This document shows, one piece after another, positions 1 to 64,000 of a stretch of DNA of 64,000 nucleotides. A model generated the notes under the pieces. The model made no database searches. It was not told the origin of the DNA and was given only the letters and a program-made list of their open reading frames with translations. Made by a program: the position numbers and the translations under genes. The stretch comes from Gekko japonicus (Eukaryota). Numbering within the stretch: the stretch's first letter is position 1; each line of letters opens with the position of its first letter. The stretch covers positions 1 through 64,000 of the forward strand of contig NW_015159767.1 of the NCBI RefSeq assembly GCF_001447785.1. The letters run 5' to 3'.

Positions 1-707
1 CTCCTGAACACTGAAAGTGAGGGGGGCCCGGCGCACTGTCCTGAGGAGATTGTTCCAGAATCATGGAACATCTAAATATGTTAAATGTATGTATTCATTC
101 AAACATTTACACCCTGCCTTTCCTCATGATTCTAGGCGGGGCAAGGGATGCTCTGTATTCTTGGTGCTTGGGGGAGGCAATAATGTGAGGGCTTCTAGTG
201 TCCTGGCCCCACTGCTGGACCTCCTGATGGCACCTGGTATTTTTGGCCACCGCGTGACAGTGTGTTGGATTGGATGGGCCATTGGCCTGATCCAGCACTC
301 TCTTATGTTCTTAGGCGACTTACAATAAATAGTTTTTAAAAACTGACTTCTAATAGTTAACAATAATTTAAAAAAATAAAGAGATCAGTCAGGATCACTG
401 AAAGTAGATTAGTTTTGCCTTCACTCCTCAGAGTTCCTGAGCGTATCAGTGTTGTGTAAAACTGAGGGACCACAAGAATTTTCTCAGAACGCAACAGCAG
501 TCCTCCAGGATTGCACCGACTACCTGACTCGTCCAGTATCCTGTTTCCCACAGGGGCTAACCAGATGCAGAGACCAAGCTTCTTGTCCCCCTCCCCCCAG
601 TGGTATTAAAAGTTAAACTACCTCCAAACATGGAGGTTCTGTTTATTCGTCGTGGAGTACATGGGGCACCATCCAATAATCTTGGTTCTTTCGCCATTCC
701 GTTTTAG

Positions 708-841
708 CTGCCCTGGAGTGTTTCCCGAATCACCCCGCTGGCTCTTGGCCACTCGCCGAATGACTCAAGCCCGGGAGATTTTGGTCACCCTTGCCCAGGA
801 CAGCAACACCCAGGAATCTGAGACGCAGGAGGCACTGGATG
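708..841 (+). CDS. SLC22A17: SLC22A17 internal coding exon (upstream exons lie outside the window)
   Basis: Acceptor ttttag at 702-707 and donor gtgagt at 842. Translates CPGVFPESPRWLLATRR...EALD, containing the SLC22/MFS PESPRWL motif. Phase is compatible with the next exon. Confidence 0.9.
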
Positions 842-1532
842 GTGAGTCTCCCATCATGCTGAGGGTGTCTTTTGTCTGCATCAAGGGTCCCCAACGTGGT
901 GCCTGTGGGCGCCCGCTGACACTTTTCCTGATGCCCACCAAGGGTTTTTAGAAAGTGGGTGGGGCTTTTACCCAGCAGGGCTTCTGATTGGCTGTTGGGG
1001 ATCCGATTGGCGGTGCGGGTTTTCCAAAAGCCGCTTTTGGCAGCAGCTGCCGCCACAGCACGAGGATCTTCACTGCGTCGGCTGAAGGCAAACTGTGTGT
1101 AGGCAAGAAAAGAATACGTTCGTTTTAAAAGACATCCTGTTCAACAGGTTCTGCCTGAAATGTCAGAAGGTTAGCCTTAGAGTTCTGCGTTACCTCTCTT
1201 CCTGATACTTTGTGGTGCGTTCTGCCTCCCGTGGCGGCCATTTTGTAGCTGTGCCCATCGCCCTGTGTCAGAAGGCCAACGGTGAATGCAGGCTCAAAAA
1301 GCTTGGGGGCATTTGGTCTACAGTGTTCGACCGGGAACCTTTACAGAGCCAAACAACCTCTGGTTGAAAAGTAAACCTAACGTGGCTGCCATTTCTTTTT
1401 TATTTTTCACTTATTCCGTGTCAAGAATTGGGCAGTTGCAGCTGCCCCTCACTGACGGCAACTCCCTTTCTCTTCTGCTCCCTCAATTTCCTCCTGTTCC
1501 TTCACTGCCAATCTTCCCATCTGCCTCTCCAG

Positions 1533-1638
1533 AGCTTGACAATGTCTGCCACCTCCCTGCCGTGGCCCAGATTTCGCTCCGTGCCCTGCTGGGCTGCCGA
1601 AACATCTGGAAAAATATTCTCATTCTTGGTTTCACCAC
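1533..1638 (+). CDS. SLC22A17: SLC22A17 coding exon
   Basis: AG/GT bounded. [35 protein letters not shown] matches SLC22A17 NIWKNLLILGFT. Confidence 0.92.
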
Positions 1639-2833
1639 GTAAGTCCACTCCTACTTAAATCTCTCGCCCTCTCGGAACGCAAGTACATCGGGGAGAGGGG
1701 AAAGCTGTCCACGCTGCCCTTGAAGCCTCTTCGTGTATTTTATTTGTTTTATTAAAAGCCGTTTCTCTTTCCTCCTCCCCCCCCTTCCTAAATTCAAGGC
1801 AGTTGGTAAATGTTGGTTTTTTAAAAAAATTATAGTGGATAGAGTGATGGACTCGGACGCTGCATGACCCACGTTTGAATTTCTACTTCTACCACAGGGA
1901 GCTCACTGGATGACCTTGGGCCCATCACATAGTTTTAGCCTGGCCTACCTCACAGCGTTGTGGTTGTGAAGAAATGGAGGGAGAGGGACAATGTTCTAAG
2001 CTGCATTGAGTCCCAACTGTGGAGAAAAGCATGATACAAATAAATAAATGCAACGAAATCATCCTGGCACCCTGTCAACAGCATTTTTTAGCTGAAAAAC
2101 TTGAGAGGGCAATGAAGGGCGAAGAAAGAGGGTTTGTCTCCTCTTGAAACTGAGCAGTCCTTCATATGAAGGGAGGGGCTGTGGTTCAGTGGTTAGAGCA
2201 TCTGCTTGAAATGCAGACGGTCCCAGGTTCAATCCCCAGCATCTCCAGTTAAAAGATCTGGCAGTAGGGGATATGAAAGACCTCCACCTGAGACCCTGGA
2301 GAGCCACTGCCAGTCTAAGTAGAAGAAGAAGAGATTGGATTTATACCCCGCCCTTCACTCAGAGTGGCTTACAAACTCCTTTTCCCTCCCCTCCCCACAC
2401 CCTGTGAAATGGGTGGGGCCGAGAGAGCTCTTTCCAGAACTGTCCTTGAGAGAACAGCTCTGATAGAACCATGGCTTGCCCAAGGTCATCCAGCAGCTGC
2501 AAGTGGAGGAGTGGGGAATCAAACCCGGTCCTCCCAGATTGGAGTCCGTGCATTTCCCCACTACACCAAGCGGGCTCTGATGGACCAAGGGTCTGATTCA
2601 GTATAAGGCCATTTCATGTATACAATAACCCTCTCTTCCATATAAATTGCTCCCTTGCATTCGCTTCTCTGGGCATGTCGGTTTGCTCATGTGTCCAGAG
2701 GGCTGCTTCACACGTTGAGAATCCTGGCTCATGAATTAGTCCCAAACACAGAAGATCTTGTGTCGTTGGGGGAATGTGGCCTACTGGGAAACATAGGCCG
2801 CAGGACCCCTGATGTAATGTGGTGTCCCCGCAG

Positions 2834-3057
2834 ATTTATAGCCCACGCCATCCGCCACTGTTACCAAATGGCCTGGGGCTCCTCGCAGGGTCCGCGCGCC
2901 GAGTTCTACCTCTCGTACCTGCTGTCGACCGGCAGTGCGGGGCTGGCCTGCCTCTTCCTGTGCCTGAGTGTCGACCGGTACGGCCGTCGTGGGATCCTGC
3001 TGCTCACCACCACACTGACGGGCATCGCTTCCCTCATCTTGCTGGGACTGGAAGAGT
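2834..3057 (+). CDS. SLC22A17: SLC22A17 coding exon
   Basis: cag acceptor and gtaaga donor. [11 protein letters not shown]...[27 protein letters not shown] is characteristic of SLC22A17. Confidence 0.95.
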
Positions 3058-3351
3058 GTAAGAGCACCGTGCCATGGAGTCTTGCTACATACCTTTATTT
3101 ATTATGTATTTATGAAAACACTTATATGCCACCTGTCCTTTGGTCCAAGGCGGCCTGCAATAATAGTTGGAAACATTCTCAGTTTAAGACCAAGAAATAA
3201 AATAGCAAATCCCAAATCTCCCCCCCCCCCATTCTCAAAAGATGCTGTTCAAACCCCCTCAAAAGTCCTGGCAAACAGGACCTTCAAGCACCTCCTGAAG
3301 ATTTTCAGGGAGCCACAGAGCCGGAGCCACCTCAAAACAGTTCATTATAAA

Positions 3352-3693
3352 CAGGGGTCATTTCGTAGAAAAAGAGCTAGGGGAACTCATTAGCATAACT
3401 CATTAGCATATGCCACACCCCCTGACATCAGGGGCCCGGCGGTGGCCCTGCAAGGCCGGCGGGAGTGCGAGGAAGCCCCGCCAAGGCCCTCCCTGGCCCC
3501 AGGCAGGCAGGGGTGGGGAGAGGCGGGGAGGAAGCAACTTACCCTCGCTCTTCTCCTGCCTCCTCCTGGCTGAATGAGGGCTGGAAGCGGGGCGGCTGGA
3601 AGCAGGGGGCGGGGCTTCGTCGTGTGCCCCACCCCTCTGCACCTCACCCGGGGGAACTGCGTTCCCCCGCGTTCCCCCCCGAAATGACCTCTG
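3352..3693. mobile_element. hAT-type MITE (family B)
   Basis: TIR caggggtcatttcg / cgaaatgacctctg with 8-bp TSD attataaa. Confidence 0.8.
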
Positions 3694-3747
3694 ATTATAA
3701 AACAGTTCAATAACCTAAAGTGCTAGCAGTGTCTGCTTTAGTACAAT

Positions 3748-4169
3748 TAGGGGTCATTTCCTGTGGGAGCGCACAGGAGCGGAGTTCCGGCAGTAAGGAG
3801 CCCAGGGGGCAGGCACATGCAACAAGCCCCCCCCCTGCTCCCAGCAGCCCTCAGTCGGGCCACGAGGAGCAAGAAGCAGCCAGGTAGATTGCAGAGACCA
3901 CNNNNNNNNNNNNNNNNNNNNNNNNNNNNNNNNNNNNNNNNNNNNNNNNNNNNNNNNNNNNNCTTTCAGGTACAAGCTCTCCCTCCTCTGTGAAGGCAGA
4001 TCTGCGCGTCCATACCCCCCCAATAGCTAGCAATCCAAAACAGTCCAGTAGAGCCTGAGCGGTGGGTGTTGCCTTCTGACACGCTTCCGGTGATGTCAGG
4101 GGGTGTGGCATATGCAAATAAGTTATGCTAATGAGCTCCCGCACCTCTTTTTCTACGAAATGACCCCCG
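3748..4169. mobile_element. hAT-type MITE (family B variant)
   Basis: TIR taggggtcatttc / gaaatgacccccg with 8-bp TSD agtacaat. A related copy in the opposite orientation lies at 49146-49616 with TSD atcacaaa. Confidence 0.8.
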
Positions 4170-5280
4170 AGTACAATTACTTAACGACGGTGGTACCGTA
4201 TGAATGCATTCAGTGATCTATCTAGATATTCAGCTCATTGATCTTTCCCTGATATAATCAGCAGGTTCTGGTCTGTTGCGCGTTCCTGGGGTGCGCTAAC
4301 ATAGGCAGCCCAAACACGCTCACAGCACTGCTTTGCCCAGAAAGGTATATATAAGGAACCTCGCCAATGAAATTTCAAAAATAGTCTTGAGAACCCTGCA
4401 GGGACATCCTACTAACAGGAATATGTCCCACGTGGACCAGGTATGATAAGGACTTTGTGGAACACCTCAAAACAACATGGATGACTCAGTAGTATAACCC
4501 TCAGTGCTGCTAAGGACATGTCTTCTGAGGGTCACTCGCAGACACACACAAGGGCTCATTTTGAGGGTCATTTTGAGCTGTCCAAGGGCTTATCAAACAC
4601 AGTGACCAGCAAGCAGGTTGGTGGAGTGGATAGAGTGGCGGAATTAGAACCCTTGGCGTTCAGGGAGTTGGAATTCCCTGTTCTACCATGGAGGATCACT
4701 GGGTAACCCTAGGCCTGTCGCACTTCTTCAGCCCGGCCTACCTCACAGGGTAGTGTTGTGAGAGAACAGAGGAGGACCCACTGGTGGACCTCCTGATGGC
4801 ACCTGGTATTTTTGGCCAATGTGTGACAGAGTGTTGGAGTGGATGGGCCGTTGGCCTGATCCAACATTGGCTTCTCTTATGAGGGGAGAATTATGTTCTA
4901 AAAGCTGCTTTGAGTTCCCCTTGGGGAGAAGAGTGGGATATAAATAAACAAATAAATGCTTAAATTAAAAATAAATAAAAGGGTTAACCAAAGATTTCAG
5001 GTTCTAGGGCTGGGCCTCCCATGAGGTAAAGTGGTCACCTCAGGTAAGAGAGGAGTCGTTCTGAAGGAGCAGTGATTTCTCATTTGGTTTTACGTCTGTG
5101 CGTTCCTTTATTGCAGGGGCATCACATTATTCAGTGGGGAAGTGTACATTTTATAAATAAATACACATTTTCCGCTTCAAGCTGTCAAATGTTTTAGGCC
5201 AGGCCTGAGGGCCTAGCTCTCTCGCACATGAAGCCCTTCGGCACGTTTCCCTGAATTCCCTTTCTTCCTCTGCGTTTCAG

Positions 5281-5392
5281 ATCTCAACCACGCCGCCGTG
5301 GTAACGTTCTCCATCCTCGGCCTGTTCTCCTCACATGCGGCGGGTTCCCTCAGCATCTTCTTTGCCTCTGAAGTCATCCCCACCGTTATCAG
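5281..5392 (+). CDS. SLC22A17: SLC22A17 coding exon
   Basis: tttcag acceptor and gtaaga donor. [38 protein letters not shown]; phases match both neighbours. Confidence 0.93.
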
Positions 5393-6130
5393 GTAAGATG
5401 GGGAAACGGGGGCGTTACCTGCTCCCCCACACCTTGGCTAAAAGGTGAAGGCATGAGTAACAGACCAATCTTCATAAAATTCTCTGGCCTTTGTTCTCCC
5501 TCACCTTCCCATTCAGCCCCTTTTGTAGCATCCGGCAGAAGCTCATCTGCAGGTAGTGCCTTCCATTTTGTTTTCAAGGTTCTAGCCCTCATGTTGCAAA
5601 AATTTCACTTCCCTTTAGTGCTTGTATCGTCATTTCCAGTGCGTTGTAGTGGTTAAGAGGGTAAGACTAGGATCTGGGAGACTCGGGTTCAAATCCGCAC
5701 TCGTGCCATGGAACCTCGCTGGGTGACCGTGAGCCAGTCACACTCTCTCAGCCTCACCTACCTGTTGTGAGGATAAAATGGAGGAGGACGATGTAAGCTC
5801 CTTTTGGTCCCGGTTGGGGAGAAGAGTGTGGTACAAATGAATTACATAAATAAATTTCCCCGTTGGCCACAAAGTCCTTGGCTATGGACTCCCCCCGTTG
5901 CCTTATTTCTCCCACTTGTGCGGGAGAATTCTCACACATTCTGGCCTTTTCTCACACTTCCTCACTCCAGCTTTCTCCTCAAGACCACCGCTGTAATTTT
6001 TTTTCTGGCATTCCATGCTGGGGTTGGGAACAGAACTCAGTGTCATGAGAATTTTGGTGTGCCTTTAAAAAAAAAAAGCAAACACCACCTCATTCTGGAT
6101 TGTGTGACAAATACTGTTCTTCCTCTGCAG

Positions 6131-6446
6131 AGGGAAGGGGCTCGGTGTAATCCTCTCGTTGGCGTCCCTGGGCGGCCTAAGCGCCCCTTTGCTGTGGTTG
6201 CGAGAAAAGCACGGCTCCTTCCTCCAGCACATCGTGTTGGCGTCCTTGAACATCTTGGCCCTCCTTTGTCTGATGCTGCTACCCGAGAGCAAGCGCAAGG
6301 CCTTGCCCGAAAGCTTACGGGATGGAGAACTTTACCGGAGACCCTCGCTGCTCCGTCGGGCCGGGGGAGGCGAAAGCCGGGGGGCTGAGGAGGCGACTCG
6401 CCGTGACGACGTGCCGCTGCTCTCGACGCCAAACCCTGCCAGTTGA
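6131..6446 (+). CDS. SLC22A17: SLC22A17 last coding exon
   Basis: ctgcag acceptor. [15 protein letters not shown]...[27 protein letters not shown]...[11 protein letters not shown] matches the SLC22A17 C-terminus. Confidence 0.95.
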
Positions 6447-8557
6447 TGCACCCACCATGCCTTCCACCTGCCAGGACGGACTTCAACTGGCCCATCCCAA
6501 CCCAGGCTTCTGGCCTAGTGCGAGAGGCCTCACCCCACCCAGAAAGGGCAGCTTGAGTGAGCCCCGCTTCCTTTTTCTGTTTCTGGTGTTACGCAAGGAA
6601 TGCGCACCTCCCTCTCTTCCTTGGGGGAGACTTCCCACTTGCATAAGCCATTTTCACATCCCACCAGACACAGAAAAAAGAAGACAGGCCTTGGATTTCG
6701 TATGTAAATGTATGAAGGGGGCTTTTCCTGCCACACTCAGTTCTGGTGCCAGAGCTTTAACTGCACACCCTTTACATTTGCCGCAGAAGGTTAGGCCTGA
6801 ACCTACAGTACAGTTCTGGCTCGTGGGTTTGGGGTGGAGGACAGGAAGATGACTTCCCCCCCCCCCGGCCCCCTTTTCTGTGTGGTGTTTTCTTGTGCCA
6901 CGACCAAGATCTTTTCTCCTAGTCCCTCACATAACCAGGATTTGTTCTCCTAGTTCCTCATAGCTGGCTTTCCATTTTAAAAGCTCTTGGAGAGGCAGAA
7001 ATTGAGGCCTTCCTTCACTCTCTGCCTTTTTAAGAACTGAAAGACACAGGCACGCAACAGGGGGTGGGGGGGAAATACGTTGGTGCCCTTGCTGGAGTCA
7101 TCAGCCACCCTTTAATTTTTCTAAGGATGCTTGACTATGAGCCCCCACTTAACAAGCTTAGCGTGTTCTCCTAGTAGACATGTAACTTTCTTAGAGATAT
7201 CCTAAAATCTGAACCTGAGGGGGGATAACCGTTAAGTTGAACCAAGTTGCGTCTGTTCCCATTTTACAGAGCAGGAAACTGAGGCTGAGAGAGGTGGTTT
7301 TCTGTTCAACCCAGGGTCAAGCTATCAACCTATGCACCGCGTTCCATTTACTAAGGGTCTCTTTTATAGCAATTTTCTCAGCGTGCCAAGGGCTTTCCGC
7401 ATCTTTGTGCTCACTCCATAGAGGGTCTCTTGAGACAAAGGATTTCTGAACTGGACTAGATGACTCTAGGCTGCCTCAAAGTGCTTTCATCTCCAAACCT
7501 TTTCTCTGTAATCCACAGAAAAGTTGTATCTATTTGTTAGCTACGTGACACACACACACCCCCAGACCTTTGACTTCAATCCCATAGTTCCCTGTTGTTC
7601 CACCCAGCCACTAGACAAAATCAGCCAACTTTTTTCAGCCGATCAGCAGGCAGAAGTTATTGCAGGTATGTATTTTCTCAGCCCCAGAAAAGGTATTCCT
7701 GTTGAATTTCTGCCTTCATGCAATTAAAGGACCAAGGGAGCTCCCACACATTTTAACAGGCATCCAGTATTACCAGCATGTTAAGTGTTATGCCACACAT
7801 AGGTGGTAGCCTAAGAAAACACCCTGGTGGCATGGTCACAGGCCAGTCCCACCTGGTTAAAACATTCCTCTCCAACCTCATCGGGAACTTCTGCACCTTT
7901 TACGTCACCAAATGGAGAAGGCTTCCCTGCCCCCCATGAGGAACAGGAATGTGTCAAAGGACTCCTCTGCACCCCAAGAGACTTCGAAATGCAACCCCCC
8001 CACACACAAAAAAAAATCTAGACTTTTGACTGCTTTTGACTTTAAAGGGAAATGTACTACAGACTGTTACAACCTAAATACAGATTAAAAGGAAATCTTC
8101 TCAAGAACTTTGGTTTGCACCTCCACCCCGTAATGTTTTTTAGAAAGATGCTTGGCCCTCCCACGCCGAGCAAGGATTGGGGGGGGGGGGGGGGGGGGCT
8201 TAGCTGGGGAGGCTGCTGCAGAGATGCGCCATAAAAATCTGAGTTTATACACACAAGAGAAACTCTATATGTATCATGATTTACTGGGCTTTGCGAGACC
8301 ACTTTATAGCTGCAGATTCACTACACGGATGCTGAAGGTAAGCAGGATCCCATTTCAGCTTTTCATTTTTTTTTATTTATTTATTTTTAAAGAGAAAGGC
8401 TCCTAGTAGGCACAGAAAAAGCTTGCAAATATTGAGGCCGGGGAAGAACCCAGTGAAGGGCTGCTAACAGGATCTCTCTCCCTTATTAAAATAGACTTGC
8501 TAGGCTGCCCTCCCCTATAAGTAGGGCTTAGGGCAGTTTACAACAAAATGAGAATAA

Positions 8558-9091
8558 TTTTTTGTTGAGTCGCACAGTCGAGTCAGACTCTTCACGACCC
8601 CATGGACAAGATCTCGCCAGGCCCTCCTGTTTTCCGCCGTCCTCTGAAGTTTGCTCAATTTAATGTTCATTGCATCTATGACACTGTACATTCCAGGTTC
8701 CCATGCAGTATTGTTCTTTGCAGCATCGGACTTTCCTTTCACCATCAGACACATCCACAACTAAGCGTCCTTTCGGCTTTGGCCCAGCCGCTTCATTCTT
8801 TCTGGGGTTACTTGTACTTGCCCTCTGCTCTTCCCCGATAGCATCTTGGACACCTTCCGACCTGAGGGGCTCATCTTCCGGCGTCATATCTTTTAGCCTT
8901 TTGATACTGTCCATGGGGTTTTCTTGGCAAAAATACTGGAGTGGGTTGCCATTTCCTTCTCCAGGGGATCACGCTTGGTCTGAGTTCTCTGCTGTGGCCT
9001 GTCCGTCTTGGGTGGCCCTCCACGGCATAGCCCACAGCCTCATCGAACCACGCAAGCCCCCCGCCACGACAAGGCAGCGATCCATGATGGG
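8558..9091 (-). mobile_element. Internally deleted BovB/RTE LINE derivative
   Basis: RTE 5' end and endonuclease start (CCKEQYCMGTWNV) are fused near 8687 to the RT C-terminus (SVIDAMNIKLSKLQ...AWRDLVHGVVKS). Flanked by direct repeat gagaataa. Confidence 0.8.
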
Positions 9092-12000
9092 GAGAATAAC
9101 TAGACATTAAAACATCAATAAATAGAAACCAAACGATGGAAAACCGGGTCCCCTAGCCACCCAGGGGGGAGGGGTTGTGAGGGATGGGGGAAAATATGAG
9201 AGTGCGATGTCCTCCCCCATTGCCAAATGCCTGGCGGAACACCTCTGTCTTACATGCCCTGCGGAAAGGTAGTAACTCCCACAGGGCAAGGATGTCTTCC
9301 GGCAGAGTTCCACCAGGGGAGCCGGATTTCTCTTAAGCTGGGGACCACCAGGAAGTCCTTGTCTCCTGAGCTCAGGGCTCTTCCAGGGGCAGTCCGGAAG
9401 TTAGAACCAGTGTGGTGCAGTGGATAGGGTGCCAAACTAGGATCTGGGAGTCCCAGGTCCAAATCCCCCTCCCCACCATGGAAGCACACTGGGTGACCTT
9501 GGGCCTGTCACACTTAGCTTAACCTACCTCACAGGGTTGTGGTGAGGATAAAATAGAGATGAGGGAAAGGATGCAAGTTGCTTTTGATTTCCACTGAGGA
9601 AAAGGTGCAGGATGTAAGAAGGGATTGGATTTATACTCCACCCTTCACTACCCAAAGGAATCTCAGAGCAGTTTACAATCCCTTCCCCTCCCCGCAACAG
9701 ACACCCTGCGAGAGGTAGGTGGGGCTGAGAGAGCTCCGAGAGAACTGCTCCTGTGAGAACAGCTGAGAGAACTTGTGACTGACCCAAGGTCACACCAGCA
9801 GCTGCACATGGAGTAGGGAATCAAACCCAGTACTCACAGATCAGAGTCCAAGCTCTTAGCTGCATTTGCACTGTAGTGGCTCAGCCATGCTCAAGCTCCA
9901 CAATTAGGGTTGCCAGCCTCCAGGTGGGGCCTGGGGATCTCCTGCTTTTACAACCGATCTCCAGCTGACAGAGATCAGCTCCCCTGGAGAAAATGGCTGC
10001 TTCGCAGGAGGGACTCTATGGCATTGTACCATGCTGAGGCCCCTCCCCAAACCCCGCCCTCCCCCAGATCCACCCCCAAAGTCTCCAGGTCTTTTCCAAC
10101 CCAGACCTGGCAACCCTATCCACAATTCTAAGACTGACCCTGCCCCAACAGACCCGAGACCAAGTTCCTGTGGCAAGTTTTCAGCCGGATTTTGCTTATA
10201 TGTAATACATAGGAAAATGTGAACATTGGATTTCAAAACCTGCTGTGTCGTTTTCTCGGAAACGGAGAAGGCTTGCTGCCAAGGGCAGACTTTGTTCTTA
10301 ACAGCTGTAATCAGTGCTGATAATTCAGGCACATTTAGCAATTTGACACCAGAGACGGAAAGTATCCACAGACATTTTAAGTTAGCAGTTTCCTGCCGGA
10401 GATGTTCCTTGGTTGGGGAAAGCTCTCAGGTTGGCCACCGAGTGGGCCCCGAAGACCAAAACTCACTGGCATGTTTTTGAAAGTTGCGCAGTATGAGCCT
10501 CTTATCCCTTGGCCTGGGGCCTAACTTAATTTGAAGAACTTGAAGCACAGATGGGCCTGGTTGACAGATGGCATGGCTTAACATTTGACGTCTGAGCCTG
10601 CTGGTCGGCTAATGGGTATTCGATTCTGTAAAGCTGCCAAAGTGGTCAGGTGGGCTGGTAGTGGCCAGGGCCTGTGACGATACCTTCCCTGCCCTTGTTT
10701 ACAGCCAAGCCTTCTCATACAAAATTGAGTCTCATTGTTATGAAGCTTACTGGTTGACATTCAACCAATCCTACACAACAGGAGTGTGGCGATAAGATAA
10801 CACACTACCACCCTGAGCTCCAGGAATAAATGCAACTTGAGGATCCTATTTATGCTAGAAAAAAGGTTAGCCTTTGAAATGTAACTGTCTCTCCCATTTT
10901 GCTAAAAAAGAGCAACAGTCGTCCTGTAGGATTGTGTTTCTCAAACACAGCAGACTTTGAAGCTGCCCAGAAAATATCTTTATGGAATGGGAAGGCGCCC
11001 ATCTGATGAACCCGTATCATGTCTTCCTAGGAAGAGAAGCCACATGGTTTTTTTCTCTTCCAAAACAAAACTTAGAACCAATGCTTCCTCTAAGCTGTGG
11101 AGTCTTGCAAGCAAAGTTTCAACTTTGTCAGCTACTGGCATTAAAGTAGTGAGTGAATAATTCGGCTACTACATAAAATCAGTTTGCTTTGGAGCCATCT
11201 GTGGCGTCCCCGCTTATAGGGGAGATGGTTTTACCTTTAAACCACCCTCTGTGCACATAAACTTGGTACATTTCTGCTGCCACCAGGAATTAAAAAATTC
11301 TAAATCTCTCTCTTGGTAGAATGACCCAGGGTCTGAGCACTTCAGAGGACTATGTGGCCCTGATAAAAGACTATTCTGATTTCTGGGATACGTTTCAACA
11401 AAAATTGATTTATTTAATAAAGAACAGGTTTCTGGTTATTTTGAACTGTTGCTGATGAAAGGAACTTGTAAATATAACTGGCAAAGCTTGGTGTCACAAA
11501 CAGTCTCTCAAACTCCCAAAATTCTACTCTTGACAGGTGTAGACACTCAGACTAATATATCTCTCTCATATATATACAGCCACACAGGCTGACCTTATTC
11601 ACACAGAATTGACTCAAAAACTCCGTCACACAGACTGCTCTCTTCAAATTTCACACACAGAATCACCGCATAGACACCCGCCTCCTCCCACACTCAGTCA
11701 TCAGCCAATCACACTCCCTCTATCACCCTTCTGCAGTCAAACTAAACATTTAAAGAAACGCACACACCAAAACATGAACTCATTACACCATCCTGAGCTA
11801 AGACAAAATGTTTGAGCCGAGGCTAAAAAAACTGAGCTAGCTCACACTAACAGCTTAGAGGTAAACAGATTTGCAGTATGTCACCTTCTTTGTAGTTGTG
11901 GGAAGACTGCCAAGACTGGAAAAAGTACACAGTGCTTATGGGGAAGCGCCCACTTTGCATAGCCCCTAAGGTTCACTCAAAAGGTGATCAGGATTTTGGA

Positions 12001-12274
12001 GGGCGAGGGGGAGCCTAAATCAATGCAGACCTGTGAAGGCCACCAAGACAGCCCAGCGTGAACAGTTCTGTGTTTTGTCTTTTACCATCCCTGGACACCA
12101 ACAACCCCAGTAACCCAACCGACAGCAGAGCAGCCGTCATAGCTCTGCAGTCCACAGCTATTGAACAGCGCTATGGCTACTGTGTTTTTAATGAAAGCAC
12201 ACACAGCTCCTTGGAAAGAGTCCAAGCATCTTAGCAATAAAACCACATGCACTTTTCTTTCTTCCAAAAACATC

Positions 12275-12280
12275 TTTATT
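12275..12280 (-). promoter_or_regulatory. Likely PABPN1 polyadenylation signal AATAAA
   Basis: tttatt on the + strand about 1.26 kb past the stop, followed on the - strand by GT/T-rich sequence (gcatgtggttttatt). Confidence 0.55.
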
Positions 12281-12347
12281 TTTTTCCACCCTCATAACAG
12301 TTTCTCTATTTCTTCCTCGTTACACTCCCCCACCCCCCAACCTGAAT

Positions 12348-12348
<1 letters not shown>

Positions 12349-12379
<31 letters not shown>
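12349..12379 (+). repeat. (CT)n microsatellite in the PABPN1 3'UTR region
   Basis: Direct reading of the sequence. Confidence 0.85.
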
Positions 12380-12385
<6 letters not shown>

Positions 12386-13537
12386 CAAAGTCACTCTCTC
12401 CTACAAGGAAATATGGGCCTCGGGTCCTTCCCCACACCCACCAAGCCCCCAAGGGAGTCATCTCCCTGCCCCTGGTCTCTAGAACTTCAGGTTTCGGTGA
12501 TATCTCTTCAGGCTAAAAAAATAAAGGAACCTGTAAAGATAAAGACACTCAAACAAGGCAATATAACATACCCCAGGGGGAGGGTGGAAGGACATACGAC
12601 AGGGAAGCAGCGAAGGGGGGAGAGAGCGGGCCGGGGGGAGGGGGGAGTAGAGGAAAGAAGTGAAAGGAAGGCGCATATCCCGCAGTTCAGCAGAAAAACT
12701 TTTTTGCAGGAAAACACCCTACCTTGTGTTTTTAGAATAAAGGGTTAGGGTGCAAAACCCAAATTCATCGGTACAGACAACAGGCTACACGGGGAAAGAG
12801 GTAACGTGGGAACTCCATGTTTCTCTCTCTCACACACACACACCCGAGAATGGCAGGAGGCTGAGTTTGCCACGTCGAAATGGGCAACTAAAGCATTACG
12901 GTGGTGAACTCTTGCGCATCACCCTCCCTTCACGACCCATGCAAAAACAACCAGGAGTTGGAACACTGAAGCACACACGCAGACACACAAGACTCTTGCG
13001 CATCACCCTCCCTTCACGACCCATGCAAAAACAACCACACACGCAGACACACAAGAACCCAGTATGGGGGGACTGGTGGGGGGGGGGAAGACGGGGGCAA
13101 AAGTAAATTACAGAGAGTTAAAAGGAACCACAACAGCTGCAACAAAAAAAAGAACAAGAGTGTTGTGTGTTGTTTGGGGTGGGGGGTGGAACGGGCAGCC
13201 CTCCTAACTGCCCCCCCAACCCCAAAAATGCCAGGCCGCAACAACAGAAAGGAAAAGTGGTTCCGTTGACGCTTGACAATTGCTGCAGGCAGAAAAGGAG
13301 GAAAACAGAGGGCAGGGAGACGGCAGGGCGTGGCCGCGCGGACCACTAGTAAGTGAAAGCCGGTTTACAGCACGCCTCCCCCCTTATCTCCCCCCCCCGG
13401 AAAGGAGACCCCTTTTGCTGCACAGCTTTACACATTCTCCTCCCCCCACAGTATTTTTTTTTCCATCATGGTAACAATCTTCATTTTTTTTTCTTTTTTT
13501 TTTCCTCCTTCCTAAAACAACCACTTTTTTTTTGTTT

Positions 13538-13577
13538 TTAGTAAGGGGAATACCATGAGGTCGATCTGGCCCGGCCC
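13538..13577 (-). CDS. PABPN1: PABPN1 last coding exon
   Basis: Acceptor ttcacag. GRARSTSWYSPY* (PY-NLS C-terminus), followed by an A-rich 3'UTR. Confidence 0.95.
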
Positions 13578-14064
13578 CTGTGAAGAGAAGAAGGGAAGGT
13601 GTTAATGGAAAGCTATTGGAGAAGGCGATGAATAAAATGTCATCACCCCTAAAGCCAGAAATATCCAAGACGGAGGTGGGGAAAAGCCCGGCACCTCTTA
13701 AGAGCGGCAGGACGGAGCCCAGAAATTTCAGTTTCTGGGGTAAGGCAGGCTTAATCCTCCAGAAAGGTATGACATCCCACCCCCCAATATCTGAACAGAC
13801 ACCTTTGCATCCTGACTACAGTCCTGCACAAAACCAGGCATAAAATTAAGAACCTGGTGGCATTTTGAAGCAAAAGAATTGTATATTGCGCATTATTTCA
13901 AACCTTATCTTTCAAATCTGATTCAAGGAGCCCTTAAAGAAGGATTTCGGGGTACAGTTCTGGTGATAAAATATTAAACTGTTCAAATTAGCTTGCAGCT
14001 TTTGCCACTCAATTAGCTGTTGCGGATTTTCCGGGCTGTGTAGCCGTGGTCTTGGCACTGTAGG

Positions 14065-14107
14065 ACCTGACGTTTCGCCAGTAGCTGTGACTGGCATCCT
14101 CAGAGGT
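14065..14107 (-). ncRNA. Minimal type I hammerhead ribozyme motif (Penelope-type), PABPN1 sense strand
   Basis: ACCT-CTGAGGA-T-GCCAG(loop)CTGGC-GAAA-CGTC-AGGT: intact CUGANGA/GAAA core, stems I and II, GUC cleavage triplet. Confidence 0.65.
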
Positions 14108-14166
14108 ATAACACAGAAAGATGGAGTACACAGAGACACAGAGAGTACTCTATCTTTCTGTGTTAT

Positions 14167-14209
14167 ACCTCTGAGGATGCCATTCACAGCTACTGGCGAA
14201 ACGTCAGGT
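14167..14209 (+). ncRNA. Minimal type I hammerhead ribozyme motif (mirror copy)
   Basis: ACCT-CTGAGGA-T-GCCA(loop)TGGC-GAAA-CGTC-AGGT. Confidence 0.62.
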
Positions 14210-15153
14210 CCTACAGTGCCAAGACCACGGCCACACAGCCCGGAAAATCCGCAACAGCTAATTGAGTGGCAAAAGCTGCAAACTAATTTGATAGTTTTAA
14301 NNNNNNNNNNNNNNNNNNNNNNNNNNNNNNNNNNNNNNNNNNNNNNNNNNNNNNNNNNNNNNNNNNNNNNNNNNNNNNNNNNNNNNNNNNNNNNNNNNNN
14401 NNNNNNNNNNNNNNNNNNNNNNNNNNNNNNNNNNNNNNNNNNNNNNNNNNNNNNNNNNNNNNNNNNNNNNNNNNNNNNNNNNNNNNNNNNNNNNNNNNNN
14501 NNNNNNNNNNNNNNNNNNNNNNNNNNNNNNNNNNNNNNNNNNNNNNNNNNNNNNNNNNNNNNNNNNNNNNNNNNNNNNNNNNNNNNNNNNNNNNNNNNNN
14601 NNNNNNNNNNNNNNNNNNNNNNNNNNNNNNNNNNNNNNNNNNNNNNNNNNNNNNNNNNNNNAATAACAGGACCCAAGGTCCTGTTATTTGATAATAACTG
14701 GGATTGCTGCACACTCAGATAAAGTAAATATTGCGAAACGAATGTTCACATTGTGCAGTATTCGTTCGCGTGTGAGCAATGACAGAAGGATATTCCTTAC
14801 AGAACTACAGAAACATTTCAGTAAATGTTTTTGCAACTTATCTTTATTGACTCTTCGTTATTTTTATCACGGATGTTGTTTTTGGAGTTTCACCTCTTCC
14901 CATGATCTCTCATTTTGGCTTCCGGAAAACTGGAAGAAGGCCAGTTTTCTGGTCCTCTCCCCTATCACATGGCATCTTCGCGCCAGAGAAGCCTTAAGGC
15001 ATGGCTCCCTGAAGACCCTGCTCAACCCCCAAAGACACCCCTCGCTCCATTCCACAGTCCACCCCAGGCCCCCCTCTTCCCCTGGCATGAGCCCCACCCA
15101 CTCAGTGCCAGGTCCCCCCACCCTCCACCCCACTGCCATGGCTCTGACAGAAC

Positions 15154-15302
15154 TGTAGCCCTCGGGGTGGCCTGCTACTGAAGCCACTGTAGAAACGGGC
15201 CCGGGAGCTGCTGTAGCCGGATCCTCTCCCTCGGTACCGGGTCCGGGGGAATCCCCGGTCTGTGGTGCTGATGCCGGGGCGGTTGGTCCGTTTGGGTATC
15301 AC
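15154..15302 (-). CDS. PABPN1: PABPN1 exon 6 (Arg-rich tail; 3' boundary uncertain)
   Basis: Acceptor ttgcag. [45 protein letters not shown]. Only a weak in-frame donor (CA|GTTCTG) is found at the expected end. Confidence 0.85.
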
Positions 15303-17365
15303 CTGCAAAAAGAAACCCCAGATGTTGGGAGATGTCTTACGCATGTAAAGCTTTGAGAACAGCGGTACCAGAAGCCCTGTAATTTAGGTGGGGCTGGCCG
15401 TAAGGACAATTAAGAAGTCACAGAACAGCCCTGTCCTGGATAGCCCAGGCAAGCCCGATCTCGGAAGATAAGCAGGGTCAACTCCGGCAAATATCTGGAT
15501 GGGAGACCTCCTTGGAATACCAGAGCCAGCAGGCAGGGGCAGGCTTTATTCAGCCAAATCTCTGCATATCCTCCATGCCCCTAGTAGGGGTCAGTCACCA
15601 GAGTCACTATGACTTCCAGGCACACACGCGCACACACAAAAGTACAAAAATACCAAGAAGAGGCAGAAGAAGAAGCAGAAGAAGAAGCAGAAATCACAGA
15701 ACAAAGTTCAAGTCTGGGGAGGGGGGGGGGGTTCCTTTACGACCAACAAAGTTTTATTCAAGGTATAAGCTTTCGTATGTGTGCACACAAAATTTTATAC
15801 CTTGAATAAAACTTTAAGGAACTGCAGCTGGTGCAAATGCAGCAGCCAGTTCTTTATGAGAATTGGCTAGGCCAGTCACACGTTAGCTGCCAAACGGTTC
15901 ATCTGGGTTCAATTCCATTCAAGGTGCATGTTTCTGCCATTAAAATTAAAGCCGTTTATGGCCTGGTGTCAGACTCCTGCAGCAATCAGTTCCCAACAGC
16001 TTTCATCCAAAGAAGTAAAGCTTATTGAGACATTTGATAGTATGCAGGTATCTTAACCATCTCGTGTTAGAACTGAGCTAAAGTGTGCGAAGCAAACAGA
16101 TATACGTTGGTCAAAGAGACCCCCCTAATGGCCCAGGGCCAATCAGGGGCCAGGTAAGAGCCCGCCAAACTAACGGGCTACTTTCCCCAGGAGAAATACT
16201 GCACCAGGCATTGAAGGTCATTCAGAGATAACAGAAACAGAGAAGACGCAGCAGAAATGAAAGTTAACATTGCAGACTCACCCACACTCCCATGGCAGCC
16301 AGGGCTCGCAAGAGGCCTAGCTGACACTTGGGATCCCAACCCTCTCCCTATCGCTCCCAGGGTTACGGGGCCTGCTTTATTCCTCCTTTGAGCAAGATCA
16401 GCTACAACCCAGCGGAAAACCTTCTCCACAGCAATCCCACTGTTATTTTGGCCCTCATGTATTCTTATTGATGTTGGGAGTTCAACATTGACACGGGAAA
16501 CTGTTTTTATTCAACCACTTTGAGCAGTCAGGAAAAGCAGCATTGTAAACATTTGAAATACTGCGCAGTAAACAGAACACCGTTGCCCCAGCGTGCCACC
16601 ATCCGCCATACACAGCTTGAACACACATGAAGTTGCCTTATACTGAATCAGACCCTTGGCCCATCAAGGTCAATATTGTCTACTCTGACCGGCAGCAGCT
16701 CTCCCGGGGTCTCAGGACGAGGTCTTTCACATCACCTCCTGCCCCATCCGTTCTCGGAGATGCTGGGGATTGAACCCGAGACCTCGTGCATGCCAGGGAG
16801 ATGGCCCACCACCTGAGCCACAGCCCCTTCCCCATGTTTTTCTTCCCATACTGTCTCCGTGTTTTGTTTGGGAGCATCAAGGCTTTACGGAGTACCTTCA
16901 ACCACAGATGCGGCTCCCTTGCTTGAGAGCTTGCATCTAAATTCTGAACACGGGGACAGAGAACAGTCAACGAGAATGGCAGACAACTTGCCCTGACCTG
17001 GACAGCCCAGTCAAGCTTGATCTCATCAGACCTCAGAAGCTAAGCAGAGCTGACCCTGGCAAGTATTTGGATGGGAGACCTCCAAAGAACACCAGAGCTG
17101 GGAGGCAGAGGCAGGCTATCAAGCCGCTTCTCTGAACGTCCTCCATGCCCCAGTAGGCGTCACCAGAGGTTGCCATGGCTTCCAGGCACAGGCATACACA
17201 CGCACATACGCACAACATGCAAAAATACTGGGGGGAAAAGAACAGCAGACAACTTAATCCTTGGCTAACCAGACATTATGCAAGAGACCACGGTACTAAC
17301 TCTTCACCCACAAAACCCCTCTCAGAGTCAGGATGAGGGGGTAGGAGTTGGGCCAGCCTACGTAC

Positions 17366-17453
17366 CTTTATCTGTCTTCCCCGGAAGAGAGACTCATCTA
17401 GCGCTAAGGACGTCCGCACTGACTCCTTGTCCGAAAACTCAATGTAAGCAAAC
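17366..17453 (-). CDS. PABPN1: PABPN1 exon 5 (RRM, RNP1)
   Basis: 88 bp, AG/GT bounded. [29 protein letters not shown]. Confidence 0.96.
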
Positions 17454-19158
17454 CTGCACGGGACACAACAGGATAATGATTAGGCAGTGGTTATCAGCAT
17501 GGGAAAAATGCACAGCTAACCTCTCCTCCCTGGAGACCTAAACCTGGCAGAAAAAAAACCAAAAACACTGTGGGAAGTTGGTGTCATCTCCATGACTTTT
17601 CAATTTCCCCAGCAGACATTTGGGAGAGCCCTAAAAAAAATCGTATAAAATATTCTCTTGGCATGAGTGAAAATGCCTCGGAAACACCTTTGGGATGAAC
17701 TTACTTATTCCCGATCGTATTTTTTGGTGGGCAAAATGCAGACAGAACTGCCTGCAGACCTTTTTTCTCTTAGGACATGGCCACCTGTAAATTACTAAAC
17801 AATGTCCCCAAAGTACACTCAGAGTTTACTGTCTGTAAACAAAAAAGCCCCCTTGGGAAAGAAACAACTCCAGAAACGTATGCATTTTGCCACTGGGGTA
17901 AAAAAACAAAAACACCACAAGTTTATTAAGCAAGCCAGGAAACCATTTAAGTGCTCTGGAAAGATAGCCATACCCCCCCTTCCAGAGAACTTGGAAAATA
18001 TTTCTTACATCAGAGATATATATGCACATGGGGCAGAATTATACCCCAAGATACAAAAAAGTTGGAAATTAATTTTTTGTTTTCCTTTAAAAACCATGAA
18101 TGCTTATGGTACTTGTCCAGGGTCTCAGGTCCATTCTTCATTTGAAACAAGAACTATAGGTTTGTAAGAATCCACATGGCTAAACATAATTCAATATGCT
18201 GAAGGGGAACATTGGATTTATCCAAATGAAACACTCTGCCTCATGTCAACGTGTGTCGTCAAGTTCTGGATGTTCTTGTACAAATATCTGGTGTGATATC
18301 CACCAAATACTTTTTTGTAGGGATGGTCCTGCCACAAGAGACACTGGAAATATACCCTATGTGCAGTATCTGCAAGTCTTTGTTTTATTTTTTTACACAA
18401 GGTAAAACACGCTTATATTCACTTAAAATATGTCGCATGACAACTTCCTATGCTGGACAATCGACAACGTTTGATAATTCCACTGCAGACAAATGCAGTG
18501 TATTTTCAGGATGGCATTAGCATAGTAATATACTCTAATGTAACTGTTATTCCAATAACCTGGTAGCTCTCCTGCTACAGTTTCACAGTGTTGATGACTC
18601 CCAAGTCTGTTTTCTAATTTCCACTCCCCCCAGCTAAGGCAGCAGAGCGTGCAGCATTTTACATTGCAAAATGCAAGTCTCAGTTACACTTGCATTTTGT
18701 ATTGCAGAAAACTGTGACACTTATACTTTTAAATTCCATAAATATGCCAAATACTTTATTTAGCTGAAAAGACTAGGTTTTTCCCCGCACATGTGCCATC
18801 AAAGAAAGAGTGGACTGTCTTAAATACGCATACATTAGTTACATGCAGTTAAAAAAAAATAGCCCTTTTGCAAGCAGCTTTTTTAAGGATTCATCTTACA
18901 TTCAAGATCATCCTTCCAGATAGTTACAGCAATACAATTTTATATGCCAAGTTAGAATTAATGGATTTTTAATTAAAACCATAATATAAATTTGGGTTTG
19001 ATAGGAACACCAATGTTATAGGTATATTTGGGAGCATGCAACCCTCCCAAAATTTCCACTCCTTCCCCTCCAAGGGAAAAACACCCCCCCCCCAGGAGGG
19101 GGCTTCAGAAGTTTTGGAAATGTTGCTTCTATTCTCCTTCCTCTATTAATTCACTCAC

Positions 19159-19265
19159 CCTTTGGGGTGACCAGTGTACTTGTCACAGAGGATGGTCACG
19201 CGATTGACAGAGCCGCAACCGTGGAAGTGGGCTTCCAGCTCTTCCGCCGTTGCTCCGTAATCCAC
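19159..19265 (-). CDS. PABPN1: PABPN1 exon 4 (RRM)
   Basis: 107 bp, AG/GT bounded. [36 protein letters not shown]. Confidence 0.96.
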
Positions 19266-19350
19266 CTAGAACAATAGGAAGATGAGGTGCGAAAAGAGAA
19301 AAGACTAGCCTCTTTTGCTGTCCCAAATGCAGGGGGGGGGGGGGACTTAC

Positions 19351-19425
19351 CTTGCCTACGTATACGGACCTGGCATCTGGTTCCTGCTTCCATCTTTTCT
19401 TCTATAGACATTATGACTGGGCCAG
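19351..19425 (-). CDS. PABPN1: PABPN1 exon 3 (apparent 7-nt insertion/frameshift as assembled)
   Basis: AG/GT bounded, 75 bp. AGPVIMSIEEKMEA, then an extra GAACCAG, then DARSVYVGK in a shifted frame. Confidence 0.9.
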
Positions 19426-20382
19426 CTGCGGAGGAAAGCAAAAGCATCAGCTGCGATTAATAAACCCAAGGAAAGAATCCTTCCTGATGTCCAGGAAGAA
19501 GCATTCATCTGAGAATCCCACCCAGAAGAGATCAGTGAGGATTTTTCTGCTTCGTTACGACTCCTTCCATGTTTCAAGACTGGGTCACACTTCCAACCAC
19601 CCCCAACAGCATCCTAGCCCAATGTACCATTCCATGCCCATGTCTTCTCTCCAAGGAAAGTAGCCATGTTTCTCTGCACATACCCTCCCCACTGACTGTG
19701 AACTTAGGCAGATCATGAGAAGGATGGCAGGAGGGGTTGCATTGGTGCTTAGTTCTCGTGGCCCTTTCTTACACGGCCAGGGAAATGCTAACTGCCACTC
19801 TAGTGTCAGAAAACAATTTTTCTCCAGGCCAGTTTGGCTGGAGATCCTGGAGGTTTTTTTGTCATCTTCTGGGTGTGGAACAGGGGTCACTGGGGGTGTG
19901 GGGTGGAAGTATTTGTGAATTTCCTGCATGGTGCAAGGGCTTGGACTAGATGACCCAGGAGGTCCCTTCCAACTCTATGATTCTATGACTTTGTGCGTGC
20001 TTATCAACTAATGTGAACTCCAGCCTTCAAGGGCAGTATTTCAAAGTTGTTTTAAAAGGTTGCATCACTTCAGAGAAAAACTACAAACACCCTACAGCTC
20101 AGATAACTCAAGAGCTGTCAAACATTCGGTGTAAAGGCCAGCTTGTATATTTCCTTCCTACCTTCTCAAACCCTCACCTACAATGACCCCTCCTTAAGCA
20201 CACTTTTTTTAAAAAGGGCAAAAGGATGTCCCAGTAGGGTTCAAAGGCCAGAAACCTCAACATGCTGAAAGACACACACCCCCATTAAACAGAACTGCAG
20301 CTTGCACTAAGGGTCTTGCCACTTACACAAGTGTGAAAATACTGATCTAGAAGAGAGGTTAAAAAAATAAAAGGATGCTCAC

Positions 20383-20497
20383 CATTGCCTGGGGGAGGGC
20401 TCATGTTCATTTGCTTCTCAACTTCATTCTGCAATTCTTTCAGCTTCTCCGCTTCCTCCTCCATCTCTCGCACACGGGCTTTAATGGCTTCCAGCTC
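20383..20497 (-). CDS. PABPN1: PABPN1 exon 2 (coiled coil)
   Basis: 115 bp, AG/GT bounded. [38 protein letters not shown]. Confidence 0.97.
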
Positions 20498-22203
20498 CTG
20501 GGGTGGGGGAAGAAGAGCGTAGATTAGAAAAACACGTTGTTGTTTCTAAGGTGCTTTCAATTCCATTCTGTTCATTCTCACCATAACTCAGTTCCCAGAC
20601 AATGTCTGCTTTTCTACATACAAAGTGCTACAAGTTTTATCTACCTCCACATTCATTTATACACCCCTTTACTCAATTATTATTATTAATTAAATTGGAT
20701 TTCTTAATCACCTAATCCCCGTAGAATAACAAAGCTCTAGGCAATGCACATCATTTTAAAAACAATTAGAAAGTTTTTAAAAACAATTAAAAAATCAAAA
20801 CATATAATAATTTATAGACCCTTTACTCAAGAGTTACAATCACCACTACCAGATAATTGCCTGCCGATCACTTCTGGCCTACTTTCAGCCACAACTCCTG
20901 ACCGCACTCAAGTCTTACTACAGGGTCCCTTAGATGCTCACCTGGCTGGCTCCCTCCAGGCATCCCACCGCCCGCCATTTCTCTTTGCACCTCTTAAGCC
21001 TCTCCCAAAATGATACTGTTACCACCCATTGTTCCCTCTAAGCTGAGTGAGTGTGAGCTAGTTCACAGTTTTTTAGCCTCTGGCTCACGCATTTTTGTCT
21101 TAGCTTGGGAGGGAGGGCTCCAGAGCAAGCTAATGTATGCACCAGCCAAACAGCTTGGAGGGAGCGTAGGTTATCCCCTTGAGTGGGCTCAGCCCACAAG
21201 AGCGCCTGTGCTTCCTATGCGGTCCAGATCTAACCTCCCTGCCCTGGAGATTTAAGACTGGACGGGGGGGGGGGGAGGCACCAGGGCCCGGACAGGNNNN
21301 NNNNNNNNNNNNNNNNNNNNNNNNNNNNNNNNNNNNNNNNNNNNNNNNNNNNNNNNNNNNNNNNNNNNNNNNNNNNNNNNNNNNNNNNNNNNNNNNNNNN
21401 NNNNNNNNNNNNNNNNNNNNNNNNNNNNNNNNNNNNNNNNNNNNNNNNNNNNNNNNNNNNNNNNNNNNNNNNNNNNNNNNNNNNNNNNNNNNNNNNNNNN
21501 NNNNNNNNNNNNNNNNNNNNNNNNNNNNNNNNNNNNNNNNNNNNNNNNNNNNNNNNNNNNNNNNNNNNNNNNNNNNNNNNNNNNNNNNNNNNNNNNNNNN
21601 NNNNNNNNNNNNNNNNNNNNNNNNNNNNNNNNNNNNNNNNNNNNNNNNNNNNNNNNNNNNNNNNNNNNNNNNNNNNNNNNNNNNNNNNNNNNNNNNNNNN
21701 NNNNNNNNNNNNNNNNNNNNNNNNNNNNNNNNNNNNNNNNNNNNNNNNNNNNNNNNNNNNNNNNNNNNNNNNNNNNNNNNNNNNNNNNNNNNNNNNNNNN
21801 NNNNNNNNNNNNNNNNNNNNNNNNNNNNNNNNNNNNNNNNNNNNNNNNNNNNNNNNNNNNNNNNNNNNNNNNNNNNNNNNNNNNNNNNNNNNNNNNNNNN
21901 NNNNNNNNNNNNNNNNNNNNNNNNNNNNNNNNNNNNNNNNNNNNNNNNNNNNNNNNNNNNNNNNNNNNNNNNNNNNNNNNNNNNNNNNNNNNNNNNNNNN
22001 NNNNNNNNNNNNNNNNNNNNNNNNNNNNNNNNNNNNNNNNNNNNNNNNNNNNNNNNNNNNNNNNNNNNNNNNNNNNNNNNNNNNNNNNNNNNNNNNNNNN
22101 NNNNNNNNNNNNNNNNNNNNNNNNNNNNNNNNNNNNNNNNNNNNNNNNNNNNNNNNNNNNNNNNNNNNNNNNNNNNNNNNNNNNNNNNNNNNNNNNNNNN
22201 NNN

Positions 22204-22288
22204 CGCCGCCGCCGCCCAGCTCCCCGTCGCCCCCCAAGGCCACGATCGCCCCTCGCCCGCCGCTGCTCGTGCCCCGCAGAGACGCCAT
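22204..22288 (-). CDS. PABPN1: PABPN1 exon 1, 5' part (remainder in N gap 21297-22203)
   Basis: ATG at 22288 in a CpG island reads MASLRGTSSGGRGAIVALGGDGELGGGG into the gap. It lies directly upstream of unambiguous PABPN1 exon 2. Confidence 0.7.
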
Positions 22289-22900
22289 CGACCCGGCCGC
22301 CGCCGCCTGCCGCACTAGCCGCCCGCTCCCGCGCTCCGACTGGCTACCTCGGGGCTCGCGCTCCCATTGGCTCCCTCGGCGCTCCGCGGCTCCTCCGGCG
22401 CAGGGCATTGGCTGGCCCGCTCCCTCGCGCCCGCCCCGCTCGAGCCACTGGCGGAGCCGGCCCGTCGCTCACGGGGACGGGGGACGACGGTTGGCTGAAC
22501 GAGGCCCAGCTTCACCATGGCGGAGGGGAGCGTCACGGGCTAGGCGGGAGGTCCGGTCTGATTGGGCGGCTCGGAGGGTTGACGGCCGCCCCCGTCCCCC
22601 CGCGCGGAGCTAAATAGGCCGTCTGTAATTCAATCACTTGTGTCCTGGGAGGGGATTGGCCGCCGGGATGAAAGGCCTGAAGGGAAGGTTGCCATTGGGT
22701 AGCCTGATTTTTTTTCCCTTTCCTCCCCCCCCAACCGTCAGTCAATCAGCGCGCGGGAGATGATTGGCTGGAAACTGAGTTTTTTTCAAATGTGGCCAGC
22801 CAGGGGCGTTTATTGGACAAAGTAGGGTCAGGGCGTGATGTTCCGCAGGGAAGTGCCAATCATATAGAGATCTGCCATTTTATTGGCTGTCCTAATTAAT
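22289..22900 (-). promoter_or_regulatory. PABPN1 CpG-island promoter/5'UTR
   Basis: High GC and CpG content, multiple CCAAT (attgg) boxes, and a YY1-like GCCATTTT near 22875, immediately upstream of the ATG. Confidence 0.7.
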
Positions 22901-25900
22901 TGATTTTTGCCCTTTCTTCGGAAGGGTTTCGAGACCCAATTTCTGATTTGTTCTGTAGCTCTCGGAGCGGGGCAGGCCAAAGTAGGGCAACGAACTGAGA
23001 CGTCGGGTTTCCTGTTGCAGTCCAGGGAATCCTCCATGTGCGGGGCAACAGCCCTGGAAATACATTTTTCATACAGAATCAGAGCCTCTCCCTCGTTACC
23101 CTGCATTGGAAACACCATCTCCTGTACTTCCCCAAAGCAGAATCCAAATACGAGAGGGGGGTAGGCTATGCTGCCTTCAAAAGACTGCGACAGGCAGCAA
23201 TTCAAGTTGCATCTGACTCACCAGAGCATATGCTGCAATATATTTTCTCAGATTACACTATACGCCTATTCGGTTTCACCAACAGCCCAATGCTCTTTTA
23301 TTCTAATTAACCCAAAAAAAATATTTAAAAATGCCAGGGATTATCCACAAAAGCCAAATAATTGTGGTGCCAGTCTCTAGGGTGATTCAATCAGGGTGAT
23401 TCAATCAGCCAGTCTCTGGGGTGATTCAACCAGGAATGCTTCCGAAAACGGCACTAGAAAGGGGCCTTTAGTCCCGCTCGCTCCGAGTTCCACATTCATT
23501 CTCATGAGGCTTCCGCCACTCATGCGTCTCACCCGGCGGCTTCGAATAAGAACCAGAAGTGAAGTTTCTCTCGAAAGTGTATTTTTTTTCATAGACATAT
23601 CTCTTTGGCTCAGGCGCCGCTACTTGTTTTTTGATTGGGCCTTTCAAATTCGTGATGGATGGCCGGGTTCCATTTCCAGGAACCAATCCCAAGGGGCGAA
23701 GGAGGAGACGGTTTAACTGCCAAGGGCCCCTTGCAACTGGCAAGCCAGGCTCCATTTCTTGGCTGGGAACTGGCCTGAAGCAGCGCCTGGTGCTGCCTGG
23801 GACTGGCTGGGGAAGCAGCGCTGGGTCATTTCTAAGAACAGCTCATTGGGCTCTGCGCTTTTCATGGCCTGGCTTTGTGAAGAGCTGTAGTACATAGGCA
23901 AGCCATGGTTGCCAGTGCCACTGCTGTCTGCCAGTGTTCCCGCTAAGCTGAGTTAGCGTGAGCCAGCTCACAGTGTTTTAGCCTCCGGCTCACACATTTC
24001 TGTCTTATAGCTCAGGAAGGATGTGGCTCCAGAGCAAACGAATTTATGCAGTGGCCAAATCGCTTACAACTTTAATGCCAGTCGCTCACAAAGTAGTATT
24101 TTTGCTCACAAGGCTCCACGGCTTAGAGGGAGTATTGCTGTCTGCCTCTTGTATTGAATGCCCACTGGGGTGCCATAAGTCTGGTGTGACTCCAGGGCTC
24201 TTTAGATACACTTGTAAGACACAAAGGGTGTCTCTGGTTGTGTTTCCCAACCCAATTTGAGATAGGGTTGCCAAGTCCTACCTTTGTAATAGTAGGGGGA
24301 GTCCCGGATGTTCCCAGGAGCCTCCCAGCATGCGCACTTTGTGCGCGCGCGCGCCGCTGTCACGTCACCCGGAAGTGACGCAATCGCATCTTGCACGTTG
24401 GGGGTGGGGCCACAATCATCTGAGGGAAAACCATAGAGTTTTCTCTCAGATGATAGAGCATCCCCCCGCAACATGCCCAACGCGATTGTGTCACCTCTGG
24501 GTGATATGTTCACGGCATGTCATGCACTTTGGGGGTGGGTCCCCCCCCGACAGCCCAATCCCTGCCGGCGGGGAACAGGCCTCTCGGGCGGGGGACTTGG
24601 CAACCCTAACTTGATAAACACACACAGTCCTGTAGAGAGGAATTCGCTAGAATTTTTGTTAATAAAGGAAGACTACAGATCTCAAGGTTTTGGAACCCTG
24701 AATACCCAACAGACTCTTCCGAGTGTTACAATGGGTGACAGCCAGGACTTTATACTCAAGACACACACAAATAAACAAGATTATTGGTTCCATTAAACAT
24801 CAACACTGACTTAACAGGTCTCTGATTGGCAGAAAACCTTTTAGGCTGGGCTTTCCCAAGTAAAGTTTTTTCTTTTAGCTGAACAATAAGTGTTTCTTTC
24901 TCTTAGACTGTCAAATTCTCAAAGTATCTATATAGCTGATATGGTTTACAAGGCGCCATTGTTCTTCGTTTAGCCAGAGACATGAGCAGTTATCGCTGGC
25001 CTACCAAGGCCATCAGCCTCAGCAAAGATAGCAAGTTAACATTTTGTTCTTTCAGCATTTTACCTTCCCAGCATGCATCCAAACAACAGTCACAAATGAA
25101 CCAAACTTAATACCTGCATACATTCATGACGTTAGAATCATAAATGGCACTTAACATATGCACCATGGAAGTGCTAAGTGCACCCACCAAGTCAAACCTG
25201 TTAGTGGCAGAGTATAAAGTGTTTCATAAACTCTGCGTACAACACAACAGTGAAATTGTGTATGTGCTTGTGAAGGGAGTTTCCATTTAAACCTAATGAC
25301 CCTTTTCTTAGGGGGGGGCCTCACTTCAAGGCCTTTCTTCTTGCAGTGTAGACAGTTTTCTTTAAGAATGAATTCATTCAAACACCAGCTCATTCAATAA
25401 CAAAGGGGAGTCATCCTTTATAGGAAAATACAAAAGGACAGGCTACAGTAGCTAAAGAAAAGTTCCCTAGACATAATTCACCCCCTGTTTACAGAATGTT
25501 TGGAATTCCTGGGAAGAACATAAAAAGAAAACAATCCAACAATAGAAAAGAGATAAGAGAGAGTTGCCGCACTGTGACCGTGAAAATGGTTGCCTAAAGG
25601 TCACGGTGTTCATTGATAGATTTTGGGCAAGGCTGAGAGAGAAGGGGCAGAAACATAAATATAGAAAATGAATTAAGAACATAATTATGCTCAGTAATCA
25701 AAACTATCTGAAGATAATGGATCCTTATTCAGCATTCTAATCATGAACGAAATTTCTCTTAACAGTGTGATATCAACACAAAATGGAGGCCTGTGTTTTG
25801 TCCAAGTAATTCCATCAGCAAATGCAAATCCCCCGGAGTGCAAAATCTAATTACCATGAAGGCCCTACACCGCCAGCCCTCTTGTCCACCCAGGATATCC

Positions 25901-26470
25901 CTTTATCTGGATCCAGTCATTTATGTTGTCCTGTTTGGGAAGCCTCCAACCCTTAATTCAATCAGAGCTAGGAAATCCATAGAGTTTCAGATGAGTTCAT
26001 CCAAAATCCCTCGAATTTACAATAATTTCTTTGAATTTCTTTTAGTGCAAGCTCCTACAACTAGCCAAACTGTGGTGGGCACCTCCTCCCCTTCGTTCTG
26101 CCTTCTGATTATTTCCTGGGACCTTTGGAAGCTCTTACTAAAGTCTCCTAGTCTCAAATCTCTGGATCTATGTACTCTACCCAGAGCAGCAAACCGAGGA
26201 TAAAATCCTCTGTTCATTCCTTTTCCCTTAAAACCATTTCCTTCTATAAATCTCTCTCCCACTCCTTCTTGTTGCTCTGGTGCAGAATTCTCAGTCAGCC
26301 AGAGGCCTGCTTCTCTTTTTCTTTCCTCATTTCATTCTTCAAACACATGTCCTTCTGAACACAACAGTTTTGTTGTTCTTACTTCTTATGCATCCTGTGC
26401 CCATATACTTCCCTCAATAAATGCTAAGCTTTTTAAAAAATAAAGATCCAGGTTTTTTGTGGTTACTGGT

Positions 26471-27010
26471 AGAGAGTCAGTTTGGTGTAGTGGTTAAGTG
26501 CATGGACTCTAATCTGAGAGAACCAGGTTTGATTCCCCACTCCTCCACTTGCAGCTGCTGGATGACCTTGGGCAAGCCATTGTTCGGTCAGAGCTGTTCT
26601 CTCAAGGACAGCTCTGGAAAGAGCTCTCTCGGCCCCACCTACATCTCAGGATGTCTGTTGTGGGGAGGGGGAGGAGTTTGTAAACCGCTCTGAGACTCTG
26701 AGTGAAGGGTGGGGAATAAATCCAATCTCTTCGTTAGAGTGTCAGTTTGGTGTAGTGGTTATGGACTGTAATCTGGGAGAACCGGGTTTGATTCCCCACT
26801 CCTCCACTTGCAGCTGCTGGATGACCTTGGGCAAGCCATAGTTCTGACAAGAGCTGTCCTTGAAAGGATAGTTGTCTCAAAGCTCTCTCAGCCCCACCTC
26901 CCTCACAGGGTGTCTGTCGTGGGGAGGGGAAGGGACAGGAGTTTGTAAACTGCTCTGAGACTCCGAGTGAAGGGCCGGGTATAAATCCAATCTAATGGAT
27001 TTCTTCTTCT
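26471..27010 (+). mobile_element. Two adjacent copies of an abundant tRNA-derived SINE (Squam3-like)
   Basis: Head tggtgtagtggttaag...ggtttgattccc (A/B boxes) and (ctt)n tail. Further copies near 2322-2572, 9620-9870, 27565-27850, 34205-34485, 35100-35345, 40355-40632, 41545-41805, 42820-43110, 58975-59195 and 61560-61800. Confidence 0.75.
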
Positions 27011-28141
27011 ATTAGAGGCATTGTGTGCTTGCTTGCACACTATGTAAAGATTCCCACATAACATTCTGCTCCCCATAACTGGCTAATGTGTCTCTTTTCC
27101 AAGATAGCTCCAACTGTGGAAGCGCGAAGAGGTTCCCCCTATGCTGAGCGTAATCCCTCCCAATAGGTCACGGTTCAGGATGAGTGTCCTGAACCCAAGT
27201 TAGAGAGTCCACACGTGCTAAGGATACAGGTGGGGGAAAAGCACATGTGTTAACACAACCCAGAAATCAACAGGAATTTCCAAATCTGGAAACTGGTAGG
27301 CAGAGCTGTTGAGTTTAAAAATAAATGAGGAGTTAGAACCCACCCTGTTGATAGGTTAAGAAGGGTAACTGTTGGTCTGCAGCAAAAGAGCCAGATTTAA
27401 GCCCAGTAGCAACTTTTTGTTGTTGACCAACAAGATTTGGGGGGGGGGGGTATGAGCTTTTGATGAAGGGACAAAGAAAACTCTGACTCTGGAAAACTTC
27501 ATACCCTGGAAATCTCATTGGTCTCTAAATTGCTACTGGACTTGAATCTAGCCAGTTTGGTGAGCCGGTTTGGTGTCTTGGTTAAGTGCGCGGGCTCTAA
27601 TCTGGGAGAACCGGGTTTGATTTCCCCCACTCCTCCACTTGCACCTGGCTGGATGATCTTGGGCAAGCCGTAGTTCTGATAAGAGCTGTTCTTGAAAAAG
27701 AGCCGTTTCTGTCAGAGTTCTCTCACCCCCAGCGACCTCACAGGGTGCCTGTTGTGGGGAGAGGAAGGGAAAGGAGTTTGTAAGCCTCTCTGAGACACCT
27801 TTGGGTAGTGAAGGGAGGGTTATAAATCCAATCTCTTCTTCTTCTTCTAGCTTATCTAACCCATCCTATTGTAACCCCTCAAGCAGCCCTGGGTCAGGAG
27901 GAGCCATGCTTTTGTGCCACCCCCTGACTCAGCCTCACCATTGTCCAGGCCATTGTTAGCAGGCATTAATCAGGCCAGCCGCTCAGGTAATTCAATCATC
28001 CCACCTCCCCTCTGCCTCATGTACCTGCTGTCAAATTGGATCTGATTTATGGCAAAAAAAAAAACCCCACNNNNNNNNNNNNNNNNNNNNNNNNNNNNNN
28101 NNNNNNNNNNNNNNNNNNNNNNNNNNNNNNNNNNNNNNNNN

Positions 28142-28445
28142 CCAGTCGAATCCGACTCTAGGGTTGCGGTGCTCATCTCCGTTTCAAAGCCGAAGAGCCA
28201 GCGCTGTCCGAAGACATTTCCGTGGTCATGTGGCCGGCATGACTGAACACCAAGGCGCACGGAACGCTGTTACCTTCCCACCGAAGTGGTCCCTATTTAT
28301 CTACTTGCAATTTCTTGCTTTCGAACTGCTAGGTTGGCAGGAGCTGGAACTAGAGACAGGAGCTCACCCTGTCTTGCGGCACCCGGGTCTTGAACCGCTG
28401 AACTACTGACCTTCCACAGCCTGCAGTTCAGCATCTTAACCACTT
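28142..28445 (+). mobile_element. Sauria SINE
   Basis: ccagtcg..ccgactctagggttgcggtgctcatctccg...gtggtcatgtggccggcatgact...ttaccttcccaccg signature. Confidence 0.85.
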
Positions 28446-31400
28446 GAGAGAAGATCAGTCTTTGATGCATATACAGATCGACTTTATTGCTATAGCTCTC
28501 TGAAGTATTCTTAAAACGTATTGCCTGCCTTTTTTATTATTATACTTACTGTGTGACAGGGGTTGAGCTTTGTCAGGTACCTCAGATCGTCATCGCGGAG
28601 GTCACTGACGTAGTGACATTAGCTCTTATGGCTAGAGAGGGGTACTTAATATCAGTGTTCCGTCTAAGCTGTGGAGTCTTGCGAGCAAAAATTCTGCTTT
28701 GTGAGCGACCGGCATGAAAGTGGTGAGCCAGCGATTTGGCTGCTACATAAATAAGTTTGCTCAGGAGCGCTCCTTCCTGAGCGAAGACAAAAATGTGTGA
28801 GCCGGAGGCTAAAAACCTGTGAGCTGGCTCACACTAACTCAGCTAAGAGGGTAGGTGGGGCTGAGAGAGCGCCGAAGGAAACTGCTCTTTTTCAAGAACA
28901 GCTGTGCCAGAACCATGGCTTGCCCAAGGTCATCCAGCAGGTGCAAGTGGAGGAGTGGGGAATCGAACCCGGTTCTCCCAGATTAGAGTCCGCACGCTTA
29001 ACCACGACACCAAACTGGCTCAGTTGTAAAAGCAGGGGATCTCCAGGCCCCACCTGGAGACCGGCAGACCTACAAGAGGATTTGAGGTAGTGGCTTAGCA
29101 TGGTCTTCGTATGGGGCTCTGTGGAGCGGAGATGCTTTAGGTCAGGAGTACCCAACTTCTTTTGGACCTGCCAGCAGTTTTGGAATTCCAACACAGCATG
29201 TTGGGCACAGCCACCAAATGGCCGTCCCAAAAGCCGGAGCCAGCCACAAAATGGCTGCTGTCGCTGACCTTGAGCAACACAGTGAAGACCTTTGTGTCGT
29301 GGTGGCAGCTCTGCCTAGGGATGCCAGCCTCCAGGTGGGACCTGGGGGGTCCCCCCAAATTGCAGCTCATCTCCAGACTACAGAGATCAGCTCCCCTGGA
29401 GAAAACAGATGCTTTGGAGGGTGGGCTCCAACCAGGCCCGTAGCCAGGATTTTTTTAATTGAGGGGGCCTTTAAATAAGTCAGGGAGCACCCTGCACCGA
29501 CCCCTGCACAAATCTCCAAGGGAGCTCCTGGGCTGGATTGGAAGTCAGGGGGCCTTGGCAGTAAGTCAGGGGGTCAGGCCCCAAGATGCCCCACTGTAGC
29601 TATGGGCCTGGCTCCAACGTTCCCTCTAAGCTGAGTTAGTGTGAGCTAGCTCACAGTTTTTTTAGCCTCCGGCTCACACTTTTTTTATCTCAGCCCAGGA
29701 AAGATGGCTCCAGAGCAAACTAATTTATGCCATAGCCAACTCGCTCGCTCACAGCTTTAATGCCAGCCACTCATAAAGTAGAATTTTTGCTCACAAGACT
29801 CCACAGTTTAGAGGGAACATTGGTGAACTCTGTGGCACTGAACCCCAGTGAGGTCCCTGTCCTCCCCAGGCTCCACCCCCAAATCTCCTGGAGTTTCCCA
29901 ACCAGGATCTGGCAACTCTACCCCCCACCCCGCACTGGTGGCCGAGGTGGGGGACCTGGCCACCCAAGAGCCTGTGTCAAAGCTACTTTTTCAAAAAATC
30001 TGCACAGCCAATCAAATCCCTCAGAAGCCTTGGTGGCCCCACCCACTTCCTAAAAAACACTTGGCGGGCATCGGGAAAGGTGTCAGCGGGCCCCATGGTG
30101 CCCATTGGCACCCTGTTGTTGACCTCTGACTTCTCTCAGAGTCGTGTGGGAAGCCCTCTGTTGACCCTTTGTGTGCTGCATGACCGTAGGCGGTGGGAAG
30201 GGAGCGTAAGGAGACGGGGACAGAGGGCGCGAGGCCATCTCAATTATTCATGACCGGATGCCTGCAATTTTCTGATGATTCATAGACAGAGAGGCTCTTC
30301 GGCGCCTGGTTAACACGGCGGGAAGCCAAGAGAATGGACACCTTCCTCTTCGCCTTCTTCTGCTGCTCCACCTCTGTGCCCACAGATGGTCCCCCTCGTC
30401 TCCCAGCTCTGTGGCCCCTTTCTTCCAACCCCCAGCCCACCCACCCAGTCCTCCTGTCCCCCCATCCAAATCTGCCAGTAGCCCTCCATTTCAAATTCCC
30501 CCCCCCTTTGACTGATGGACTCTCTCCTGTCTCGCTCTCACGTAATCCATTAGTTCCATTTCGCCTTCTGAATAATTCATCCTCCATGGAAGCATCTCTG
30601 GGCACGTATATTTTTTTAGGTACAGATCGTCCCTGGCACCTGGACCCTTTTTTTCCAGCAATAAGACGGGTTCTGGAAGCCGAGACCCTCTCCTGGCCAC
30701 CGACCCAGCTCTCACATGCTTCGCTGCCGTCTCTGTGATTCCTCAGAGAGCTTCTTCCGTAGTGGAAGACCTTCAGAGTCTGGAAGGGCAGACGGTTTTG
30801 TGGGAGCAGCCGCTCTGAGCGTTATGCGAATTCCTGAGTCACCTTCAGCGGGGACGGCATTGAACAAAAAGCTAGAAAGCGAGTAAGGAAGCAAAGCCCA
30901 GAGAGATGGTGTGTGAGAATCAATGTGGAAGCACAATGATGGAGAAGACAGAATGAGAAAGCATCCGGAGAGACAGAGAGCTCATGGTAGAAAGGAAGCA
31001 ACAGACATCCTCACTGACCGACAGACTCCTGGAAAGGAAGACCGTGAAAGGCGGAGGAGGCTGAATCAGGTGACAAAGCCCACGGGAAGGGGGAAGGAAG
31101 CCTCCCAACCGGATCGATAACATGAGAAAGCGATCCGACGGGATGAGAAAGACAGGTCGTCTTCGAGCAACACCGTGAGAGGGCAAAAGGATGGAGCAGA
31201 AAGAAGCTGAAGATCTGCAGAAGAAACGGGTGGTCGGAAGATAGGAGCCAGAACCGAAGCCTGGCCGGAGCGATCGAGGGGAAACCCAAAATAGACACTG
31301 GCCTGATGGATTGCTAGGAAAGAAGAAGGTGACAAGCCAGCAGAAAGGTAGGCTGGACACCTCCAGACAAATCGGATGATGGAAAGCGGACGCCGGCGGC

Positions 31401-31671
31401 AGCAGTTCAAGGAGGCCAGCCCCAGCTAGGTGAGATGTGAGGGAGAATCGAACTTGCAAAGAGACCGAAAGAGACTGAAGGTGGATGTCAGAGCTATAAA
31501 GGGGTGCCTCTCCCCGAAATGGAGTAACTGGACAGTCCTCCCTTGAAAGAAGGCCAGAAAGAGGTGTTCCAGTGAGTGAGGTGGTTCTTCCACTCTTCTG
31601 GGAAGGGGGAGAGAGGACGCAGGACCCTGTTCCACCCAAACTGTGTAGAAGAGGCCTTCCTCGGCGAGCCC

Positions 31672-32124
31672 ATGGCACGAGCCCCACCCTCACCTCTGAC
31701 CCCTAGCAACATCCCACGGAACCTAAGCTACATCGCGGGCCTGTATGAGCGAGCCTACTACCGGACCGCCCGGCCGAGCCTGGCCGAAGACTCGGGCACC
31801 GAGGGCTCGGAATCGGAGTCGGAAAGCAGGCCCCGGAGCAGGACCCGGAGACGCCGCCACCTCTTTGGAGGCCCGAGGAGGAGGGGAAGGCGCCGGACCC
31901 GCTCCGCCCCGGCCAGGGGCAGGGGCCATGGGGCCTCACGCAGCCGCAGCCCCGGGACACGCAAAAGGGTCCGCTTTGCCGACTCTCTGGGCCTGGAGCT
32001 CACCAGCGTCCGGCAGTTCTGGCCCAATGACCTGCCACAGGTGCCGGAGCGGGTCCATGCCCAGCTGAGGCGCGATTCCCTCAGCCATTTTGCCCCTTGC
32101 CTGCCTTTTTGCCCGCCTGTGACG
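31672..32124 (+). CDS. PPP1R3E: PPP1R3E coding exon 1 (glycogen-targeting PP1 subunit)
   Basis: MARAPP...IPRNLSYIAGLYERAYYR...RSRSPGTRKRVRFADSLGLEL includes the RVxF PP1-binding motif. Donor gtaatg, phase 0. Confidence 0.93.
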
Positions 32125-32926
32125 GTAATGTGGTTTGGCCTACGTACTAGTGGTGGAGTGGATGGCAGGGTGTGTGTGGTGGTGTGTGTGGTGGTGTGTG
32201 TGGTGGTGGTAGGGTTGCCAGCTCTGGCTTGAGAAATTCCTGGAGACTTTGGGTGGGTGTGCCCAGGAAGGTTGATCAGCAAGGATGTGATGCCAAAGAC
32301 TTCACCCTCTGAAGCAGTCCACCTTCCAAAGCAGCCATTTTCTCCAGGGGAACTGATCTTTTTTATTCTGGAGATGAGTTGTAATTCCGGGAGATCTCCG
32401 GGCCCCGCTTGGACCTTGGCAGCGCTGGTGCCGGGGCTTCCTTTGACCGGGTGGGAGGTGGTAAAAGAAGTGGAGGAAATAGATCCAGCACTTTGGTCTC
32501 CTTACTCACCTGAGTGGGCATGCTGGAAGAGGTAAACGCAAATGTTGATTCCATGTGGAGGAATCTGCCGCCCCTCAGTGGTCCTTGAGAGACCAGGAGA
32601 ACCAGATTTGGACCGACGCGAAATATCTCAAGCGATGTTCCCTCTAAACTGTGGAGTCTTGTAAGCAAAAATCCCACTTTCTGAGCTACTGGCCTTAAAG
32701 TTGTGAGCGAGCGATTTGATTCTTGCATCACTTAGTTTGCTCCGGAGCCCTCCTTCCTGAGCTACGGCAACAATGGGTGAGCCGGCAGAGGCTAAAAAAG
32801 TGTGAGCTGACTCACACTCACTTGGCTTAGAGGGACACACTGATCTCAAGCGGCCTCCGTGAGAGAAGGGAGGAAACAGCTTTTTCTCAGCGATGCTCCA
32901 GTTGACCAACCCGGGGGGGTCAGGAG

Positions 32927-33138
32927 CAGTGTTCCCTCTAAGCTGAGTCAGTGTGAGCTAGCTCACAGTTCTTTAGCCTCTGGCTCACAGGTTTTTGTCT
33001 GAGCTCAGGAAGGAGGGCTCCAGAGCAAGCTAATTCTAATTCATGCAGCAGCCAAATCGCTCGCTTACAACTTGAATGCCAGGAGCTCACAAAGCAGAAT
33101 TTTTGCTCACAAGACTCCACGGCTTAGAGGGAACATTG
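32927..33138. mobile_element. hAT-type MITE (family A, about 205 bp)
   Basis: TIR cagtgttccctctaagc / gcttagagggaacattg with 8-bp TSD gtcaggag. Copies with TSDs at 32633-32842 (atctcaag) and 36123-36327 (gtcgccat); others near 21028, 23933, 28652, 29618, 43463, 45174, 52467 and 54362. Confidence 0.85.
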
Positions 33139-36100
33139 GTCAGGAGTCCTAGGGGTGGGTTCCAACGGAGAAGTAAAATCTGCCTGCTCTGTGCTTGCTT
33201 CCCATTCTTAAGGGGAGGGGGGAGGAAGGTCAGACGTCCTTCGCTGCAATCCTAAGCAGTGTTACTCCTGTCTAGATCCATTTACGTCAATGAGCTCAGA
33301 AAGGTGTCGTTCTGTTTAGGATTGTACCGCGAATCAGGCGACTGGTGGATCTGGCCTAAGGAGAAATAGAACAGGAGTTGTGGAAAGTCACTTGTGAGGC
33401 GCACTCCTGGAGGAGAAGCAAAAGAATAACCGTTTCCTCCATGACAGAGCCGCAACTGGTCCTTCTGTCGGCACCCACTGTCACACTTGGACGCAGGCAG
33501 CTGTAGGCTCTGCCTTAATATCCCAGAGCTTCCCGGCACATCTTCAGTTCCCCCCTGAGAATTACTGGGTATGTAGCGACAGCCCCTGTTCTCCACAGAT
33601 GGCACCTGCTAGGCTGGGACGTGCTGAAGGCATCCCTCCGCCTTCGGTGATACGTAAGAACGCCCTGCTTCATGCACACATGGCCCAAACCCTCAAGCGA
33701 CCCCCACCTCCGATGTCCCCCGAGTCCCACCATCTGGGGCCCCATTTTGCAGGTTAGACTGCTCGAGGTGGAATGGCCCTCCATCACTGCCACAGAGAAG
33801 AAGCAGAACCACATTTGGGAATCCCTGCAGAAGACAGAGGTGGGGTTCTGGTGGCAGGAGCCCTGCTGGTCCTTAAAGGTGACCACCACCACCCCCGACT
33901 CCTGTTCATGATATTTGGGGAGAAGGTAATTTGTGGCACCGCCTGGAGGCTGGAGTCTCTCCCCTTCCCACGGAATCCATCTGTTTTCTGCTTCCTCGCT
34001 CGCTTGCTTTTCCCCATAAGCCTTCCGTCTCTCAGCCCCCTGCGTATCCTTCATCCTTCCAGCTCCATCTCAGCTGTTTCTTCTTCCTCTCTCGTCTTCC
34101 ATCTTCTCGTCCCCTCGCTCTTCCTCTCTCTGCTCTTTTCACATCCCTCCTCTTGGCTTTCCTCTCTCTCTGTTAACGGGTGTGGTCGAATGCCTTTCCT
34201 CTGCCCAGTTTGGTGTCGTGGTTAAGTGCGCGGACTCTAATCTGGGAGAACCGGGTTTGGTTCCCCACTCCTCCACTCGCAGCTGCTGGATGACCTTGGG
34301 CAAGCCGTCGTTCTGTCAGAGCTGTCCTCGAAAAAGAGCCATTTCTGTCAGAGCTCTCTCAGCCCCACCTACCTCACAGGGTGCCTGTTGTGGGGCAGGG
34401 GAAAGGAGTTTGTAAGCCGCTCTGAGGCTCCCTTGGGTAGTGAAGGGCGGGGTATATAAATCCAATCTCTTCTTCTTCTTCTCCTCCTCCTCCTCCCAGC
34501 CTTGGTGACCATCTTGGGATCAATTGGTCTTCCTCTCCCTCTTTATCGTTCCTTTCCTAACATTCCTCTGCTGGACTTATTTCTTTTCCCCAATCAGGCC
34601 CCCGTTCTCCTTGTAGGGCTCCTTTCCTCCCTTACTCAGGGCAAGAATTCAGGACGGGCCCTGCCCACCTAGAGATGATCGCCTCGGGGGTCCTGGTGAA
34701 TCTTTTACTCGTGTCAGTTTCTCAGCATTTGACCTGTTCCGTGTGTTAGGGGAACGGAAAGCAATAGAAATATTTAGAAAAGAGATTTCCGTCCATCATT
34801 TTATTTTGATGTGTTTATTGATGGTAACTTGTACTGGTCTGGATTATGGAGGGTGGCATCATATCGTCTGTAGGGCGACGTTCTCCTGGAGCTAGAATCC
34901 CACCCCTGCCCTCATTACAGCCAACGCCTTCTCCTCCTCCCTGTCTCCGCCACTGCTCCTTCCGTCTTATTTACTCTGCCCCTCCCACCGTTTCCTGCAT
35001 CGTCCCCCCCCCTTCCCTTCCCATTTCTTCATAATATTTTACTTAAGTCTTATTTTCTCCTTTTCTTTCTGCTTTTTTTCTTTTCTTTCCATTGCACCAA
35101 ACTGGACTCTAATCTGGGAGAACCGGGTTCGGTTCCCCACTCCTCCACTTGCAGCTGCCGAATGACCTTGGGCAAGCCATCGTTCTGTCAGAGCTGCTCT
35201 CTCAAGGACAGTTCTGGAAAGAGCTTTCTCAGCCCCACCGACCCCAAAGGGTGTCTGTTGTGAGGAGGGGAAGGGGAAGGAGTTTGTAAGCCGCTCTGAG
35301 ACTCTGAGTGAAGGGTGGGGTCTAAATCCAATCTCCTCCTCCTCTTCTCCATCTGCGTAGTGTCATTCTTTCTTTCTTTCCTTCCCCCTCTCTCTTCTGT
35401 TCTTTCTTGTGAAGTTCATTTCAGAGGGTGGTCATGGTCTGGGACAGAACAGCCAGATTTGAGTCCAGGAACCCCTCAGAGACCAACAAAGTTCTCGGGG
35501 GTAGAAGCTTTCGAGGGTCAAAAGCTCATACCTCAGTAATCTGGCTGGTTTCTAAGACGCTACTGGACTTGAATGTCACTATTATTTCTTTTGATTCTCC
35601 TATCTACCAGTCCCCTGCCACACCTTATTCCCCAACTAGCTGGATGGCTTAGGCCAGTGGTGGCGAGCCTTTGGCACGGGTGCCACTGGCGGCACTCAAA
35701 GCCCTCTCTGTGGGCACGCGTGCCATCGCCCCAGCCAGGCCCTGACCGTCATTAAAGTGCCGAATTCTCTGCCAAATAATTTTAAGTAAATGAAAGCATT
35801 TGGGATTGCTTTCCTTACTTTCTTTGGATCATCTTTAGTTAATGTATGAGTTGTTTTTTTCTAAAGTAAAACCTCAGTATTCAGGTTACATGGCCGTGTT
35901 GGCACTTTGCGATAAATAAGTAGGTTTTGGGTCGCAGTTTGGGCACGCGGTCTCGAAAAGGTTCGCCATCACTGGCTTAGGCTAATTGACTCCCATCAGA
36001 TTTTGGAAGCTAAGCAGGGCCAGCCTTGGTAGGTACTTGGATGGGAGACTGCCTAGAGAAGCAGGCAAGAGCAATCCCACCTCTATTCCTCTCGTGCCTA

Positions 36101-36451
36101 GAAAGGCCTCCGGGGTCGCCATCAGTGTTCCCTCTAAGCTGAGTTAGTGTGAGCTAGCTCGCAGTTTTTTAGCCTCCAGCTCACAGATTTGTGTCTTGGC
36201 TCAGGAAGAATGCCTCCAGAGCAAACTAATTGATGCAGTAGCCAAATCGCTCGCTCACAACTTTAATGCCAGTAGCTCACAAAGTAGATTTTTGCTCACA
36301 AGACTCCACAGCTTAGAGGGAACATTGGTCGCCATATGTCAGCTGTGACTTGAGGGCAGGCTTTCCACCACCACAACTAGTTCTTCAACTATCCTCCACG
36401 GGTTTCTTTTTTCCCCCTAATCCTCCGTTCCTTCTTTCTTTGCCTCCCCAG

Positions 36452-36931
36452 GATACTCTGAATCTATGGTGCCCGCTGGAACCCACTTTCCCAGACCCGC
36501 TCTCGATGCCCGATTTCTTGCCACGCCTCTTGGCACAGTGCATCCTGCTGGAGGGCGCCCGGGCCGAGGGCTCGTGCATCTCCGGAACCATTCGGGTGCT
36601 CAACTTGGCCTACGAGAAGCGGGTCTCTGTGCGGTACACCTGGGACTCCTGGGCCACTCAGCGTGAAGCTCGGGCTTCCTACGCCGCCCCTGCAGGGCGG
36701 GACCGGGACCACGCCGACCGCTTTGCCTTCCGCCTGCCACTGCCAGTCCCGTTGCCCCCGGGGGTCAGCCTAGAGTTTGCTCTCTGCTACCTTGTGGGCG
36801 GGAAGGAATTTTGGGACAACAACCAAGGCCGCAACTATTGCCTGAGACCCCCGCCCTCCGTGGAAGAGGAAGATGAGCCCCCCAGCCCCACTCGCGATTG
36901 CTGCGAGACAGGATGGATACATTTCATATAG
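36452..36931 (+). CDS. PPP1R3E: PPP1R3E coding exon 2 (CBM21 domain)
   Basis: Polypyrimidine tract and cag acceptor. VLNLAYEKRVSVRY...FWDNNQGRNY...GWIHFI*; the GWIHFI end is typical of PPP1R3E. Spliced total 310 aa. Confidence 0.94.
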   Translation, partial: DTLNLWCPLEPTFPDPLSMPDFLPRLLAQCILLEGARAEGSCISGTIRVLNLAYEKRVSVRYTWDSWATQREARASYAAPAGRDRDHADRFAFRLPLPVPLPPGVSLEFALCYLVGGKEFWDNNQGRNYCLRPPPSVEEEDEPPSPTRDCCETGWIHFI

Positions 36932-37516
36932 GGGGCGGGGGTCAGACAGCCACACCTATGAGAGAGGGGGAAGGCAAGTAAGCGAAGGGGAGCACCAGGG
37001 CAAAGGGGAGACTCGCCAGATGTATTGAGACTCGCCTTGAGACCGAGGAGTAGGAGGGGCTCCCAATATAGCTGGGCTGGGTTTGATGAACGGTCAGGGG
37101 CTTCCCTCCCTACCATCCTGTTCCCCAAAGTCTACCATGAAGTTGCCAGTTTAGCGCCATCTGGCAAGTCCTTTAGTCAAGACCTGGATGAAGGGGGGGG
37201 AAAGGGGACTAACAACTTACCGCACCCTCTACAGTTGTCTTTCGGGATATGGTAACTTGCTATTTAGCAGTGTGTGCGTGCTTCCCCGAAATCACTTGGC
37301 CCAATGAATCCTCGTGTGAGGGAGGCAAAGTCACCTCATGTGAGCACTTCGCCTCAGAAAAAAAAGGCCCCAAGAAGTAGCCGTTGCTCCCATTTTACAG
37401 ATGGGAAACAGGCTGAAAGAGAGGGCCTTGCGTCTGTGCGGAGGAAGGATTCGAACCCAGGTCTTCCACACCACAATCCGGCCGTCTTCCCCTGGACCAG
37501 AAAGTTCTCTCTTTAG

Positions 37517-37725
37517 GGGAGGGGCCGTGGCTCAGTGGTAGAGCATCTACTCGGTGTGCAGAAGGTCCCAGGTTCAATCCCTGGCGTCTCCAGTTAAAGC
37601 AGGAGGCAGCAGGTGATGGGAAAGACCTCCCCCTGAGACCCTGGAGAGCTGCTGCCAGTCCGAGTAGGCAATACTGACCTTGGATGGACCAGGGCTCTGA
37701 CTCAATACAGGGCAGCTTCAAGCAT
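37517..37725 (+). mobile_element. tRNA-derived SINE (second family)
   Basis: ggggccgtggctcagtggtagagc...ggttcaatccc head. Related copies at 2171-2625 (interrupted by another SINE) and 16625-16830 (-). Confidence 0.7.
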
Positions 37726-39148
37726 GTTTTCTGGGACTGATTCAAACCTACAGAAATAGGGCGGATATTCTCTGCCTCCCCCTTCCCATGGGACGAATGT
37801 GTTGCTAAGGAACCCATGTCCACCTTGAGGTTCATCGAGAGAGTCCCCCCCCCCCGCCTTGGGATCTCATTGGTGCCTTATTCTGAGTGAGAATTGGAGC
37901 AAGCCAAATGCACACGCGCACAGGAGACAGGACAGGAAGGCAAAGGCGCCCTCCCCCAGAGTAACGGGAAAGGAAAGAGAGTTAGAAGAAGACAATGGAC
38001 ATTCTCCACTGCCACACCCACGGGTGCATCTCCCTGGTATTGGCCGTTACCAGGTGCTAGGTCACTCGCTGGGTTATCATATACCAAGGATTGGCTCACG
38101 TGTTATCTCGTTCCCCTTCTCCCTGCATGAATTCTCGGGAAATAAGAATTGTCTGAATGTTCACATGTGCATCACTAGTGTGCCGGACTTGTGGGAACCC
38201 GGGGGCGGGGGGTTGTCAAAGAGTTTGTTCCTTGTGCATGTTTTTACGCTACTCCTGCCACAAAGAAAGAGTTCCGAAATGGCTAACTGGACTGGCTTCC
38301 TGAGCAGTGTGTGTATTGAAAACCAGTCAGCATTTGCACCAGATTCGTCTGCACTGGTTATACGTCCGTGTCCCCCCCAAACACACATCCCAAAATGATC
38401 TTCACAGAGGAAAAGTGTAATGTGTGAACGGGACCTATAACATGCGGACAGCTCTCACAAAAATGGCGTCTGTGGTAATCAGCCCAACTGCATCTTGGGC
38501 ATTGGAGCCTATGCTTCGATTTAAATACTTAGGGCCCCAGGGTAGCCTAATCAGATCTCAGCAGCTATGGGGGGTCAGCCGTGGTTAGCGTTTGGGTGGG
38601 AGACCACCAAGGGAGTCCAGGGTCTCTTTAGTTTCACAGTTTTTTAGCCTCCGGCTCACACACGTTTGTCTTAGCCCAGGAAGGAGGGCTCCAGAGCAAA
38701 CTACTTCATGCAGCAGCCAAATTGCTCACTCGTAACTTTCATGCCGGTAGCTCACAAAGTGGAATTTTTGCTCACAAGCCGCCACAGGTTAGAGGGACCA
38801 TTGCTCATAACAGCCATAACAACACTGGACGCTCACAGTTGTTTTCGGTCTTGTGAATTATGGATGACCCCAAACTCCTGATAGCTGAGCTGAGATACTG
38901 AGTAAAAACTGAGCACTCTCCAGTCTTTTACCCCAAAAGTTTTACGTTAGAAGGTATAAATATAACCCCGCACACACACACACACACACACACACTTCTT
39001 TTTGTCTGTGCAAATGACTGTTCTGTTTGTATCTCTGGGTTGGAAGGAAACATCCAGAGCAGTGATTCTTGCAGAGATACAACAGACAGTCCCCTCTGAA
39101 GGCAATCCTGCTGTATCTCTGTATTGGGAGTAAAGTAATCAAATTACA

Positions 39149-39608
39149 GAACAGAGTTTGAGTCTACTGGCACATTGAAGACCAACAAAGTTTAATTCTG
39201 GGCGCGTGCACGCTTTGCGTACATGCACACTTCCTCAGATGCATTGAAACACTTTCCCTCAAGCCTTACAGACAGGTAGAGAGGGTGTGGGGGATAGCTG
39301 CCAGGAAGGGCTAATTAGACTCAAGATGCAGAAGTAACTTAATGTTAAGTATAGCTAAGATTGAATTAAAGCCGTTAGTGACCCCTGTGAATAGCAGCAA
39401 ATTAGCATACAGAGAATAAAAGAGTTAACAAAGAGATGCGAGAACTGACTTAGCACCTGTAGTGAGACAAGAACCCACTATCTCTATTAAGCCCTGGGGG
39501 TTCCATTGTCCTGAGTGCTGTAACAACTTGTAAATGGTCTTAAAAGGTGCCACTGGATTCAAACTTTGTTCTGTTGCTTCAGACCAACTCGGCTACCCAC
39601 CTGAATCA
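39149..39608 (-). mobile_element. 5'-truncated Penelope-like retroelement with GIY-YIG endonuclease C-terminus
   Basis: Minus strand about 39530-39450 reads QVVTALRTMEPPGLNRDSGFLSHYRC*. It is flanked by inverted termini related to the other palindromic remnants. Confidence 0.6.
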
Positions 39609-40999
39609 AATTAGTTGATGCACATAGGGCAGAGTCCAGAAGAAACAGATTGGGGGGGGGGCATAAGAGGCAAGGCCAGAACAGTGATTCATGCAGATAT
39701 GCAGTGGTTCACTCCTCTGTGGCTCAAATAAACTTGTTATTATTTAATTATTAGTTTCTTAATGTTAATGTATTGGTCATTAATTAATTTATATATTTAG
39801 TTATTGCAGTATACAGTTTTGGAATCGTTGCACTGCCATAAAAAGGCATCCACAAGGACCTGGTGAGCTTTGTATATCTGGTGGTGGCCCCATTTCTCCA
39901 CTGTGGGACTGATAAATGGGGGAATGAGATGATCTAAAAGATCCCCCCCTTCAAGTTAGATCAGCTCTAAAGGTTGGACAAGGGACTGCAAGGAAAGTTT
40001 TAGTCTGGATTAGAGGAAGATGCTAGATGTGAACAGAGACTGGATTGATCAGATATTCTTTCGGTGTCCTCCAATGTAACAGCGACACGCCACTGGTGAA
40101 ACAGTGTATATGAATGTTCATAACCCGCGAATAAAGAATTTTAAAAAATGTCCTAAAAGAACTAAAGAAATAAAAAGCCCATTAAAAGCGGCAACTGGTG
40201 TTAACGTGTGAATATGTGACGTCCCAAACGTGTCTGCCTTTCAATCAAGGACATCTCATGGAGCGAAAAGAGGTGAGGTGTCTAAGAAAACTTTCCATGG
40301 TCATAGATCCAGAGGAGTTAGCCCTGTTAGTCTGTTAATAAAGTTTGTTAGAAGAGGAGAAGAGAAGAGATTGGATTTATACCCCGCCCTTCACTACCAA
40401 AGGAGTCTCAGAGCAGCTCATGAACTCCTTTCCCTTCCCCTCCCCACGACAGACACCCTGTGAGGTAGGTGGAGCTGAGAGAGCTCTGACAGAAACGGCT
40501 CTTTTTCAAGAACAGCTCTGACAGAACTACGGCTTGCCCAAGGTCATCCAGCAGCTGCGAGTGGAGGAGTGGGGGAATCGAACCCGGTTCTCCCAGATTA
40601 GAGTCTGCGCACTTAACCACGACACCAAACTGTTAGTATTAAAGGTGCTATTGGACTTTTTATTATTTTAAAGCAAACTTTGAAAGATTGGGGGGGGTGT
40701 CGTTTGCTTTCCCCGCTATCCGTGATGCAACATTTTGTAGGGGTGAATTCAATATCGCTTCCCTCCATCCTTACAGGGGCCCTTTCCCTTGGAGCAAACA
40801 GGGACGCTATTCTGACCGGGGTTGCCAATTCCTGGTTCAGAAATACCGGGAGATTTGAGCGTGGAAGCCGGGAGGGTGGGATTTCGAGAGGACAGGGACC
40901 TCGGGGGAGGTAATGCCCTGCCAAAGCAGCCATGATCTCCAGGAGAAGAAGCGGAATGGATGTGTCTCAAATAAAGAAATAATAGAAATGAAAGCACCA

Positions 41000-41345
41000 A
41001 TCCGGGTTCCTCTCTTTCCAAGCCCGGGCTGCCTGCTCTGCCTCCCCCCCCCCCCCCCCCGCCTCTTCCTCCTCCTCCTCCTCCCCATCCCTCTCCCCTT
41101 TCTCCCTCTCCAGAAATCCGCTTTCTCCTCCTCCCTCCGTTCAGATCCCTCCTTCTTTTCCTACCAGGCACCGAGAGGGGGGCCGGCGGCGGTGCTCCGG
41201 GGCCCCCCCCCCCTTCCNNNNNNNNNNNNNNNNNNNNNNNNNNNNNNNNNNNNNNNNNNNNNNNNNNNNNNNNNNNNNNNNNNNNNNNNNTGGTCCCCCT
41301 TCTGTTTCTAAGTCCCAGCCAGGACCTTCTGCGCGGGGGGGGGGG
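41000..41345 (+). promoter_or_regulatory. Possible GC-rich promoter / non-coding first exon of the TWSG-like gene
   Basis: GC-rich, G/C-run region with a small gap about 3 kb upstream of coding exon 1. That exon begins with a splice acceptor, so an upstream exon is needed. Confidence 0.3.
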
Positions 41346-44300
41346 GATTACACCTCTCCCCCTTACATAATGCTCTGGGGATCGGCTGGAAGGGCCACCC
41401 ACGTCCCTCCCCTGCCTTTTGTTCCAGTTAGAGTTGCCAACCTCCCGGTGGGGGCCTGAAGACCTCCCGAAATCACAACTGATCTCTGGATCAGTGCCCC
41501 TGCAGAAAATGGAAGCTTTGGAAGGTGGACCCGAGCCAGGTTGGAGAGCCAGGTTGGTGAAGTAGTTAAGAAGCCGGGGTTTGATTCCCCGCTCCTCCAA
41601 CATGCAGCTGCTGGTATGACCTTGGGTCAGTCACAAGTTCTCTCAGAGCTGTTCTCTCAGGAGCCGTCCTAGAAAGAGCTCTCTCAGCCCCACCTACCTC
41701 ACAGGGTGTCTGTTGTGGGGAGGGGGAGGGAAAGGGATTGTAAACTGCTCTGAGACTCCTCCGGGTAGTGAAGGGCAGTGTATACATCCAATCTCCTCTT
41801 CTTCTCTATGGCATTATACAGCATCGAGGTCCCTTCCCTAGGGATGCCAACCTCCAGGTGGGGCCTGGAGATCCCCTGGAATTACAGCTCATCTCCAGAC
41901 TGCAGAGATCAGTTCCCCTGGCGGAAATGGATGCTTTGGAGAGTGGGTTCTATGGCACTGTACTCTACAGAGGTCCCTGGCCTCCCCAGGCTCCACCCCC
42001 AAATCTCCAGGAGTGTCCCAACCTGGATTTGGCAACCCTACACCACCCTATCCCCCACTGGTGGCCGGGGTGGACCTGGCAAATCTGTTCCCCTAGGTTC
42101 TACACCCACATCTCCAGGAATTTCCCCACTTGGAGTTGGCAACCCTAATCTCCCAGTTGAACCTGGAATAGCTGCTTTGCATCCCCAGGAAGTACCCCTA
42201 TGAATGAGGATTAAAAGAACTCCCTCTGTACCTAGCAACTTACTTCTGAAGGTGGGGAGGGGCTGGCTGGAGCCACCTGTCCTCTCGCCCACATTGCAGG
42301 GGTGGCCAAACTCGCTGAATGTAAGAGCCACATAGAAACAAAGGTCAGGTGTTTGAGAGCCACAAGTCGTAAACTAATATTACACACACAGTTTTTTATT
42401 GGGAGATATGCAAATTTGCTTTTTATTGACACGAAACGAGACTGCCGAAAATAAAAACAAAACGGGTAAAACAGGCATTGATGATTATATTTATTTGTCC
42501 AATGATATTTATTTGTCTTAAGAGAGAGAGGTAGAAAGAAAGAATGAAAGAGGTAAAGAGAGAGAGAGGAACAGAAACAAAAAGCCCATGCGGAAATAAA
42601 TAAATAAATAAAATTAAAAAAGCAAATAGATGGGGGGGAGGAAGAGAGAGAGAAAAAGACGAAAAGAAATAATTTAAAGTTTCTTTCTCTGCCCCCCCCC
42701 CCATGTCAAGTATACCCAGGGAGGGGAACGCTGGTTGGGAAAGGGAAGACTGATCAGGGAGGTATGCTTCCCCTTCGCTTCCCCAGCCATCCTGCCGGGA
42801 GCCACACAATATGTGTGAAGAAGAAGAAGAAGAGAAGAGATTGGATTCATACCCCGCCCTTCACTGCCCAAGGGAATCTCAGAGCGGCTTACAATCTCCT
42901 TTCCCTTCCCCTCCCCACAAAAGACACCCTGTGAGGAAAGTGGGGCTGACAGAGCTCTTGACAGAAACGGCTCTTTTTCAAGGACAGCTCTTATCAGAAC
43001 TACGGCTTGCCCAAGGTCATCCAGCCAGGTGCAAGTGGAGGAGTGGGGAATCAAACCCAGTTCTCCCAGATTAGAGTCCGCACGCTTAACTAATACACCA
43101 AACTGGCTCTCTCCCGAGCCACAGTTTGGCCACCCCTGTCATATTGGTTCAAATAGGAGGGGTGGGAAACAGGAAAAAGAGGAGAAAAGAAGCATGAAAA
43201 AAAGGACAGATTTTGGGAGACGAAGAGAGGGAAGGAAGGAAACTTTTCACACTTTCCAAGGAATCAAAGTGTGGGTAACTGCAGCACCTGGCGGCCCAGG
43301 GTCAGCAAAGATTTTTTCCAAAGGACCAAACAAGGCACTGGTGAATTAATGGGCCCACTTCTCCTCTTAGGCCCCAACTGACTACCAAGGGGTATGTGTA
43401 GGCTAGGATTACCAGCCCTCAGGTGCATCCTTGACCATCTCTGGGAATGACAACTCATCTCCGGTGTTCCCTCTAAGCTGAGTGAGTGTGAGCTAGCTCA
43501 CAGTTTTTGAGCCTCCGGCTCACACTTTTTTGTCTTAGCTCGGGAAAGACGGCTCGAAGGCAGACTCATTTATGCAGTAGCCAAATCGACCGCTCACAAC
43601 TTTTAGTGCCAGTAGCTCACAAAGTAGAATTTCTGCTCACAAGACTCCACAGCTTAGAGGGAGCATTGCATCATCTCCAGATGAAAGAGAGCGGTTCCCC
43701 TGGAGGAAATGGCTGCTTTGGAGGGTGGCCTCTATGGCACTGGACCATGCTGAGACCCCACACCCTAGGTTCTGATACACAAATCTGTGCCTGCATGCTC
43801 CCATGCCGAATTGGAAACACACAATCGGAGTCCGACGAGTTAGATGAATATCTGTTTAATGCATTGAAACAGGGGATACAGGGCTGAGTGCCTTTCCAAA
43901 GCTGTATTCTGCCGTAACGGAAGGGCAGAAGGTCTTATATTTCAGATGACACACCCTAATCTCCAGGCATTTCCCAACCTGGAGCCAGCAACCCTAGAAC
44001 TGGGCCAATAGGCAAGTCAATGGGGGGTGGGGGGTGGGACAGGCAACAGATCAGTGCTGAGAGATGCTGAGCGTGCACCCCCAGACGCACAGGGGCAGAT
44101 TAAGGCTCACTGGTGCCCTAAGCACTGACCAATCTTGGTGCCCCCCCCCTCCTTTCCACACTGACCCCCAGTCCATTTCAGTTGTTGACCTGTCTGACCA
44201 GATATACAGTGCAGGTTGCAGCAATACAAAAATGTATTCATAGGATAACACACAACAGACTGTACAAACTAAGCCAAGCTTGGGCTACATAAAGTTCACA

Positions 44301-44472
44301 CTTTTCCCAACTTTGTGGTGCCCCCTTTCACCCTGGTGCCCTAAGCACATGCTTAGTCTGCTTCATGGCTAATCCGCCCCTGCAGACGCCCCTTGCTTTT
44401 CTGTGCTCACGTGACCCCCTTTTGCTTTCCATTCCTCTTCCAGTGGGGTCCACCCCCGACGACGCCACCGGG

Positions 44473-44589
44473 ATGCCTCGCGGACTGGCCTTGTTCTTGG
44501 TGGCGGCAGCGACGTGGGCCGTGGCCTCCCCTGCTGACGGATGCAACAAGGCTCTCTGTGCCAGTGACGTCAGTAAGTGCCTGTTGCAG
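44473..44589 (+). CDS. Twisted gastrulation-family gene, coding exon 1 (signal peptide and start of N-terminal Cys-rich domain)
   Basis: MPRGLALFLVAAATWAVASPADG-CNKALCASDVSKCLLQ. Acceptor at 44443 upstream of the ATG, donor gtgaga, phase 0. Confidence 0.92.
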
Positions 44590-46248
44590 GTGAGATCTTA
44601 GGGAGGATGTGCCCTTCGGGGCTTAGACCTTCAAACCAGGATGACGTTGCCCCTTCTTGTGGCTGCCCGGAGCTCTCTTCTGTTCTGAGTTCAAATGGGA
44701 GGCCCGCCTCACTAACTGGTACCCCAAAGGACTGGTTTTTAGAGCCCGGGATATTTTTTTGGGTCCCCTCTCCAGGGTGGCTTCCACACGGGGACAGGCT
44801 TGTGTGGGTTCCCTGTTGCTGCTGCAAGTGTCGATACAGTGCATTGTCAATGGGCTCTGCAGTTCCCTGTCCCAGTCCTCCAGCAGCCGCCATCTCTTGT
44901 TCTCTGGGCTGCCAGGGTTTCTTTCAGTTATTTTTCTAAATTATCAACTGAGTATTGTTATATCAACATAATGTTATGACAATCTGTGTATCAGATTCAC
45001 CAGATCCCCAGGTTACGTTTTTAACAATATAAGTCTCTAGCCCCTTTTGTTGCAGATGTATGCCTTTCCCTTTATATCTCCTCAAAGAAAGGGGCTGGAC
45101 CAGAGGTATCAGACTTCTTTGTTACGAGGGCCAGATCTGACATAAAAGCTATTTTGTTGGGAAGGGCCATGTCCAGTGTTCCCTCTAAGCTGAGTTAGTG
45201 TGAGCTAGCTCACAATTTTTTAGCCTCCAGCTCACACATTTTTGTTTTTGCTCAGGAAGGATGGCTCCAGAGCCAACTGATAGCTCGCTCACAACTTTAA
45301 TGCCAGTCGCTCACAAAGTAAAATTTTTGCTCACAAGACTCCACAGCTTAGAGAGAACATTGTCCACCATAAAATGTAACACCAGGTACTGGAGATATAA
45401 AGTTTATAAATGACACGGGCAAACCCAGTTAATGATAATATTTTATCGTTATCGAAATAGAAACGGAAGCAATTGATTCCTAGGAGTGAAAGCAATTGAT
45501 TTAGTGGGGAATCCACAAAAGCCCCAGTAAATGTATTTTATATGCAAGACTAGGTTTCCCTCCCAAGGGATACCATACCTGCCCCCTAGCCATTTCCTTT
45601 CATTTCTTGACAGATTCGACCACACAGACCTCACCATGTGTGCCCACGTGCCCACTCCCCTCCCCCCACCGAGCAGCCTCCTGACTTTCCTCTCTCACAC
45701 CAGTTGCTCGCAGGCCAGATAAAAGCTCTGGACGAGCCAGTTCCGGCCCCTGGGCCGCATGTTTTACACCCATGGGCTAGACTTACTTAAAAAAAAGAAA
45801 AGAAAACTAGGAGTTCAGAAAATCTGTTGCACACGTTCTTATAACATGATATGACTATAATGATATTCAGTTGCCACTTTTTAGGAAAAGTCTCCTGGTC
45901 TCCCTAGGGGAAGGAAGTGGCTGCTATGGGGCTGGGGAAATCCCAGCTTTCCCACCCCCCACTGCAGTCCTCTAGGCTTTGCTGCAATCTTTCCCAAAAC
46001 ATCAACGCAAAGCAGGTTTGAGAAACGTTGGAGAAAAGCGGTGGAAACCCGGAGAGGTGTATGAATGCACCACAGGGGTAGCGTGGGGGGTGGGTGTCCG
46101 CTTCCCAACAGGATTAAACAAAGGGCTAACAGCCCATGTGGAAATGGCCCATGTATCTCTGTGAGCCATTACTCTGGGCATGCAACCTGACTGCGCGCAT
46201 AGATATGCCCGTAGCAGTAACTCAAGAAAAAAATGCATGTGCCCAAAT

Positions 46249-46570
46249 TAGGGTTGCCAAGTCGATCTTCGCTGGGAGTGGGGGGCTCCCGGTTGGTGTC
46301 TGGTGCGCGCGCGCTGCATGCACATCACCTGAAAGTGACCTGACGACGCCAGCCACGCTGGGGCGGGGCCACGGCCATACAAGGGAAAACCATAGAGTTT
46401 TCCCTCGGATGGCCGTGGCCCCTCCCCCAGCGTTCCCGGCGTGGTTGCGTCACTTCCAGGTGACGCGCACGTCAGGGAGGAGTCCCCCCCGGGGCCCGAT
46501 CCAGCGCCGCCGGGGAATGGGCCTCTGGGGCGGGGTTTTCCCCGCCCCCCGGGGGAACTTGGGAAGCCTA
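46249..46570. mobile_element. hAT-type MITE (tagggttgcca TIR family)
   Basis: 8-bp TSD gcccaaat. Related copy at 24262-24609; elements with similar ends near 9905-10118 and 41839-42147. Confidence 0.75.
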
Positions 46571-46571
46571 G

Positions 46572-47213
46572 CCCAAATTCAACCACCAAAAAATCAATGA
46601 CTTATAGATTTTATAGCTATAACATATACATTGCTCAGAACAAATTTTCCTATGACACAATTAAATAGACAGGTAGAAATTCACAGGGAAAGTTTTCCCC
46701 CCATAAACATCTTTGTAATAATCAAATTCAAAAAAGTCCTTGAACTGTAGGATGTGATTGTGTCTCTGCCATTCATGAAAATGGTACAGTGGAGACATGC
46801 TTCAGACTTTTGAAGGGAGGTTCCAAGAAATGATTGATTTTCCATTGGGAATCACTGAGGATTGCTGTAACGGAATATACTCTGTGGATGTTTACACGGA
46901 TCTATAAAATGTTGCATCCAGCATGATTCTTGAAAAAGTTATTGAAACGGATTTATAACCGGGGGTCCGTCAAGTCGGCTGGCAGAGACACGATCACATC
47001 CTACAGTTCAAGGACTTTTTTTGAATGTAATTATTACAAAGATGTTTATGGAAAAAAACTTTACCTGTGAATTTCTGTCTATTTAATTGTGTCATAGGAA
47101 AACTTGTTCTGAGTAATGTGTATGTTATAGCCGCCCTGAGCCCTTTGTGGGGAGGGTGGGGTATAAATTTAATAATAAATAAATCATTGGGGTTTGGGTG
47201 GTTGAATTTGGGG
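46572..47213. repeat. Long inverted repeat (foldback) in TWSG-like intron 1
   Basis: 46616-46771 is the reverse complement of 46980-47131, and 46572-46605 matches about 47178-47213. Confidence 0.75.
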
Positions 47214-48657
47214 ACGTGCATTTCCCCCCTTGTTTACACATATTGCTGTGCCGCTGCTTTTTCTCTTGTAGCAGTGACTCATGCAGGGATGCACGGGGCA
47301 GGCTCCTTTGAAGGATAATCCCAATTGCCTCTCTGTGCTGAGAGCAACTGAATGATCCCATCACACCCCAGGCAGAATGAACTATCCCCCAGGGGAGCCT
47401 AAGTGAGAGGAGGTTCAGAGGGTGGCCATGTTGGTTTTTAGTAGAACTGTTCGATTTGAGTCCATTCGCACCTTAAGAGACCAGCAAGAGTTTCAGGGTG
47501 GAAGCGTTCAGGAATCAAAGCTTCCTTGGTCAGACAGAAAGGGAAGTCTAAAGAAGGGAACGTTGACTCTCAGAAGCTTACACCCCAAAACGCTTGTCGG
47601 GTCTCAAAGGTGCTCCTGGACTCAGATCTAAAAGTGAGAGCAGTGACACATGCCCAGAAACCGGCTGGCATCTGCACCTGGTGAAGTGGTCACTTTGGGC
47701 CCACCAGAGTATTTGATTATTTAGTGAACGCAGGGCTTTTTTTTAATAGAAAAAGCCCAGCAGGAACTCATTAGCATAATAGGCCACACCTAACATCAGA
47801 AACTCATTAGCATGTTAGGCCACACCCCTGCTTCTTCTGCCTGCTTAGTACACGGAAACCAAGCCTCAAAATGAGGGGAAAGGGGACTGCATGCGGCAAA
47901 CGTTCCACAGCTAAACGGGACCCCAAGCTCAGTCCTTTCTCAAATCAGAGGTCTCCGTCAGCCACTGTTGAGAAGCAAGGCATTGCAGTGACCAGTTAGT
48001 GGGGAAGCACAGCAGAGTCATCTAGTGGCAGAATTCGGAAATGCAAGAGAAGCTCAAATACTGCAACAGCAGGGCTTTTGGCGAGGGAGGGGAGGGACAG
48101 GCTCGGAAGCCAGCCGGAACTCCGTTCCTGTGTGTTCCTGCCTAAAAATAGCCCTGAGTGAACGTATTTTTCTCTGCGCACTCCCCTGAAACACAGTATT
48201 GAAATAGGTGGGCCAGATCAGCCCCCCTTTCAGAAGGCAGGAACCAGGACTTGCAAACTGAAGAGCCTACAGATTTAGCAAGGTTCCCCTTGAGACTCAA
48301 GATGCAGATGGTAGAAGCCAGAGGAGGGTTTGTTTCTTTGGGACAACCTGGGACCTTTTCCAAGGTGAAAACCCCGGCAGGTATAGCTGCTCTAAAGGGA
48401 GAACCAGTGAAACGCAGTGGTATGAGTGTTGCTCTTGGACCTAGCAGGATCCGGGTTTAAACCCAGCCCCCCTACTATCAAGCATGCTGGGTGACCCTGG
48501 GCCACTCATGGTGTCTCAGCCTGGCGAACCTCACCGGGTTGTTTCTGAGACTTAAAACCACATTTGGTGCCCTGTGCTCCTTGGGGAAAGGGTGGGATTA
48601 AAACACACTCGATAAAGAGTTAAAAGTTGTGACATCCCGCTTGGCATCTCTTGGCAG

Positions 48658-48757
48658 GAAGTGTGCCAGTGCGAGGCGAACCACGCTGGCTGCCCGTGCT
48701 GTCAGGAGTGTGCCTTTTGCCTGGGGAACTTGTGGGAATCCTGCTGCGAATGTGTGG
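48658..48757 (+). CDS. Twisted gastrulation-family gene, coding exon 2
   Basis: 100-bp AG/GT exon not in the ORF track: [33 protein letters not shown](G). Cys spacing is identical to TWSG1. Confidence 0.92.
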
Positions 48758-51700
48758 GTGAGTGAACTCTGCAGCGGGGGGGGGGATCAGAAGCCCAGTC
48801 ATTCATCACTAGAATGCTATGATTTATGGGGGCGGCAGGGGGGGGGAGAGCATGTCTTTTTCTCCTATATTATTTGATGATCGAAATGGGTTATGGACTT
48901 CCAAACGACGAAGGTGGCTGAAATATTTTGCCTGTCCTCGCAGAACACTAGCCAATCGGTCCTGAGCCCCTTTCTGAGGAGAAGCCTCATCTAGTCGCCG
49001 GAGCAGTGGCCACCTTCCTGTTACAGCAGACACAGAAGTGTCTGGTAGCACCTTAAGAGACAAACAGATTTTGTGTGGCAGGAACTTTTATGAACCAGAG
49101 ATCTGCACTTCATATGATGCATGAAGTGTATCCTTGTATCACAAACAGGGGTCATTTAGTAGAAAAAGAGGTGCAGGAGCTCATTAGCATAACTTATTTG
49201 CATATGCCACACCCCCTGACATAACCGGAAGTGTGTCAGAAGGCAACACTCACCACTCAGGCTCCACTGGACTGTTTTGGATTGCTAGCTACTGGGGGGG
49301 GGGACGTGCAGATCTGTCCTCGCAGAGGAGGGAGAGCTTGTACCTGAATAAAACTTGGTCTTAAAGGTGCCACTGGACTGTTTTGGCTAGCTATGGGGAG
49401 GGGGAATGCACAGATCTGCCTTCACAGAGGAGGGAGAGCTTGTACCTGAAGGCGGGATGGGGGGGGCCTCTGCAACTTACCTGGCTGCTTCTTGCTCCTT
49501 GTGGCCCGACTGAGGGCTGCTGAGAGCAGGGGCGGGGCTTGTTGCATGTGCCCGCCCCCTGGGCTCCTTACTGCCGGAGCTCTGCTCCTGTGTGCTCCCG
49601 CAGGAACTGACCCCTGATCACAAATATGTATATACACACACAAGAAGGAATATATATAGGTATATTCACACACACAAGAAGGAACCTGTGAGATTCTCGG
49701 GTTGGGGGGATTTGGCTCATTCCCCCTTCCCCTCCTGGCCTCTGTGCCTGCCTGGCTGTCCCCCCCCCAGGAAGGCTCCGGCTGCACATCTGCCTGCCCC
49801 CCACCACTCTTTTTCTCCACTCAGCTGTTTGGCTCACATTGTGGTGAGGGCGGCAGCTACTGTGGCAGTGGCTCAGTGGCAGAGGGGGAATGTTGCGGTC
49901 TGCAGCGAAGGCTCCCTTCTCCTTGCCCATCTCCTTGAGGTGAAGGGAGGTGGTTTGGTGGTAGGCGGAGGATGAGAGGCTGCAGCCGTCTGCCTCCGGC
50001 ACCTCTGCCTCACGTGGAGGCAGTTTGGCGGCAGGTGGGGAGACTGGCAGTGGAGGCGCCTACATAAGAACAGAAGAGGAGCCAATGTTGGATCAGGCCA
50101 ATGGCCCATCCAGGCCGACATTCTGTGTCACTCAGTGGCCAAAAATACCAGGGGCCATCAGGAGGTCCAGCAGTGGGGCCCAGGACACTAGAAGCCCTCC
50201 CCCTGTTGCCCCCCCAAGCACCAAGAATACAGTGCATCCCTTGCCCCAGACCGAGAGTTCCTATCTATACCTTGTGGCTAATAGCCCCTGATGGACCTCT
50301 GGCCTCTGTGCCTGGCTGTTCTGTCCCTCCCCTGGTTCTCTTCCTCGCCCACCTATGGTGTCGGTTCAGAGGCAGTTGTCGGCACACTGAGTTGTAATTC
50401 TTTTGGGGTGGGGGGTGTCTTTTCAAGGCTTGGGGTTGTTCTGCAAACCTGGGCATCCCCCCCAACTTTGGAGGAAAATCTCCCTTCTCTCACTGTGGCC
50501 CCAATCTGTAGATTTAAGTATCCACAGATAGGGCCGTGTTGACTATTAGATATCACGCTGGTATAAATACGCATTGAGGGGGGGGAATGGCTCTCAAAGC
50601 TATGAAGTGAAAGAGTTTGTGACCTTTCCGTGCAAGAGCACAGTGTCTGTTCAGAGGAGCAGAGACAGATGCGGAGCAGCACACAATCCTCCCAGGAATG
50701 CTTCACCGGCACCAAACCTGTGGCGTGGATCTACCGTCTTTATGGTGGCCCGATATGTCCATTCAGCTACAGTCTCCCCTTGAAAGTACTTTCGCTATAG
50801 AATGACGACTTTCCGTGCCTGCTGCTGACCTGAAAGCCACCATTCTACACAGAAAAGAAAGAAAAAAGGCACAGAGGGAAACTCCGGCACGAACGTGGTG
50901 GCTGTAACCCATCAGCGAGCTGGATGGTATTCCACTGGTGGTGGCGGAAAGTCCAGTCAAGTTGCAGCCGACTTATGACGACCCCATCAGGTTTTCGAGG
51001 CAAGAGGCAAAGAGAGGTGGGTTTGCCACTGCCTGCCTCGGCGTAGCAATCCTGGACTTCCTCACCGGTCTCCAAGTACTAATCTGGGCTGACCTTGCTT
51101 AGCTTTTGAGTTCTTCTATCTCAAGTTTTTTGTTAGTTGGTGGGAGATAGGAATTGATAATCAAAAGACTGCCCCCAGTCCAAGTCATAATGACAGCCAT
51201 TGCTCACTGATCCAAGGGGAGATAAGAATGCCCGGGGGCCCTTTTAGTCTTCCTGGGCCCCAACCTGGGATGGCCTTACCCGCATATGAATAGTAGCCAT
51301 CTAATTCAAGAGGAGCTGCAGACCAAGTTTCCTGGAGTATAAAACCTCATGGTTTTGCCGGAAAAAAGGCGTATCTGAGGGCAAAGCAAAGCATCTAATC
51401 CAGCCTGCTACGTTCCAAGCTAAGATGTTCATCGCTTTGGGTGTATCTCACGTCTTTAATTGTCAGTCTTCCATCATAATTGTTTCTAAGTCACCCATTG
51501 GGTCCCGGATTATACATCCATTTTTAAGTGTATGAGCAGGAACAGATTGCTCACTCCTGGGGGAACGTTGGTGCTTAATGTTCCTTTGTACAATTATTAA
51601 CCGTTGGGTCCTCTTCCCTCTTGTTGCTCATTGAAGTTGTTATCAGTACCTGGTGAGGGATTGTCCGAGCTTTACAGATCATTTGCTCATTCCTTCCTGG

Positions 51701-51950
51701 AAGGTCAGCTGTTATTTGACATTGGTCCCCCTTCTCTATGCTTGATGTATTAGATTGCAGATGATCCAGGTTCAGGGCAATTTCCATCTGGCCCTCTGGG
51801 CGGGGGCTCATAGGGGAGTGGTTTAAGGGGACATAGTGGATCATTCCGGGCAGATTTCTCTTCCTCTGTTTTTTTCTTTTTTTAACTATTTGTATTTGTA
51901 GGGCAGATTTCTCTTCCTCTTTTTTCTTTTTTTAACTATTTGTATTTGTA

Positions 51951-52170
51951 TCTAGCAGTTCGAAAGCAAGAAATTGCAAGTAGATAAATAGGTACCACTT
52001 CGGTGGGAAGGTAAAAGCGTTCCGTGCGCCTTGGTGGTTAGTCATGCCGGCCACATGACCACGGAAACGTCTTCGGACAGCGCTGGCTCTTCGGCTTGGA
52101 AACGGAGATGAGCACCGCAACCCTAGAGTCGGACTCGACTGGCTTTCGAGCAAGGGAACCTTTACCTTTA
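51951..52170 (-). mobile_element. Sauria SINE (3'-truncated)
   Basis: Reverse complement of the same family, with an aaaggtaaagg head. Confidence 0.82.
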
Positions 52171-53242
52171 TTAAAGTTTTCAAATGTTTTACAGAGCAAT
52201 ACAAACATTGTCAACTTGGCGTGCTACATGAAGAATAGCATTCTAAAAAAACCCCCAGTTTAATAATACATTTTAACGTGCCCTTATACTATTGAGTAGT
52301 GCTAAATACATAGATTTTTTTTTTCGGGAGGCAATTTAAAGAAAAGGACTGAGCTGACTAAGTACTGATCTTTGACTATGAAAGGAATGGTCACTGCTTT
52401 TTAACTTTATATCAACAGGTCTTTTCTCTCTAAAAAAAAAAGTGACAATTTTCCCAATGGAGTCGCAATGTTCCCTCTAAGCTGCGGAACCTTGTGAGCA
52501 AAAATTCCACTTTGTGAGCTCCTGGCATTAAAGCTGTGAGTGAGCAGTTTGGCGACTGCATGAACTAGCTTGCTCAGGAGCCCTCCTTCCCGAGCTAAGG
52601 CAAAAACCTGTGAGCCAGAGGCTAAAGAACTGTGAGCTAGCTCACACTAACTCAGCTTAGAGGGAACCAGGGGTCGTTTCGTAGAAAAAGAGCTAGGGGA
52701 ACTCATTAGCATAACTCGTTAGCATAAGCCACACACCCTGACATCACCGGAAGTGTGTCGTAAGGCCACACACCCTGACATCACCGGAAGTGTGTCATAA
52801 GGCCACACACCCCGCCCCCAACGGTCCAGGCCGGCGGGAGTCGATCCCCTGCGATCCCCCCCGAAATAACCTCTGGAGGGAACACTGATTGGAGTGTACA
52901 GTTCCCATACATTTCTCTAGTAAGAAGTAATCCCAGACTGTGGCATACCAAGAGGCGGTTGTGGGTGGTTTTTAGTATCTCTGTTTTCCCTTTCCAGGGG
53001 TGCATCCGATTTCTCATGACTTTTGAGATCTGATGAGATCGGGCTCGCCGGGCCTATCAAAGTCAGGGCAGAGGGTGGTGGAACCTGCCATTAAGCCGCA
53101 GACAACTTACGGCGACCCCATTGGGTTTTCAAGGCAAGAGATGAACAGAGGTGGTCTGCCATTGCCTGCTACTGTGTGGCGACCCTGGACTTCCTCGGTG
53201 GTCTCCCCTCCAAGTACTGACCAGGGCTGACCCTGCTTACCT

Positions 53243-53617
53243 TGTGAGAAGAGCAGGCTGCTGGAGAAGACTCTTGAGAGTCCCCCGGACTGCAAGAAGA
53301 GCAAATCAGTCAATCCTAAAGGAAATCCACCCTGACTGTTCCCTGGAAGGCCAGATAATGAAACTGAAGCTCAAATACTTTGGCCACCCAATGAGAAGGG
53401 AGCACTCCCTGGAGAAGACGACCCTGATGCCGGGGAAGATTGAAGGTCAAAGAAGACGGGGACGGCAAAGGATGAGATGGTTGGACAGTGTCATCGATGC
53501 AACGAACGTGAAGTTGAGCAAACTTCAGAGGACGGCGGAAGACTGGAAGGCCTGGCGGGAGCTGGTCCATGGGGTCTCAAAGAGTCGGACTCGATTGTGC
53601 GACTGAACAAAAAAAAA
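53243..53617 (+). mobile_element. BovB LINE 3' fragment
   Basis: WRRLLRVPRTARRANQSILKEI...LKYFGH...GKIEGQRRRGRQRMRWLD...HGVSKSRTRL, then an A-rich tail. Confidence 0.88.
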
Positions 53618-54545
53618 GCCTTGGATATCCAGATTAGGGGAGTATTTCATTAGGCCTCTCAATACAGATGATGGGCTTCTAATGTCCTGGCCCCACTGGT
53701 GGACCTCCTGATGGCACTGGTATTTCTGGCCACTGTGAGACACAGAGTGTTGGACTGGATGGGCCTTTGGCCTGATCCAACATTGGTGTCTCTTATGTTC
53801 TTATGACTCTCCGCGTACCACAGGGACTCTATTAGCAAAGCCTATCTAGGAAGAATGGGTTATCATCGATCTATTTGCACTCTTGGAAATGGGCACTGGG
53901 CTCATCTGGCAGAGAAAGGTCAGAGACTGGACCCCTCGCATTCCGTCGCGCTTCGATTCCACTTGTCACCGTTTCCTCTCTTTCCGCCAAGATATGTTTC
54001 TGTGTCAGCTGAGGACGCGCTTCAGGCATCTGATGAAGTGGGCGACAGTCCAGTCTCTCTCCGCCCCACAGTCGGCATGAGATGCCTACGCGCTGGCTTT
54101 GCAAAGTGGGAAGGCAGCTGTGAACTGAGTCCAGGCACGCCAAAGGCATAAATCTCTCCACTCGGAACAGCAGCCGCCCACGACTGGCAATGAGTTAATG
54201 ATGTTCTGACGTTAAGTTATGAAACCTTTAAAAACAATTATAAGGCCGATGGTGAAAGCGGCTGTCAAGTTCTGAGTTATGGTGACCCCCAGGCTAGCCC
54301 GGTCTCCTCAGATCTCGAAAGCTAAGTGGGGTCAGCCCGGGTTAGTATTCGGATGGGAGACCAGTGTTCCCTCTAAGCTGAGTTAGTGTGAGCTAGCGCA
54401 CCGTTTTTTTAGCCTCCAGCTCACACATTTTAGTCTTAGCCCAGGAAGAAGGGATCCGGAGCAAATTAATTTAGGCAGGAGCCAAATCACTGGCTCACAA
54501 CTTTAGTGCCAGGAGCTCACAAAGTAGAATCTTTGCTCACAGGAC

Positions 54546-55127
54546 TGCGTAGCAACCCCGGACTTCCTTGGTGGTCTCCCAGCCAAGGACTAACCAGGGC
54601 CAACACAGCTTAGCTTCTGAGATCTGATGGGATAGGGCTAGCCTGGGCCATCCAGGTCAAGGCAAGAGATGAACAGAGGTGGTTGGCCGTTGCCTGCCTC
54701 TGCGTAGCAACCCCGGACTTCCTTGGTGGTCTCCCGTCCAAGGACCAACCAGGGCCAACCCTGCTGAGCTTCTGAGATTTGATGGGATCGGGCTAGCCTC
54801 AGCCATCCAGGTCAAGGCAAGAGATGAACAGAGGTGGTTGGCCATTGCCTGCCTCTGCGTAGCAACCTTGGACTTCCTTGGTGGTCTCCTGTCCAAGGAC
54901 CAACCAGGGCCAGCCCTGCTGAGCTTCTGAGATCTGATGAGATCAGGCTAGCCTGGGCCATCCAGGTCAAGGCAAGAGAAGAACAGAGGTGGTTGGACAT
55001 TGCCTGCCTCTGCATAGCAACCCTGGACTTCCTTGGTGGTCTCCCGTCCAAGGACCAACCAGGGCCAGCCCTGCTGAGCTTCTGAGATCTGATGGGATCG
55101 GGCTAGCCTGGGCCATTCAGGTCAGGA
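54546..55127 (-). repeat. Tandem array (about 3.7 x 155 bp) of 5S rRNA-derived SINE units
   Basis: Period 155. The minus-strand unit aligns to 5S rRNA (gcccgatc..gatctc.gaagct.agcaggg...tgga.gggagacc). Dispersed copies near 15430, 16990, 35980, 38535, 50960 and 53010. Confidence 0.8.
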
Positions 55128-55316
55128 CAGCAATCACAATAGGTATTCATAAAATAATTTTGTACAGAGAATCCCTCGTTCCACCCAAAATCTGACATGT
55201 TGCCCGTGGCTGGGGTGGAGTGAACCTTGGCCCTATCCGCTCTCATCCAACAAGAGTAACCTGGTCCATGGCTGAAGCTTCAGGAAGGCCTTTTTCTCTC
55301 TTTTCCCCCCACCCAG

Positions 55317-55532
55317 GGCTCTGTGACGAACGCCCGGCGTCAGCCCCTCGCTCGGCCCAGAGAAGCTCCATGCACAACCTGGTGTCCCCCGTCCCCTCCC
55401 TCTTTCGGGCCCTCATGGCGATCTCTGACAACGACCCCCCTGTGGGCTGGAGCATCCTGACCCTGCCGGTGGAAGAGGAACTGCGGCAGAACCACGCAGA
55501 CACAAGCCACCTATTGCTAGGGCCACACACAG
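55317..55532 (+). CDS. Twisted gastrulation-family gene, coding exon 3
   Basis: cccag acceptor and gtgagc donor. LCDERP...PVPSLFRAL...WSILTLPVEEEL resembles TWSG1 PIPSLFRAL...WNIVSFPVAEEL. Confidence 0.9.
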
Positions 55533-57612
55533 GTGAGCTGCGGGAGAGAATCCTGGGGGATTCGGAAAGTGCTCAATGCACAGGGGGTGGGGGGACCTGG
55601 GCGCACAGGAGAAATTGACATGTGGAATCCAACTCAGAAAGTGTTTGATGTGCATGATGTAGGGTGAACCTGGTGCACAGGAGAAATTAACATGTGGAAT
55701 CCAACTCACAGAGGTAGGGTGAGCTGGGTGAGCAGATGTGAAAATAGCACATGGAAATAAATTCAGAAAACCCTCGATGCACATAATACCCCGGGAACTA
55801 AATGTGCATGAGAAATTAACATGTGCAAATCAAGAGTGTGCATGACATACGTTTCTTCAGCCGTCAGGAAGACCATTCTCTTCCCAACATGAGCCAGTTC
55901 TGCCTCAGCTAAATGTGGGCAGGAGACTTCCTCAAACAGATATATTAGCAGTCAGGGGTCGTTTCATAGAAAAAGAGGTGCAGGAGCTCATTAGCATAAC
56001 TTATTTGCATATGCCACACCCCCTGGCATCACCGGAAATGTGTCAGAAGGCTCCACTGGACTGTTTTGGATTGCTAGCTATTGGGGGGGTGGACATGCAG
56101 ATCTGTCCTCGCAGAGGAGGGAGAGCTTGTACCCAGGGCCAGCCCACTCACTAGGCGAACTAAGCGTTTGCCTAGGACGGGCCGGCCCTTAGGGGCGCCA
56201 AACTGCACCTGCAACTCCCCACCATGTCTGAGAGTGAGCAAGAGCCAGTCTGGGGGAAGGAAGGGGACATGGGTGACAGGTCGGGGTGCTCTGGTCAGCC
56301 ATGGCCTGCCTTTCCGTTTCGGGTCCTCCCTGCCGGTGTTCCGGGAGGGAGGGAGGGAAGGCGGCGTTGGCCCTGCGTCCCAGTCCCACCCCAGTCCCGC
56401 CGGGATTGGTGTCTCCCCCCACCGCCTCTTATTCCCTGGTCGCCGACATGGAGCTGCCTCCGTGAGCCGCCGCCGCCAGTCGGTCCTCCTCTCACAGAGG
56501 GCGTCGCGGACTGCGCTGGCCTCGCCTCTCCCTTGCCGCACCATTGCTAGACGGCCACTCCAAGCAAAAACAGATAGAGAAATCTCTGACCTTCCCCACC
56601 TCAGTGCCCTGCTGCACTTTGACTTCAGCTGCCTGCCTGGCGTGGCTCCAGCCTGTCCCCCTCCCTGCTTGCAGCCCTCTGCGGCTGTGGGGCTTCTCGC
56701 GCCTCTTCCTCCTCTCCCCAAGAAGCCTTTTCAACCGGCTGGAAGGTGTCTGCCGCTTTCCTTTCACTGCGCACTCCCTCCCCCCCCCCCATGCCCCTGC
56801 CGCCCTGGGGCGGAATGCGGTGACAGGGNNNNNNNNNNNNNNNNNNNNNNNNNNNNNNNNNNNNNNNNNNNNNNNNNNNNNNNNNNNNNNNNNNNNNNNN
56901 NNNNNNNNNNNNNNNNNNNNNNNNNNNNNNNNNNNNNNNNNNNNNNNNNNNNNNNNNNNNNNNNNNNNNNNNNNNNNNNNNNNNNNNNNNNNNNNNNNNN
57001 NNNNNNNNNNNNNNNNNNNNNNNNNNNNNNNNNNNNNNNNNNNNNNNNNNNNNNNNNNNNNNNNNNNNNNNNNNNNNNNNNNNNNNNNNNNNNNNNNNNN
57101 NNNNNNNNNNNNNNNNNNNNNNNNNNNNNNNNNNNNNNNNNNNNNNNNNNNNNNNNNNNNNNNNNNNNNNNNNNNNNNNNNNNNNNNNNNNNNNNNNNNN
57201 NNNNNNNNNNNNNNNNNNNNNNNNNNNNNNNNNNNNNNNNNNNNNNNNNNNNNNNNNNNNNNNNNNNNNNNNNNNNNNNNNNNNNNNNNNNNNNNNNNNN
57301 NNNNNNNNNNNNNNNNNNNNNNNNNNNNNNNNNNNNNNNNNNNNNNNNNNNNNNNNNNNNNNNNNNNNNNNNNNNNNNNNNNNNNNNNNNNNNNNNNNNN
57401 NNNNNNNNNNNNNNNNNNNNNNNNNNNNNNNNNNNNNNNNNNNNNNNNNNNNNNNNNNNNNNNNNNNNNNNNNNNNNNNNNNNNNNNNNNNNNNNNNNNN
57501 NNNNNNNNNNNNNNNNNNNNNNNNNNNNNNNNNNNNNNNNNNNNNNNNNNNNNNNNNNNNNNNNNNNNNNNNNNNAGCCCCCCCCCCCCCCCGGTCCTGA
57601 TTTCTTTTGCAG

Positions 57613-57833
57613 GCCTGGCCTCCCCGGATACCGAGGGCCTCAATGCGACGGCACCCCCCTGCCAGGCGATCTTCTTCAACGAGTGCCTCTCCATGAGCCG
57701 ATGTCGCGCGGCCTGCCAGTCGGTCGGGGCCTGGCGCTACCGCTGGTTCCACAACGCCTGCTGCCAGTGCTTGGGACCCGACTGCCGGGGCTACGGGGGA
57801 GCGCAAGCACAGTGCTCCAACTGCCGGGAATGA
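57613..57833 (+). CDS. Twisted gastrulation-family gene, last coding exon (C-terminal Cys-rich domain)
   Basis: ttgcag acceptor. CQAIFFNECLSMSRCRAACQSVGAWRYRWFHNACCQCLGPDCRGYG...CSNCRE* contains the YRWFHNACC Tsg signature. Confidence 0.93.
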
Positions 57834-57962
57834 GCTCTGGATCCCTCTCCCCACCACGCGCCCCCTGCCCGTGCGCACCGTTTCCCATTTGTCTCTTCTC
57901 TCTGTGCTCCCTTCCTTTTAAACTGAAATGGCCTTCGTTGATCCCTTTGGTCCCAGATCACA

Positions 57963-58178
57963 GATCCAGAGGAGTGAGCTGTGTTAGTCTGTTGCTGCAA
58001 AATAGTAAAAAGCCCAGTAGCACCTTTAAGACTAACAAACTTTATTGTAGCGTAAGCTTTTGAGAAACACAGCTGTCTTCGTCAGATGCATGCATCTGAC
58101 GAAGAGAGCTGTGTTTCTCAAAAGCTTACGCTACAATAAAATTTGCTAATCTTAAAAGTGCTACTGGACTTTTTACTA
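57963..58178. mobile_element. Palindromic Penelope-like remnant in the TWSG-like 3' region
   Basis: 88-bp arms 58003-58090 and 58091-58178 centred on gatgca|tgcatc, with a CTGACGA...(G>A)AAAGCTTA decayed hammerhead. Confidence 0.65.
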
Positions 58179-59741
58179 GTTCCAAAGGCATCCCATCATC
58201 TCTTTTCCCTGCACCGATCTAGAAGGGTCCTCACAAGCTCTTTGTGTGGCTACCCTTCCATCAACAGCGCCGCCTCTTGCAAAGAGTTGTCCTTTTGCAG
58301 CCACCTGTAGCTAACTGGCCAACATTCCCTCCGCTTCTCTTATCTCCCCAGATCCATTGTTTGGGACCCGCATACAACCTTTGTAGTGATTGGGGTTTTT
58401 ACCCCTGTAGTAATAATATGAATAAAATCTTTTTACTTATTTGGGGAAAGGAGTTTTGGACTGGGGTAGAAGAAAATGACTGTTGTATACCAAGCCTTCC
58501 TGAAGTACTACAGACGTGTATTGGGGAAGATAAGGATGCTTTAGAATAACTTTGAATCTTGTGACTCATTATAGACGTGGCTTATTAAAGACAGACACAT
58601 TTGCCTTCTAGCATAAGCTTGTCCTGGACCACTTGGTCAGATGTGCTAGATAGTAGCACCTTAGATAACAACAAGGTTCCAGGGTATGAGCTTTCAAAAG
58701 TCAAAGCTCTGGATTCAAATCTAGCTGTCCAACTGCAGACTGACATGGCTATTCCCTTGAAACTGTCTTCTTGGTCAAACGCACTGTTAGCAGTCAGACC
58801 CCTGCTCCCCCAGGAGCAGTTTAGCGCATGTAGAGAAAGAAGTAAACCCCCTTCATACAGATATCACCTCAAAAATCACAATTATGAAACACTGTCTGGC
58901 CCAGAGTGATACACAAAATCTCTGCCAGAGAAAAGCTAGAAGCCAAGCCTGGGAAAAATTTTGAAGGTAAAGAAGAGATTGGATTCATACCCTGCCCTTC
59001 CCTCGGAGTCTCAGAGCGGCTTACAATCTCCTCCCCACAACAGATGTCCTGTGAGGTTGGTGGGGCTGAGAACAGCTCTGAGAGAACTGTGACTGACCCA
59101 AGGTCACCCAGCTGGCTGCATGTGGAGGAGTGGGGAATCAAACCCGGCTCTCCAGATTAGAGTTCGCTGCTCTTAATCACTGCACCAAACTGAAGCCAAA
59201 GGTGGCCACCCTATGGAGATGCACCACTAAGGACAATAGGTTTCCCCTGACCAATCCTGTCAACACCAGCCCCACTTCCCCCTGACCTATGTACCCCAGT
59301 TTAGCAATTCTTTACTCTTAAAACCAGTAATCACGGGGACATCAAGAGACATTTACACCTTTGGTACACCTCAGGAAGTCCCATCAAACTTCTCCCACCT
59401 CACTGTTTACTCTCCTGAAAGCCCATCAAGGCATTGTTTTGGAGGCACGCGCACACACACACACACACGTGAGCCCTTAGTAGAATAAATACCTGTTCAT
59501 GTGTCCCGGGATTTTTATTTGTGGCCACAACAGATTTATCTGAAATTGGGATCACTTGTGACCGACCCACAAGAGGTGCTCTGGGCCCAGCAGGTTAGTA
59601 TCTGCAGCTCTGAAGGGGGGGGCAGCTAGTTCATCAAGCCCCCCAAATGAGCTCACAGCCATATCTCAGGAAGGGCCCTGTTCATATGAACACATGACGC
59701 TGCCTTCTGCTGAATCAGACCCTCGGGCTACCAAAGTCGGT

Positions 59742-60228
59742 CTTTCTCCCTATGAAGAAAGGTTAAAGCGCTTAGGGCTCTTCACCTTGGAGAAAGGATG
59801 GCTGAGGGGTGACACAATTGAGGTTTACAAGATTACGCGTGAGATAGAGCAGGTCGAGAAAGAAGTACTTTTCTCTCACACACACAATACAAGAACTCGT
59901 GGGCATGCCATGAAATTGCTGAGCAGTCGGATTAGAACGGATAAAAGGAAGTCCTTCACCCAAAGAGTGATTAACACATGGAATTCACTGCCACAGGAGG
60001 TGGTGGCAGCTACAAGCATGGATGGCTTCAAGAGGGAATTAGATAACCATATGGAGCAGAGGTCCATCCGTGGCTATCAGCCACAAGGTATAGGTAGGAA
60101 CTCTGTCTTGGGCGAGTGATGCTCTGTGCTCTTGGTGCTTGGGGGGGGGGCAACAGTGGGAGGGCTTCTGGTGTCCTGGCCCCACTGGTGGACCTCCTGA
60201 TGGCACCTGGTATGTTTGGCCACTTGCC
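59742..60228 (+). mobile_element. CR1 LINE 3' fragment with 3'UTR
   Basis: YEERLKRLGLFTLEKGWLRGDTIEVYKI...TRGH...WNSLPQEVV. Its 3'UTR-like sequence recurs at about 125-312, 4778-4880, 50063-50298 and 53670-53805. Confidence 0.85.
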
Positions 60229-60339
60229 ACCGGATGCAGAACACCCCAGTCCCTTTTAAAGGCATGGGGAAGAAAAGTAATAATTTCAACAGAGCATCCC
60301 TAAGCATGTGCAGAAAGTTTCCTAGTCAGAGAGTAGGAA

Positions 60340-61400
60340 GCACACCTTGGACATGAGCAGAGGCTCCGCCCCCTTTTCATCCACGAATCAGAGCCGCTGC
60401 ATTTACGGGGCAAGAAGTCCCCGGTTCGAATATACACCCAGAACAAACAAGATGTCAGTCCAACCGGGGGTTCCCGTTAGTCCCTCCCCGCCTCGCCGCG
60501 ATGGCACCCAGCTCCCTCCGCAAACCCGGGGCAGGACCAGCCCGCAACGTTCTGGAATGCGGGTGGCAACAAGGCTAGCCGAGGGTGCCTCTAAGCATGT
60601 GCAGAGCACACGGCCGCCGCCCAACCGGGCTTCCAGGTAAAGGCGGTGGACCCAGGCGTCCGGCTGCCTCGCAGGGACCCAGGCGCCCGAGCCTCCAGCT
60701 ATTCCTTCCCCCGCCCGCCTCCTCCAGCCAATGGCAGGGCCGTGGCCTACGGTAGTGCCAGTCAACTGGGGCCCCGCCACCCCCAGCTGGGGAGCCGAAT
60801 GGGCAGGCTTGCAAACCGCGGAGACGGGAGCCCAGCGGGTAAGCAGCCCTGGGTGGCGGGCCGGGCTTTCCTCGGGCGCTCGCTCCCCTCTCGGCCTCCC
60901 CTTCCCCAGGCGCTCCGCAGCCATCGCGGGAGTTTTTGGGTCCTCCCCTCGCCCTCCCTTCCCTTTTTTGGGGGACTGGGCCGCCGTAGGGTCTCCTCCT
61001 CCGCCTCCTCCTCTTTTTAATACCGCCCCCCCCCTCCCCGAAAGCAAGTTCGGCTCATTCGGCTGAGTCTTCCCACGTGCGCGGCTCCCCGCTCGGCACA
61101 CAAAGGGGCGCGGAGGAGACAATGCGCCTCTTCCGCCTTGCAAACCACCTCTCTGCTTTGCGGCTCCTTCCTTCGTGGGGGGAGCGTTGCGATAGTGGGG
61201 TGGGGGGCGGAGGTGGGTCAGTCATTTGTGGAGGAGGAGGAGGGGAGGAGGAGGGAATAGCGGTGGAGACCGGGTGGTAGACGGTGGAGAATCAGGGTCT
61301 CTGAGGCTGGGCAGAGGGAGCGTGACGGCGTCTGCAGTCGCGAGGTGGATCAAGAGGACTAGGAGCTTGTCTGGCCCAGGGCCTGGGGAAGCCGGTCCGA
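60340..61400. promoter_or_regulatory. CpG island / promoter of the next gene (HOMEZ expected by synteny; no coding evidence in window)
   Basis: Dense CpGs, GC boxes (ccgccc) and CCAAT at about 60728. Confidence 0.6.
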
Positions 61401-61807
61401 GGCAGGGGAGGCACCCCTGAAGGAACTACTGGGGCGGGGAAGCGGGACACTTGTCTGGGGGAACCGTATGGGGGTGCAAAGGAGCTACTGGAGTGATGTG
61501 AACAGCGGGAAAGTGGAGGCGTGCTGCATTTCTACCACAAGGAAATCGATGATGATGAAGAAGAAGAGATTGGATTTATACTCCGCCCTTCACTCGGAGT
61601 CTCAGAGCGGTTTACAAACCCCTTCCCCTCTCCTCCTCACCCCACAACAGACACCCTGTGAGGGAGGAAGGATTGAGGGAACAGCTCTGACAGAACTATG
61701 GCTTGCCCAAGGTCATCCAGCAGCTGCAGGTGGAAGAGTGGGGAATCAAACCTGGTTTTCCCAGGCTACAGTCGGCGCATTTACTACACGAAACTGGCTC
61801 TTGTGAA

Positions 61808-61987
61808 AGGTAGCCGTGTCAATTGGTCTGTAGCAGTAGGAAAGAGCAAGAATCCCAGGAGCAGCGTAAAGACTAACATCATTTGTGGCAGGGGAGGAGC
61901 TTTCGTGAGTTACTGGGACTTACGGAAGCTCCTCCCCTGCCACAAATGTTGTTAGTCTTTACGCTGCTCCTGGGATTCTTGCTCTTT
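61808..61987. mobile_element. Palindromic Penelope-like remnant
   Basis: About 70-bp inverted arms (61841-61910 and 61918-61987) with the same agactaaca...agcttt family signature as 58003-58178. Confidence 0.55.
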
Positions 61988-63654
61988 TCTCCAGTGGAAA
62001 CTGTTTCAAGTGCAAAAACCAGGCATCCTCGCCTCTGTTTGCCCCCACGACTGTCCTGTGAGGTAGGCCACAATGCCACGAGCCCTTCAGGCTTCCATAG
62101 CCCTGAACCTGCTGTTCAGCCTTGACAGGGCTGAGAGAAGTGACCGGTGGCAGAAGAGGGACTTGCCCTCTGGGCGGTACCTCGAGCCAAAACAAACCCT
62201 CTGGCCACTGAACGACTAAGAACGATTAATCGCTTGCCTTTGCAAATGGGGCTTTGTTTCTCACGACAGCCCTGTGAGGTAGGCTGCGCCAAAGCTCCCT
62301 GTGGTGGTCAGGGTTGCAAAAATCTACTTATCGGCAACGCGGTTTTAATGGATCAGGACGCTGGCAATTAATTGATTCCTCCGATGGAGACATCGTTTGA
62401 ATACTGTAGCCTGGATTAATAAAGAACGGCTGGACTCCTACCAATCTTTCTGCTGGAGCAAGGGAGACGGGGGTCCCCTTTTACCCGCCGGAAAGGGCCT
62501 GCTGTCTTTGGGATGCGTGTGAACCAATAAGGCGCATGGGAAGCGGAGCAGAATCGGGAAAGATTCCTCCTCGGGCTTGCGAAAAAGTCCACTGTTCCAA
62601 GTTGTGATTCATCCTGTATTTTTAGGATAGTCCCCTAAAAATCGTTGGGCAGCTCAATAAGAGCAGGTGGCGGGAGAGAGGAGACTTTGGAAAGACAAAG
62701 GAGCCACTCGGTCAGAGAAGCTACAAAAGGGGTGCAAAAGTTAGCCCGGCGGACCCAGGCATTTGCCTCCTCTTAAAGGGCCAGCTTTCCAAGCACGGAG
62801 AAACTCCGCCTTCTCCCCCCCCAACGTTTCCCAGCGTGCATTGCAGGGAGTAAGGGGGAGAAAGAAGGAAGGAAAGTCCTAAAGTGGAGGAGGAGACTAT
62901 CTAGCGGAGCGAGAGAGAAGGGGGATGGAAGTGAGTATGTGCGTGGGGGATCTGGGGGTGCAAGTGGGTTTCAGATGGGGAAGTCGGTGCTGGGGGAAAT
63001 GGTGGCGTTTAAGAAATTAAGAAAGAAACTAGAAATTTCGAGGGATGAAGTTGAACAGTATAATGCATTTGGGGGATGCATGCATTATATAGGTCTGTTT
63101 GTTTCCCAAAGACCTTTCCCCCTTGCAAGATCTCAGTTCCTGTGCGGCAAGTACCATCGGGCTGATCCGGTTGCATCTTAAACTTTTACACGGAAGCTTC
63201 AGTTTTGCTTTTATGGAGCTAGGACGGAATGGCTTCCCCCACTAGCGCTGCTGTTTATTTAAACGCCTAATTGTCTGAAGTCTCCTCTGTTGACATTAAT
63301 TGCTTTGCAATTGCTATAGTTATCTCTTTTAATTAAGGGCCAGCTGGTTTCCAGGACTAAGAGACAGCAAAATTGACCATTTGGTTTGGCCGATTAGCAC
63401 AGCATGTTGGTGCTAAATTTTATTTGGTTAGATTTATGGACTGTCCAAGTTTCAAGTTCTGGAGGTATGTAAGCAATTGTATTTTTTAAAGAGGATTTCC
63501 AGTTGGCCTGTTCCTGAAAGCGTTTTTGAGCTTAAAGGCTCAGAGAAATGCAAGGGAATAAATGGATTGTGATTTAGGGAATGCGTGAAAGGAAAACTTG
63601 ATCTGTACTAGAGCACAGTTTTGAAACACACTGTGGAACTGAATGCATATGCAA

Positions 63655-64000
63655 TGATTGTTGTTGTTGTTGTTCAGTTGCACAGTCGAGTCCGACTGTT
63701 CGTGACCCCATGTACCATATCACACCAGGCCCTCCCATCCTCTGCCACCCTCCGGAGCCTGCCCAGCGCTCATTGCATCAATAACATCTCATCCTTTGCT
63801 GTCCCCTTCTTCTTTGACCTTCAGTCTTTCCCAGCATCAGGATCTTCTCCAGTGAGTGCTCCCTTCTCATTTGGTGGCCAAAGTATTTAAACTTCAGCTT
63901 CAGTATCTGGCCTTCCAGGGAACAGTCAGGGTTGATTTCTTTTAGGACTGACTGATTTGATCTCCTTGCAGTCCAAGGGACTCTGAAGAGTCTTTTCCAG
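63655..64000 (-). mobile_element. BovB LINE 3' fragment
   Basis: Reverse complement of the same RT C-terminal region, with a (caa)n tail. Confidence 0.8.

Follow-up and report, generated by a model that had tools for sequence, protein, structure and literature searches.

A second Twisted gastrulation gene beside PPP1R3E in Gekko japonicus and its place in a gnathostome-wide clade outside TWSG1

Twisted gastrulation (Tsg) is a key regulator of the BMP gradient and is usually treated as single-copy in vertebrates, barring recent duplicates in fishes and frogs. The window analyzed here, a stretch of 64,000 nt from Gekko japonicus (NW_015159767.1; all coordinates are positions in it), harbors a Tsg gene next to PPP1R3E. 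Is this gene a displaced TWSG1, a recent copy of it, a decaying relic, or a separate and older lineage? The initial annotation had taken it for a paralogue retained from whole-genome duplication, lost in mammals and extra in lizards.

Exons and transcripts

The gene is composed of four coding exons on the + strand, which join in frame into 654 nt, i.e., 217 codons and a stop. The coding part of exon 1 (44473-44589, GT donor at 44590) carries the start codon, a signal-peptide-like region, Cys 1-3 and the BMP-contact helix CNKALCASDVSKCLLQ. Exon 2 (48658-48757), flanked by AG and GT and ending in phase 1, supplies the remainder of the N-terminal cysteine-rich domain with 10 Cys. Exon 3 (55317-55532), also ending in phase 1, holds the final Cys of this domain, the linker, and the C-domain helix alpha4 with Chordin-patch residues (VPSLFRAL). 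The coding part of exon 4 (57613-57833) encodes the C-terminal 10-Cys domain, including an N155-A-T sequon, and closes with a TGA at 57831-57833. AG acceptors precede exons 2-4 and GT donors follow exons 1-3, and the codons split between 48757 and 55317-55318 and between 55532 and 57613-57614 both read GGC. The four AG/GT exons and the 217-aa product of the initial annotation are exact in their coordinates, with the frame intact. Translated singly, all four exons pass the Pfam gathering score of 25 bits, exons 1 and 2 (27.1 and 36.5 bits) for Tsg_N (PF23782), and exons 3 and 4 (27.5 and 93.2 bits) for Tsg (PF04668). The spliced product matches RefSeq XP_015261836.1 (Gekko japonicus, "twisted gastrulation protein homolog 1-B-like") in every residue, hence the gene model is not new, and it aligns without gaps to a Heteronotia model at 94% identity.

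Transcript evidence comes from contigs of two studies (X2 and X9) and from raw RNA-seq reads of a third (X20); run identities are coded, and X1, X2, and X9 are presumed to be RNA. The exon 3-4 junction (55532|57613) is present in one contig each of X2 and X9 and in three raw X20 reads with three distinct starts. For the exon 2-3 junction, X2 and X9 both show loose ends ahead of 55316 that match the final 30 nt of exon 2. No exon 1-2 junction was seen among the reads of the runs examined; this junction is based on identity to the RefSeq model and on gap-free colinearity with orthologues. Transcription and correct splicing are documented in X2, X9, and X20, with the exon 2-3 and 3-4 junctions at the predicted sites, so the gene is not the silent copy that the initial annotation had allowed for. 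RNA depth is zero over 56274-57479, and the introns are bare except for repeats. An assembly gap of 747 N (56829-57575) lies wholly within intron 3 and ends 37 nt 5' of the exon-4 acceptor. The transcripts skip 55533-57612 as a single GT..AG intron and, since they link 55532 directly to 57613, the gap hides no coding exon. A retrocopy is ruled out by the three GT-AG introns, two of them backed by spliced transcripts. The 3' UTR (+ strand) runs from 57834 to approximately 58440, with RNA contigs reaching 58371 (X9) and 58439 (X2), an AATAAA at 58421-58426, and a drop in raw-read depth past ~58420; a coverage dip with loose ends at 58016-58149 leaves its continuity only partly covered.

Six of the seven coding variants in the gene are synonymous and one is non-synonymous (pN/pS ~0.05, P 0.001-0.008), a ratio that is not near 1, the value envisaged in the initial annotation for a copy without function.

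Domains, cysteines, and contact surfaces

The gecko protein contains 24 Cys, 14 N-terminal and 10 C-terminal, which match one-to-one Cys26-Cys77 and Cys167-Cys221 of TWSG1, respectively. Each is retained in at least 24 of the 25 proteins of the clade to which the gecko protein belongs ("clade B", see below). The 14+10 Tsg spacing first noted on the bare sequence holds up, as do the motifs CNKALCASDVSKC in exon 1 and YRWFHNACC in exon 4. A hydrophobic stretch, LALFLVAAATWAVA (residues 5-18, judged by eye), lies ahead of the first Cys at residue 24. The whole protein matches the human TWSG1 crystal chains 8bwa and 8bwl (E 2.8e-55). An AlphaFold2 model reaches a pLDDT of 76.7, the N-domain loop 46-52 and the linker 139-145 being of low confidence, and its only significant Foldseek matches in the PDB are those to TWSG1 (8bwa, 8bwi, 8bwl; E 3.5e-18). 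As modeled, the protein has the TWSG1 fold.

In human TWSG1, the BMP contacts of helix alpha1 are K28, A32, S33, D34, V35, I40, and E42 (PMC11167000). All are identical in the gecko protein except I40, replaced by Leu38; a Leu at this position is found in 25/25 clade-B proteins and in 5/22 TWSG1 proteins. The Chordin/vWC patch of human TWSG1 comprises I100, L103, L107, L114, W116, F172, M176, and M188 (bioRxiv 10.1101/2024.07.08.602551). In the gecko protein, L103, L107, W116, and F172 are identical, and the changes I100V, L114V, M176L, and M188V are conservative. Both contact surfaces appear to be kept, and binding to BMP and Chordin is predicted.

Compared to TWSG1 (8BWA, 8BWI, 8BWL), the gecko protein shares the two-domain layout, the 14+10 Cys, a near-identical BMP-contact helix, and the Chordin patch. 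It differs by a Leu instead of an Ile finger, by Val in place of Met188, by a 3-residue insertion after helix alpha4 (SDNDPP motif), and by an identity of only 42% to gecko TWSG1. It also lacks the N-glycan sites N52, N81, and N147, where the alignment has G, P, and G instead, and possesses a single sequon, N155-A-T; given the uncertain linker alignment, N155 may correspond in position to N147.

Clade B, its neighborhood, and its origin

The true TWSG1 of G. japonicus (XP_015262087/6) lies on a 2.06-Mb scaffold and the second Tsg gene on a 403-kb one; the latter is thus not the only Tsg gene of this genome. Trees place gecko TWSG1 (P0181/P0267), which shares 85% identity with whale TWSG1, inside the TWSG1 clade. 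The second gene falls outside, in the gnathostome-wide clade B, supported at 100/99 in two trees; the TWSG1 clade has 89/90 with one taxon sampling and 96/98 with the other. Clade B includes members from shark, coelacanth, lungfish, sturgeon/paddlefish, salamander, frog, and all major squamate lineages, with orthologue models of ~215-218 aa in gecko, skink, lacertid, amphisbaenian, anguimorph, iguanian, and snake lineages. Both genes are found on separate contigs of the same species in Gekko, Scyliorhinus, Rhineura, Pogona, Podarcis, Mixophyes, Rhinoderma, and others. In Scyliorhinus, the two (P0355 and P0007) are on different chromosomes, the clade-B one being basal in clade B and the other inside TWSG1. 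The Tsg duplication predates the chondrichthyan-osteichthyan split. No clade-B member was found in protein databases for mammals, birds, turtles, crocodilians, or teleosts. The idea of a paralogue lost in mammals agrees with this result, but a lizard-only extra does not stand, since amphibians, lungfish, coelacanth, sharks, and sturgeon/paddlefish have it too.

The gecko clade-B protein is 51-52% identical to its shark and coelacanth counterparts. Between gecko and shark, identity is 51% for clade B vs 73% for TWSG1, which bears out the greater divergence reported initially. Clade B is on long branches, some flagged within the clade by the tree program, and its squamate stem branch is long (0.98 changes per column).

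The main coding ORF of PPP1R3E (36350-36931, + strand; Pfam CBM_21, 94 bits), 83-88% identical to squamate proteins of that name, lies 7.5 kb upstream of the Tsg gene on the same strand; it is a synteny anchor and not part of the gene. The placement downstream of PPP1R3E is correct; HOMEZ, given as the other flank, is not within the 64-kb window. TWSG1, in contrast, adjoins ANKRD12/RALBP1. Across species, synteny is deduced from equal-sized contigs and annotation names. The clade-B gene and PPP1R3E are on equal-sized contigs in Liasis, Anolis, Thamnophis, Candoia, and Rhineura, and on a 1.03-Mb scaffold in Varanus. The NCBI label 'Homez isoform X2' borne by the Bufo and Eleutherodactylus clade-B proteins implies adjacency to HOMEZ. 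No bird PPP1R3E turned up in protein databases, hence bird assemblies may just not contain this region.

These results bear unequally on the possible identities of the gene. The naming of the Anolis carolinensis clade-B protein as 'TWSG1' by UniProt and NCBI would fit a sole TWSG1 orthologue translocated beside PPP1R3E, but the second G. japonicus locus, inside the TWSG1 clade and on another scaffold, refutes it and leaves it a negligible probability. The same holds for a recent, fast-evolving, squamate-specific TWSG1 duplicate: the long squamate stem and the RefSeq names 'TWSG1-like' and '1-B-like' point that way, yet the gene groups with shark, coelacanth, and amphibian members at 100/99 in two samplings, and is closer in identity to shark and coelacanth clade B than to gecko TWSG1. 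Furthermore, an AU test rejects squamate clade B and squamate TWSG1 as a single clade (lnL difference 54, p 5.8e-6), and nesting within squamate TWSG1, which the initial annotation had considered, fails. Slightly less remote, though still very improbable, is a decaying or non-functional copy, i.e., a transcribed pseudogene or a prediction artefact across the assembly gap. It could draw on the divergence from TWSG1, the gap in intron 3, and the modest number of raw reads; against it stand the intact ORF, orthologue models of ~215-218 aa across squamate lineages, the conservation of the 24 Cys, the 6:1 excess of synonymous variants, and transcripts spliced across the gap exactly at predicted sites. 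The gene very probably encodes an expressed, secreted Tsg protein of clade B (informally 'TWSG2'), functional as judged by the conservation of its residues, that split from TWSG1 before the shark/bony-vertebrate divergence.

We infer that this duplication most probably goes back to the whole-genome duplications early in vertebrate history. The human 14q11 block (PPP1R3E, HOMEZ, SALL2, NFATC4) and chromosome 18 (SALL3, NFATC1, BCL2) form one four-fold paralogy group, comprising the blocks 14q11, 16q, 18, and 20q, to which VAPA/RAB31 at 18p11 and VAPB/RAB22A at 20q13 also belong. An ancient small-scale duplication (segmental or single-gene) in the stem gnathostome or stem vertebrate, which would make clade B a paralogue and not an ohnologue, is unlikely but carries appreciable weight: the trees only date the split before the shark/bony-vertebrate divergence, and cyclostome Tsg proteins have no settled position in them. 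This paralogy group, and the location of TWSG1 and clade B on different chromosomes in all species checked, argue instead for whole-genome duplication, which, given the unsettled cyclostomes, is not assignable to a particular round.

Possible roles and related Tsg duplicates

Like TWSG1, the clade-B protein would tune the formation and turnover of BMP-Chordin complexes. Leu38 (human Ile40), the hydrophobic finger of its N-terminal three-helix, seven-disulfide domain, would enter the type-I-receptor pocket of BMP/GDF dimers, and its C-terminal five-disulfide domain would bind the vWC domains of Chordin-family proteins via the hydrophobic patch. Since clade B evolves faster and the three N-glycosylation sites of TWSG1 are gone, the protein probably differs from TWSG1 in potency or in the ligands that it prefers. 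A wider reading is tentative, with rather less than an even chance: clade-B Tsg may be a second extracellular modulator of BMP and Chordin that has diverged in function, its preference for ligands or its dependence on glycans having changed. It would have been in place in the ancestor of gnathostomes, have disappeared on three or more independent occasions, and still act beside TWSG1 in squamates and amphibians. The losses would be those of mammals, of the turtle/crocodilian/bird lineage, and of neopterygian fishes, and would make one more clear example of a developmental signaling modulator lost repeatedly. With its Leu finger and without N52/N81 glycans, clade B is a natural variant useful for structure-function work.

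Among vertebrates, Tsg function has mainly been studied in Xenopus. An old, conserved, and expressed second Tsg lineage, widespread outside mammals and including Xenopus, bears on the reading of knock-down phenotypes; if the wider reading is true, the loss-of-function experiments behind the pro-BMP vs anti-BMP debate had an unrecognized clade-B paralogue in the background. No paper was found on the clade-B paralogue, nor any functional one on the X. tropicalis 'Twisted gastrulation homolog 2' (its UniProt name; P0167) or X. laevis LOC446926. Duplicated Tsg genes are likewise known in other non-mammalian vertebrates as teleost twsg1a/twsg1b and Xenopus TWSG1-a/-b; unlike clade B, these are later duplications inside the TWSG1 clade, and the RefSeq labels '1-A-like' and '1-B-like' for clade-B proteins are therefore misleading. 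Clade-B gene models are already held in RefSeq/UniProt, and names such as "TWSG1-like" mislead too; together with 'TWSG1' in Anolis and 'Homez isoform X2' in toads, the current names obscure orthology and should be unified.

Crossveinless (Cv/Tsg2) and Shrew, paralogues of Tsg in Drosophila, take on BMP-modulating roles at different stages or in different tissues (PMC13186252). They offer a precedent for role-splitting but arose by independent insect duplications; Shrew, moreover, has no N-terminal BMP-binding domain; in the gecko protein, both domains are present. Closer relatives are the X. tropicalis and X. laevis clade-B proteins, placed in clade B in both trees and ~48-50% identical to the gecko protein, from which they differ by short C-terminal extensions.

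Gene structure, transcripts and variants

The second twisted-gastrulation (Tsg) gene spans 44473-57833 on the + strand and is composed of four exons, located at 44473-44589, 48658-48757, 55317-55532 and 57613-57833. Its introns, in phases 0, 1 and 1, are bounded by GT donors and AG acceptors. The spliced sequence of 654 nt encodes 217 codons followed by a TGA stop, and these coordinates reproduce exactly those of the initial annotation. The exons were translated and searched singly against Pfam with the curated cut-off of 25, which is reached by all four: exons 1 and 2 match Tsg_N (27.1 and 36.5 bits), and exons 3 and 4 match Tsg (27.5 and 93.2 bits). These matches are far above chance. Over its 217 residues the product shows no difference from the RefSeq entry XP_015261836.1 ([quoted passage not shown]), which makes Gekko japonicus almost certainly the source of the window. 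A RefSeq model therefore exists already, and this is not a newly discovered gene. The product differs at 3 positions from its Gekko kuhli counterpart and at 13 from that of Heteronotia, and aligns gap-free and colinearly with its orthologues. Whole-protein searches were run with the identical public protein P0248.

An assembly gap (56829-57575) lies wholly inside intron 3, ending 37 nt before the exon 4 acceptor. Contig sets X1, X2 and X9, from different studies, and raw reads of RNA-seq run X20 were aligned to 54800-58800; all carry the same organism label. The contig sets are guessed to be RNA, with which their empty introns and spliced contigs are consistent. The exon 3-4 joint, called from 55529 to 57610 ("GT..AG, cut +3", that is 55532|57613), is carried by one contig of X2, at depth 178, and by one of X9, which is 792 nt long and has 214 letters on its shorter side; three X20 reads with three different start points also show it. 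Depth is zero across 56274-57479. Ahead of 55316, these X2 and X9 contigs carry loose ends 181 letters or longer, the last 30 letters of which are the end of exon 2, confirming the exon 2-3 junction as well. Transcripts thus support two of the three junctions, exon 2-3 and exon 3-4, as had been sought for this gene, whereas no read showed the exon 1-2 junction; the gap conceals no coding exon in the transcripts examined.

Other features of this alignment fall outside the coding exons. Two intronic stretches, 54800-55070 and 55870-56140, show contig depths of thousands to tens of thousands in all runs, with many mismatches and a joint that "goes back 81" (56133 to 56053). Both appear to be copies of an interspersed repeat that is abundant and transcribed, and to lie outside the Tsg mRNA. 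In the 3' UTR, coverage drops at 58016-58160, where X1 and X2 contigs diverge at 58039/58046 into unrelated letters, and resumes at ~58158. Possible explanations for this dip are an indel polymorphism, an error in the local assembly or the use of an alternative 3' end.

Within exons 3-4, the runs display seven coding differences from the assembly, six of which are synonymous third-position transitions. The sole non-synonymous one, E152K, falls in a variable linker where Heteronotia also has a lysine. The resulting pN/pS is ~0.05 (106 synonymous and 329 non-synonymous sites), and the chance that no more than one of seven changes is non-synonymous is 0.001, or 0.008 counting transitions only. 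The assembly A at 55519 (synonymous, Leu140) is a G in every covering run, and some transcripts have an extra C right after the stop codon (behind 57834, 3' UTR); both are either assembly errors or inter-individual differences.

A separate Tsg clade and its taxonomic range

Similarity searches arrange the relatives of the gecko protein in tiers. With exon 4 as query, phmmer found three near relatives (78-85% identity) among 1.8 billion cluster representatives, after which identity fell to ~50%. With the python protein among these near relatives as query, a word-indexed search retrieved squamate proteins at 64-76%, then coelacanth, newt, axolotl, basking shark, many anurans and sterlet at 47-53%, and last the true TWSG1 of reptiles, birds and mammals at 41-45%. 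A first tree (IQ-TREE, LG+C20, 59 proteins) was rooted with Tsg of amphioxus, hemichordate, echinoderm, mollusc, annelid and cnidarian. It groups the window's protein with seven other squamates, Latimeria, Protopterus, Cetorhinus, Acipenser, two salamanders and twelve anurans in “clade B”, an informal "TWSG2" paralogue group, with support 100/99. The TWSG1 clade (shark, ray-finned fishes, frogs, squamates, turtle, birds and whale) receives 89/90; the positions of lamprey and hagfish Tsg are unresolved in this tree. A second tree of 66 rows, in which the longest branches were dropped and same-species pairs from Scyliorhinus, Rhineura, Pogona, Eublepharis, Mixophyes and Rhinoderma were added, supports clade B at 100/99 and TWSG1 at 96/98. 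A profile built on the clade-B alignment scores clade B at 282-366 bits, lamprey at 269 and TWSG1 at 264 or less. The window's protein is a bona fide Tsg-family member and not a TWSG1 orthologue.

Several simpler origins can be set against this assignment. Were the gene a translocated single TWSG1, the genome would hold no other copy; RefSeq proteins of Gekko japonicus place a true TWSG1 (XP_015262087/6) on a different, 2.06-Mb scaffold, which rejects this reading and bears out the separate locus that had been proposed. TWSG1 and clade B also occupy different contigs in Gekko, Rhineura, Pogona, Podarcis, Zootoca, Lacerta, Ahaetulla, Eublepharis, Scyliorhinus, Mixophyes and Rhinoderma. A recent squamate duplicate of TWSG1 would nest within squamate TWSG1. 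Both trees place the protein in separate clade B instead, and an AU test rejects squamate clade B and squamate TWSG1 as one clade (lnL difference 54, p 5.8e-6). From the trees and this test, the duplication is older than the split between cartilaginous and bony vertebrates; it is unrelated to that of twsg1a/b, which are later duplicates inside the TWSG1 clade. The three GT-AG introns reject a retrocopy, and a pseudogene is rejected by the intact 217-codon frame, the spliced transcripts, the mostly synonymous variants and the retained cysteines.

Cluster listings document clade B in geckos (Gekko, Heteronotia, Paroedura, Eublepharis, Sphaerodactylus), in other lizards (skinks, a cordylid, lacertids, an amphisbaenian, anguimorphs, iguanians) and in snakes (pythons, boas, colubrids, elapids, vipers), as well as in three sharks, paddlefish, newts and many neobatrachian frogs. 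Erythrolamprus reginae has two clade-B entries (P0365 and P0368), on contigs of 545 kb and 153 Mb; a haplotig or a recent duplication may account for the second. A profile search of predicted proteomes found no member in mammals, birds, turtles, crocodilians, bichir or teleosts. For birds this absence is weakened, and is possibly an assembly problem, since no bird PPP1R3E appears among the similarity matches although turtles, alligator, tuatara and mammals are present; the whole block may either be lacking from the bird assemblies or have disappeared in this lineage.

In a literature search, with subscription journals outside its coverage, no publication described a second Tsg paralogue of vertebrates or its mammalian loss; the matches concern the Drosophila tsg2 allele, Shrew or Twsg1-LacZ mice. 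The orthology group, age, retention pattern and probable function of clade B appear undescribed. In UniProt, the orthologous X. tropicalis protein is named "Twisted gastrulation homolog 2".

Genomic neighbourhood

Upstream, the gene has PPP1R3E as its neighbour, in the same orientation, identified from an ORF at 36350-36931 (+) with a CBM_21 domain and 83-88% identity to squamate PPP1R3E. In other species the evidence for this pairing is indirect: clade B and PPP1R3E are found on equal-sized contigs in Liasis, Anolis, Thamnophis, Candoia and Rhineura, and on a 1.03-Mb Varanus scaffold. Further upstream lies PABPN1 (13541-20485, - strand), recognized by a Pfam RRM_1 match at 19158-19265 and by PABPN1 motifs: IKARV at 20471, VTILCDK at 19179, FAYIEF and SLFRGR at 17375-17452, and others at 15273 and 13541 (WYSPY, C-terminus). 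The order PABPN1(-) ... PPP1R3E(+) Tsg(+) matches that of human 14q11.2 plus one gene. As general background, the 14q11-like block and its chromosome-18-like counterpart are regarded as ohnologous.

The initial annotation had placed the gene between PPP1R3E and HOMEZ. The upstream half of this arrangement holds; downstream, HOMEZ is absent within 6 kb of the Tsg gene, and indirect support from amphibian names fits the proposed order. In Bufo gargarizans and Eleutherodactylus coqui, a 229-aa clade-B protein is labelled "Homez isoform X2" by NCBI, most simply explained if the gene directly adjoins HOMEZ and shares its orientation. Such database names mask clade-B orthology, as does "TWSG1" in Anolis carolinensis; the misnamed proteins are P0391, P0396, P0375 and P0151. 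BCL2L2 was not detected by motif search and Pfam scan of ten minus-strand ORFs at 22-33 kb, and may lie in small exons or N gaps. Six assembly gaps are present in the window (3902-3962, 14301-14661, 21297-22203, 28071-28141, 41218-41290 and 56829-57575); long ORFs on both strands at 21179-22408 merely cross the third of these.

Divergence and predicted binding surfaces

Gecko and shark proteins share 51% identity in clade B versus 73% in TWSG1, in keeping with the marked divergence first noted for this gene, and gecko clade B is 42% identical to gecko TWSG1. These identities indicate that the clade-B protein evolves faster than TWSG1. The window's protein matches the human TWSG1 crystal chain 8bwa (E 2.8e-55), and its AlphaFold2 model (57-sequence alignment, pLDDT 76.7) has TWSG1 as its only structural match in the PDB.

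The N-terminal domain of TWSG1 binds the type-I-receptor site of BMPs via helix alpha1, with Ile40 as key finger and contacts from Lys28, Ala32, Ser33, Asp34, Val35 and Glu42 (Malinauskas et al. 2024, PMC11167000). All these residues are identical in the gecko protein except the finger, which is Leu38; a leucine finger is found in 25/25 clade-B and 5/22 TWSG1 proteins. The Chordin/vWC patch comprises Ile100, Leu103, Leu107, Leu114, Trp116, Phe172, Met176 and Met188 (10.1101/2024.07.08.602551), where the gecko protein has V, L, L, V, W, F, L and V, respectively. From these residues, it would be expected to bind both BMPs and Chordin-family proteins. Its differences include the leucine finger, a valine at the Met188 position (20/25 clade-B proteins) and a three-residue insertion after helix alpha4 (SDNDPP motif). 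It also lacks the N52, N81 and N147 sequons, with a single one at N155, invariant in an 11-sequence clade-B alignment. Judged from sequence, these four differences could alter potency or specificity.

The 24 cysteines are each kept in at least 24/25 clade-B and in 22/22 TWSG1 sequences. At the position of Cys179 (TWSG1 Cys185), conserved in all other Tsg proteins, the Heteronotia binoei protein P0153 has a glycine at residue 179, which may reflect an error in sequencing or in the gene model, or else a genuinely missing disulfide.
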